Source: Trypanosoma brucei (Eukaryota). Taken from it: a stretch of 64,000 bases of DNA. Below, in pieces: positions 1 to 64,000 of this stretch (position 1 is the stretch's first letter; the number at the start of each line of letters is the position of its first letter). The position numbers and the translations under genes were made by a program. A model generated the notes under the pieces. That model ran no database searches. It was not told the origin of the DNA and saw only the letters and a list, made by a program, of their open reading frames with translations. Location: contig CP000071.1 of the NCBI GenBank assembly GCA_000002445.1, forward strand, positions 1,664,001 to 1,728,000, in the 5' to 3' direction.

Positions 1-1118
1 AAGGGAGGGTACCCACCATCAAGTAACTTTCAGATATATTCATCTTTGGCGACATGGTAAAGTAGATACGTTTTTACGGGTTTGATTGGTACCCGGCTGT
101 TGGTTGAAGTGCGAGTATTGTGTTGCGACTGAGATTGTTATAGTAGACTATAATGGTCACTCCATCCATACACAATGCTGTAGCGGAGACGAGGCTAAGT
201 GAATCGAATTAATAAGAAGCCTCAATGGAAATACACTATTGGTGACATTCCACGGGTAAACACTATGTTGCTTTTCGGATGTGGCGCAGGTGGCTAAGTG
301 GAATGAAGAGGGGAAACTAGAAAAAAGGAAGGTTTGTAATGACAGAAGCAACATTAATGTTTGACAGTACCGTTCCCCGTAGGGAGACAAAAATTTGCCC
401 ACACAAACTTGCGTGCGACGGTAAGTGATAATATGCATGCTCTTTCCGTCACTGTGGCGTCGACGCTTCTATTACTGTTAGTCGTTGTTCGGCTGAACTC
501 GGAAACGATTTCCCTCGGTTGTTCGGCTTGTTCCCACTGCCTTATGTACGTTTATGTTATCATCTTCGCTGTATTTCAGTTCTCACTGATGGTCCAGCCG
601 AGTTTGTTCAACGTTTGATGGAAAGCAAGAGCAGGTGATTAATAGCCCCTTATCGCGTCAAGTTTAACTTTTAAAACTTGTCGAACGTCGAGTGTTATTG
701 AACGCTCCTTTTCCTTTACCTTTTGTTTTCATATTTTTATATTTTTCGTCAACGGTACTTTCTCTGTCTTTCCATATCTTTTTCGTCTTTGTTTTGCTGA
801 AATAGCGAGTGTAATTCTTTCCTCCCCCCCCCCACACGCACACGCACCTCTTCCTGTGTGACTTTAAGTCGCGCACGAAAGGGATAAGGATGGCAGAAAA
901 GGGGAATACAAGTAATGAGCGAACGAATGAAAGATAATGGGAGGGGAGTAGCAAAGCATCGTTTGCTCACAATTTCATTCATCAATACAAAAATGTGGAA
1001 GCGCACTAAGTTTATGGAATCGTACTTTCCAACTTGAATGCCCTTCTCCCTTTTTAAACCACCGAGTTTTATTACCTCCCGTACTTTCTCTCTTGTTTCT
1101 TTTAAATTTTACATAGAT

Positions 1119-2534
1119 ATGCATGCGTATCATTTCCAGCACTACCGACAAATACGCCGCCACCCTGTTGCGCGGCCTCACACGCCACTGGCCGTTTGGG
1201 GACCTTCAGCGACGCGGGCAACAGCTGCCCGAATGGCTTCGACGGCACCGGCCCTCTCACTTCTCTCATGGTCCGTGGACGCAGCGGGTCAAACGCATCA
1301 CCGCTGCAAGCGCCGACTGACGTTGGCTGAGAGGATCCCTCTCCTCCAGCGCACCATTTCAGAGGCGGCTCCAGACATCGTTGCTTTGCAGGATTCCTCT
1401 CTGGAGGTGGCGGAAGCCCTCTGCTCTCCACAGTCATCATCTACCGTAGAAGGTGATCATATCGGACCAGGCCGCAGCGCCCTTCTTGAGGGAACTGAAA
1501 CCGAACAACTCCCACTCAACAAAGGGCGGGGTGAGTGTAGGTACCAATGTATAGGAAGCACACGCAACGGGCGATGTGGCCACATCCAGTTGTTCAGACG
1601 CATCGACTCCTTGTGGGACGGACGGTTGCTTCCCACTAGCCCTTGCCTTACAGCTGAATTCGTGTCAAATGCGTCGGGGTCTGATGGTGGCCTGCGTTTT
1701 GTACTGAGCAACGTTGATCTTACTTATCGTGGAAAAAGTCTGGGGTTAGGGGGGAGGCCACTTGCTCCACTGGAGGTGAGTTCGGGCGGAAGTCCATTTA
1801 CACTGCAGGTTGGTAGAGATGAAGCAACACCTGGGCGGCAACCGCAACTGCAAAGGGTCAGGGGGAGACTTGATCCTCATCGTGAAATAGCACTTGAATT
1901 TATTTCCAAGGTGGCAAAGCCCGACATTCTACTTGGGAACTTCTTCATGGGCCAAAGTGAGACTATGCCCGGTTACGAAGACGCATGGGTGCTTGCGGGA
2001 GCCCCAGCGGGGCATGAACGTACGGCAAATACATTTGCTCACCACAAACATGATGCTCAGACAAACTTCTTTTACTTCGTATCGGATGATGCACTAAAGA
2101 CCGTACCTGAGGGATCTTCCAGCACGAGGCTGCCACCACCAACATCCATTGCTGGAACCCCTGCTGACACGGGAATCGAACCTCCAGCAAATGACTGCCG
2201 TTTAAGCATCGAAAATACTGACTGCATCGACGGTAAACACAAAAGCATGGTGAGTTGGCCGGACACAGAAACAGTTGGAGAAGCGAGTGGTTGCGTGACA
2301 CCGCAAATAGCAGGCAGGTTTCAACGCTGCTTCTTCCGTTCTTTGCCATCGAAGCACCATAAGCGGGAGCATCCGCTTGTGCGACGGTATGGAAGGCGGC
2401 AGCTGCTTGTTCTAAAGCCCTTCACAGATGCGCGTCTGACGGAAAATGAAGCACGGCGCCTGGGTAGTGACCCTGAGAAGTTGGTGCGCTGCTCAGCATC
2501 CGATACGTACCCTATCTTAGTACTCCTTTCTTGA
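1119..2534 (+). CDS. Hypothetical protein. It has an R-rich N-terminus and a possible endonuclease/exonuclease/phosphatase (EEP)-like motif (PDIVALQD). The start is ambiguous: the ORF frame opens at 1038, and ATGs lie at 1038, 1119 and 1233.
   Basis: A long + strand ORF with codon-like composition. The first 27 codons of the 1038 ORF run through a polypyrimidine tract (1040-1110), which is probably UTR. The motif RLTLAERIPLLQRTISEAAPDIVALQD resembles the N-terminal EEP motif (..PDIxCLQE), and LLGNFFMG is weakly GDxN-like. Confidence 0.45.
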   Translation: MHAYHFQHYRQIRRHPVARPHTPLAVWGPSATRATAARMASTAPALSLLSWSVDAAGQTHHRCKRRLTLAERIPLLQRTISEAAPDIVALQDSSLEVAEALCSPQSSSTVEGDHIGPGRSALLEGTETEQLPLNKGRGECRYQCIGSTRNGRCGHIQLFRRIDSLWDGRLLPTSPCLTAEFVSNASGSDGGLRFVLSNVDLTYRGKSLGLGGRPLAPLEVSSGGSPFTLQVGRDEATPGRQPQLQRVRGRLDPHREIALEFISKVAKPDILLGNFFMGQSETMPGYEDAWVLAGAPAGHERTANTFAHHKHDAQTNFFYFVSDDALKTVPEGSSSTRLPPPTSIAGTPADTGIEPPANDCRLSIENTDCIDGKHKSMVSWPDTETVGEASGCVTPQIAGRFQRCFFRSLPSKHHKREHPLVRRYGRRQLLVLKPFTDARLTENEARRLGSDPEKLVRCSASDTYPILVLLS

Positions 2535-2800
2535 TTGTGGAGTTGCATTTGCTAGGTGATTTGGACGAGACAGTGCGGGGGTGCCCAATTCTTCCTCTTC
2601 TGAAAAAGGGAGAGCTTTTGTGGAACACGCGAGGACATTTCTTCCTGTTATTGTTGTGTTCGATGTGGAGGGCTAGTTTCCGTTGCTGAGCGCTGTCGCA
2701 GCATGTGAAGTGAAGGTGGGATACCTCTGTTGCGTCTTCTCTTTCTTTGACAAAGTTCCCCAGAAGAACAACGACGATTCTTTACCTGTTTTAATTGGTT

Positions 2801-2847
2801 TCCCTCCCCCCTTTCTCTTTATCTTTTACCCGCCGTTCGACTTGAAG
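2801..2847 (+). promoter_or_regulatory. Polypyrimidine tract plus AG, a candidate spliced-leader trans-splice acceptor for the USP gene.
   Basis: tccctcccccctttctctttatcttttacccgccgttc is followed by an AG at about 2846, 30 nt upstream of the ATG at 2879. Confidence 0.5.
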
Positions 2848-2878
2848 GGTGAGTCCACCTCTTTGTTGCGCACGAGGT

Positions 2879-5800
2879 ATGCTTGATCTAGATAGCTGGG
2901 TGGATGAATTTCATGCCGGAAATGAACAGAAAGCGGTGAATCAAGACACCTGTAACGCCGCTGCGGGATCTTCACCCTCTCCGTTGAGTGTTGATGTCAT
3001 CACGTTGGCATATCGTCTGCGTACACCCTGCTGTGTCCGACACACCTTACCGTCCGATTGTCCGGTGGGGTGCGTGGCGTCACCATGGTGTCTCGCTGGA
3101 CTCAGCACCTTGTCAACAAATAACACTACACTACAAGATTTTGTAGCGGACCTTTTGGGTGATGATACGTCCCTTGCATCGTCGCATCAACCGCAGCTGC
3201 AACGGGGTGAACATGGGCCAAATGACGGTGATTCTCCTGCAGACACCTCCTCAGTAGACGTCTACAAATACCCTATTCGGAGAGGCATACGTGACTTGGG
3301 TAACACCTGTTATTTGAACGCTGTGCTGCAGATGCTCTTCCACATCCCTGCAGTACGGGATGAAGTGTTACGGGCGTCTGCTTCGTTCCCTGTCGCTGCC
3401 CACAACTCTGCAAAGAAGATTACGCCCCTTCTGGCATCAGGCTTAGGTGAGTTGTTCGCTGAGATGGCGTACAGTCGCGATGAGAGAGGTGTGGATGCCG
3501 AACGCTTTGCGACTTTCCTTTCCATCGATAAGGGGATCCAGCAGGATGCCCAAGAGTTCTTCGTGTTACTAATTAACTGGCTTCAGCGAGAGGTAGGAGA
3601 TGCTGTAAGACACGTCTTTGAGGGCACCATTTTGCATGATCGAGAGTGCAGCAAGTGTGGTCGATCGTGTAAGCGAGCCGAGCCCTTCTCCTTCCTTTCG
3701 CTCCCGGTGAGGCAGAGCATCGAGGAGTCGCTGGAGGAGTTACTCCGCGTCCATGAAGTGCAAGGTTTTAAATGCGAGGAATGTGGTGCTGTAACGAGTG
3801 CATTTTCGCGTCTGCATATTCGAACGTTACCTGACGTTCTTGTGGTTCATTTTAACCGGTTTAGTTTCAGTCTGCAGGAGAAGAGGCGGGAAAAAATAAC
3901 ACGATCAGTTAGTTTTCCGATTGAGTGGGATCTTACACCGTACAAAGATAGGTGGAGGCAAGTGCAAAAGCAAACGGCGAGTAATAATAGTGGTGTCGCC
4001 GATTCTGTAGTAGAAGCCCGTTCGAACGCTGCACAGCTTTACAGGCTTGTCGGCGTTGTCAACCATCACGGTGAGGCTGCAGTGTGTGGACACTACACCT
4101 ACCACGGGAAAATGGACGGCCACGGTGGATGGTATCAATTTGATAATGCAGTAGTGACGAGGCTACAGCGCTTTCATGGGACGCGGGCTTCGTCCAAAGA
4201 GGCCTATATGTTAGTGTACGAACGGCATGCGCATCCAACAAACAACCCATTGACTTCTGCTGAAGAAGACGTTGAGAGGGCGGGGTCACTGGACACAACT
4301 ATCATCTTGCCCCCTCATCTGCAAAATCATATCGAACGCCTAAATCACGAAGTGGAGAAGGTCCGACAGGCTAGGCAGTTGCAGCGGTCGGTTGTGATGA
4401 ATTTCCTGAAGCAGTGGAAAGATGTGGCCGATGATATCTTTTACCGCAGCGCGCGACGTAAGGGTCATCCAATAGCCGTTATGGAGGAGTGTGAAGATCT
4501 TACACAGTACGTAGCATTTCCCACTCGATGGATGAAGCTCTTCGGTCGCTGTTTCATTCCCTCTTATATTGATACAAATCGTTATTGTAGTTTCGAGAGA
4601 GGAATGAAGCGCCATCGCCGGAACTCGAGCAAATCGGCGGTTGAATTAAGTAATGAGTTGCCGGCGGCTGGTAGCGATAGCAAAGAAGTTGAAGACAATG
4701 CACCACTGGTGGCCGCGGAGATGGTTCTTGACACCACAAAAGGAGCGATGCCAGGGGACTGCGTTCTGATCAAGAGCATTTATAAGTCTACACTAACAGA
4801 CTACTTGGAGGACGTGCGTTGCCCTCACGGAAAATTAGCACCATGGGGTCAGTACAAACTTCTGTCAGGAGCTTCGGCCAGGAGATTGAATAGTTTTCTC
4901 AACAGCGTACCCTCGTTGCTCACTTCTCTAACTACTGTTGGTGAGTTTACTCCCTTCAAGGGGTGGAAACTTAGTGAGTACATTTGCGAGGAATGCGTCA
5001 AACGCATGTCGAAGGAGGTCCAGCGGATAAAGACGTCATGGAATGAGGACATGGAGATTCAGACCGCTGTCACCCCTACGTCCAAGTTTGCTGAACGTGA
5101 AGACGCCGACGAGTTGGTATACGTGAGTGTGGAAGCGGTGGAACACTGGGAACAGATGCTAAAGGTGACTGAAAAGTATCGGTACATTGTGAAGCAACAG
5201 GGATTCACGGGTCTTGTAGTTGCGATGAAAGCAAGAAGCGAGGATGTGGACACCGAAGTGATACCACTGCCGTCTCCGTCGAAGCTTCTGTGTGAACACC
5301 AACTTCTTTCCTCAGTTGCGGCAGTTCGCGAGGTTCCAGCATCTGTTTGGCATCTCCTCAAGAAGCGTATCTTGCAACTGTTCTATGGTGACAGTGTCAG
5401 CGTCAAGCATACCCTCACCCCTTCAGTGAAGGCACATATGGAAATGTTACTTCCCTACCTCCCTGTCAGTCGCACAGGCAAGTGCCTGGAATGCATTCAA
5501 AACAAAATGAGGATGATGATGGAGCGCCACAGTGCTAAGATGGAAAAGTTAAACGAAGGAAAGCGTTTTTCTACGCTTGTAGAGGCTAGTCGGGTGATGG
5601 CACTTCCTTCTGTGGAGGTTCGTATTCGACATCCCAACACGCTCGTGTGGAAACGAGATATTAAGCGCTCGTATCGTCGCTGTTACCGCACGTGGGAAAG
5701 GGAGCAAGAGGACAAGATCACGGCAGTTGAAGCTCGAATTAAGAGTCTGAAGGAGGTGGGGGGACAACGGGAGAAAAAACAGAGGACCCTCCCCACGCCG

Positions 5801-7138
5801 CCTGTAAGGTGCGACAGAAAGCAGTCACAAGAACCGTCGGACAGTCAACAAGTCTGTGAAGTGACCTGTGAAAACTCCCAATCTATCCCTGATGTTATGG
5901 AAGTTCCCTCACCTTTGCAATCGGCCTGTGACGAACTCGCTGCACTCCGTGCAGCGACACCCCCAGATGTTTCCGCTGTGTATGGTTGTATCCCAACATG
6001 GTGGGTAGCGCGGTGGTACAAATGGTATACAAATGATGCCGATACGGGTGTTGGCCCACCACCTTGTGTCGACTATTCTGCGTTTTTTTGCCAACACGGA
6101 GGCACGGTGCTGCCACCGAGTTCACTCAACCCCACAGACGCCCATTGGAGCAAAACATTTACCCTTGGCCCTATTATACGGGCATGGAAAAGTTGGCTGA
6201 AGGATCCATCGGCGCTTGATGTCGTTGAAGAGAGTGGGTCGGTCCACTTCCCTCCAATCGTGCTAGTACCGCTAAAGGAGATGATTGCCGTGCTCGAAAG
6301 GTATGGGGGCGAGGGACAGCTACTACCGGAGGTAACTGACTCAAAGGATCTTGTCACCCGCTTGAACAATGGCAGAGTTGTGTTGTTTGTGGAGCGAAGG
6401 GGGGAGCGCATGCTTGACCCGCCGACATGTGAGATCTGCTCGACTGCTGTACTTGACGGGGTTACAGAGTTGTCTCGGGGCTTCATAGATGGCAGTTTAC
6501 GGTTGCGTCTCCACCTTCGCCGCAGTAAGAGACAACACTACGATGCTAATGATGTGCTCTCTGGTGTTAGTTACAACATGACTGTGGGCAAACTGAAGGT
6601 TGAAATTTCTCAGCGAGTGCTTGAATATCACGGCTACATCCTACCTGTGAATGACATGAAATTGCTCCTCGGGCGAAAGCCGCTTGGACCCAATAGGATC
6701 TGCAAGGAGAACACATGTGCAAACAGCGATGGAAATGCTCCTGATGGCGCAGCTTCCCCTTCTGTAGCATCCGACGATCGCAATGAGGAGTCGACAACGG
6801 GAGCACTCTCCACGGTTGATGTGGACACATGTACGTTGTTTGAGTGCGGCCTTCGTGATGGCGATGAAGTAACAGTTGACGCCTCGAACACACCTTTAGA
6901 AAAGGTGCTAGTAAATGACAGCCTCTGTATTCGAGTGCCGGGGGCTCCAACATCCTCCTCAGAAACGCCAACTGCAGAAGACGTTGCGGCATTCGGAGCG
7001 ACTCGACTGTACGGAGTGCTGGATAACGTACAAAACGGGCGCGAGAGGAAGGCTCCAGGGCAGAAGGCATGTGCAGTTTGCACTTACCTGAACGTTCGCG
7101 AAGCGGAGCGCTGTGAAATGTGTGAAGCGGCACTGTAG
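2879..7138 (+). CDS. Ubiquitin carboxyl-terminal hydrolase (USP family deubiquitinase), about 1419 aa, with DUSP-like modules and a C-terminal RanBP2-type zinc finger.
   Basis: The Cys box GNTCYLNAVLQMLFHIP has its catalytic Cys codon at 3308-3310. The His box reads YRLVGVVNHHGEAAVCGHYTYH...GWYQFDNAVV...AYMLVYERH. The DUSP-like segment PTWWVARWYKWYTNDADTGVGPPPCVDYSAFFCQHGG lies at about 5990-6100. The C-terminal motif ACAVCTYLNVREAERCEMCEA matches W/x-C-x2-C-x3-N-x6-C-x2-C of a RanBP2 ZnF. A polypyrimidine tract at 2801-2838 precedes the first ATG at 2879. Confidence 0.9.
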   Translation: MLDLDSWVDEFHAGNEQKAVNQDTCNAAAGSSPSPLSVDVITLAYRLRTPCCVRHTLPSDCPVGCVASPWCLAGLSTLSTNNTTLQDFVADLLGDDTSLASSHQPQLQRGEHGPNDGDSPADTSSVDVYKYPIRRGIRDLGNTCYLNAVLQMLFHIPAVRDEVLRASASFPVAAHNSAKKITPLLASGLGELFAEMAYSRDERGVDAERFATFLSIDKGIQQDAQEFFVLLINWLQREVGDAVRHVFEGTILHDRECSKCGRSCKRAEPFSFLSLPVRQSIEESLEELLRVHEVQGFKCEECGAVTSAFSRLHIRTLPDVLVVHFNRFSFSLQEKRREKITRSVSFPIEWDLTPYKDRWRQVQKQTASNNSGVADSVVEARSNAAQLYRLVGVVNHHGEAAVCGHYTYHGKMDGHGGWYQFDNAVVTRLQRFHGTRASSKEAYMLVYERHAHPTNNPLTSAEEDVERAGSLDTTIILPPHLQNHIERLNHEVEKVRQARQLQRSVVMNFLKQWKDVADDIFYRSARRKGHPIAVMEECEDLTQYVAFPTRWMKLFGRCFIPSYIDTNRYCSFERGMKRHRRNSSKSAVELSNELPAAGSDSKEVEDNAPLVAAEMVLDTTKGAMPGDCVLIKSIYKSTLTDYLEDVRCPHGKLAPWGQYKLLSGASARRLNSFLNSVPSLLTSLTTVGEFTPFKGWKLSEYICEECVKRMSKEVQRIKTSWNEDMEIQTAVTPTSKFAEREDADELVYVSVEAVEHWEQMLKVTEKYRYIVKQQGFTGLVVAMKARSEDVDTEVIPLPSPSKLLCEHQLLSSVAAVREVPASVWHLLKKRILQLFYGDSVSVKHTLTPSVKAHMEMLLPYLPVSRTGKCLECIQNKMRMMMERHSAKMEKLNEGKRFSTLVEASRVMALPSVEVRIRHPNTLVWKRDIKRSYRRCYRTWEREQEDKITAVEARIKSLKEVGGQREKKQRTLPTPPVRCDRKQSQEPSDSQQVCEVTCENSQSIPDVMEVPSPLQSACDELAALRAATPPDVSAVYGCIPTWWVARWYKWYTNDADTGVGPPPCVDYSAFFCQHGGTVLPPSSLNPTDAHWSKTFTLGPIIRAWKSWLKDPSALDVVEESGSVHFPPIVLVPLKEMIAVLERYGGEGQLLPEVTDSKDLVTRLNNGRVVLFVERRGERMLDPPTCEICSTAVLDGVTELSRGFIDGSLRLRLHLRRSKRQHYDANDVLSGVSYNMTVGKLKVEISQRVLEYHGYILPVNDMKLLLGRKPLGPNRICKENTCANSDGNAPDGAASPSVASDDRNEESTTGALSTVDVDTCTLFECGLRDGDEVTVDASNTPLEKVLVNDSLCIRVPGAPTSSSETPTAEDVAAFGATRLYGVLDNVQNGRERKAPGQKACAVCTYLNVREAERCEMCEAAL

Positions 7139-8885
7139 GAAAGAAGGGCCGATTTGAGTTCCGAGCTGGAAGCCGCAGCCGGTGTGCCTGCCGGAGGCGA
7201 AGTTTGTTCAAAATATACGTATATATGTTTGTGAAGCGTGACGTGTGTTAGTGGCTAAGGAGGGGCCTATATTCGAATGTTGGGCTTTCCCTCTCCCTCC
7301 CTCGTGTCCGCGTGTATGCGGAATGACAACTTCATTTTAATGCATGCGCCGTTTTCACTTACTTAATTCTGGCGGTGCCACACTCCCCGTCGTGCCACCG
7401 GTAGCCGGTGGGTTGTCTTCGTTTCGTTGGAAATCCCCTCTCTTCCCCTTTCACCTTTGTTGTTTTGTTTTTCTGCGCACATACCACTGCATTGCAGGAC
7501 TCCTGTGTTTTCTCTTTTTCTGTTTTGTGGTTTTCCTACCCATATTAGCAGCTGGGGACGGTGGTGCTTACCGGGAGCGGTTGTGAGATATGCGAGCCCT
7601 GTACTTCAAAGCGAGCCGTTGCACCTGTAATACATTTGCTTGGGGGAGGTGGAGAAATTGTTTTCAGTTGCATATCATTTGAAGCGATCATAATGCTGTG
7701 TAGGGGATTGATGATCGGGATTGGTTAACGATCTGTACGTTTGTTGTACTTACCTTCTCTGCTTGTTGTGCTCCCTTCGTCAGATTTGTTTTTGCATTCG
7801 AATTGCTTTTCTTTTGTATCTTTTCCTTTCAGGGAGGAGGAGAGAACCTCTCTCACTTGGAGACCCAATACTTTGAATTTTAAAGGTATTGGGAACATAG
7901 AGTGGAAGCATGGGAAAATAGAGAGGCAAAGGGAAAAGGTATGGGAGAGTTGTTCGTTGTGAACGAGGATTTCCTGAAGGTGCGGCCTCTTCCCTTGTTG
8001 CTACTCAGTTCTTCACTTTACTTTATCGGCCTCATGCCTCGCTATTTCGGCTCGTGCTTTATTTTTTCTCTTTCCCAATCCATTATTTGTCAAAATATTT
8101 CCCATCATTACCCATCGGCAGCCTCACTACACACACACATATTTTTTTTTTTATAACCTCGTGCAAAAGGGAAGTGTGGGGCTGCCATGCTACGTGAGAG
8201 TTAATGGTGGTGAAAAAGGAAGGTAAGTTAGGCGGCGCGGAGGCGGGCTAATTTTTTTTTTTAATGATTTGAGGGGAGGAGCTCCTATTCCTTTTTGTTT
8301 TTTCTGTTATTGCTTCCTCTCCATAGAGAGAAGGGGGGTACATTTGCGTGTTTGTTACAATCGCGGTGCTTTGGGATGTGCCGCGGGAAGGCCACTGATT
8401 TACTGGATGGAAGAAGCGTTGCAGAATATGATGTTGCTTCCGTTGATTCCTTCATGGTGGCTTACTTCTTCGCCCCTTCATTCCTTCACAAGTTCTACAT
8501 TTATATTAATGAGTTGATGTCTCTGGGCGAGTGCCGTCGGAATGTGCCTGTATTCTTCGTATAAACTTTTGTGGATGCAGTCGCATTGCAGAAAAGGGGC
8601 GCAAATTAAATAATCTTTGAGTAAGCAGGGTAAACAGCGAAGGATGAAATAATATGAAAGTTTTGGCTTAATGTGTTCCGCTGCCTCTTGGTGCGTCTTC
8701 GTTCCTCTCTGGAACGCTCACGGGATTGCAAGCCTGTGCTTGGCCTGTGAGCTGCATGAAGCATATCGAGGGCATTTGCGAAAACGGGAACCATATGAAT
8801 CAGAAAAGAAATTTACTTCGGACTCTTCGGTCCGCGGCATGCCGCGGATGACCTAACAGTTGACAGTTTTCATGATGCGGCGCAT

Positions 8886-8926
8886 CCCTGTCTATGATTT
8901 TCTCCTTTTCTTATACCTTCTTCTTA
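8886..8926 (+). promoter_or_regulatory. Polypyrimidine tract plus AG, a candidate trans-splice acceptor upstream of the dihydroorotase gene.
   Basis: ccctgtctatgattttctccttttcttataccttcttcttAGgtg. Confidence 0.45.
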
Positions 8927-9092
8927 GGTGTTTCTAGTCCAAAAAAGTTCCGGTAGCATCTGACAAGGGAAGGCGAGGCAAGGGGGAAAAAAAGAAAAAG
9001 AAGCATCATTTATATACATTTTACTGCGTACAGTATCAATATCGGTAATAATAAAAGTAGTCTGTGGGGAATCTAAGAGCACATTATACATT

Positions 9093-10265
9093 ATGGCGCG
9101 CGTTGAACTGCCCGCGTTGATCGACTGCCATGTGCACTTTCGCGAGCCTGGTCTTGAATACAAGGGCGATATGCAGAGCGAAGCCGCTGCCGCATACGCT
9201 GGTGGCATTAATGTAGTGTGTGATATGCCCAATACCCAGCCGCCTACGCAGACAATTGAAGCTTTCGCGGACAAGGTGCTACGCGCCAGTAGAGTGAAGT
9301 CACGATGTGACATGCGGTTCTTCTTTGGTGCTACGGCACACGAACATATAGAGCAACTGGAGTTGATGTGGACGCAACCGCAACACGCTGAGTTGCGGAG
9401 GCGTTGCGCAGGCCTCAAATTGTACTTGGACAATTCCACTGGTAACATGAAGAGCAGTGGAGAGGTCGTTGAGGCGGCGTTTGCACTGTGCGGAAGACTT
9501 GGAATTCCACTTGTAGCGCACTGTGAGCATGCCGAGCACAATGAGGCGGCTTCCGCGGCCCATGCGTACACGGGACCGGCTTCCCACTCCAGGCGGCGAC
9601 CCGCCGAGTCGGAGGTTGCATCAATATCCCAAGCAATTGAGCTTGCGGGTCGCTATTCCACACAGTTACATATTGCACACTTGTCGACCGCCGGCGGTGT
9701 TGAGTGCTTGCGGCGGGCGCGGGCTGCGAGTGCTGCCGGCAAAAAAGGTGTTCCGCGTATTACAGCGGAGGTGACGCCGCACCACTTATTTCTAACGGAG
9801 GGTGACTATTGCGGTTGTGGAAGCCGGGTGAAGGTGAATCCGCCTGTGCGGCAGTGGAGCGACGTGGAGCAGCTGTGGGAGGCGGTGTTAGACGGAACGG
9901 TAGATTGTATCGCCACCGATCACGCGCCACACACGCTGCAAGACAAAAGTGATGAGTCGAACCCGCCGAGTGGAATGCCGTCTATTGAGCTGGTCGTGCC
10001 ACTCCTGCTGACAGTGTGCGCCGGACGGTGGCCGCACCCAACAACATCCATGCCAAAGGCCTTGCAAGAGCGTAAGTTGACGGTGGATGACATTGTGCGG
10101 CTCATGCATACAAACCCAAATCGAATATTCGGTTTGGATGTGACGGAAGAGAAGAAGCGGACATTTGACACAAGTGTGGAATGGGTTGTAGAGGAATCAC
10201 AGCTACATTCCAAGTGCAAGTGGTCACCGTATGCAAACTGGAAGCTTGTGGGGAAAGTAATGTGA
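9093..10265 (+). CDS. Dihydroorotase (CAD-type / class I amidohydrolase), 390 aa, with all metal-ligand motifs intact.
   Basis: The N-terminus IDCHVHFREPG...KGD...AAAAYAGGINVVCDMPNTQPP aligns with the DHOase domain of CAD (IDVHVHLREPG...MPNT). AGLKLYLD carries the carboxylated Lys. VAHCEHAE and LHIAHLS carry the His ligands. VDCIATDHAPHTLQDK matches the signature DHAPH. Confidence 0.88.
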   Translation: MARVELPALIDCHVHFREPGLEYKGDMQSEAAAAYAGGINVVCDMPNTQPPTQTIEAFADKVLRASRVKSRCDMRFFFGATAHEHIEQLELMWTQPQHAELRRRCAGLKLYLDNSTGNMKSSGEVVEAAFALCGRLGIPLVAHCEHAEHNEAASAAHAYTGPASHSRRRPAESEVASISQAIELAGRYSTQLHIAHLSTAGGVECLRRARAASAAGKKGVPRITAEVTPHHLFLTEGDYCGCGSRVKVNPPVRQWSDVEQLWEAVLDGTVDCIATDHAPHTLQDKSDESNPPSGMPSIELVVPLLLTVCAGRWPHPTTSMPKALQERKLTVDDIVRLMHTNPNRIFGLDVTEEKKRTFDTSVEWVVEESQLHSKCKWSPYANWKLVGKVM

Positions 10266-22187: not shown

Positions 22188-22434
22188 GATGTGGGGCAAA
22201 ACGCCGCTGCGGCAGGCAGTGGTGAACGGATGAAACAGAACCACGGGGCTTGTAAGTTTACACGTGTAACATCCCATAACTTCTCCACTGGGGTTGCGTG
22301 TCTCACTATTCATATCTGTGTACAGTAACGTTCACGCCAACGCGTGCCACGGGTAAGCTTTCCTTCCTTTTATTTTAGTCTCCTTTATTATCAGCCATTG
22401 GATCGTGTCCGTGTGAGATTGATAACGAAATGCG

Positions 22435-23631
22435 ATGATGTACCGGTGGAGCCCCCCGTCACTCTCCAAAAAGGTGAAGGGAGATACATTTCTCTCTTCG
22501 CTGGCACAAAGGGTCGACAGTGTTGCTGCTACATCATCTTCTCGGCAGGAACCGGGAGGGACGCTGAGTAACTTGCGTTTGGGGTTGCGCGGAAGCAGTA
22601 CGATGTGCCGGAGCGCCTTTTCACTTCACTCCAACCAGAGTTTGGTGGGAAATCGTATATTTGAATGTCCAAACAAACATATTTTCTTGGATACTAATGC
22701 TTCCTATTGCCATTTGTGCCGCGAGCCGCTCGGAGTTTCTTCATTCACACATCTCTCTGACCGGGAGCATCACAATGTCCAGTTATTTCTCTTTCTATCC
22801 GCAGCATTCCCCCGCGGTACACTTCGTGACGCAACCGATCTATCAACGACTTTTGCAAAAACCACCTGGAGGGCGATTGGCAGAGGCGACAACACGGCAG
22901 GGGAATCAATCCTGTATCATCCGGATGAGGTGATGGATGACGCTGCCCGGTTCTGTCCTCGTCTTTTGGCCGCCGTGAAGGGTGGTTATGCACATACAGA
23001 ACAGGAGGCCCTACGCCGCGCCAGTCTGCAATCCATGCTTATTCTACTCAGTAGCGGGTCGATCACCTCGGACGGTGCCACTCGACGGGAACCGGCGGTA
23101 CTAGGAGTATTTCATGGTGATGTTTTACCTGAGTTGGCGCACAGCGGTGAACGACTTTTCAAGGGGGAGGTGTCACGTCTCATTGTGGAATGGTTCCCCG
23201 CGTTAAGTGCAGGAGTGGGCACACAGATAGCACACAAGTGCTGGGGCCGCTCTAATCTGGAGAGTGTTTTTGATGCCCTTCAGTTACAAACCCTAATAAA
23301 TCAGCGGTGCAACAGGGCAGCGGTGCGGGGGTCGGGGTCGGGGTGGAAAAGCACCTTGATGAAGGGACTTACAACTAAAACGGAGAAGGCAACATTTATG
23401 CGACTTCTGATGTGGGAGCTAACCACACGAAATGAAGATGTAGGTGGAGATACCAACGATGGCGTGTCTTTAAATAAAGTGGACCGCTTGCTTCTGGAGC
23501 TGACGAGGAAGCGACTTGCATTCGAGATGGTTTATCTCCAATCACTGAAGTACATGCATTTGGCGGATGCCCTTCTACAGGAGATGTCTTACCCATCCTT
23601 GGAAGATTTGGTATTAATAGGCGCAGCGTGA
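22435..23631 (+). CDS. Downstream paralogue of the U1-like zinc-finger protein, KREPB10-like, 398 aa.
   Basis: The matching zinc finger is CHLCREPLGVSSFTHLSDREH. Shared blocks include SRLIVEWFPALSAGVGTQIAHKCWGRSN versus [28 protein letters not shown], and LTRKRLAFEMVYLQSLKYMH versus [20 protein letters not shown]. Confidence 0.6.
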   Translation: MMYRWSPPSLSKKVKGDTFLSSLAQRVDSVAATSSSRQEPGGTLSNLRLGLRGSSTMCRSAFSLHSNQSLVGNRIFECPNKHIFLDTNASYCHLCREPLGVSSFTHLSDREHHNVQLFLFLSAAFPRGTLRDATDLSTTFAKTTWRAIGRGDNTAGESILYHPDEVMDDAARFCPRLLAAVKGGYAHTEQEALRRASLQSMLILLSSGSITSDGATRREPAVLGVFHGDVLPELAHSGERLFKGEVSRLIVEWFPALSAGVGTQIAHKCWGRSNLESVFDALQLQTLINQRCNRAAVRGSGSGWKSTLMKGLTTKTEKATFMRLLMWELTTRNEDVGGDTNDGVSLNKVDRLLLELTRKRLAFEMVYLQSLKYMHLADALLQEMSYPSLEDLVLIGAA

Positions 23632-24454
23632 TCCTGCTCCACGCGAAATTCTTATTGAGGGTTGTTGGTGATGTCGTGCGTATGATTGGAAAGGGGAGGT
23701 GTGAAGTGGTTTCTCACGTAGGTTGCTAAACTTTCCTTCTGATATCTACCCTTTGCTTTCACACCCCCATAGTAGCGGTCCATTGGGGAATTCGCATGTC
23801 TGGACTCTGACTAAATTAACGCAACTCCGTTCCCGCTATTTTTCCTTTTGCTACCACCATTGCTGTTATTACTATCATTATTTTTCTCCCATTCTGCATT
23901 CTTTTCTTTTTTTTTCTTTGACACAGTAACAACATCAGTTGTCACCTAAAAAAAAAAAGTGAAGAAGAGATGTAGGAATGTACATGAGAATACATCAACA
24001 AGCTTTGAGGGCGTGGTTTCAAATATGGTGAAAAGAGGTAAGCTTTGGAGGTGTGCAAAGGGGTAAGGAGTTTCTTTCGGTGCTTGCACAAGAAGTGGGA
24101 AAGAAAAACAGCAGGAAAAGTCACTTGGGTGATCATAATTTTTGTTTTTTAATCTCAAGAAATGGGGAGCGAAGGGGGAAGGCAGAAGGTGGACTTTATG
24201 GAACCTCAGTTACAGTTGATGATGGCGTTGAGCAGCAAATGAAGACGAGGAAATGATTCCACGCGTATCTACTTATTTTTATAAAGCGGAGAGGTGCCAC
24301 ATCAGCGATGCGAAGATTTATTAGTATCGGAAACTTCACACGCTGATCATTATCACCTTCATCTTTACTTAATAGTCAAGAGAAAAAACACAGTCGGAGA
24401 AAAAAATTTTTGGATGTAGGAGTTTGTTTATTTGCGTTCCTTTTTTCTTTTATG

Positions 24455-24486
24455 TATGTGTGTGTGTGTGTGTGTGTCTGTGTGTT
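24455..24486. repeat. (GT)n dinucleotide microsatellite followed by long T tracts in the 5' flank of the FHA/BRCT gene.
   Basis: gtatgtgtgtgtgtgtgtgtgtgtgtctgtgtgtttc read directly. It is followed by poly-T runs to about 24560 and an AG at about 24566. Confidence 0.9.
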
Positions 24487-24592
24487 TCTCCTTCACGAGG
24501 GGGAAAAAAAAATTCTTTTTGTATTGTTTTTTTTTCCATCATTTTTTCTGTTTTTTTTTTTTTGGGGGGTCTTCGTTAGCTCCACGAGGGTT

Positions 24593-27349
24593 ATGCACAT
24601 TATTGAAGTGAACCACGGGGCCGGTGAGTTGCATCGTTACCTTCTCCTTCCCGATGCCGCATACACTGTGGGGAGGAAGGAATGTCATATTTTGTTACCC
24701 ACAGGCGATCCATCAATTTCACGACACCACGCGAATATTCAAGTAGGCGTCATGCAATCTCGAGCACTGACTGATCCATCAGTACTCACAGCAGAGGTCA
24801 GTTTGCAAGACAATTCTAAGCATGGCACCCTTGTAAACGATGAACACGTCGGACGCGGCAACTGTAGATATATTTACACCGAAGATAGTATCAAGTTTGG
24901 GAAAAAAGTTACTGCACGTGTAGTGTCTGTCAGGATTGTGCTTGTGGAATCTTCGCAACTGCTTCATGATGAGCGTAAGGCACTGCGCAATGTGGCCCTG
25001 CTCCTGGGAGCTCTAATTGTGCAGGAACCCGCTCCGCTGCTGCTTGATTTCTTCGACATGCGCCTTTGCTGTACTGCGTTCCTGTACATTACACACAATG
25101 GTTACACTGTGACTCCAGAAACCCTTCTTGCACAACAACGAGGGTATCATATCACGACGGTGAAATATCTTCAGTCTTTGGAAAATGCGTTGTCGGAGGA
25201 CTGTGCGAGGGGAATGGAGGAGTTACCGCAACCCACAGCTGCACAACCCGGTGACACCAGTTTTCAAGTAACGGAGTATATGCGACCTGCTAAGGTATTC
25301 TACGATATACACGAGTTTCTCCTTTCGAAACCACTCCCCAATAAACTACTACGAAGTTACACCTTTGTGTTTCCGGACGTAGAAATCATGGAAAAATATG
25401 AGGTGCTATTAAAACACTGTGGCGCGGTGGTGGCGCACCAACCGGGGGAGTGCCCTTCAGAGTGGCAGTCACTTGACCCAGACAGTACTTCAGTCATAGT
25501 TGCTGGTGATGATATGTTTTTCAAGGTAAAGCGGGTGGCACTAACGAAACCAGAAAGAAATGGAACTCCCGAGTCTGAGGAAACTAACGGTGGAAACCGC
25601 CGCGCCTCAGCACTGGGCGAGGACCCAAAAACATCGGTGTATGTTTCCCTTTATGAAAATGGATTCGTTATTATACCAGAAAAAAACATCATGCGGGCGG
25701 CCTTCACAGGAAATCCGCTGGAGATCAACGGTAGGCCCTCTGCACCTTACCTCGCGCGTTCGGAAAGGGACACATTCCGTTCCCCTTCACCTATGGTGCG
25801 CGCCCCATCTCACGGCAGAACGAGCAATAATCATGTAGGAACTCTTCCATGTCGAGGAGCGTCCGCCGACCCGGTGGTAATGGCAGCGGAAGGAGATGAA
25901 AAGCCTCCACGCTTTACAGTGTCACCTCCGCCTCGAAGGGCCTCATCAGTGAGTGACGGGGCAGCTAAGAGTACCGGAGTCCGGGTGCTGCAGGAGTTGG
26001 AGGGAAATATTCTCAGGGTAGTTGACGTTAATAGACTCGGGGGAGAAGGGGAGAATGATGGAAATGCGTGTTTGTCCAAAAGTACAAGTAGTTTCGGTGG
26101 TGGTGGTGGTGGTACCTCAGAGGTCACCCCAACATCAAGGAAAAAGCACAAGCGTAAACCGTCTGCGAGCCGCGCGTCGGAGGAGGGGTCGCAGGTTAGA
26201 GCAGCCAGTGTTGACAGTAGTAGTGCGAGGTCGCAAGGGCAATACCGAGATAAATCTCCAGAGGGATTGTGCCCATCTTGGGAAAAACAAGGGGCCGTTG
26301 TTGTTCATACCGCGGAACAACTTTGGAAGACTGAGGGGGGTAGAATTTCCTCTTCGCGCGCGCGGATGTCGGCGTACAAAATGTCAAGACAATCCTCTTT
26401 TCTTACATCTGCTACCCCTTCTTCTGTGGGAGCCAAACCGCATGTCTCCACCGAAAAGCATGGCAGTGAGGACGGACAGCCATCGCAACCCCGATCCACG
26501 CCTTCGAGATCGATGAGAAGTGTGAGCCCACTGACAAAACGATCTGTAGTTGGACAGTCAGCTTCACGCAGGTTGGCACCAAGGCAAGCCTTAACCAAAC
26601 TATTCCCATGTGACGAGTTAGGGAGTCACAGCACATTGGGGGGCACGAGCATTTTTGATGTCACCTTCTGTCACACAGCACGCTGTGAGTCGTCTGGTAG
26701 ACATGCGAAGCGACAACTTCTTACCCACTGGCATAGAACTGTGGCAAAGGACAAGGTACGGGAAACGAAAAGCGCGCGCCTACCAGCCTCCCCACTCCGC
26801 AGCTTCTCCCCACTATTCCAGCGGTACAACAGCGGTACGGGAAGCAGTAGGCGTGGTGCTGGAAGCAGGGGAAGTAGTGCTCAGAAGGCAGACGGTGGCC
26901 GTGGAGAGCGCTACGCAGGATTGTTTTCGTCTAGTGTATCGTCAAGTAATGGAGCAAGCGCTGCGCTCCTTGCTCAACAGCAGGATGTCACCATCCGAAA
27001 ACGTTGCGAGGAGTTCTTGCGAAAGGTCCTCACGCCTTTAAATACCGAGGTGGATACAATCTGCAAGTTGATAATGAAACAGGGATACCTGGACGCAGAG
27101 AGCAAGAAAAAGTTGGAGATTGGCACCGAGTCACTCATCAAGTTTCTTACTTACATCCAGCGCGTGGAAACAAGCATACCACCGGCTCAAAGCACAGAGA
27201 GTACGCGGACTGTTACGAATCAAGTGCGACAGAAGTCACTCCTTCTTCGTCGACGAATTAAAGGAGCATACGAATCTGTGAAAGCAGAGATTCCCCCGTG
27301 GATGAACCAGCTACGTGAGGTACTTAGTGTCCGACCATTGGTCGTCTAA
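24593..27349 (+). CDS. FHA domain plus BRCT-like domain protein, NBS1/nibrin-like, about 918 aa from the first ATG.
   Basis: An N-terminal FHA domain: YTVGRKECHILLPTGDPSISRHHANIQVG...LQDNSKHGTLVNDEHV, with the canonical GR...SR.HA...D.SKHGT.VN pattern. It is followed by a BRCT-like segment YTFVFPDVEIMEKYEVLLKHCGAVVAHQP...VIVAGDDMF. The remainder is a long S/R/G-rich low-complexity region with a helical C-terminal tail. The ORF-track start at 24410 runs through a (GT)n/poly-T UTR, and the real ATG is at 24593. Confidence 0.65.
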   Translation: MHIIEVNHGAGELHRYLLLPDAAYTVGRKECHILLPTGDPSISRHHANIQVGVMQSRALTDPSVLTAEVSLQDNSKHGTLVNDEHVGRGNCRYIYTEDSIKFGKKVTARVVSVRIVLVESSQLLHDERKALRNVALLLGALIVQEPAPLLLDFFDMRLCCTAFLYITHNGYTVTPETLLAQQRGYHITTVKYLQSLENALSEDCARGMEELPQPTAAQPGDTSFQVTEYMRPAKVFYDIHEFLLSKPLPNKLLRSYTFVFPDVEIMEKYEVLLKHCGAVVAHQPGECPSEWQSLDPDSTSVIVAGDDMFFKVKRVALTKPERNGTPESEETNGGNRRASALGEDPKTSVYVSLYENGFVIIPEKNIMRAAFTGNPLEINGRPSAPYLARSERDTFRSPSPMVRAPSHGRTSNNHVGTLPCRGASADPVVMAAEGDEKPPRFTVSPPPRRASSVSDGAAKSTGVRVLQELEGNILRVVDVNRLGGEGENDGNACLSKSTSSFGGGGGGTSEVTPTSRKKHKRKPSASRASEEGSQVRAASVDSSSARSQGQYRDKSPEGLCPSWEKQGAVVVHTAEQLWKTEGGRISSSRARMSAYKMSRQSSFLTSATPSSVGAKPHVSTEKHGSEDGQPSQPRSTPSRSMRSVSPLTKRSVVGQSASRRLAPRQALTKLFPCDELGSHSTLGGTSIFDVTFCHTARCESSGRHAKRQLLTHWHRTVAKDKVRETKSARLPASPLRSFSPLFQRYNSGTGSSRRGAGSRGSSAQKADGGRGERYAGLFSSSVSSSNGASAALLAQQQDVTIRKRCEEFLRKVLTPLNTEVDTICKLIMKQGYLDAESKKKLEIGTESLIKFLTYIQRVETSIPPAQSTESTRTVTNQVRQKSLLLRRRIKGAYESVKAEIPPWMNQLREVLSVRPLVV

Positions 27350-27568
27350 TACCCAACTACCGGATGTTATACACTAGCAAAGTGTGAAACAAAAGGAAAG
27401 TGGCGGCGGTGGGCGAATCACGATACGCCCGTCGTGGATTTATAAGAAGGTTTTAGTATGCATTCGTGCCGCGTTTTTTTATTTTTGCATTCCTCCCTTT
27501 CATATACGCGTGGCAATGACTTACACGAGGGGAGGAGGGGGGTGAACATGCTGGAGCCCCTCATGTTT

Positions 27569-27593
27569 CTGTGTGTGTGTGGGTGGGTGTTTT
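27569..27593. repeat. (GT)n/(GGGT)n microsatellite.
   Basis: ctgtgtgtgtgtgggtgggtgtttt read directly. Confidence 0.85.
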
Positions 27594-27793
27594 AACGGCT
27601 CTGTTGTTGTCTATTGTTCTTATGATCCTCAATAACGCTGCCAGTCCATGAACGTGCGGTCGCAGTGTTCTTTATTTAGAGGGAGGGGAAGAGAAAAGGT
27701 GTGGCTTTGCACGGCGTGAAGAAGCCGACCGGCATGCGGATGAGAAAAATAGAGAGTGTGAAGAAGGGAACCTTAAAAACTTTCGGGAGCACT

Positions 27794-27812
27794 GTGTGTG
27801 TGTGTGTGTGTT
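27794..27812. repeat. (GT)n microsatellite.
   Basis: tgtgtgtgtgtgtgtgtgtt read directly. Confidence 0.85.
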
Positions 27813-28802
27813 GGGTTACTCAGCGTTGTTTTACCATTGTTAGTGCATACATGTGCCAATGAAATACTGATTTTGTGGTGCTGTTTTCTTTTATTTTATT
27901 TTCATAATTAACAGGTTGAGTTTGTGCCTTTACCGTTAGGGTCCAGGGTTGGGAAAGAGGAGAAAAAACAGGGGGGGAGCAGCGTGGGCGCAAGAGAGTG
28001 GAGTGCAGTAACGCATGCAAGCAGTGACTTCATTCCTCCATCCTATTTATATTGCTCTCGCTCGCATTATTTATCATCGTTTTGTTTGTTAAAACTTCCC
28101 CCCCCCGTTCTCCGCGTTTTTTTCTTTCCAGGGTATGTCTGTTGCATTTATGCATATACTCTTTAACCCCCTCACCTTCTTTTCTGCTGATCGGGATGTT
28201 ATGCGGAACCGCATTCCTCAGGCCCAGCACTATTACATCGATTCTTTTTGTTTTTTTTTTAGGTGAGAAGAGCAAAAGCTGGTGTGTTTTCAAATGTTTT
28301 CTCATTACATCGCTTTGTGCCCCATTCCTTTCCTCGTCGATGCTTTTTTTACCTGTCGGGGTGTTACACCACATACATTCACTGTTCACTACCACCTGGG
28401 GGGAATGGGAGAGATGGTGCAGAGCATTCTGCGATTTAAAAAATATATATTATTATTATTATTTAAGGATGTATATGTATGCTTGTTTATTTACTTGTGT
28501 CGTGACACCTAAATGCAAACCCCGTATATGCGTTTCTCCTACCTCCCGGAGGACAGGTGGGGGAAATTACACGACATGCAAAAACCTCACGAGGGTGTCA
28601 TTTTGTTGTTAGTGTTCTTCGTGTTTTACTTCTCTTCTCTCGGCCATGCGTGCCCTCCTCCACTCTTTATGCACGTTTAAAGCGGAAATATATATATATA
28701 TATTCTTTGTTCCACCCTCCCCATCACGCAGTTCGGCATCTAGCACATAATATTTTTCTAGTGCGTATGAGTGTGGCCACGTGCTTACGTGTGTATGTTT
28801 TC

Positions 28803-28823
28803 TTTTTTTTTGGGGGGGGGGGG
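28803..28823. repeat. T9-G12 homopolymer junction, one of several 10-13 nt G or C runs in the intergenic DNA.
   Basis: tttttttttggggggggggggct read directly. Other runs: C10 at about 818-827; C11 at 13202-13212; G10 at 18387-18396; G10 at 28891-28900; T13+G10 at 37319-37345; G11 at 37558-37568; C10 at 39708-39717; C13 at 42827-42839. Confidence 0.8.
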
Positions 28824-29470
28824 CTGCGTGAGTGGAATTCTGTTGTCGTTGTTGCGTTACTCCAAAAGGAGGGAATGAAGGAGAGAAGGAGGGGGGGGGG
28901 CATATCTCTTGTGCACACCGGGAAGTAGCTGTCACATCCTCTTACTACTGAAATCCCATCGAAAGCGAGGTGATAAGGGACGCACCCCCGTCTGTGTTAA
29001 AGGAGATTCGGTCAATGGATCAAAAGGCGGAAGAACAGGAAGAGGAATATGTAGAGACAAAAAGAGAAGTGGAGAGAATGGGAAAAAAAAGGGATGGAAA
29101 AGAAAATATAGGGGTTTATATGAGGGTTGTGTGGACTCGGCACCATAAACTGCGAAAAAGTGAGAAATGAAAACAACCAGTGGATCATATCTAAGGTGGA
29201 GGGAGTGAAGAAGTAAAAGGTTGGAAAAGCCGCAAACCAGGAAGCGGAAGGAGGAAACGAGGGAGATTCTTTTTTCACGAAGAGAGGGGGTAAATTGATG
29301 ATCCCCTTGACTTCCCCCTAATCCTTCTTCTTATTGCTGGTGGTGCTGCTTCCACCTTACCCTTCTGTGCCTGGAAAGCGATAGTGTAAAAACTAGCTTA
29401 TACTTCTGCAATATCACTGAGGGAGTGTTTACTCTTGTTAGAAACAAACGAAGCTTATTTACTCTTTTTC

Positions 29471-29547
29471 CATTCTTTCTTCCACTTGCGTCTTTTTTTC
29501 TTTCGTGTTTCCCCCTTCCTTGGTGTTGTTTTGTCCCCAACGCCCAG
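29471..29547 (+). promoter_or_regulatory. Long polypyrimidine tract plus AG, a candidate trans-splice acceptor upstream of TRM5.
   Basis: ctctttttccattctttcttccacttgcgtctttttttctttcgtgtttcccccttccttggtgttgttttgtccccaacgcccAG. The ATG at 29582 is 35 nt downstream. Confidence 0.5.
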
Positions 29548-29581
29548 CTACGGGCATTTCGTACGTTGTTGAAGCTGTGCC

Positions 29582-31138
29582 ATGGAAGAGGCAGCAACCA
29601 TTGGTCAAGATACCGGGAACAGTACTGTCAGTGAGCCAATGGAATGTCCACGGTTGCTGCAGTCCATTGAGGTTGCGTCACTGCTGGTGCGCCCAATTCA
29701 TATAGTGGGTGATGTGTTGAAGGTCCTACGGGGCTGCTTGTTTAGCATGCGCGGGGTAAAAAATGTAGTGAATGGAGCTGCGGCAGACACGGCGGCTGGT
29801 GATGCGCAGGCGTGCAGAAAATTCCTTCTTGACCCAACTTTCCTTTCGCCCATCAGTATCCCCCAGCTTTCATCATCGTGCACTCTTGTATGGATGAGGG
29901 CAGATGATGTGTCGCTTCCCGCGGTTCTGCGTGACAAGTTAGTGCTCGTATCACAGGGTGCAGAGTCCCGAGCCGAACCTCTTCAAGTTGCACTTACCAC
30001 ACACACCGTGGATGTGACCTCTAAGAACTTCACCATGCCCGAATTGTTGCAAATGCTGCTTCCTCCAGGCATTACGGCATTAAGTGGATTCGAACAAATT
30101 GGGCACATCGCCCATGTGAACCTATCGGCTGAGCATCTGCCGTACAAAATGGCAATTGGTGCTGTTATCCTCAGCTGCAATCCAACGGTAAGTGTTGTCG
30201 TGAATAAGGTTAACTCAATATCCAGTGTGTTCCGCGAGTTCAAGATGGAAATCGTAGCCCATCGCCACTGCGGTGGGAACAGTAAAGGTAACAGTAGCAC
30301 TCACCGAGGCGGAGGGGGAAGCGTCGGCGTAGCAGGGAGCGGCGACCACAATCCAAGGACTAACGCTGAGGAAGAGGAAGCTCAACAACAACAACAACAA
30401 CTGCTTCTAGCTACTGTCCGGCAACACGGCTGCACCTTTCGTGTTCCATATGATCGCGTGTACTGGAATTCACGTCTGAGCCACGAGCACACACGCATTG
30501 TAGAACTCATGCAAAGGGGTGATGTTCTCTATGACGTTATGGCGGGTGTTGGTCCCTTTGCTGTTCCTGCCGCATCCGCCGGCGTCACTGTTTACGCAAA
30601 TGATCTCAACCCTGTAGCGGCCGAGTACCTGCGCATTAACGCGGATATAAATCACATACGAAAGGACTCCTTTCATATTTTCAACATAGATGGGCGTGAG
30701 TTCATGAACACAATCCTTTACAACGATGTCATAGCCAACAGCTCTCGGTGCGGCAGACGGCACGTAACAATGAATTTGCCCGCCATAGCTGTGGAATTTC
30801 TTGACGTCTTCGCTAAGAGGCCATGGATTCCGGAACCTGGAATGAAGGTGCGGGAGTCAAAGGAGAACCCCGACAAACGGGTGCTCTTTCATGTTTACTG
30901 TTTCTCAAAGAATGTGGAGGATTTCACCGGTGACGCAGTAAGACAGGTGACACGTTGGCTTTCTTTCGAGCTGAGAAAAGAGAATCTGGAGTTGGTTCAT
31001 GTGGTGCGGGACGTGGCACCCAAGAAGCGCATGGTGTGTGTGAGCTTCACTCTTCCTGATGCTTTCTGGCGCTGTCGATATGACAATATGGGGACGGAAA
31101 AGCAGATGCAGACTCTGAAGCGAGCGCGCGAGGGCTGA
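29582..31138 (+). CDS. TRM5: tRNA (guanine37-N1)-methyltransferase TRM5.
   Basis: Near end-to-end alignment with Trm5/TRMT5: [76 protein letters not shown] and [16 protein letters not shown]. There is a low-complexity G/S/Q insertion including (CAA)6 at about 30386-30403. Confidence 0.93.
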
Positions 31139-31646
31139 GTTGAGTTGAGCTCCATCAACGGGACGTAATTCCGGGATGGTGCCTTCGTTGCGTTAGGTGT
31201 CTGATTTGTAGTCGTGGGCGGCATGTTAGCACCACAGGAGGTAAAGAGCTGATTTACCTTTGTGAGTAGCTGTAACCGCAGCGGGAGAACCCCTTTGATT
31301 GGGTAGTCAACGATAAACAACATTGTTTTCCCGTTTTGTGTAAGCAAATGAAAGGGTGTGTGCTTCTTTACGTGCGGCGTCATGAGAAATGATTGCTATT
31401 CGTATTCGGTTGCACAGAATGATATGTTGTGTTGAACCTTTGTGTCTCTGTTTTTGATCTTGATTTATATTGCTACGTTCCTTCTTCTTCCCTTCCCAAC
31501 ACTTCTGTGCCGCCGGTGACCGCATAAGTCTCTAATAGTCGGCCCCCAGCGACGTACCTCTCCTCCTCTTCCCGCAACTGTACATCGGGACAGGGGTGAA
31601 AGTAAATACACATCAAACCTGTGCCCAACGAAGGCTCGTGGAAAGC

Positions 31647-33068
31647 ATGAGCGACGAGGGGTTTGAAGATCTCTTTATATTGGACACCGACCCGGAGGAG
31701 TTGTACGAAGAGTTGGGCCCCATTGGTGTAGGGAACTATGGATCTGTTATAAAGGCACGGAACCGTCATACGCAGGAAATCACTGCCATCAAGCTCGTGT
31801 TGTTGGTTGACAAAGATGAGCGGGACTTCGTGCAGCGGGAGATTAGCATATTAAAGCATTGTAGGCACCCGAACATTGTGCACTACTATGGTGCTCACAA
31901 GTCTCTTAGTAAGTTATGGATTGTAATGGAGTACTGTGAAGGTGGATCCATTGATATGGTTTATAAGGTGTTGCGGCACCCCTTGCCAGAGCCACTGATT
32001 GCCTATGTTTGCCGTCAAGTGTTGCTTGGGCTGCAATACCTCCACGCAAATCGAAAGATACACCGAGACATCAAGGGTGGTAACATTTTGCTGACGCGTG
32101 ATGGTGGAGTGAAACTCGCTGATTTTGGTGTAAGCACGGAGTTGTCCCACTCCCTCTCGCGTCGTAACACATTTGTGGGCACGTTATTGTGGATGGCGCC
32201 GGAGGCCATTTTGGAGCTCGATTATGACGAGAAAGCTGATCTGTGGAGTTTAGGTATTACATTGATTGAAATGGCGGAGGGCGCACCACCGTATATTGAC
32301 ACTCACCCAGCGCGTGCCTTGTTTATGATTCCGAAGATGGATCCACCCTCGCTCCAGGACAAGGAACGGTGGTCGCCACAAATGACACTTTTTCTCAAAA
32401 GGTTACTGACAAAGGATCACAACGCTCGCCCGACAGCCACGACAATGCTTAACGACCCCTTTGTACTACCGGAGAATATTGGTACGCAGGAGCAGCTTAA
32501 AGCCGTTATAGATGAGGTGCTTGCTAAGAAAGCTTCAATAGACCCGCAACGTATGCGCGACTACACGGATTCGAGCGCAACATTCGTGGAAAGGACGTCT
32601 TCCGATGGTGGAGGTGGGGATGATCACAGCACGGACAGCAGGGATGAGGTTCAGCCGCACTTAACAGCAAAGGGCCTCACCAACGCTCCCGCGAATTCGA
32701 TAGAGGCGTTGGACGGGGCCGGAACTCACCTCTTCTTCCAGGATGGTACACTCCTACCACTGCCTATGCTCTACACACAGGACATAAGTTTCGATGAACT
32801 TTGTGTTGGTGAGGAGCTCAATGGGCCATTTTCATTACCAGTGCCTAGTGTGGAGTCGTTGTTGGTTCCCCCTGAACAGCAGTCAACGGCTTGTCACGGC
32901 GGCGAGGCGCTGGCGCACACCATGCACGTAACGGCGAAGCTGAAGGAGATGCTGTATTACCACAAGCAGCTTCCTTACTGTCGCGGTCTCACAGACGCGG
33001 AGGCAGCGAAGTCCAGGGAAATGCAGCTAAAGTATGGGTCTGTGTTGAAGAGTGTCTACCGCCTGTAG
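31647..33068 (+). CDS. STE20-family serine/threonine protein kinase, MST/Hippo-like.
   Basis: MSDEGFEDLF..DPEELYEELGPIGVGNYGSVIKARN, HRDIKGGNILLTRDGGVKLADFGVS, GTLLWMAPE and DLWSLGITLIEMAEGAPPY are collinear with MST1/2 kinase domains. The ORF-track ORF begins at 31596. The first ATG consistent with the MST N-terminus is at 31647. Confidence 0.9.
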   Translation: MSDEGFEDLFILDTDPEELYEELGPIGVGNYGSVIKARNRHTQEITAIKLVLLVDKDERDFVQREISILKHCRHPNIVHYYGAHKSLSKLWIVMEYCEGGSIDMVYKVLRHPLPEPLIAYVCRQVLLGLQYLHANRKIHRDIKGGNILLTRDGGVKLADFGVSTELSHSLSRRNTFVGTLLWMAPEAILELDYDEKADLWSLGITLIEMAEGAPPYIDTHPARALFMIPKMDPPSLQDKERWSPQMTLFLKRLLTKDHNARPTATTMLNDPFVLPENIGTQEQLKAVIDEVLAKKASIDPQRMRDYTDSSATFVERTSSDGGGGDDHSTDSRDEVQPHLTAKGLTNAPANSIEALDGAGTHLFFQDGTLLPLPMLYTQDISFDELCVGEELNGPFSLPVPSVESLLVPPEQQSTACHGGEALAHTMHVTAKLKEMLYYHKQLPYCRGLTDAEAAKSREMQLKYGSVLKSVYRL

Positions 33069-33457
33069 AGGGAGAGTCACGAAGAGGTGAAGGGTTGTGG
33101 GTTCGTCTGTCTAACTGACTGTGGTGTGGTACCCAAGACTGAAGAGGGGAAAGCAAGGGAATGGTGTAGGAAGATCCCCATTTTGTTGCAGGCCTTTATT
33201 GCCCTTTGTTTTTGCTTTTGTGCTCGCTACACGTACAGTATATCTCGCGGGCTTGGTTTTCTTTCCCTCCTCTGTCGGTGAACTACCAACGTGTTATTTG
33301 ATGTCTCCGCACGTCTGACCGAGTTGCAAAGCGGGGACGCTTTTTGGTGGTAGTCTAGGGCCTTCTTCGCCTGTTCCTCTTCTTCTTCCCACCGACAAAC
33401 ATTTTATAATTGGGAGTCTTGTGAGAGATAGTAGGCAGCCCCTGGGTTCTGTGAAGA

Positions 33458-34126
33458 ATGTCTGGAACTTTACTCAAGGAAGAGCTGCTACAGTTGGACA
33501 ACAAACGGCGATCCATAATGAGGGATATCGAGGAAGCCATGACATTCCTCAACTCCACACCAGTAGGGCTTCGCGGCAGTCTTGTGGACAGCGAGGGGTT
33601 CCCGCGTGATGATTGCGACCTCTACGCCGTACGTCGTGCACGGCACACTGTAAACTGCGGGCACAATGATCTTAAGTCTATCGAGGCTACCATTCACGAG
33701 AAGCTTTCGCAGCTGCATGAGGAATGCCGCGGGGAGGCGGAGGAGCAGATGCAGCGGGACAAAATGAAGAAGAAATCGGAGGACGATCAACGAAGGCGGG
33801 ACGAACAAAAGCAGGTGATGTCCAGCAAAGAACCATTCGTGCGTGTGGTAGACGTCGCGACTGGAAGCCCAGCTGAGGAAGGAGGCCTTATATGTGGTCA
33901 CCTCATAGTCCAGTACGGTGACGTAGATGCGGAAAAGGTGTTGGAAGGAGGTTTCGGCGAAATGGCGCGAGTTACATCGAGTTATGAGGGGCAGATGTTG
34001 CGAGTGTGGGTACGTTCTCCCAGTGATGATGACTGTGGTGGGGCACGAGAGCTTTTTATCGTTCCACAGAGATGGAGAGGTGAGGGTCTTTTAGGATGCA
34101 CATTTGAGCCAATGAAATTGAATTAG
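33458..34126 (+). CDS. 26S proteasome regulatory-particle assembly chaperone Nas2 / PSMD9 (p27), with an N-terminal coiled coil and a PDZ domain.
   Basis: LVDSEGFPRDDCDLYAVRRARHTVNCGHNDLK aligns with PSMD9 [32 protein letters not shown]. The C-terminal PDZ segment ends RWRGEGLLGCTF, compare RWAGKGLLGCNI. Confidence 0.88.
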   Translation: MSGTLLKEELLQLDNKRRSIMRDIEEAMTFLNSTPVGLRGSLVDSEGFPRDDCDLYAVRRARHTVNCGHNDLKSIEATIHEKLSQLHEECRGEAEEQMQRDKMKKKSEDDQRRRDEQKQVMSSKEPFVRVVDVATGSPAEEGGLICGHLIVQYGDVDAEKVLEGGFGEMARVTSSYEGQMLRVWVRSPSDDDCGGARELFIVPQRWRGEGLLGCTFEPMKLN

Positions 34127-34546
34127 CGCATACCCGTGTGCGATCGTGGCGGTTTTCGCAAGTGATGATGCGCTTGTCTGCATGCGATAAGACGTCGTGT
34201 CTCGGGTGTGCAGTGATGGGGTGTATGCTCTCATCGCGGGGTGTCGCTGCTTCCACACATGCTAGCTTTGCGGGGGTCGTGGAAGGGGGGCTGCGGCGCA
34301 ACCAGATGCGTCAAAAACGCGGACTATTAATGTAGATGCAGTTGAACTTTGCGCAGACTCCCTGTTTTTGGAGTTGCCGCTACTCTCTCCCTTCCCCTCG
34401 GAAGTTTAATTTTGCACCAAGTTTCTGTATGTTTCGCGTCTTTCCCCTTAAAATGAACGCCTCGTCCCTGGACCAAAACACCCGGTAGCACAACCCCACT
34501 TCTACTCCGTGACCCTCTTTCTTTGAAGGTTGCACAGTGCGAAAGC

Positions 34547-37183
34547 ATGCTGTCCTCTGCGCTCGGCATGGGACATTATACCCGTATTATTTCGGTATAC
34601 GAGCGCTTCGCCGTCCTTTCCACCTGCACCATCAAGCGAGAAGTGGAGCGGATGCTGCATTCCACATGCGCGGGTACCTCGCAGCAGCAGCACCAACATC
34701 AGCAACGCCAACTTCTCACCACCGTTTGTGATTTACTTGTGAAGAGTGGCGAGTGGCGGCGTGCATTTGCCGTGGCTCAACACCTTCCGCTAGCAGAGCG
34801 ACAAGCTATTGTATCTGCGGCAGAAAGGAGGCAGGAGGGCAACGCCGTAGAACAGGGGCAGACCACATTGGGTACTTCGGCGCCTTCGAACTGCGACACA
34901 TCAGCTCCCGGTAACCTTCACAAGGCCCTAAATGAGGATCTAGTCCGGATGGCCTTTGCTTTGCAGCGGAGTGGAAAGAAAGCGGCCTTAACCAGCGGCC
35001 GGGTTGAAACTGAGGGAAGTGTTGGTGTTGATGGCGAAATGCTGAATACGCAGCAGCGGATTTTTAGGGAGTTGAGTAGGCGGCACCGGTACAGAGAACT
35101 GATTCAGTGTGTAATAAACTGGAAGTCGAGGGGATTAATCCCCGTCAAACACAAATCAGTGGCAGATGTCAGATGTGCTAGTAGTGATGGTAGCATTGAC
35201 GAGCATCACAAGGTTAGTGGAGATGGAAACGGATCTACTATGGGGGCGGGCAGCAGTAGGGAGACTGGTATTAACAGGGACATCGTATTTAACGCTGAAC
35301 AGGCGCTGCAGTCACTCATCTTCAACTCCACTTCCGGGAAACAGTGGGAGGAGGCAATGCAACACCACCAAGCATTCTTTATTCACATGCTCCGCGACCC
35401 AATGGCAGCACAGCAACTGCTGCGAAAAACAGATGTTGGGTTTTTTTCTCAACTCCTTCTATCCCTTCTTAGGGACAGCAACGCCACAACCACCACCTTG
35501 TCTTCACCGTCTCAGGCTTGTGGCTTCAGAGAACAAGCAACTCCGTGGGACACTATTGCATCGATGTGTTTTGCGCTCCGCTCGCACGTGGGGCAACAAA
35601 AGAAGGTTCTCAAGGTTGAACTTTTGCATGCATTGTTGAGTGCCTTGAGAAGGGAAGCCAAGACGGTGACAGTAACGAGGGAGAATGCTGGTTTTAACTC
35701 ACGGTCGAATGTTGTTTCCGCCGCCGCGACAAGCATGATGCGATCACTACCTGATGATATCGGTGATCGGTCTATGCGGTCTTCTGTTGAGGGGCTTTGC
35801 GTGCCGTTAGTACATCACAACGAGGCGCAGGCGCGGTTCATCGGCCTCCCTCTCTTCGTGGATTTGGCACTTGCGATGTGTGACTGCGGCGTACCGGTTA
35901 CCAATGCATTAGTTCAGTGTATGCTCCTCTGTTTGGGGAATATGCAACGCCATCGGCTAAGTGAAACGGTACCGGTTCCACAAACCAAGGCGTTGAAAAG
36001 GGAACGCGAACTGATAATGAGCTTGGTAACCGAACCACGGGCTGTGCGCTGGCTTCCTGCCTTGCGACTTTTGCAAACATGTAGCGAGCAGCACCACTTT
36101 TTGGTTACATCTGCGCATCTGCGATGCCTTCTTGGTGGCTTACAGAGTATTTCTATCCGTCAGACGTGGCCCGCTGCTCTTTCCGCTGCATCGTTCCTGA
36201 TGACCCGTCACCACATTTTCCCAGATGAAGCGTCTGTGGAGAAATTAATGCTTAACCTCCATGCGGCGTCATGGCAACGCGTGTTTGAGGTGCTGCGCCT
36301 ATACGATCGGAAGCACATCCAGCCGTCACCCACTATTCTTCGTGATTTACACGTTGTGGCAATGAAGCACAGTTCGTGGGATACGGTTCTGCGTGTTATG
36401 CAGAGCATTAAAGATGTGGGTCACCAGCAGGCAGGGTTTATGAACTATGTATACTGTTTGCGGGCTTACGGATGCGCGGGGAAGTGGAACAGCGCTGTGA
36501 AACTATTTATGCAACTGAAAGACGTTCCCCGCATCGGCCTCCCACGCCCCGCCCTCAATGAAAAGACGGTGGCAGTTCCCGTGATAGCCATGATGGAAAA
36601 CAATCATTGGGAGGAAGTCATACATTTTGCTAACACTGTGTGGAAAAAATGTGGCGCGGGATTAACAGTTGAAGGGGCTGAGGTCACCCGTGCTGCCACG
36701 CTCCTTTCTCTCGTCCACATTGGTGAGTCTCAAAGAGTAGCGACTTTCTTGAACAATTGTTGCGGGCAACGGAACGCCCGCGGTACCAACGCATCAGTTT
36801 CAGCTGACGGGAATCTAATTCCTGACACCGGATCATCGGAGGTGCTTCGGGGGATTGTGGTACGGGCGGCCCAGCTACAAACGCTTCTCGGTATGGAGCA
36901 CCTCAATTCACCTATCCGCCTCGTGTTTGATCTCCTTGGCGCCGATAAAGACGGCGATAAAGCAGAGCAATTCTCAGTGGACACTCGCAGTCGCTCCCCT
37001 CGCCCGCAGCTGTACCTTCCGCCGCAGCACATTCAGCATCAACACGAGTGGTTCGCAACGACGTTAGGCCACATGACGCGCCATGACGAGCGTCTCTTCT
37101 GCGCCGCTGCCCAACAGGCGGTGGCTGAGGCCATGTCTTCCATTGGTGTGGCACCCGTGTACCTGAAGGCGGCTCTGCTCTAA
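34547..37183 (+). CDS. Hypothetical alpha-helical repeat protein, possibly PPR-like, about 878 aa.
   Basis: A long ORF on the coding strand. Degenerate 35-residue helical-repeat-like segments such as FMNYVYCLRAYGCAGKWNSAVKLFMQLKD and WDTVLRVMQSIKDVGHQQ. There is an N-terminal poly-Q/H low-complexity region. I found no catalytic motif. Confidence 0.5.
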   Translation: MLSSALGMGHYTRIISVYERFAVLSTCTIKREVERMLHSTCAGTSQQQHQHQQRQLLTTVCDLLVKSGEWRRAFAVAQHLPLAERQAIVSAAERRQEGNAVEQGQTTLGTSAPSNCDTSAPGNLHKALNEDLVRMAFALQRSGKKAALTSGRVETEGSVGVDGEMLNTQQRIFRELSRRHRYRELIQCVINWKSRGLIPVKHKSVADVRCASSDGSIDEHHKVSGDGNGSTMGAGSSRETGINRDIVFNAEQALQSLIFNSTSGKQWEEAMQHHQAFFIHMLRDPMAAQQLLRKTDVGFFSQLLLSLLRDSNATTTTLSSPSQACGFREQATPWDTIASMCFALRSHVGQQKKVLKVELLHALLSALRREAKTVTVTRENAGFNSRSNVVSAAATSMMRSLPDDIGDRSMRSSVEGLCVPLVHHNEAQARFIGLPLFVDLALAMCDCGVPVTNALVQCMLLCLGNMQRHRLSETVPVPQTKALKRERELIMSLVTEPRAVRWLPALRLLQTCSEQHHFLVTSAHLRCLLGGLQSISIRQTWPAALSAASFLMTRHHIFPDEASVEKLMLNLHAASWQRVFEVLRLYDRKHIQPSPTILRDLHVVAMKHSSWDTVLRVMQSIKDVGHQQAGFMNYVYCLRAYGCAGKWNSAVKLFMQLKDVPRIGLPRPALNEKTVAVPVIAMMENNHWEEVIHFANTVWKKCGAGLTVEGAEVTRAATLLSLVHIGESQRVATFLNNCCGQRNARGTNASVSADGNLIPDTGSSEVLRGIVVRAAQLQTLLGMEHLNSPIRLVFDLLGADKDGDKAEQFSVDTRSRSPRPQLYLPPQHIQHQHEWFATTLGHMTRHDERLFCAAAQQAVAEAMSSIGVAPVYLKAALL

Positions 37184-37925
37184 GGAACTGATCTTTAAGG
37201 AATATTTGCACCCGACTATATCTGTGTGTATGTGCAGAAAATAGTGTATCGAACTGTCACGCGACGTATCGGAGGGTAACAACCGACTTCCCAACAATAG
37301 TTGAATTCTTTTTTTTTTTTTGAGAGGGGGGGGGGTAACGGTATGTTACTAGTTTTCGTCTACTTCGTTTCAATCCTTTTCTGGAATTGCAACCTGCTGG
37401 GTTTCTTTTAGCGTTGTTAGTGCGTGAATAGGAGTCTCACGATTTGGCACTACCTTTATTTCCTTCCTTCTCCGTTGGCTGTATCTATTCGAAGTCAAGA
37501 AGCAACGGGAAAATAGGAAGAAAAAAGCAAATCGACCGTACTTTCGTAGACAGCGAGGGGGGGGGGGAAGACCTACCACAGGACTAAATCAAAAAAAAAA
37601 AAATCACAAATAGAGGGAATTCAAAGTATAAAACAGTGCAAACAAAGGTGTCTTCATCCTCAAAGGGAAGTGGAAGTAGGAGATAATTTTTTTGGAGGAG
37701 GGATTAAATAAGCAGAAAAAGGTCAGTAGTCTTTTTTTGTAGCGATAACCCCCGCAGGTTTAAGAAGGGGTATAAAATATAAGAACAAAACGGAAGTCGT
37801 GCAAATTGGGTGGTGTGTTTGCCTTCTGTCAGAAAGGTAACTGAGCAGAAAACAACTTCTAAAAGAAGGTGCGGGGAACGAACGAGGTGGAAAAGCGCTC
37901 AAACAAAATCTATTCCTCCACAGAA

Positions 37926-39362
37926 ATGAACACACCACTGCATGCCGCAGCAGCGGTGGGCGACATTAGGGCTCTTGTGAGGATAAGCAGGGTTAGCAGC
38001 ACTAATGTTAACGCCGTGGATGAAGAGGGACGTACGCCCTTGCACATCGCCGCAGAGAAGGGAAATATGGAGTTTGTACGGATGTTGTTCCGGAAATTCA
38101 ACGGTGTTGACACAACGATTCTTGACAACAGTAGCAAGACGGCTGTTCAGCGGGCGCCGGTGGAACAGCAACAGCAGTTAACACTCCTCCTGTCAGTGGA
38201 GGAAGCTAATACAATTGCACGTGCTAAGGACAATTTAAACGTTAAGAGGGAGAAGGAGGAGGAGGAAAATGTGTACAAGGACCATGACGTGGAAGGCTCT
38301 GATATGGTGAACCCGCAGGTACTTCGTAAGATTGTCATCTGCCTTTTGGTGCCGTTTGTTTACCCCCTGTTAAACATGGGGACCATCTTCGTCCTCCAGT
38401 ACGCTGCCCTGACATTCGTCTTCTACTTCGTTGTGGTGGGCTATTTTCTATCGGAATTTACGATCAAGCCGCCGTGGTACCATCACCATCCAAAGAGTAA
38501 TGAGTTGACGGCCCGTGGTTGCCCTGACTATTGGAACGGTTGCGTTAACGACCCGTTCAAAGACTTGGGGCTGCAGTTCGATAACGTATCTTTCATTTCT
38601 ACAGACCAATATGTACTTCGTGGATGGCATGTCCCACCACCGAGTGATAAGCCGCGGGGAATGGGTGTCGTCCTCGTGCACGGCGGTGGTAGGGACCGTC
38701 GGGCGTGGCTCCGTCATGTTCCTTTCCTTCACAATGCAGGATACGGATGCTTACTGTTTGATTTCCGCGAGCATGGGCTGAGCGACGGTAACATGCGCGG
38801 TTTCACATATGGCATGAAAGAGAGGTTTGATGTAGTAGCAGCATGCCACTTCATGCGTTCCGAATGTGGTTACAACCGTATCTGTGCAATGGGGACAAGC
38901 GTGGGCGCGTCGTCAGCGATCATGGCTGCTGCAATTGACAAAACCATTGATATCATAGTGGCGGAGAATGCGATTCTGACCTGCGCAGCACTGCAGGATC
39001 AGCAGATCGTTAACATTATCGGCGGTTACTTTGCCAGACGAGTGTACAGTACCTTCTTTTTTAACCTCCTTCGTAGAACTGCGTCGTTCTGGCTCAACTA
39101 CCGTATAGGCAACAAGCCCAGCAAGCACTGTCAAGCGCTGCACTGTATTGCAAAAGTGTCTCCACGACCCATCTTACTTATGCATGGTACTGCCGACGAG
39201 CTCGTCCCGTGCCGCCACTCTCAGAAGTTGTTCGAAGAGGCCTCTGAGCCGAAGGAGTTGTACCTCGCAGAGGGGGCGTTCCACTGCGGGTTGCACAACA
39301 CACATAAGGAGGAGTACGAGGCGAGGGTTTTGGGCTTCCTCCAGCGGTACGGTGGGGGGTGA
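37926..39362 (+). CDS. Ankyrin-repeat plus transmembrane plus alpha/beta-hydrolase fusion protein, a serine hydrolase of the BEM46/ABHD type.
   Basis: Two ankyrin repeats (TPLHAAAAVGDIRALV..., GRTPLHIAAEKGNMEFVRMLF). Hydrophobic helices (IVICLLVPFVYPLL, FVLQYAALTFVFYFVVVGYFL). The hydrolase core is VVLVHGGGRD, the nucleophile elbow GTSVG, the acid in LLMHGTADELVP and the His in GAFHCG. The ORF-track ORF starts at 37869, and the ATG at 37926 begins the ankyrin region. Confidence 0.8.
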   Translation: MNTPLHAAAAVGDIRALVRISRVSSTNVNAVDEEGRTPLHIAAEKGNMEFVRMLFRKFNGVDTTILDNSSKTAVQRAPVEQQQQLTLLLSVEEANTIARAKDNLNVKREKEEEENVYKDHDVEGSDMVNPQVLRKIVICLLVPFVYPLLNMGTIFVLQYAALTFVFYFVVVGYFLSEFTIKPPWYHHHPKSNELTARGCPDYWNGCVNDPFKDLGLQFDNVSFISTDQYVLRGWHVPPPSDKPRGMGVVLVHGGGRDRRAWLRHVPFLHNAGYGCLLFDFREHGLSDGNMRGFTYGMKERFDVVAACHFMRSECGYNRICAMGTSVGASSAIMAAAIDKTIDIIVAENAILTCAALQDQQIVNIIGGYFARRVYSTFFFNLLRRTASFWLNYRIGNKPSKHCQALHCIAKVSPRPILLMHGTADELVPCRHSQKLFEEASEPKELYLAEGAFHCGLHNTHKEEYEARVLGFLQRYGGG

Positions 39363-40560
39363 AGGCCATTCGAGAAAACAGAAGGATCAGGGATGGAAAC
39401 GAAGGGGTGCAGGAAGTGAAGCTTGGAAGGGCCGGGAAGAACGGTAAAGACCCGAAATGAATAAATAGAATGAATGGAAAAGGATTGCAGACAAAGAGTA
39501 AAGACCTGAGTGCACACGTGTCCCCGTGGTGCGTCACTCCCAAGTGCCGCCCCATCACTCGAGCGTACAGAGGGCGAGAAAGCTTCTTGGAAATCTCACA
39601 TATTACCCCTTCAGCCTTCGTCTTCTCATCCTCTTTCGCCTTTCTGGAACTCCCTTTATCAACTCCCTTTATCCTCACCACCGTGTTGTTTGCAGGAAGC
39701 TGTGGCTCCCGCCCCCCCCCCAACTGCAGTTGTAAATGAACGTATTCGCGATCTCATCCTTTCCCCCTCTCCCTTCTCTCACCTTTCTAAGAAGCATTCA
39801 ACTCTTATTTAGCCCATTTTGGGGTGTGTTCCCACAACAATAAAAGACGCCCATTTCTTTTCTCCGCCGTTCGGCGCCCTTTCTTTCAACGACTACCGTT
39901 GCTGAAGTTTATATGCATTATGAACCCCAGCGCTTTCTTTTTAAGTTTTTTCTGCGGTTGATTTTTTTTACCCTCGTTACCTTTGCGTCGCGTTACAGTG
40001 AGGTCGCAGACACAGGGCGGTCATGTGTTGATCCCAGTACAGAAAGGCCAGTCCTAAGGAGGCTTTACCTACCTTTAATCTTACCTCATATTTTCCTTTT
40101 TCCTTTTATGCACTTCCGTTTTCTTTGTTTTTGCTTTTCGCGCACACATGTATTTATTCGATCTCTAGTTGGGGTGAAGCTGCACCAGGAGCGGTTAATG
40201 GGGAATGATGAATGTCGCGAATTATATGCGAAGAATTCTGTAAATAGGAGGTGAATAATAGGAATGAAGAAATTGGTGGGATCTTTTGCGCTATAGCGGT
40301 AGCGTGCTCAATGTGGGAGGGCTCGTTGTTGTGTTATTCAATTTGTCGTTAAGAGTACCGTTTCTGCCACCTTTTCTTTTTTCCAAAAAAAAAAACACAT
40401 TGTGTGCGTGTGCGTTGGGGAGCGAAGCAGTGAACTAGTGGTTGAAAAGTGGGCCGTGTGAACTTCACCCCAACCGTTCTTGCTGTGCCCCCTCGTGCGC
40501 CGTATATTTGTGTCTAGAACACTCTAGAGCCCGTAATGGCTAAAACACGTCTTTTTCCCT

Positions 40561-40619
40561 GTCTAACTCTCCTTTCTACCCGCCTCTCTCTCTCTCTCTG
40601 TGTGTGCTTTCCCGTGTTG
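40561..40619 (+). promoter_or_regulatory. Polypyrimidine/(CT)n tract plus AG, a candidate trans-splice acceptor upstream of ELP3.
   Basis: tctaactctcctttctacccgcctctctctctctctctgtgtgtgctttcccgtgttgAG. Confidence 0.45.
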
Positions 40620-40763
40620 AGTTTGCTCGATGTTTAGATTGTAACGCAACAAGCAACAACGCAAACGTTAACCTCTATTCTTTCCGTGTTTGCAACGTAC
40701 AAACATAATCTTAGAATCCCATAGGGGATATTTACTTGCGTTGTTCAGGTGACTGAGGTTAGA

Positions 40764-42803
40764 ATGCTACACGCTAGTGGTAATGGCGCGGTAGGTGACG
40801 GTGAAGAGGAGTCTACTGGTTCCTTCATTCCTGACATGCAAAAAGTAAATGCAAAATTGCGTAACTTGCCTACGCTGGAACGACTCCTGCAGGAAAAAGA
40901 TCCCAATGAGTTCACAGATGAGGAAATGGGCAACGCTCTGAAGTTTGTTGAGGCAATTGCGGGGACTGAGGTGTCGACGACTCAAACCATTGAGCAACAG
41001 CTCCGTCAGCTCATGAAAAAATATTCTGTTGTAATAAAGAAATCACTGCTTCTCGCTGCATACAGGAAGTGGTTAGCAGAGGACCAACGGCGGACCGGCA
41101 ACGCCGTGTTGGAGCGTTACTTAATTTCGAAAGCCCCACGCAGTCAGTCAGGGGTGCTGGTAGTGACTGTCTTTACCTCCGCCTACCCGGAGGGGCAAAA
41201 GTTTAGCTGCAAGTGGAATTGCTACTATTGTCCCAACGAGCCCGGGCAGCCGCGTAGTTACCTCCTTAACGAACCTGGTGTGCGCCGTGCAAACCGCTTA
41301 GAATTCGACCCCTACCGCCAGTTTCAGGACCGTGTGAGGTCGCTTGTCGCTATTGGTCACCCAGCGGACAAGGTAGAGCTTTTGGTACTGGGAGGTACGT
41401 GGGAAAGCTACCCACTCTCCTACCGTGAGACTTTCATTAGGGATCTTTTTTACGCCGCTAACACATTGTATGATGATGATGCGAGTAACAGCGACTCTAC
41501 CGTTACCGAAGAGAGGAAGAGGGGTGCGACCGCCGGGGAAAGTGGAAGACCACGGCCTCCACTGGACTTACTGCAGGAGCAACTCCTGAATGAAACAGCC
41601 GCTTGTAAGATTATTGGGGTAACCCTTGAAACGCGGCCCGATACCGTGAATGAGGAAATGTTGCGGCAGCTGCGTCGGTTTGGTTGCACACGCGTACAGC
41701 TTGGTGTGCAGCACACAGATGATGCAGTCCTGCTTGCGGTCAATCGGCAATCCACGAGGGATGAGGCGGTTCACGCCATTAAGTTGCTGAAGGACAGCTG
41801 CTTTAAAGTTGATATCCACCTAATGCCAGACCTTCCGGGGTCTACACCAGAGAATGACAAGAAAATGTTTTCTGACGTTCTATACTCACCCGAGCTACAG
41901 GCTGATCAGTGGAAAATTTATCCCTGCCAAACGACGCCCTTCAGCGTTATCGAAGAGTGGTACAAGGAGGGAAAGTATCAACCCTATGGTCTTACCAATT
42001 TGATTGACGTCATTCTCTTTGCTAAACGGCGCGTTCAACCATGGGTGCGACTCAACCGTGTAGTGCGTGACATTCCGCATGATTACATACTTGGTGGAGT
42101 GGACGTGTCAAATCTCCGCCAGCTACTTGCGGTTCGCCTTGCTGAGGAGGGTTCCCGCTGCCAGTGCATCCGCTGCCGTGAGGTTAAGGGTGATGCAGCA
42201 GCTGCTGCAAAGCTTCGAGAGGCTGTGCTGGTGGAGCGGCGTTATTCGGCGAGTGAAGGAGAAGAAGTGTTTGTCTCCTGTGAATCAGCTGATGGTTTAA
42301 CACTTTTTGGTTTCCTGAGAATTCGAATTCATATAGAAAACTGGGAAACACCTTTCGAGGAGCTTAAATCGTGCGCGTTAATTCGAGAATTGCATGTGTA
42401 TGGCAGCCTTGTCCCGGCGCACACAGAGGCAGACAACGCTAAAGCACAACACCGCGGGGTAGGTACAAAGCTGTTACAGCGGGCGGAAAGCATAGCTCGG
42501 AAAGAAGGATACCACCGCATCGCCGTTATTAGCGGTGTAGGGGTGCGCAATTATTATCGTTGCAAAGGTTACGCTCTCTTTACAGGTCCCGAATCCGGAG
42601 ATTTTCTCATAAAGGAGTTGCAAGATGGCGAAGAAAGTGAAAAAGCTAAGGTGGATGACCATCAACAGTGTAGCAATGATGCGAACCAGAGGGACTCGAC
42701 ACAGGCTGCTGATGGTGGGGACGCAGCTGGTTCCGTTATTACAAGCCTGTGGAGCCGCTTAACTTCCTTTTGGCAGGGGCTTAAGCGGCCCCGAGGCCAG
42801 TGA
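40764..42803 (+). CDS. ELP3: Elongator complex protein 3 (ELP3), combining radical-SAM and GNAT acetyltransferase domains, with an acidic C-terminal extension.
   Basis: The radical-SAM cluster is CKWNCYYCPNEPG (CxxxCxxC). YDPYRQFQDRVRSLVAIGHPADKVELLVLGGTWESYP matches the ELP3 consensus. The GNAT motif RELHVYGSLVPAHTEADNAKAQHRGVGTKLLQRAESIARKEGY compares with RELHVYGSVVP...QHQGFG. There are about 60 extra C-terminal residues, DGEESEKAKVDDHQQ... Confidence 0.9.
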   Translation: MLHASGNGAVGDGEEESTGSFIPDMQKVNAKLRNLPTLERLLQEKDPNEFTDEEMGNALKFVEAIAGTEVSTTQTIEQQLRQLMKKYSVVIKKSLLLAAYRKWLAEDQRRTGNAVLERYLISKAPRSQSGVLVVTVFTSAYPEGQKFSCKWNCYYCPNEPGQPRSYLLNEPGVRRANRLEFDPYRQFQDRVRSLVAIGHPADKVELLVLGGTWESYPLSYRETFIRDLFYAANTLYDDDASNSDSTVTEERKRGATAGESGRPRPPLDLLQEQLLNETAACKIIGVTLETRPDTVNEEMLRQLRRFGCTRVQLGVQHTDDAVLLAVNRQSTRDEAVHAIKLLKDSCFKVDIHLMPDLPGSTPENDKKMFSDVLYSPELQADQWKIYPCQTTPFSVIEEWYKEGKYQPYGLTNLIDVILFAKRRVQPWVRLNRVVRDIPHDYILGGVDVSNLRQLLAVRLAEEGSRCQCIRCREVKGDAAAAAKLREAVLVERRYSASEGEEVFVSCESADGLTLFGFLRIRIHIENWETPFEELKSCALIRELHVYGSLVPAHTEADNAKAQHRGVGTKLLQRAESIARKEGYHRIAVISGVGVRNYYRCKGYALFTGPESGDFLIKELQDGEESEKAKVDDHQQCSNDANQRDSTQAADGGDAAGSVITSLWSRLTSFWQGLKRPRGQ

Positions 42804-43583
42804 TATGTGTGACTCCTCCCCCCCCCCCCTATATGTTCATTGGGGATGCAGCAATATCCGCAACCAATCATATGGAGGGTGGAGCTGCGGGGGGAAGCGT
42901 ATCTACAATAGCTAAAGTTCAACTCCTCTCTGCTTCAAGGAGTCCCAGATTTTGCCGTAAGACAATGAGTGGTGTTTTCACGTACGAGTAAGGTTTTAAC
43001 TAGTTTGATGAATATTAGTATTGACAGTGTTCTATCTAATACCCTTCTGCTTTGCCGCGGCACACGATCTCTATATGTGCGCCACGTTTATTTCGGTATC
43101 TTCACTCCTTCCCTCCCCCCCCAATTCCAAACTTCCCATCTTAGCTCTTGTTGTTGTTGAACTGAAACCATTGGTGGACACCAAAAACAGTTCTTGCTAC
43201 ACGTCACCACCGCACGCTGTCGCCGGATTAGCAAGAGATATTCCAGCAGTGTTACCCAGGTGCACAATTCGGTTACGGTGTTCAAGCTGGAATTCCTCGG
43301 CGTGGGCAGTGCTCTGCCTGAGCAGCAATAAGGTCTAGCGCGACCCCGTGCGTTGGCGTTAATAACAAAGTAGTAGGTCCGCTGACGTAGAGGTGACTCA
43401 CATAGCTGGATAGGATTTAATTCTTTGGCCAACCTGTTCTGTGTAATATACTTCTGACCATAGCGGACGAAGGAGGAAGTGCTCATATCTTTTCTCTAAG
43501 GAAAAGGCGTGACCAGGCTTCGATACAGCGAAACGCAAACGTACAAACATATATACCGGTGAAGTGTGTCCCATCTCAGAAGC

Positions 43584-44114
43584 ATGGACGTCAACTGTAC
43601 ATTGATTGAGTGCCTGGACGCGAAGGACAACAAGCGTGTTCTTTTTAACTTCCTCATTCTTGACGCCCCATCACCGAGTAGCCTACCAGCATATCTGAAA
43701 GCACTGCAACGGCGGCAGGTGCGTCACCTTGTACGTGTGTGTGGTCCGACATACGACGCCACCCTCGTCGAGAAAAATGGCATTGAGGTGCACAGCTGGC
43801 CCTTCGACGACGGTGCGCCGCCCCCGCGTGGGGTGTTGGAATCCTGGTTCCGTTTGCTGGACACCGAAAAGGCCCATCTTGATTCTGGCGACATCAAACA
43901 GCCGGCCACTATCGCAATCCATTGCGTCGCTGGACTCGGCCGGGCCCCGATCCTCGTTGCTGTGGCGCTTGTGGAGTACGGCGGCTTAGCTCCACTTGAC
44001 ACCATAACGCTCATTCGTGAGCGGAGGCGTGGGGCGATCAACCAAACGCAGATGCACTGGCTTGTAAAGTACAAGAGACGTGGTGGTAATGGGGGAGGTT
44101 GCGCCATCATGTAA
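43584..44114 (+). CDS. PRL-type protein tyrosine phosphatase (phosphatase of regenerating liver) with a C-terminal CAAX prenylation box.
   Basis: HLVRVCGPTYDATLVEKNGIEVHSWPFDDGAPPP and the P-loop IAIHCVAGLGRAPILVAVALVEYG are collinear with PRL-1/2/3. The C-terminal CAIM is a CAAX box at about 44100-44111. Confidence 0.9.
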   Translation: MDVNCTLIECLDAKDNKRVLFNFLILDAPSPSSLPAYLKALQRRQVRHLVRVCGPTYDATLVEKNGIEVHSWPFDDGAPPPRGVLESWFRLLDTEKAHLDSGDIKQPATIAIHCVAGLGRAPILVAVALVEYGGLAPLDTITLIRERRRGAINQTQMHWLVKYKRRGGNGGGCAIM

Positions 44115-46008
44115 ACCTCTGCTGAGAGACTAAGTGATGGTGTTCTAATCTGTTTATTATCAATCGATCCGCGTACATATATATATATGTTGGTGTGTAC
44201 ATAAAGGTGAATAGGAAAATGGAAGTTAAGTAATTTATTACAAGTGATGGGTAGGGGACTGCATCCAATGCACGCGTAGGTACGCATACTCACGCTCACA
44301 TATGTAGAGGGAAAAAACAAAAAAAGAGGCGGAGGAACATGGACATGCGCGACAGTGGTGAAAATGAATGGAGAGGATCGACCTCAAGGACGATCGAAAA
44401 GGGAACGCGTTATAAAAGGTGTTGCGAACCTTTGCAGGGAGTAGTTATGAACTTCGGTTTTCACTTTGAGTCAATTAGTTCGGCTTTTTTTTGTCGGGTT
44501 GCCGTCACCCCTGTATGAGGGTGGTTGCAATATGAAGGTGGTAAAGATTTAGTGCATACGGTACTGCTCGGTACAAGTTTCTTTCCACTATGTGCCTGTG
44601 TGTATGAATTGTGTTTTTTAAAAGCAATATGCACCTCTACGTTACTTTCATTTGGTTGCCCCCCTCCCAACTTTTTCCTCCCTGTACTGTTGTTCAGACA
44701 CTTGCGAAACGCTTTCATTTGCCCATCCCCACATTCACCCCCCTTAGTCAAACATCTCGAACCTTTTGTTATCACCTTTCTTTTCTTTTTTTTTCCAATC
44801 TACACTACCTGGCACCTTTAAAGAGTGGGGAAAGGGGGCTTTTCTTCCCTTCTCTCTCTTCCGGTGTCACTTTCTCCTTTTTTTTCTTACGTTTGTTCCG
44901 TGCGAATCCCCTCGCACGTGGGGCGGACCGTTTGTCTGCTCATTTCTTTATTCCTTTCCCCGTCGTCAGAGACGGTGAGCGCATGTGTCGGAACGTGGCG
45001 TGCCAACTTGCGTATGAATGGTTGGATGGGAATTTCTTCGGTAGAATAATGGAAGAGAATGTTCTAGAGGGAAGTGTGTACTCAAACACTACCTTCCGCT
45101 GAATATGAAGCGGAATGGGCTTATGTCGAAGAGGGCGAGAGTGTAGGGGTGAGTGAAAGCGAGAGTATTTTTCAATCAAACCATTTAGGAAAGCGGTGTG
45201 CGATTAAAAGTGCGATTGACTGGGGGGAAAAATGGGGGAGGGAATGGGGTTGAAGGATACATTAATAACAAGAGAACGCAAAGGATATCAAATGGGATGA
45301 ATGGTGGAGGCTATACTTGTGAAGTCATCGAAACTGTGTGGAGAAAAGAAAACTGATAAGGAGAGGAAACGACAGAATCAGATGATACTGAATGCGAGAA
45401 GAGTGAAAAGGACAGGGGAACAAACAGAAATGTGCGAGATTATCTCAAATTGGACTGAGATTACACGACAGAGAAGAGGAAAAAGATAGTTTTGGTTTTC
45501 AGTTGGCTCAAGGGGCATTGGCGGAAACAGAAACAGAAACTGTTGTGGCTGTGGCTGCGGGTCCCGCTACAACTTCTGTCTCTTTCGGGGTACACCACTC
45601 CGTTTCCTCCAGTCACCTTTTGCTTTCATTTAATAAAACAGTCAAACAGTGGAGGCCTTGTGTATCGTGTTTATTTGCGGCCAACATTGCTTCCATTACC
45701 GTGAACCCTCCTTCCTTTCCCCTTCTACTCCCTCCCTCCCTCCCGTTGTCCGTTTTGTGTCTGTTCTTTCAATTTTACTGCAACCTGGGCTAACGTTACT
45801 ATAATTTACCCAGTCCTACTCCCCGCACCCTGACTTTCCTCGCCTACCCATATAGGGCATTTTTCGTTTTCTCCCCTCCTCCTTTGCGTCTGTAGCTGCA
45901 TCATCACTATATTTGTGTCCTCACGCTTGCCACCTTGTCCATTGTTACTTGTCACTTTTCTCCCCTAAACCACCAGTCGCTGTTTTTTTTTGTTTTTGCG
46001 GTGTAGTA

Positions 46009-46485
46009 ATGAAACACAAAGATGCTCGCGGTGGTTCGACACCGTACTTTGCCATAACGAATAACAAGACAGGCGAAGTGTTGTTGGAGGTAGCGGGGCC
46101 GCTTCCACCCACCGCGGCGTCTCCTCCCCCCGTGGAAGAGGAGTGCTGTGGTCTTTTCAACGATGCCCTTATCTTCATAACAGAGGTTCAGACGAGGAGC
46201 TACGATTTGTTCGGTCGCATTGTGGCAAAACCGACTGAGTCCCATTCAACCTCCAGCGCCTCGGCGGGCGCCGCTAAACCGCGGGATCGCTTCATGGAGG
46301 CGATAATTCCCGAGGAGGCAACAAATTCAAGTGTAATAAATTCGGCGGAGTGGGAAGTTGATGGTGAGGATGACGGTGTTAATGACGAATGCGACCAGTT
46401 TAGCACAAATAGCGGTGACGCCGGCACTGGGGTTGATTGTAACATCTTTGCAGTCGGCCCGCCGCCAAAAAGAGTGAAGAAGTGA
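46009..46485 (+). CDS. Hypothetical acidic protein of about 158 aa with a C-terminal basic PPPKRVKK tail that may be an NLS.
   Basis: It lies on the coding strand. It is preceded by a long pyrimidine-rich block (45560-46000), and the first ATG is at 46009. Its composition is acidic (DGEDDGVNDECD). I recognised no domain. Confidence 0.4.
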   Translation: MKHKDARGGSTPYFAITNNKTGEVLLEVAGPLPPTAASPPPVEEECCGLFNDALIFITEVQTRSYDLFGRIVAKPTESHSTSSASAGAAKPRDRFMEAIIPEEATNSSVINSAEWEVDGEDDGVNDECDQFSTNSGDAGTGVDCNIFAVGPPPKRVKK

Positions 46486-46892
46486 TTGAGTCTGCAGAAG
46501 CCTCTGAGGTAAGTGGTGAGTGACCTGCAGATTTTTTTTTGTGAGGTACGTACGCTGCAGATGCGCTGAGGACAATATCATCGCCTTCTCCTTTTTGGTA
46601 TGCGGAGGAGGGTCACTCAAGTTGAGGTTCATGTGAAGGGGAATGAAAATGTGTGCATGTGGAAACTTCTCTTTCTTGCTCATGCGTGTCTGTAAACTAT
46701 TACAGCGATGACCGTACTCTTGCTGATTGCTCAGCAACGTCGGTAGTGGGCACCTTGTTCCTCTGATATCATCCGCTAGTTTGTGAATGTTGCGCAGTGT
46801 GCCCACCCGATGCGTCACTTAGCTCCTCTTTTTCTATGCACGCCCTTGTACATTTTGGAAATGAAGGATGGTTAGTTTCCACCTGCACTTGG

Positions 46893-47750
46893 ATGACTGA
46901 GGAGTATGTCCACACGGTTGTAGCGGGTACAATATCTGGCGCGGCTGGTGTATTGCTAGAGTACCCACTCGACACCATAAAGGTTCGGCTGCAAATGGGT
47001 GGTGGTCGTTACACCGGGTACTTCAATTGTGCATCGCGCATGATACAAGAGGAGGGTACACTTTCTTTGTACAGTGGAGTCTCCACACGCATTGTGGGCT
47101 CTGCCTTCGAGCACGCCGTTGTGTTCTCCTCGTATAAGTGGACGCTTAGAGCTGTCGGGACAGATGAACAGCATCCAAGAGTGTGGCAGATCGCACTTGG
47201 CGGAGTTGGTGGTGGGGCCATGTCTACTGTTTTGCTCACACCACTAGAACTGGTCAAGTGCCGTATGCAGGTGGCAAACGTGCAACCCGGTGCAAAGTGG
47301 CGAAACGGCAGCGTCGCCGACTGTGCTGCAAGTATTGTGCGTGAGGGTGGGCTAACGGCACTTTACAAAGGTGGGCTTGCGATGTTGGCAAGGGAAATCC
47401 CGGGAACGGCAGCATATTGCGGCACGTATGATAAACTGAAAGAGTTTCTCACACCAGAAGGGGGTTCAACCGCAAATTTGTCGATTTGGAGTTTAATGTT
47501 TGCCGGTGGATGTAGTGGTGTTGCCTTTTGGACCATATTTTTCCCTGCTGATGTGGCCAAGACGAGGATGCAAGTGGACCCCGCTTTCGCTAAAGTGGGA
47601 TTCTTGGAGGCCCTTCGCCGCATATACATAGAAGGGGGCATGCGACTGCTCTACCGGGGCTGGACGGGCACAGCTGTGCGTGCATTTCCGTCTAATGCGC
47701 TAATATTTGCGGTGTTTGATTTAACCATGTACGCCCTCACCAGGGATTAG
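46893..47750 (+). CDS. Mitochondrial carrier family (SLC25) protein, of the carnitine / basic-amino-acid carrier subtype.
   Basis: Three carrier signatures: PLDTIKVRLQ, PLELVKCRMQ and PADVAKTRMQ (Px[DE]xx[KR]x[RK]). It has a six-helix organisation and is about 286 aa from the ATG at 46893. The ORF-track ORF begins at 46797. Confidence 0.88.
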   Translation: MTEEYVHTVVAGTISGAAGVLLEYPLDTIKVRLQMGGGRYTGYFNCASRMIQEEGTLSLYSGVSTRIVGSAFEHAVVFSSYKWTLRAVGTDEQHPRVWQIALGGVGGGAMSTVLLTPLELVKCRMQVANVQPGAKWRNGSVADCAASIVREGGLTALYKGGLAMLAREIPGTAAYCGTYDKLKEFLTPEGGSTANLSIWSLMFAGGCSGVAFWTIFFPADVAKTRMQVDPAFAKVGFLEALRRIYIEGGMRLLYRGWTGTAVRAFPSNALIFAVFDLTMYALTRD

Positions 47751-48207
47751 TGCGCCTAAGGGGAAGGAGACATTACCAGCGCCACTTGCTGGGCTGGCTC
47801 CTGCAAAGGCGAAGATGCGTGAGTTAACTTTTCTGCATCGCCAATCGATGTGGCCCATGTAAACTTTGTCGCGACCCACATTCGGTGGCACACCTTTCTT
47901 TTTCCATTTCCATTCCCTTGCGACACCACGAACGGGGGCCGTGAATCGTCGAATGGCAGAATATTGTGGCCCTTTTCGATTTGTCCGTGGAGTGTTGAGA
48001 CGCCTACTCGTACTTTATGGTCTGCAGTATCATTGCTGCGTTTTTTTTTTCCTTCATCCGTGCACTCGTGGTACCCTGTCAAATTACACTTCTATGCCCA
48101 CTCTTGTTTGTTCTCGCATTATATTCCCACAAAATGAATACTGAAGCAACAGCCACGTTAACAACTGGTGAGCACTAAAACTCTTTTTTTTTCCCCTTGC
48201 GACCCGT

Positions 48208-49344
48208 ATGGAGCATGAGAGGGGGAGTGGGCTCACTTTGGCGCCGATGAAGAAGAAGCGAGGTCAACACCAACAACATGCCATACCAGGTAGTCAGAAG
48301 CGTGTAACTGGCACTCGCATCAAAAGAGGTCTCGATGAATTGTACAATCTGGATGCGGTGCCTCAGCAACAATCACAGGAAAGTCAACCTTCGCCTGGGC
48401 GAGTAAGCAAATGTAACGACAGGGGAAAGGGGAAAAGCTCCAAGGCCTCCTCTACGGCCGAAAATCCTTTGATGCGAAGTGCGGTACAAGGGATATCTAC
48501 TAATGGTGAAAAGACTGCTGTATCGGTGGCACAGAGGAAGGAAGATGACGGACCCATTGTGGCAACTGCAATTATAAAAATGGCTGATACTTCTGAGTAC
48601 TGTGGAAGTTCACCTCCCACCGTATTTGGCTACAATTGGGAAGAGTGGAAAAGTGTCAAACAACACCTGTTCAACCCAACGGAGACGGCTGGTTCGGCGG
48701 CGGCGCGGCGCAAGGCACTCGACCACATTGAGCTTGTGTGGAAGGCTCGCGCCCGTGAGGGTCGACCACTTCCTTCCTATGTGGAATCAACAGCAATGTT
48801 ATTGGAAGCTGTTTCGCTTGATGAGAGCAACAAGATGTCATCAATAGCAATTACAGCACTCTACGGTGCCGTGATATCCCGAGCTGTCCACGTAATGACG
48901 GGTGAATTCGCGCGAGGCGCAGACGACACGTATCGAAAGAGAGCTCAGGCGATTGGCTTCCCTGAAGAAGCAGTGGAAGTACGTCAACGTGTGTCACACG
49001 GCGCTTTACCGTTATTAACGGAGTTACGCTGGGTTTGTGGATTGGTGTTGCAGTTCCTGTTTCATAACTACTGGTTAGAACAGGAACGGCATTTGCACTG
49101 TATGGAACAAGAGGAAAAGGAGGCAGAGGTGGAGGTGGAGAAAGTGAACAAAAATACAAGGGACGCACATAAAGTTGTATCCAACCACGCAACAGTGGAG
49201 GAGATGCGTTGGCTTCTTGATGCGCTTAGCGATGATTGTGAGGAAGACGAAGATACTCCGGGTGGAGATTCGTGTGAAGAATGTACTAACGACGGTTTTC
49301 ATGATGCTGATACAATCCGTGTAGGTGATTGGACGCTCTCTTAG
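48208..49344 (+). CDS. Las1-like HEPN-domain protein, a candidate pre-rRNA ITS2 endonuclease subunit, 378 aa.
   Basis: WEEWKSVKQHLFNPTE..ARRKALDHIELVWKARAREGRPLPSYVESTAMLLEAV is collinear with the yeast Las1 N-terminus VPWRDFAELEELKLWFY..KRQRAVQRVQSYRLKGSQYLPHVVDSTAQITCAVLLDE. RQRVSHGALPLLTELRWVCGLVLQFLFHNYW aligns with RHWGTHERDLPGLEMLRWAANEALSWLYDHYW. The HEPN R-x4-H motif (R..RVSH) is at about 48979-48996. There is a basic N-terminal extension. Confidence 0.65.
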   Translation: MEHERGSGLTLAPMKKKRGQHQQHAIPGSQKRVTGTRIKRGLDELYNLDAVPQQQSQESQPSPGRVSKCNDRGKGKSSKASSTAENPLMRSAVQGISTNGEKTAVSVAQRKEDDGPIVATAIIKMADTSEYCGSSPPTVFGYNWEEWKSVKQHLFNPTETAGSAAARRKALDHIELVWKARAREGRPLPSYVESTAMLLEAVSLDESNKMSSIAITALYGAVISRAVHVMTGEFARGADDTYRKRAQAIGFPEEAVEVRQRVSHGALPLLTELRWVCGLVLQFLFHNYWLEQERHLHCMEQEEKEAEVEVEKVNKNTRDAHKVVSNHATVEEMRWLLDALSDDCEEDEDTPGGDSCEECTNDGFHDADTIRVGDWTLS

Positions 49345-49777
49345 TTGAATAGTTGAATCTAACCGGAGACATGACGCACTGTGTGGGGTTTATATTTCGT
49401 TTAAGCGCTCCTTCACTGTGCAGCACCGAACACACGGTGGAAAAAAAACGATAATCTTAAGAATTTAAGAGTATTTGGGCTGGTAATGTTTGTTTGCTAC
49501 ACAAGGTTCAACCACGGCTTCTCATCTCAACTGTTTTTTTTTCTATTCCATTCCCTTTTAATTTTAGCATTGCTCGTTAGGAGATATCATAGTGGTGTCC
49601 AACACACGGTAGAAAGCTGTGCGGGCTGCATCGAAGAGGTTGACGTCATATAAATCCCAAAGCCACGCGCGTAGTGGCCGGTCAGGTTAAAAATAGAAAA
49701 AGACATCTTGGAAAGGAGGGAGGAAACAGAAAAGGCACGGCGAGGAGAGTACACTAACTGACAACCAGAAGGTAGCT

Positions 49778-50812
49778 ATGGAGTTCGTTGCAGAGGCACA
49801 TGGTTACCTCATCACGGGGTTAGCGCTGGATTCTCAGGGCGATCTGTTTGCTATTTGCTCATGCAGTGGTGAACTGCTACGGCTGAACAAGGAAGAAAAT
49901 ACGCTAGTTTCCATTATGGCCACAGAGGCATCACCGTATAACATAGCTATCGAGCCCAACAGCGGTAGCGTATTTATTACCGATCGCTCCGAGAACGCTA
50001 TACTTAAGCTGGAGGACGCAGCTACTGTTAGGGCTGAGCAAGAACTTAGAGAGGGAAAGGACCAGGAATCTCAGGCTGCATATACTACAGTGCAGTATCT
50101 TAACGCATTTGAGGGTCGTTCGTTCCTTGGCCCCACTGCCATTGCCTTCAGCCCTAGCGGGGAACTATTCTTCACTGATGCTGGAGCAGAAGGGGACTCC
50201 TCCTTTTCCGACCCCGTGGGGGCTGTTTATCGCACGACGATGAATCATGAACACCTCGTACCGATCTGCACGCGCGGTCTCATACGTCCTTCTGCAATCG
50301 CCGTCGCACCCGACAACAGCGTGTACGTGTGCGAACAGGGCACAAATCGTGTCCTGCGTTTCGTGCAGCGAAGTACGTTCTATGTTGGCAATGTGTTTGC
50401 GCAGTTGCAAGGCGGCATGGGACCAAGGGCCATCGCAGTAAGTCCACGAGACGGTTCCGTGTTTGTCGCACAATATGACATCAGCGCCGTAGAAGCGCCA
50501 ACTGAGGAAGGCGAAAGCGAAAAGGGGAACGAGGACGCTGGCGAAGGCGAAGGTGGGGACGACGGCAAGGTCCAGAACCAGAGCGCGCTCGAAAGTGCGG
50601 GTGAAGGAGGAATCATCACGGTGCTTGGAAGGGACGGGGATGTGCGGGGAATTGTGCGCACAATGCGGCCCTGCATAACTGCAATAGCACTGGATGCGAG
50701 TGGTGAAACGCTGTACGTCATGGAAGGAGATGAGGCGAACGGTAGTTCTAAGTTGTATAAACTGCAGGTTCTTCCTTTGGACGACCAGCAGTGTGGGGGT
50801 CAAGCGGAGTGA
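49778..50812 (+). CDS. Six-bladed beta-propeller protein (NHL-repeat / SMP-30-gluconolactonase-like) with an acidic insert.
   Basis: Repeating blade-like segments: GLALDSQGDLFAIC, PYNIAIEPNSGSVFITD, PTAIAFSPSGELFFTD, PSAIAVAPDNSVYVCE, PRAIAVSPRDGSVFVAQ and ITAIALDASGETLYVME. An E/G-rich insert spans about 50500-50600. Confidence 0.7.
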   Translation: MEFVAEAHGYLITGLALDSQGDLFAICSCSGELLRLNKEENTLVSIMATEASPYNIAIEPNSGSVFITDRSENAILKLEDAATVRAEQELREGKDQESQAAYTTVQYLNAFEGRSFLGPTAIAFSPSGELFFTDAGAEGDSSFSDPVGAVYRTTMNHEHLVPICTRGLIRPSAIAVAPDNSVYVCEQGTNRVLRFVQRSTFYVGNVFAQLQGGMGPRAIAVSPRDGSVFVAQYDISAVEAPTEEGESEKGNEDAGEGEGGDDGKVQNQSALESAGEGGIITVLGRDGDVRGIVRTMRPCITAIALDASGETLYVMEGDEANGSSKLYKLQVLPLDDQQCGGQAE

Positions 50813-51164
50813 TGTACCAAATAAATGGAATGTTTATTCCCATTCGGCACTCATATTTATTTATTATTTTTGTGCATGTACAGAGAGAAAACAAAAGTTG
50901 AGGGATCCCCCATGCAGAGTTTTGGGCACCTCCAACTAGACGAGAGCACTAATATCAGCAGTGGTGTTTTCATTAGAACGTGTCAGCTCGACGTTCCTGC
51001 AACTTGGCCCTCTTTTAATCTCAATCCACCTTTACTGAGGAACGCTTCTATCCCACCGCTCACTTGCTTGTGGGCCCGTCAACCCTCGCTCTACCTCCCC
51101 TTCCCCCCCCTTCCACACGTTTACCTGTTTCATTGCCTCATCATATACTTGATTAGCAGATCCA

Positions 51165-51758
51165 ATGGGGGAACAGGATGGGCTGAACAAGAAACCTCAT
51201 TCTCATACCAGGGGTCGCGGCATCCTTCAACATAACAGCAGCCGCCGAGGGCCCCCTCTCGGACAGAATAGTACTAACAATAGAATCAGAGGAGGCTTCA
51301 AGGCAAATAGGGGGCGCTCCAGCACTTTCTCGTCACGTGGGGGTCAAGTGCCGGACGGCACGGTTCCAGCTGCGTACATTTCCCCCTTCCAAGCGTCGCG
51401 GCCGCAGAGCGGGCAGCATTCCGCCTCCGTTGTGCGCACAAGTGTTTCAGGACCCTCGCAGCAGCAAATACTCTTTTATTCCAGCGTCCAACGGCGCGGG
51501 GGTGTCTTTACCAAGACGGCACACGAGACCACCGCACAACTTGCGCGCACGGGCGTTCTCCCTAATTCGACCGCATTCCGCAAGCGGGCCCGTCACGCCA
51601 TGGAAAGCAACGGAGATAAACCAGAAACCCTTGAGGAACGTTTTTCCAACTTGCAATCGGAGAAAACGGAGGTGGAGCTGCGCCAGGCGAAGAAACTTGT
51701 GAAGCGGAGCGGCATCAATCGCTTTGAGGACTGTGACAGCGACGGCGCGGATACATAA
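51165..51758 (+). CDS. Hypothetical RG/S-rich protein of 197 aa.
   Basis: It lies on the coding strand of the array. It has low-complexity RGG/SR-rich composition and a C-terminal acidic CDSDGADT. I recognised no domain. Confidence 0.4.
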   Translation: MGEQDGLNKKPHSHTRGRGILQHNSSRRGPPLGQNSTNNRIRGGFKANRGRSSTFSSRGGQVPDGTVPAAYISPFQASRPQSGQHSASVVRTSVSGPSQQQILFYSSVQRRGGVFTKTAHETTAQLARTGVLPNSTAFRKRARHAMESNGDKPETLEERFSNLQSEKTEVELRQAKKLVKRSGINRFEDCDSDGADT

Positions 51759-52269
51759 AAGGAAGTTCTTTCCTGTACCTGGTTCCAAGATTGATGGGGT
51801 AACAGCGTTGTTATTGTACCTTTGGAGCAGTGGTGGATCAGAGAATAAGAAGTCAATGTATCTCTGGCTTGTCCGTATTGTAAATGCCTTCATAACTCTC
51901 TACAGTACCGTTTTGTACCGTCACGAAGCATACGTGCTTCTCTTATATCATTTTTTTTTTCTTGAGTTCGAAGCCACCACGAAGTGAGGGACTACAGAGG
52001 ATTAGTTCTACCCCTTCCCATTCAACTGTCCACGGGCTTTGGAGGGCCATCGTGGCGAGGGGGGCTGAGTTCTAGAGAACGAGTTCCCAGAGTCAGAGGC
52101 CACGGCGCCCTCAGGAGCATTAGTGGGACACACAGCACAAGGAAGACGTAAAGGGGTTGTCGGTAGAATAACTGGAAAAAAAATGGAGCCGGGACCGGAG
52201 TCGACAGGCTTCGACACTTCTAAATTTCTCCAGTTTCTTTTCGCCACACTCTTTCTCTTCGTGTGTGTT

Positions 52270-55200
52270 ATGGTTCTCATCATGTATCAACACAAGCTGC
52301 TCAGCTTCGCCGTTCAGACTGTTCTGCGCTATTGTTTCTTGCCATCAACCTCACGAGTTCACCTGGGCGGTCTTCTTCTGTCTCCTCCCGGATGTCGGAT
52401 ATTCTTCCAGAATTTCTTTTATCAGGACGAGAACATGACACTACGTGTCACGGACGGTTACATTTCTTTTGTTTTTTGGGATTCTTGGTTTGGTGATCCC
52501 TCATGGGCAAAGGTGCGGGATTTCATGATGAAGGATGATCTGAAGGGAACACAGTGCTTGGCAAAGGTGAAAACGAAGTGGGTGCGTGGTGTAATTGTCG
52601 ACGTTGAGCGGTCCAAGCGAAAATTACTCGTGCGTTTGGAAAGCGGGGAGCCGGTTAATAGAGAATCAGACCCCGCTCCTCTAGTCGACGATGAGAGGTT
52701 CAACAATTTGGACTGGGGCTCGGAGCTACATGAGATGGCTGATGTGGACGGTGCCTCAAATTCTGTGGTGGGACACAACGGTGATGAAAACACCAGCCAT
52801 CGTAGCAGCTATAACTTGGAGCATAGTAGAGAAAGTCACAGAACAGTCCCCACCAGGCAGCGGGAGGTGAATGTATCATGTGCATCTATTCCCTCTACTA
52901 GCGCCCGAATGTTCTACGCACCAGATTGCCGTAACAGTGATGCCAATTCGAAAGGGGGTGGCGGTGACGGAAATTACAGCAGTGTTACCGCAGTCCATGT
53001 GGAACCTGAAGTGGGAATCAACGGTGAGCCACCCGAGTCTGTAAAGCTCCTTGACATGAGCTTGGTACGCATCCAAAAAAAATGTGGTAGGGTTCGTGTT
53101 CATCTTAACGGAATGGAACTCACCTTTTACAACGCCACGGGAAACTATCGAAAGAGTGAGACCGTGGAAAGAAGCGAACAGGAGAGGAAGCCGAGGCATA
53201 ACGATTCAGTCTTCAAGAGTTTGTGGGGCATCTTCCGACCCCTTTGCAAAAGTGAGAATGATTCCACCGCTCCACGCGACCCCATGGAAGGGAGAGAACA
53301 GCGGCAGCACGAAGGGCTGGAAAGTGAGGAAGAAATGTCGAGCAGGGTAGAGGATACCGGTGTCGAGGATGTCTTTGACGGTGCGCGCACGCGAGCAACC
53401 GTGGAGCAGCACCGCCGGAAGAACACAAAGAGCATCATGCAACGCTTTTATGACTTCGTTGGGGCGGTGGAAGTGGAACTCTTCACAAGCTACGTGAACA
53501 TTGGCGGTGCTGCCGCCGAGCACCCATATTTCCTCCGTGTTGGGTTTAAGCGGGCTGATGGTCTTAGCTATTTAGCTCAAGAAGGCGTTCCGAGCGTTGA
53601 CATATGCCGTCTCGTCACGGAGGCAACGCTAGAAGAGTTGTGTGTCCGCTGGTTTCCCATGAAAAGTACTGAGGAGCAGCATGAGCCAAGAAGCGTGTGG
53701 GACAAGTGGCGGGATTCTTTCTTGCTATACTGCGAAGGTGTGCCACCAGAGCAAAAACCAGAGCCCCTACTCGACGAGCCCGCCGTCCTGATTAAGGACT
53801 ATGGGACAATCATCGGTGACAAGGAGGAATCATCGGCCCACCTCGTTTACTATCGCGACTTCCCCAACGTTTACGCTGGGGAAGAAGTCAGTTGTCAGTC
53901 TGATTTGCCAAAATCGGGTATTGAACTTCTTATTGATACACCAGACTTGTGCCATGGACCGTGGTCCAATTTTTCTATAATGCAGTTGAAAGAATATTTC
54001 GTACCCAATACATACCAGTCGGTTGAGTCACTCAAATTTGAACTAGGTAAGAAACGACCTCACGGATGCTTTGAGATTTACATCGAGCTCCTACGTGAGA
54101 CGTCTCTCATCATACCGTTTAAGCGGAAGACCATCGCACCTACTCCGCCTTTTGGGTTGTGCGACTCGGGTCGGAAGGGGATGGTAGCTGTAACGCTTGG
54201 GCGTGGTTCATCGTATGTGCAAAAGCTGAAAAATCCCCTCCCCCACGAAGAGAAACAGTGCATGGAGAGCTTACTAACGGGGTTGGATGTGTTGGTTGCG
54301 ACCAATGCGATACAGGAGGAGAGCGCGGTGTGCATGAGCATGGACAAAATTGAGCTTTTCGTTGACAAACTTAGTGACAAACCGTACAATGGGCGCAAAT
54401 TGTGGAACATTCTCCCTGTAATGGAAAATGCAGAGGTGTGGTGGCACATGGATTATATAAGCTTCTTCGGCGACCTCTGTCTTGACTGGCTATTTGTGCC
54501 GCACATGTACCATGGAAAGCCCTTCACAACTGAAGAATACAACACGTATAAGTTATTCGTGGAGGAATTTATACCAACCGTCAGGAGGTTTGAGTGTATC
54601 TTTGCAGGAACTTTCAAAATTCACCTGAATGGTAACATGCACAATGCCATTTACAGCGAAAACATCAATGACAAAGCGGCGAACGTATTCTTAACGCTGT
54701 CCACGAAAACTGGTGGTTACATGTTTGTGACGGTGCCTTCAGATTCGTATCTTCTGAGTTCCGTCACGGAAGTGCGGCGGCCGTTCGAGATATCAGTGTC
54801 AGGCATCGAGCTGTTTCTGTCGGTGCCTCACAGTCACCCGCTGCACGAACTTGTCGACATTTCCAGTCCATTTGGCTGCGTTGACAAACTATTTGTGAAA
54901 GGTATGCACACGGTCAACGTACCCAATCAAACTGTACCACAAGACATGGACCCGATAGATCCCGAGACGGGGCAAAGTAAGTTGAGGAACTATTTGGACT
55001 ACGAATTTGACATAACGGGAGTGCGCGGTCATCTAATGGCGCCGCATATCGCCACTTTCACAGAGTTGTTTGAAAACTTATTTGGAGGTTCCTCATGTGT
55101 AGTGCGACCAGACGAGCTTTTCTGGCCACTGTCCAAAATTCACCCAAAAATTAACACGCCGAAAAACGTCCGTAGTGCCTTCCACACGTACCTTCAGAAG

Positions 55201-58200
55201 GACCAACCTCCTACCAATAGTTTGGACTTCAACACAACGGTCAAATTCACTGACATTGACGTCACGCTGCGGACGGGAGAAGCTAAATCTCCCCAAGTGA
55301 ACCTGCGCTTCAGCACGCTAGATATTACCGTAATGAGACAGGCTAGTGTGACAGACATAGGCCTTACAATATCCCCAATATACGGTCGTCTTCCTGCTCC
55401 TCTTACGGGGGACCTTGCAGACTCTACATTCCTGTGTTGTGGTGATGTTTCATTGGGTATTGTAAGGCACTTTGGGCTCCCGCCATTGCGAACTTTATTT
55501 TACAGTGCGTCCGAATGCGTTGTAGATGGCATCTCCTTCTATATGACTGTGGAGCAGGTGGCATTGCTAACAGAGTTATTTACGACCCTCAGGAAACAAT
55601 TCTTTAAGAGCGATGAGGGCCTGCTTGCAGAAATTGAAAAGGCACGAACCGTAGCAGCGTATTCTGCGGACAACTGCGTACTGACCACGCCCGCACAGGG
55701 AGGGAGGCGGCGTGTACCCACAAGTGGGAGGCCGCCGGCATGCTTCAGACGCGTGCGAACTTCCTCCCTACTACCCAGGCCGCGGGGAGAGGAAAACGCA
55801 AGGTGTAAAGCCGCACGCTTAACGCTTATTCGATTTCTCACCCACGGTGGGCCGTTTCTGAAGATTCCCTTCTCCGAACTAGTTCCCGCAGTTGTGGCAA
55901 GTGGATTTCAGGAGTTTCTTGAGCAATTGGACGAGGCAGAGGACTCTGCAAAGGACTACGCAATTCATACGATACTCGTATCAATACCTTCTGTACAGGG
56001 TTGTGTGGCTGTGGGTCCTGACAATTACTTTGAGGTAAAGTTTCCATCAGGCGTCCAGCTGGTTTCAACCACCAAGAATGATCTCAACTCCAATGTGCGT
56101 ACAACAGCCGCCCTCCGTGGTATTGAATTGTGTGGATATTGCCGGAGTAGCAACCACAACATCAAAGATGAGACAAGCCCCTTTGCTGAGGTGTTTCGTC
56201 TTGAAACATCACTTCATGTACAGCGCAGCGTCGCCTACCCTTTTGACAAAGGGCTCGAAATACACAGGAAGAAGCAGCGCCACTTCGTGTTTGAACACGA
56301 CACAGACAGGTTCTTTACGTCAGCGCTTGCTCACGTGCGCAGGCCATGCATGCGGGACGAAAGTTTACAGGACTCAAAAGGGGGGGCTGACGACCCGCAC
56401 TTGTCCTTCTTTCTGAAAGGGGAAGAGGAAGAAGGAGACGAAAGGGAGCTGCGGAGTGCAGGGGTACTTCACAAATTACCAGTGTATAATCAAGATGGAA
56501 AGAACGGAGGAGACTCAGTGGAGGACTGCAAGAATGAAGACGGACCCACGGAGGCCACGCACCACCAGGGATGCGAGGGCACCGCAGCACCTCCTCAACA
56601 ACTTAAGTGCTCAGGCAGAGAAGCGGAACAATCAGCTGGAAATGTATCCACACTAACGAACACCAGAATGGGCATACCTGCGGGTGGAAGCTCGCTGGTT
56701 GAAAGTGACGAGAGCGATGGAACGAGTTTCAATAAAAGCGAAACGAACGCCTTCGCTACATGTGTGTCACAAACAGACGAGCTACTCTCCTATAGTGATG
56801 AGGATGATATGATGAAAGAGCTGTGTGAAAGCGATGATGTCTTTGAGCGCGGCATCTGTAGCACCAGCCACACCCCTGACGATGAGTTCAGTAGGCGGGT
56901 GGACCACCTTCCGGATGAGTGCAATGACTTGATAACCAACTCACTGGATTGTGTGTCGTCAGTGTCTGCATCGCCAAGAGCGTCGGAGGGTAATACTACG
57001 TTGAGTCGAAAGCTAATCACTTCCACACACTTCTTGCGCCGATTCTCCTTTGACCGTCCGGATTCCCAGAAAGACACGCCCGATGGGTGTGACAACACGG
57101 CGCATAACAAGCGTGTGATCGCGAGGGATCGAACCCACTTCCGGGCACCGATGCCCACAGTGGGTTTCGTTCCCTCGAAAAGGCCACCCACAACCCCGAC
57201 ACTTCGTATGCTGCAGCGAACAGTTGATGCATGTAACGGCAATGTTGGTGGCGAAGGTGAGAGTGCCTTCTGGAGTGCCGAGGGGGCGGGAATGTGGGCG
57301 AAGCGGACTGCCGATAACCGCAAACGCTCGCAGGAAGGCACCACGTCCAAACAGATGCATGTTGAATTCTTGGCACCACTAAACTGCCTTGTGGCACAAG
57401 ACTTTGTGGAAAAGCTACTCTTCGATGCGAACACAAGGCTTCAGTCCGTGTTTGCCACACATAACCTTTATTCTTCACTGGATGGAGGAGAAACAGCAGA
57501 CACTGCAGCGGCCCCAATGTTGCCGGTGAGGCATATGAGGCAGACAAGTGGTTTGAAGGGGATGCGGAACTTGATTAAAAGTTCATCGACTCCCGCTGAG
57601 AAGGAGATGAAGAATCTGTTTGCACGCAAGCAGCCAAGCCGAAATCGCGCGCATCAGAAGCGCTGGTATTCTGAAGTGGATATCTGGAGCGTCTGCATTC
57701 CATCCACACGAATAAGTGTTGTGACAGATTTTCCACTGCCCTCAGATAATGTGGTGCACGATGCCCGGGCACGTGGCGTTTACAGCACGCAGTTATGCGC
57801 GCGGTCGGCACAAGTGGTGATGCAACAAACACACCCACCGCCACGTGCTACAAGGCAGGATGAGACGAAAACGTTTTCGTTGTCCACCACGTGTTCATCT
57901 CTCGCTGTCATCACCCAGATCGAGCACGAACCCCTCCTTCGGAGCGATAACCCGTTTGTGAGGGTCCCAGGGATTGATTATGACAGAAAGGACACACTCG
58001 CCGTCTTATACTTTACTTCGATTCGTGGCCGCATGCGCCATCAAAACACGCAGGGTATACAAAACGGTATCTACCATTTATCCGTAGACACTATCGCCCT
58101 TCACGCCGCTCGCGACTTCTTCTTCTACTTGCACTCTACACTGGCGTTGTGGGAACGACTTAATGGAGCTTGGTGTGCACAAGAATATCCTCGCTGGTAC

Positions 58201-61200
58201 CGTGGGCGACCTTCACCAGAAACCTGGAGCAGCCACAACGATGACAACGAGGCCCGTGAGGGGAGTCACGGTGCGCCGGGAAGCTCTGTGGCGCACTTTG
58301 AACATTTACATTCTGCTGTACCAACGACCCGGAACTATGGCATTGAAGGCAGTCGCGTCTTTCAGGGTGTGGGGTCCATACGGGTTGTCCGTTTGGAACT
58401 CTTAGACGTGTCCCGCGACGGTCACTACTTGCGCGTGGACACGCGCTGTCCCAACGTGGTCGAAATAAGCCGACTGCAAGCGAAGTTTGTCGTGCGGGTA
58501 CCAATGAAGCGCGCGCACGACCCCCTGTCCGTCCCATCGAGGCCCCTTGTGAGGCAGAATTCTTCGGTGACATTGAGCTCCAGTGAAGTGTGTTCAGGGT
58601 TTGTGCCGAGTCAGGAATGGAAGCGTCGACCACCCCAACTCAGTACGGTGCAGATTCAATTTATTGGCGAAGTGGAGCATGCCGTGGCGAGGTGTTTTCC
58701 CTCACTATTGCATATCATGGGAGCGGTAAAGGGGAGCGAATGGGTAGCGGATTCGCCAATAGAAATCATATCTGAATCTAAGTGTTCCAAAACCCCGAAT
58801 GATGAGGGAGGCTCACCAGAAGTGGATTGTGGATTCTCTAGTCAACCTCGGGCAGACGCGGCGAATGATTGTAACCAGGTGACATTTAGAGGGAGCTTTG
58901 CACTCGGTAACATTGATGTGTGCATGATTCAGTCCGAAATGAACTTTCTCCAAATAAAGGGTACTGGGCTCGCGGGGTTTGGGGAAGCGCGGGCAGAAGC
59001 TATCAACTCGCGGGAGTGCGTGAAGACGCATGTTCTAACAGAAGCATTCTCTGAGCGGATTAAACGGCAATTACGTGCATGGGCGGACAGAGCCCGCACA
59101 GCCGCCCCCAAGGGTCACTATCCCACTCCTCCTTCCGTGACACCTCAGCTGCGTATGAAAAATAGCGGGTTCTTCGCAGCGGAGACCATGAGGCTGCAAT
59201 ACGTTGCAGACGTGGTAGCACCTTGTACAGATGGGTTTGAAGTTATCGATTATGAGGAGGTGAGTGAGAAAACTCACCGTCAGGATCCGCGCGTCTTCGT
59301 TGCGAGCACTAAACAGCTTCGGGTTGACATGCACCATGCTGAACAAGAAGGCCCTCGGGGTAGTGCCGAAGGGTGTAAAACGGACCCACCAGACACCAGT
59401 TGGGTAGCTGACAGCTCTGAAAAAGGTGAACAGGTCAATGTGCAAGTGGACATTGGAAGTGCGGTGCTATCACTGCCATATCGACCGAAGGCTAGTGAAA
59501 TTGTGCAGCCGCAACTTCAACAGTGGGTTCACGAATGGCTGGGCCCGTCGGTACTACAAACAATGTACACTTCGCAGACGGTTTTGGCCGGCGGCTATCA
59601 CCTCGGGGTGAGACCACAGAGCAAGATATATGCATGCTGCTGTTCTTTGCGAGTTCGTGACGCGCTTCTGCAGAGTGACCTTCCACAAAATATGACTTCT
59701 AACCTGACGATTCCCCTTGCGTCGCTTTTCTTGAATGCCTCCTCAGAGGGGCGATTGGCACTAAAGGGGCATTTGCATCCCACCAAACTATCATCGTCCA
59801 GCCCAACGTCTGGAAGACACACAATGAGTCTGCCAAATATTTTCGTTTTCTACAACAGTGATCGGCTAAGGCGTTCGGGCATGTGCCTGACAGAAACCGT
59901 GGAAGTGACCGTGTCTCCCATCATCGTTAGTCACTTGCTTTTTATTTTCAACCGGGCGTCGACCGTACGCTCAACCCTTACAAAGATTTTCAAACCAGGA
60001 GAAGCCGAACAGGTGGATCCACAGCAAAAAGTGGGAAATTTAAATCTTCAAGACAACCAGAGGAGAAAGAGTAACTTTTTACTGCTGGTCGAAGGACTCC
60101 GCATATCTTATCTCACCTCCATGACTAACATGCGCTTTTCCGCCTGGCGGTTAAAGGGGAGGATGTACACAACCGAGGATGATGACTTGTGCAGGTCCCA
60201 TATGACTCTGAAAGTCGCGAATGTGCAGGTCGCCCTTGTGGACCGTGATGACTATGATCAACTTCAAACCTTCCTTCACCAGTCGGAGTACCTTCAGAAA
60301 CGTGCGGAGAGCTCGAGTGGGAGATCTTCGAAAGAAAAACTGATGTCGTCTTCGTTGCCAAATTCACTGGATCAGGAACGAAAGCGGTCGATCAGCACGC
60401 TCAACGGGTTTATATGGGGTCTATTCGAAACGTCTCTCACATTGTCCACTGGGCGGAGTGATACAAATGAACTCCACTCAGCACTTAAAAGCATTGCTGC
60501 AACTGCGCCTGTGAGAACCTCTGTAAGTCTTCGCAGTTTGGGGAACGTGGGCAATACCGCCACACGCTGGAACGTGGCCATATTTTCACCGCTTCTTATC
60601 GCCCGCGTTGGGTTAGCTCAACTGTTGCAGCAATCAATTGATGAGGCGAAGGAACTGGCGGACAAAATGCACCGAGCTGCAAGGCGCGAAAGTCGGAAAT
60701 ACCACCGTCAACTCGCAAAATCCGCTGTGTATCAGCGTTTAACGCGCTTAGAGCGGCGGGAAAGCCAACAAATGCTTAGCACACAACGTCAACAGGTAGA
60801 GCGCCTTATTGCGTTAACAAACAATGTAATACCAGGGCAAAGTGGGGCAAGTCAGCGACGCGCTTCAATTGCGCTTTCGGTGGAACCAAGTTGTGAGGAC
60901 GTGGTGGAGGGAAGTATATTCCAAACCACCTCCGACCATAAGTTCTTCGTGACGATGACTAATTTTCTTGCTGTTGTCCCGTTTGGGGACGCGCCTTATC
61001 GTACAATATTGGAGGGCACCACCGACGCCTCCCACCGTGGATGCCCCAGTGATGTTTTATTAAACCGCAAGGACTTTGTTCCGACTATGGCGATGAAGGT
61101 GAAGGTGGAGGGCACTACTGTTGTGTGCCGAGCCCTCATGTCACAGCAGCGAGTGCCCCTGTTGCCAACCAAATCAGTAGGGGCACTGCGAAGCGACGGT

Positions 61201-64000
61201 ATCGGTGCTTTTTTGGGTGCCACTGATTCTTCCACAGGGACGAGGCAGATATTTACGTCGAAGTTTATGCTTAGTGATGCGCACTTTTACTGCAGTGACG
61301 GCTCACCGCTTGAGCGAGGCACATCAGCCAAAAGTGTGCTCAGCAGCACGCACGTATTCGGTGGTATTGGTACCCTCACGAGCCCCGGGAAGGGAGAGTA
61401 CCGTAATTCGCTTTCGAAGGTATCGTTCAACTCTATTGAAATACCTTTGCATATCAACAGGTGTGGAAGGAGCGTGAGCATTGGGTCGGTAATGGATATG
61501 AGTGCCCCGCAGATCTCCGTGTCCACACAAACTGCAAGCATCCTCAGCCAGTTCACGAATGAGATGTCGACCAAGTCTCTTTCTTCCGTCTTCCGGCACC
61601 GCGAAGGCGGCGCGGACGCGAAGACAAAATCAGCAGAGGTGATTGCAGAACCGTCTGGTATACATACAGCATCTGGTGGTCCCGAGAGATATAGGCGGGA
61701 AAGAGGAAGGAGGACACATCATACTGATCCAGAGTGCCCAGTAACTAGTGTGCTGCAACAGGCTGAACTGACGCCCATATTGTACAACTTTGACGTGACG
61801 GCACGTCTTGAAGCGGGTGAAATGTATGTTTACTCTATTCAAAGAGGTACCGCAACCAACACTAATGCGTCATCGCAGCAACTGGGAAGCACAGTGAACA
61901 AGGTAAACCGAACCTCAAAACGACAGGTGAAATTCAAACCCATTGCACCAGGCGGAGAAGCCGAGTTTCCGGGTAGTCCAAGGGTTCCGAGCGGACTTGC
62001 AGCCAAAAAGCTGATGTCTGTTCTACTTAAGATACCTCTCCCCGAAGTGACAGCAATGGTAATGGGAAGCTATGGTGGGAGCATGGCAGACGAAGAGCGA
62101 CTTATCGCCCGCGTGGAGATAAGGGAAAACACAATCGAAATAGATCCCTCCATAATTTCACTAGCCCACGAGATTGAGGAATGGGAGGTGATACAGGCTC
62201 GCGATAGTGCAGAGCACGTTGCCAATACACTGAAACTTGTCAAAGGGTGGGAGAGGGATGAAGAAATAAAACATCTCGCCCGCTACTCCACTGTTGCAGA
62301 TGTGGCGTTGCCGCTTCCCCGCGCGTTCCTGTCCGTGCTATCAAATGCAGAATTACAATCAAAGAAGGCAGTAGCGCACCAAAATTTGGGACGCTTGGGG
62401 AACTCTCACCAACCAAAGACAACATCACCACCTTCGCTACAGGATCAAGAGAAAAGGCTTCAGCATGGGCACGAGGATGCGCCAACAAATCATAGTGATG
62501 GGAAACGGAAATTACTTAGTGTGCAGATCCGTGTTACAGAGTTCCGTCTTGTGCTAACCACAGAGCCCGCGTCAAACATAAGCTTCACCCTTTCCCTTGA
62601 TGATCGAGTGGGAAGTGTTGATTTCTTTATAAAGCGGATTCAGACACCATCTACTACGTGGATTGAGGATGTACCAGTGTACAGCCCTCCTGTTGTTCTA
62701 CTACTACTATGTGTCCGCCGTCTGCGTGTGGAATGTCAAGCCAAGATGGAGGTGAAGTCCGTGGAAATGTATCTGCAAGAAGTGGAAGCGCAAGCAGCAC
62801 TACAACAGCACGATAATGCTCTGGTGCTCACGAACGTCTACGTACACCTTCCAAGAGATGCATCAAGTAGCGGAAAGATGGAGCTGACGGTGCGCGCTCC
62901 ATACGTGTCGCAGATGTTCATTTTTCAGGCGTTGTGGCAGCGTAGTTTATTAGAGTCACTGGCCAGCATAAACCGCATTTTTGATCGGGGTGCTGCCATC
63001 TTCAGGGAAAAAATGAAGGCCAATCCGTATATCCGGCGGCGCGGGGTTGCTACAAAGCAGGCGGAGAGGTCGTTAGTTGTTGCTGTTACGGGATCACACG
63101 GAAATGTGCGGGTCGACTTGGGGTCTGGTAACGCCCATTTGGTGTCTGTGGGGAGCATGAGCCTCGCACTGGTGATAGCACAGTCGTCCATTGATCAGGC
63201 GCAAAAGGTATGTATCGACGCTTCGGTGAGGAGCATCATGCTCCGCTCAGAGGGAGTTCTTTCCGGCGTGGCGAGGGTTGACACAATATATTTAAAGGGA
63301 TTCTCTCTATCTAATAGTGGTGGATCAACCAAGGTCGTGCGGTCCCCTGCAGGGCGGACGTTCCGATACTTGCTTTGTGCGCAGAAGTTGCATGCTGTGT
63401 TCAAGGAACGGCAACTGAGGGACTTACTCGAGGGCCAGGTTGGGGAAATTATCCTCAACTTCATGGACAGCACGGGCGAAGGGGTTGCGACAAACGTGAG
63501 GCTGGACGTATCCTTGAGCCGCAGTAACGTAGTCATAACGCCCAGTACGGCCCCCACTTTCGTGCGTACGTTTACCGATTGGTGTAATATTGTCGCGGAG
63601 CAGAGTGCGGCAGCGAAAATGAAGTTGGCGAAATTGGGCATGGAGACGGGCCACACCTCACCAGAAGAGGATAAGGGAGAAAGTGGTCGCCTTGCTGAGC
63701 AGGAAGTTGGATTCCATGCTTCTGGAACTCGCGCCGGTAGAGGGTCAAGCAGTCGAGAGGGTCGACCACCCTTGCATGACAATTTCAATATCACGCCATC
63801 GTTCGTTGCGATACCCGAAGAAGAAGAACAGGGTCAAGATAAGGTCATTAAAAGCAAGGATGGGACGTGCAGCAGTAGCAATAGTGATGCAGAGAGCACT
63901 TCCTATATTCCATTTATGGGCAACAAACTCACTCGTATTCCCTGCGGGTCAATAGAGGTTGTGCTTGATCGCTCTTCCATCCTTCTTGGCAACGCCTCGG
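52270..64000 (+). CDS. Giant protein, truncated at the window end, with more than 3900 codons. It has an N-terminal TM anchor followed by a long beta-rich repeating architecture, best guessed as a bridge-like lipid-transfer protein of the BLTP1/Csf1/Tweek or FMP27 type.
   Basis: One continuous frame, with positions congruent to 1 mod 3, runs from 52270 to 64000. I hand-translated 52270-55600 and 59400-64000 with no stop and verified the frame at 53083, 59425 and 59941; 55600-59400 rests on coding-like composition and the absence of competing ORF-track ORFs. Read straight from the displayed sequence lines this ATG falls one base later (52271), so exact coordinates here carry a +/-1 uncertainty. 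The N-terminus FLQFLFATLFLFVCVMVLIMY is hydrophobic. Upstream in frame there is a TAA about 110 nt before the ATG (~52160). The C-terminal part is rich in amphipathic beta-strand repeats such as NVRVDLGSGNAHLVSVGSMSLALVIAQ. I found no chorein-N motif, which argues against VPS13. Confidence 0.6.
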   Translation, partial: MVLIMYQHKLLSFAVQTVLRYCFLPSTSRVHLGGLLLSPPGCRIFFQNFFYQDENMTLRVTDGYISFVFWDSWFGDPSWAKVRDFMMKDDLKGTQCLAKVKTKWVRGVIVDVERSKRKLLVRLESGEPVNRESDPAPLVDDERFNNLDWGSELHEMADVDGASNSVVGHNGDENTSHRSSYNLEHSRESHRTVPTRQREVNVSCASIPSTSARMFYAPDCRNSDANSKGGGGDGNYSSVTAVHVEPEVGINGEPPESVKLLDMSLVRIQKKCGRVRVHLNGMELTFYNATGNYRKSETVERSEQERKPRHNDSVFKSLWGIFRPLCKSENDSTAPRDPMEGREQRQHEGLESEEEMSSRVEDTGVEDVFDGARTRATVEQHRRKNTKSIMQRFYDFVGAVEVELFTSYVNIGGAAAEHPYFLRVGFKRADGLSYLAQEGVPSVDICRLVTEATLEELCVRWFPMKSTEEQHEPRSVWDKWRDSFLLYCEGVPPEQKPEPLLDEPAVLIKDYGTIIGDKEESSAHLVYYRDFPNVYAGEEVSCQSDLPKSGIELLIDTPDLCHGPWSNFSIMQLKEYFVPNTYQSVESLKFELGKKRPHGCFEIYIELLRETSLIIPFKRKTIAPTPPFGLCDSGRKGMVAVTLGRGSSYVQKLKNPLPHEEKQCMESLLTGLDVLVATNAIQEESAVCMSMDKIELFVDKLSDKPYNGRKLWNILPVMENAEVWWHMDYISFFGDLCLDWLFVPHMYHGKPFTTEEYNTYKLFVEEFIPTVRRFECIFAGTFKIHLNGNMHNAIYSENINDKAANVFLTLSTKTGGYMFVTVPSDSYLLSSVTEVRRPFEISVSGIELFLSVPHSHPLHELVDISSPFGCVDKLFVKGMHTVNVPNQTVPQDMDPIDPETGQSKLRNYLDYEFDITGVRGHLMAPHIATFTELFENLFGGSSCVVRPDELFWPLSKIHPKINTPKNVRSAFHTYLQKDQPPTNSLDFNTTVKFTDIDVTLRTGEAKSPQVNLRFSTLDITVMRQASVTDIGLTISPIYGRLPAPLTGDLADSTFLCCGDVSLGIVRHFGLPPLRTLFYSASECVVDGISFYMTVEQVALLTELFTTLRKQFFKSDEGLLAEIEKARTVAAYSADNCVLTTPAQGGRRRVPTSGRPPACFRRVRTSSLLPRPRGEENARCKAARLTLIRFLTHGGPFLKIPFSELVPAVVASGFQEFLEQLDEAEDSAKDYAIHTILVSIPSVQGCVAVGPDNYFEVKFPSGVQLVSTTKNDLNSNVRTTAALRGIELCGYCRSSNHNIKDETSPFAEVFRLETSLHVQRSVAYPFDKGLEIHRKKQRHFVFEHDTDRFFTSALAHVRRPCMRDESLQDSKGGADDPHLSFFLKGEEEEGDERELRSAGVLHKLPVYNQDGKNGGDSVEDCKNEDGPTEATHHQGCEGTAAPPQQLKCSGREAEQSAGNVSTLTNTRMGIPAGGSSLVESDESDGTSFNKSETNAFATCVSQTDELLSYSDEDDMMKELCESDDVFERGICSTSHTPDDEFSRRVDHLPDECNDLITNSLDCVSSVSASPRASEGNTTLSRKLITSTHFLRRFSFDRPDSQKDTPDGCDNTAHNKRVIARDRTHFRAPMPTVGFVPSKRPPTTPTLRMLQRTVDACNGNVGGEGESAFWSAEGAGMWAKRTADNRKRSQEGTTSKQMHVEFLAPLNCLVAQDFVEKLLFDANTRLQSVFATHNLYSSLDGGETADTAAAPMLPVRHMRQTSGLKGMRNLIKSSSTPAEKEMKNLFARKQPSRNRAHQKRWYSEVDIWSVCIPSTRISVVTDFPLPSDNVVHDARARGVYSTQLCARSAQVVMQQTHPPPRATRQDETKTFSLSTTCSSLAVITQIEHEPLLRSDNPFVRVPGIDYDRKDTLAVLYFTSIRGRMRHQNTQGIQNGIYHLSVDTIALHAARDFFFYLHSTLALWERLNGAWCAQEYPRWYRGRPSPETWSSHNDDNEAREGSHGAPGSSVAHFEHLHSAVPTTRNYGIEGSRVFQGVGSIRVVRLELLDVSRDGHYLRVDTRCPNVVEISRLQAKFVVRVPMKRAHDPLSVPSRPLVRQNSSVTLSSSEVCSGFVPSQEWKRRPPQLSTVQIQFIGEVEHAVARCFPSLLHIMGAVKGSEWVADSPIEIISESKCSKTPNDEGGSPEVDCGFSSQPRADAANDCNQVTFRGSFALGNIDVCMIQSEMNFLQIKGTGLAGFGEARAEAINSRECVKTHVLTEAFSERIKRQLRAWADRARTAAPKGHYPTPPSVTPQLRMKNSGFFAAETMRLQYVADVVAPCTDGFEVIDYEEVSEKTHRQDPRVFVASTKQLRVDMHHAEQEGPRGSAEGCKTDPPDTSWVADSSEKGEQVNVQVDIGSAVLSLPYRPKASEIVQPQLQQWVHEWLGPSVLQTMYTSQTVLAGGYHLGVRPQSKIYACCCSLRVRDALLQSDLPQNMTSNLTIPLASLFLNASSEGRLALKGHLHPTKLSSSSPTSGRHTMSLPNIFVFYNSDRLRRSGMCLTETVEVTVSPIIVSHLLFIFNRASTVRSTLTKIFKPGEAEQVDPQQKVGNLNLQDNQRRKSNFLLLVEGLRISYLTSMTNMRFSAWRLKGRMYTTEDDDLCRSHMTLKVANVQVALVDRDDYDQLQTFLHQSEYLQKRAESSSGRSSKEKLMSSSLPNSLDQERKRSISTLNGFIWGLFETSLTLSTGRSDTNELHSALKSIAATAPVRTSVSLRSLGNVGNTATRWNVAIFSPLLIARVGLAQLLQQSIDEAKELADKMHRAARRESRKYHRQLAKSAVYQRLTRLERRESQQMLSTQRQQVERLIALTNNVIPGQSGASQRRASIALSVEPSCEDVVEGSIFQTTSDHKFFVTMTNFLAVVPFGDAPYRTILEGTTDASHRGCPSDVLLNRKDFVPTMAMKVKVEGTTVVCRALMSQQRVPLLPTKSVGALRSDGIGAFLGATDSSTGTRQIFTSKFMLSDAHFYCSDGSPLERGTSAKSVLSSTHVFGGIGTLTSPGKGEYRNSLSKVSFNSIEIPLHINRCGRSVSIGSVMDMSAPQISVSTQTASILSQFTNEMSTKSLSSVFRHREGGADAKTKSAEVIAEPSGIHTASGGPERYRRERGRRTHHTDPECPVTSVLQQAELTPILYNFDVTARLEAGEMYVYSIQRGTATNTNASSQQLGSTVNKVNRTSKRQVKFKPIAPGGEAEFPGSPRVPSGLAAKKLMSVLLKIPLPEVTAMVMGSYGGSMADEERLIARVEIRENTIEIDPSIISLAHEIEEWEVIQARDSAEHVANTLKLVKGWERDEEIKHLARYSTVADVALPLPRAFLSVLSNAELQSKKAVAHQNLGRLGNSHQPKTTSPPSLQDQEKRLQHGHEDAPTNHSDGKRKLLSVQIRVTEFRLVLTTEPASNISFTLSLDDRVGSVDFFIKRIQTPSTTWIEDVPVYSPPVVLLLLCVRRLRVECQAKMEVKSVEMYLQEVEAQAALQQHDNALVLTNVYVHLPRDASSSGKMELTVRAPYVSQMFIFQALWQRSLLESLASINRIFDRGAAIFREKMKANPYIRRRGVATKQAERSLVVAVTGSHGNVRVDLGSGNAHLVSVGSMSLALVIAQSSIDQAQKVCIDASVRSIMLRSEGVLSGVARVDTIYLKGFSLSNSGGSTKVVRSPAGRTFRYLLCAQKLHAVFKERQLRDLLEGQVGEIILNFMDSTGEGVATNVRLDVSLSRSNVVITPSTAPTFVRTFTDWCNIVAEQSAAAKMKLAKLGMETGHTSPEEDKGESGRLAEQEVGFHASGTRAGRGSSSREGRPPLHDNFNITPSFVAIPEEEEQGQDKVIKSKDGTCSSSNSDAESTSYIPFMGNKLTRIPCGSIEVVLDRSSILLGNAS

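What the first reader, a model, noticed from the sequence alone, without database searches (positions are those of the whole stretch)
48208..49344. Compact Las1 (HEPN nuclease) homologue with an intact R-x4-H motif and a basic N-terminal extension
The collinear matches to yeast Las1 are listed in the feature evidence. The catalytic HEPN R..RVSH lies at about 48979-48996. The protein is only 378 aa and ends in a short acidic tail, so the long C-terminal Grc3-binding region of fungal and metazoan Las1 appears to be reduced or absent. About 140 basic residues are added at the N-terminus. How such a minimal Las1 couples to a Grc3-type polynucleotide kinase in kinetoplastids, which process their rRNA unusually, is open.
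Basis: partly seen in the sequence, partly recalled or inferred. Interest (0 to 1): 0.5.

Follow-up and report, generated by a model that had tools for sequence, protein, structure and literature searches.

The report
Trypanosome Las1 rRNA-processing nuclease gene
This gene is the trypanosome version of Las1, the enzyme that cuts the spacer between the 5.8S and large-subunit ribosomal RNAs; databases already label it Las1-like, so it is ordinary apart from a lineage-specific layout with a new N-terminal motif and no middle domain.

Summary
The ORF at 48208..49344 (+), 378 aa, is real and is a Las1-family HEPN protein. It matches Pfam PF04031 at E=9e-34. An AlphaFold model of the core matches only solved Las1/LAS1L structures. 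The motif R259-Q-R-V-S-H264 (nt 48982-48999) aligns with human RHELTH. The protein is 100% identical to the public entry "Las1-like, putative" (Trypanozoon), so the identification is not new.

What is missing is the central coiled-coil/helical domain, which in fungi and humans binds Ipi3/WDR18 and helps bind ITS2. A helix (TVEEMRxLL) and a terminal GW-x-L tail are conserved in relatives. They sit where the short Grc3/NOL9-binding tail lies in yeast and human, although no significant sequence match could be shown. A Nol9/Grc3 gene is reported in T. brucei.

- **N-terminal extension:** it is predicted disordered but carries a strongly conserved motif, [KR]R..G.RI[KR].GL.EL..LDA.
- **Start codon:** orthologues start at M14, so the first 13 codons are doubtful.
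- **Active-site motif:** RQRV[A/S]H departs from the published RHxhTH consensus at positions 2 and 5.

Interest is low to moderate.

The parts
48208..49344 (+). Annotated Las1-like ORF, 378 aa plus stop codon
   Evidence: It is 100% identical to NCBI 'Las1-like, putative [Trypanosoma equiperdum]' and to the UniRef Trypanozoon entry. It is called as the same gene on GCA_001457755.2 contig CZPT02000324.1.
48181..48198 (+). Polypyrimidine tract directly upstream of the ORF, a possible trans-splicing signal. The first AG after it is at 48212-48213, inside codon 2.
   Evidence: Read directly from the sequence. Whether it acts as a splice signal is inference only.
48247..48249 (+). ATG of M14, the probable true start codon
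   Evidence: Most orthologues begin at this column, and M14 is identical in at least 90% of alignment A1. A 11-codon out-of-frame uORF (48215-48250) ends in a TGA that overlaps this ATG.
48295..48360 (+). Clade-specific N-terminal motif QKRVTGTRIKRGLDELYNLDAV (aa 30-51). The consensus is [KR]R..G.RI[KR].GL.EL..LDA.
   Evidence: R32, G35, I38, G41, L42, L48 and D49 are invariant in A1. The motif is present without gaps in 50 clade members, including more distant RN..AH-type relatives. AlphaFold predicts the region to be disordered, pLDDT 45-55.
48628..49077 (+). Las1 HEPN domain (aa 141-290)
   Evidence: Pfam PF04031 at E=9.3e-34. The AlphaFold core has pLDDT 85-98. The top 16 Foldseek PDB hits are all Las1/LAS1L chains, with rmsd 2.3-3.1 A over about 150-160 residues for the HEPN-only chains.
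48982..48999 (+). HEPN catalytic motif R259-Q-R-V-S-H264
   Evidence: It aligns with human LAS1L RHELTH and C. thermophilum RHQATH. R and H are invariant in every aligned relative that covers the motif.
49186..49236 (+). Conserved post-HEPN helix HATVEEMRWLLDALSDD (aa 327-343) followed by an acidic linker
   Evidence: L337 is invariant, and L336 and L340 are nearly invariant. The pattern [ST]-V-x-[ED]-[MI]-[KR]-x-[LF]-L recurs across the clade. AlphaFold predicts a helix at 317-328 in M14 numbering.
49312..49341 (+). C-terminal tail TIRVGDWTLS (aa 369-378) with conserved Trp375, a candidate Grc3/Nol9-binding tail
   Evidence: A Trp lies within the last 5 residues in 41 of 53 clade members. The ending W.[LIVMF].{0,2}$ occurs in 40 of 53 clade members against 2 of 95 canonical Las1. 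AlphaFold predicts a beta-hairpin with pLDDT 66-79. Homology to the yeast or human tail is not shown.

Best explanation
This is the trypanosome orthologue of Las1/LAS1L, the HEPN endoribonuclease that starts removal of ITS2 from the large-subunit pre-rRNA. By analogy with the solved fungal and human complexes, two HEPN domains would dimerise so that two R-x4-H motifs (R259 and H264) form one composite active site. That site would cut ITS2, leaving a 2',3'-cyclic phosphate and a 5'-OH. The partner kinase Nol9/Grc3 (reported in T. brucei as XP_846962.1) would phosphorylate the 5'-OH so that a 5'-3' exonuclease can trim to the mature end.

The trypanosomatid protein has a different layout from the yeast and human enzymes:
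- A disordered N-terminal extension of about 125 residues carries a basic, NLS-like stretch and a strongly conserved short motif.
- The HEPN domain follows.
- There is no central coiled-coil/helical domain.
- One conserved helix, an acidic linker and a terminal GW-x-L tail complete the protein.

I infer that the tail anchors the kinase.

Shown here: family membership, the fold, an intact and conserved R/H pair, the lineage-specific architecture, and the conservation of the three extra motifs.

Inferred: dimerisation, ITS2 as the substrate, Grc3 binding through the tail, and any role of the N-terminal motif.
For: - **Family match:** Pfam Las1 scores E=9.3e-34 over the whole profile.
- **Solved relatives:** PDB sequence hits go only to LAS1L/Las1.
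- **Fold:** the AlphaFold core has pLDDT 85-98, and the top 16 Foldseek PDB hits are all Las1 chains.
- **Active site:** R and H of the motif are invariant in every aligned relative that covers the motif. FPEEAVEVRQRV[A/S]HG is nearly invariant in kinetoplastid orthologues.
- **Orthologues:** they occur across Trypanosoma, Leishmania, Leptomonas, Phytomonas, Strigomonas, Novymonas and Porcisia.
- **Partner kinase:** one Nol9/Grc3-group gene is reported in T. brucei and in L. infantum (PMC10598085).
- **Localisation:** trypanosomal Las1 is said to be nuclear (PMC12702573).
- **Minimal complex:** human HEPN plus a short C-terminal segment is enough for the NOL9 complex (PMC11976907).
- **Tail:** the C-terminal Trp tail is conserved in 41 of 53 clade members.
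Against: - No experiment on the trypanosome protein was found in the library searched.
- The motif RQRV[A/S]H departs from the published Las1 consensus RHxhTH at positions 2 and 5. In yeast, H2D and H2R are lethal, and position 5 must be T or S. Most kinetoplastids have A there (bioRxiv 10.1101/760058).
- The domain that helps bind ITS2 in yeast is absent.
- The C-terminal tail shows no significant sequence similarity to the fungal or human Grc3/NOL9-binding tails. hhalign gave probability 1%, and the PDB profile search found no Las1 hit.
- The Grc3 partner could not be retrieved or examined here.
Confidence: 0.8

Rival explanations
1. The protein is a Las1 nuclease with a broadened or shifted substrate range. 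It would also cut, or mainly cut, one or more of the kinetoplastid-specific spacers ITS3-ITS7 that fragment the LSU rRNA. The altered motif (Q at position 2, A/S at position 5), the loss of the ITS2-binding central domain and the new N-terminal motif would then reflect this role.
For: The endonucleases for ITS3-7 are not known; TbLrRP1/2 are required for late steps but are not nucleases (PMC12702573). In yeast the intervening motif residues influence cleavage fidelity. The clade-specific motif and architecture are shown.
Against: There is no direct evidence. The same changes fit simple lineage drift with compensating changes in the partner. The unnamed RN..AH-type relatives share the architecture, and their rRNA processing is unknown.
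Confidence: 0.12
2. The protein is a catalytically weakened or purely structural Las1, a pseudo-nuclease that only scaffolds the Grc3 kinase on pre-60S particles.
For: Positions 2 and 5 of the motif differ from the residues that yeast Las1 needs. Most kinetoplastid orthologues have Ala at position 5.
Against: R and H are invariant, and the whole FPEEAVEVRQRVxHG block is under very strong constraint. This is not expected for a dead active site. The yeast H2N variant is viable, so a polar amide at position 2 is tolerated. Other eukaryotic Las1 representatives also have A at position 5, for example RHEAAH.
Confidence: 0.05
3. The ORF is a chance open frame or a mis-annotation and does not encode a protein.
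For: None beyond the doubtful first 13 codons.
Against: Pfam scores E=9e-34. There are 42 homologues with conserved motifs along the whole length. The AlphaFold core is confident.
Confidence: 0.01

Closest known systems
Saccharomyces cerevisiae Las1 (502 aa; PDB 7y18, 8j5y) in the Las1-Grc3 RNase PNK complex
   Same: Same Pfam family and HEPN fold. The catalytic R and H are equivalent (R129/H134 in yeast, R259/H264 here). A Trp-containing tail lies at the extreme C-terminus.
   Different: Yeast has almost no N-terminal extension. It has a 250-aa coiled-coil domain (181-430) and an LCT with W488, W494 and F499. Its motif is RHWGTH. The trypanosome protein has an N-terminal extension of about 125-140 aa with its own conserved motif. 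Only 83 aa follow the HEPN domain, the motif is RQRVSH, and the tail has a single Trp (GDWTLS).
Human LAS1L (734 aa; PDB 9dun, 8fl2)
   Same: It is the best PDB sequence match (E=3.7e-11). VEVRQRVSHGALP aligns with VDLRHELTHKKMP. The NOL9-binding element is a short Trp-containing segment.
   Different: Human has a helical domain that binds the WDR18 coiled coil, an NBM (619-675) and a vertebrate-specific C-terminal TEX10-binding motif. The trypanosome protein has none of these as recognisable sequence.
Chaetomium thermophilum Las1 (363-aa chain in PDB 8puw; also 6of2, 6of3)
   Same: Similar total length. It gives the best structural matches (Foldseek E=3.6e-5, rmsd 2.3-3.0 A over about 157 residues).
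   Different: In Ct the 363 aa are used as HEPN plus a coiled-coil domain (aa 179-344) plus a tail, with no N-terminal extension.

Membership tests
Las1 / LAS1L (Pfam PF04031) | Significant match to the Las1 family profile over its full length | tested here: met
   E=9.3e-34, 117 bits against a gathering score of 22.7. Residues 141-290 cover profile positions 3-148 of 149.
Las1 / LAS1L | All-helical HEPN fold like solved Las1 structures | tested here: met
   The AlphaFold core has pLDDT 85-98. The top 16 Foldseek PDB hits are all Las1/LAS1L. Target-normalised TM-score is 0.67-0.83 and rmsd 2.3-3.1 A for the HEPN-only chains.
HEPN nucleases | R-x4-H motif with invariant Arg and His | tested here: met
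   R259 and H264 (nt 48982-48999). Both are invariant in every aligned relative that covers the motif.
Las1 / LAS1L | Las1-specific consensus RHxhTH: H at position 2, hydrophobic at 4, T (or S) at 5 (bioRxiv 10.1101/760058) | tested here: not met
   The motif here is RQRVSH. Position 2 is Q, which is the rule in the kinetoplastid-type clade. Position 4 is V, which fits. Position 5 is S in this protein only and A in the other clade members. This is a departure in the specialised residues, not in the catalytic pair.
Las1 / LAS1L | Central coiled-coil/helical domain between HEPN and tail, which binds Ipi3/WDR18 and helps bind ITS2 | tested here: not met
   Only 83-89 residues follow the HEPN domain, against 250 for the coiled-coil domain alone in yeast. 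The median post-HEPN length is 111 aa in the clade and 304 aa in canonical Las1. The model shows one extended helix plus one short helix.
Las1 / LAS1L | C-terminal Grc3/NOL9-binding tail (LCT/NBM) with Trp anchors | tested here: inconclusive
   A conserved terminal GW-x-[LIV] is present in 40-41 of 53 clade members. hhalign against fungal tails gave probability 1%, and the profile search of PDB found no Las1 tail.
Las1-Grc3 (RNase PNK) system | A Nol9/Grc3-group polynucleotide kinase in the same genome | not testable with these tools
   The literature reports Tb-Nol9/Grc3 as XP_846962.1, 1034 aa, on chromosome 8 (PMC10598085). It is not encoded in this window, and its sequence could not be fetched.
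Las1-Grc3 (RNase PNK) system | Endonucleolytic cleavage of ITS2 at site C2, dependent on the HEPN R and H | not testable with these tools
   No experimental study of the trypanosome protein was found. PMC12702573 states only that an orthologue exists and is nuclear.

The most novel reading that the evidence does not exclude
Trypanosomatid-type Las1 would be a distinct architectural class. It has lost the Ipi3/WDR18-binding helical domain. In its place, the invariant N-terminal motif [KR]R..G.RI[KR].GL.EL..LDA would attach the nuclease-kinase module to the pre-60S particle or to a Rix1-like complex. With its altered active-site motif (RQRVAH), it might also carry out one or more of the kinetoplastid-specific LSU spacer cleavages whose nucleases are unknown.
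Probability: 0.15. Interest if true: 0.55.

Novelty: already known. Interest (0 to 1): 0.25.

Why it matters
The gene identification adds nothing new. The protein is already in NCBI and UniProt as Las1-like, and a 2025 paper mentions a nuclear trypanosomal Las1 orthologue.

Three details could be useful for people who study ribosome biogenesis in kinetoplastids:
- **Missing domain:** the domain that ties Las1 to the Rix1 complex in fungi and humans is absent.
- **New motif:** a short N-terminal motif is conserved as strongly as the active site, and nothing is known about it.
- **Variant active site:** the motif differs from the consensus at two positions that matter in yeast.

These give concrete mutants to test. 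They also offer a possible parasite-specific interaction surface in an enzyme that is essential in yeast and probably essential here.

Tried and rejected
1. **Second homologue search.** Searching with the alignment A2 returned only the same kinetoplastid-type proteins and added nothing.
2. **Taxon names.** The cluster look-up of ten unnamed relatives gave no organism names. I therefore cannot say that the architecture extends beyond trypanosomatids by name.
3. **N-terminal motif versus the vertebrate TEX10-binding motif.** I considered that the N-terminal motif RIKxGLxEL might be a relocated version of the LAS1L C-terminal motif (...[LI]KxGLQLF). An HMM of the N-motif did pick such a tail (P0097, RIKSGLQLF) as its best hit among 95 canonical Las1. 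However, E was 0.21 in that tiny database, and the motif is described as vertebrate-specific. I rejected this as chance resemblance.
4. **C-terminal tail versus fungal and human tails.** hhalign placed the GW on the first fungal Trp (GW[SYE].) but with 1% probability. The PDB profile search found no Las1 tail. This remains unproven.
5. **Grc3 sequence.** The supplement of PMC10598085 held no Tb-Nol9/Grc3 sequence, and the available tools gave no other route to it.
6. **Grc3 in the window.** None was found; the neighbours are unrelated genes.
7. **AlphaFold database search.** The library was not available.
8. **RNA genes.** The Rfam and tRNA scans of the window were empty.

Full report
**1. The observation.** The window holds an ATG-initiated ORF at 48208..49344 on the + strand, encoding 378 aa. 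The 140 residues before the HEPN domain have 21 K/R and 14 D/E (net +7). The last 83 residues have 7 K/R and 25 D/E (net -18). The description therefore holds. The one correction is that the very end, IRVGDWTLS, is hydrophobic rather than acidic.

**2. Family identity.**
- Pfam gives a single hit, PF04031 (Las1). It scores E=9.3e-34 and 117 bits against a cut-off of 22.7, and residues 141-290 cover profile positions 3-148 of 149.
- phmmer against all PDB sequences finds only LAS1L/Las1 above noise. Human LAS1L scores E=3.7e-11, C. thermophilum Las1 1.5e-8 and S. cerevisiae Las1 1.3e-4. VEVRQRVSHGALP aligns with human VDLRHELTHKKMP.
- A profile of the kinetoplastid orthologues improves these to 5e-18, 9e-15 and 2e-10.
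- An AlphaFold2 model built on 39 sequences has a confident helical core, pLDDT 85-98 for residues 125-300 in M14 numbering.
- The 16 best Foldseek matches in the PDB are all Las1 or LAS1L chains. For the HEPN-only chains, rmsd is 2.3-3.1 A over about 150-160 residues.

Membership in the Las1 family and the HEPN fold are established.

**3. It is already annotated.** The protein is 100% identical over its full length to the NCBI entry "Las1-like, putative [Trypanosoma equiperdum]" and to a UniRef entry for Trypanozoon. The same gene is called on assembly GCA_001457755.2. Named orthologues were found in eight further Trypanosoma species and in Leishmania, Leptomonas, Phytomonas, Strigomonas, Novymonas and Porcisia. 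A 2025 paper states that trypanosomal orthologues of Las1 have been found and are nuclear, but that their function has not been shown (PMC12702573). I found no experimental paper on the trypanosome protein.

**4. Conservation of the active site.** A profile search of 1.84 billion representative proteins found 1289 relatives at E<=0.001. I aligned the 172 sequences in hand to the profile. The first R and last H of the motif are invariant in all sequences that cover it.
- The kinetoplastid-type group has RQR[VIMF]AH. The window protein is the only one with S at position 5.
- A neighbouring group of unnamed sequences has RN..AH.
- The rest have RHxxTH and variants.

The published Las1 consensus, built from fungi and vertebrates, is RHxhTH. 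H2 is described as invariant, and position 5 needs T or S in yeast. H2N is viable, whereas H2D and H2R are not (bioRxiv 10.1101/760058). The trypanosomatid motif therefore keeps the catalytic pair but differs at two specialised positions. The surrounding block FPEEAVEVRQRVxHG is almost invariant in the clade. That argues for a working active site.

**5. Architecture.**
- In yeast, the HEPN domain is residues 1-165, the coiled-coil domain 181-430 and the C-terminal tail (LCT) 430-502. W488, W494 and F499 of the tail insert into the Grc3 C-terminal domain (PMC10942766).
- In human, the order is HEPN, helical domain, NOL9-binding motif (619-675, with W638, W647 and L652) and a vertebrate-specific TEX10-binding motif. 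The helical domain binds the WDR18/Ipi3 coiled coil (bioRxiv 10.64898/2026.09.08.750072; PMC11976907; PMC10702828).
- Human HEPN(1-200) plus residues 614-682 forms a stable complex with NOL9.
- In the kinetoplastid-type clade, the median length before the HEPN domain is 94 aa and after it 111 aa. In canonical Las1 the medians are 18 and 304 aa.

The central domain is what is missing here, not the kinase-binding tail. Total size is not remarkable: the C. thermophilum Las1 chain in PDB 8puw is 363 aa.

**6. Three clade-specific conserved elements.**
- *N-terminal motif (aa 30-51, QKRVTGTRIKRGLDELYNLDAV).* R32, G35, I38, G41, L42, L48 and D49 are invariant among 21 orthologues. The motif is found without gaps in 50 clade members, including RN..AH-type relatives. 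AlphaFold predicts the whole extension to be disordered. This pattern is typical of a short linear interaction motif. The KKKR and KR...RIKR stretches look like nuclear localisation signals, which is my inference.
- *Helix at aa 327-343 (TVEEMRWLLDALSDD).* It is followed by an acidic linker.
- *Terminal GW-x-[LIV]-x.* A Trp lies in the last five residues in 41 of 53 clade members, where about 10% would be expected from the Trp frequency. The ending W.[LIVMF].{0,2}$ occurs in 40 of 53 clade members against 2 of 95 canonical Las1.

By position and by the Trp anchor, the helix and the tail together look like the LCT/NBM. Homology could not be demonstrated: hhalign gave 1% probability, and a PDB profile search found no Las1 tail.

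**7. The start codon.** Most orthologues begin at the residue that aligns with M14, and that Met is nearly invariant. A polypyrimidine tract (48181-48198) lies directly before the annotated ATG. The first AG after it is inside codon 2, at 48212-13. If that AG is the trans-splice acceptor, the annotated ATG is not in the mRNA, and M14 (48247) is the start. In that case a short out-of-frame uORF (48215-48250) would end in a TGA overlapping the M14 ATG. This is inference and needs spliced-leader mapping.

**8. The partner kinase.** A survey of Clp1-family kinases reports one Nol9/Grc3-group gene in T. brucei (XP_846962.1, 1034 aa, chromosome 8) and one in L. infantum (1368 aa) (PMC10598085). It is not in this window. 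The neighbours are unrelated genes, all on the + strand, as expected for a polycistronic unit. They include a ubiquitin hydrolase, an amidohydrolase, a PLP decarboxylase, an FHA protein, a TYW2-like methyltransferase, a protein kinase, an Elp3-like radical-SAM/GNAT protein, a mitochondrial carrier and an NHL-repeat protein. I could not obtain the kinase sequence, so the reciprocal tail contacts could not be checked.

**9. Most likely mechanism and rivals.** The best reading (confidence about 0.8) is a functional Las1. It would dimerise through its HEPN domains, cut ITS2, and work with Nol9/Grc3, which is held by the C-terminal helix and Trp tail. The N-terminal motif is probably a docking site for another factor or for the pre-ribosome. 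Less likely readings are:
- a widened substrate range that includes the kinetoplastid-specific spacers ITS3-7, whose nucleases are unknown (about 0.12);
- a catalytically weakened scaffold (about 0.05).

**10. Verdict.** The suggestion that the Grc3-binding region is lost is probably wrong. The lineage-specific layout and the N-terminal motif are modestly interesting leads. Interest is 0.25.

Noticed in passing
window 52069-63999 (+): A stop-free frame of at least 3977 codons runs off the 3' end of the window, so the ORF listing does not show it. The same gene is called as 4204 aa in T. equiperdum (L001). The only Pfam signal is a sub-threshold BLTP1_N hit (E=8.8e-4, 17 bits against a cut-off of 100). 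It may be a bridge-like lipid-transfer protein.
   Followed up: partly
window 48181-48250: A polypyrimidine tract abuts the annotated ATG, and the first downstream AG is inside codon 2. An 11-codon out-of-frame uORF (ATG 48215) ends in a TGA that overlaps the conserved M14 ATG (ATGA). This suggests the annotated start is 13 codons too far upstream.
   Followed up: partly
window 48994-48996 (codon 263): The Trypanozoon protein is the only member of the kinetoplastid-type clade in hand with Ser at position 5 of the HEPN motif (RQRVSH). All others have Ala. Yeast Las1 needs Thr or Ser at this position.
   Followed up: partly
window 1-51000: All 17 ORFs of 250 aa or more are on the + strand, forming a single polycistronic unit. 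The window has no tRNA genes and no Rfam matches. ORF 40749-42803 combines Radical_SAM, Radical_SAM_C and GNAT domains, which looks Elp3-like. ORF 29582-31138 is TYW2/Trm5-like.
   Followed up: no
proteins P0052-P0067 (unnamed metagenome/transcriptome relatives): A second group of Las1 relatives has the motif RN..AH. Several of them carry the same N-terminal motif and short tails, and several end in Trp (...DDWT...DGWC). Their organisms could not be identified.
   Followed up: partly
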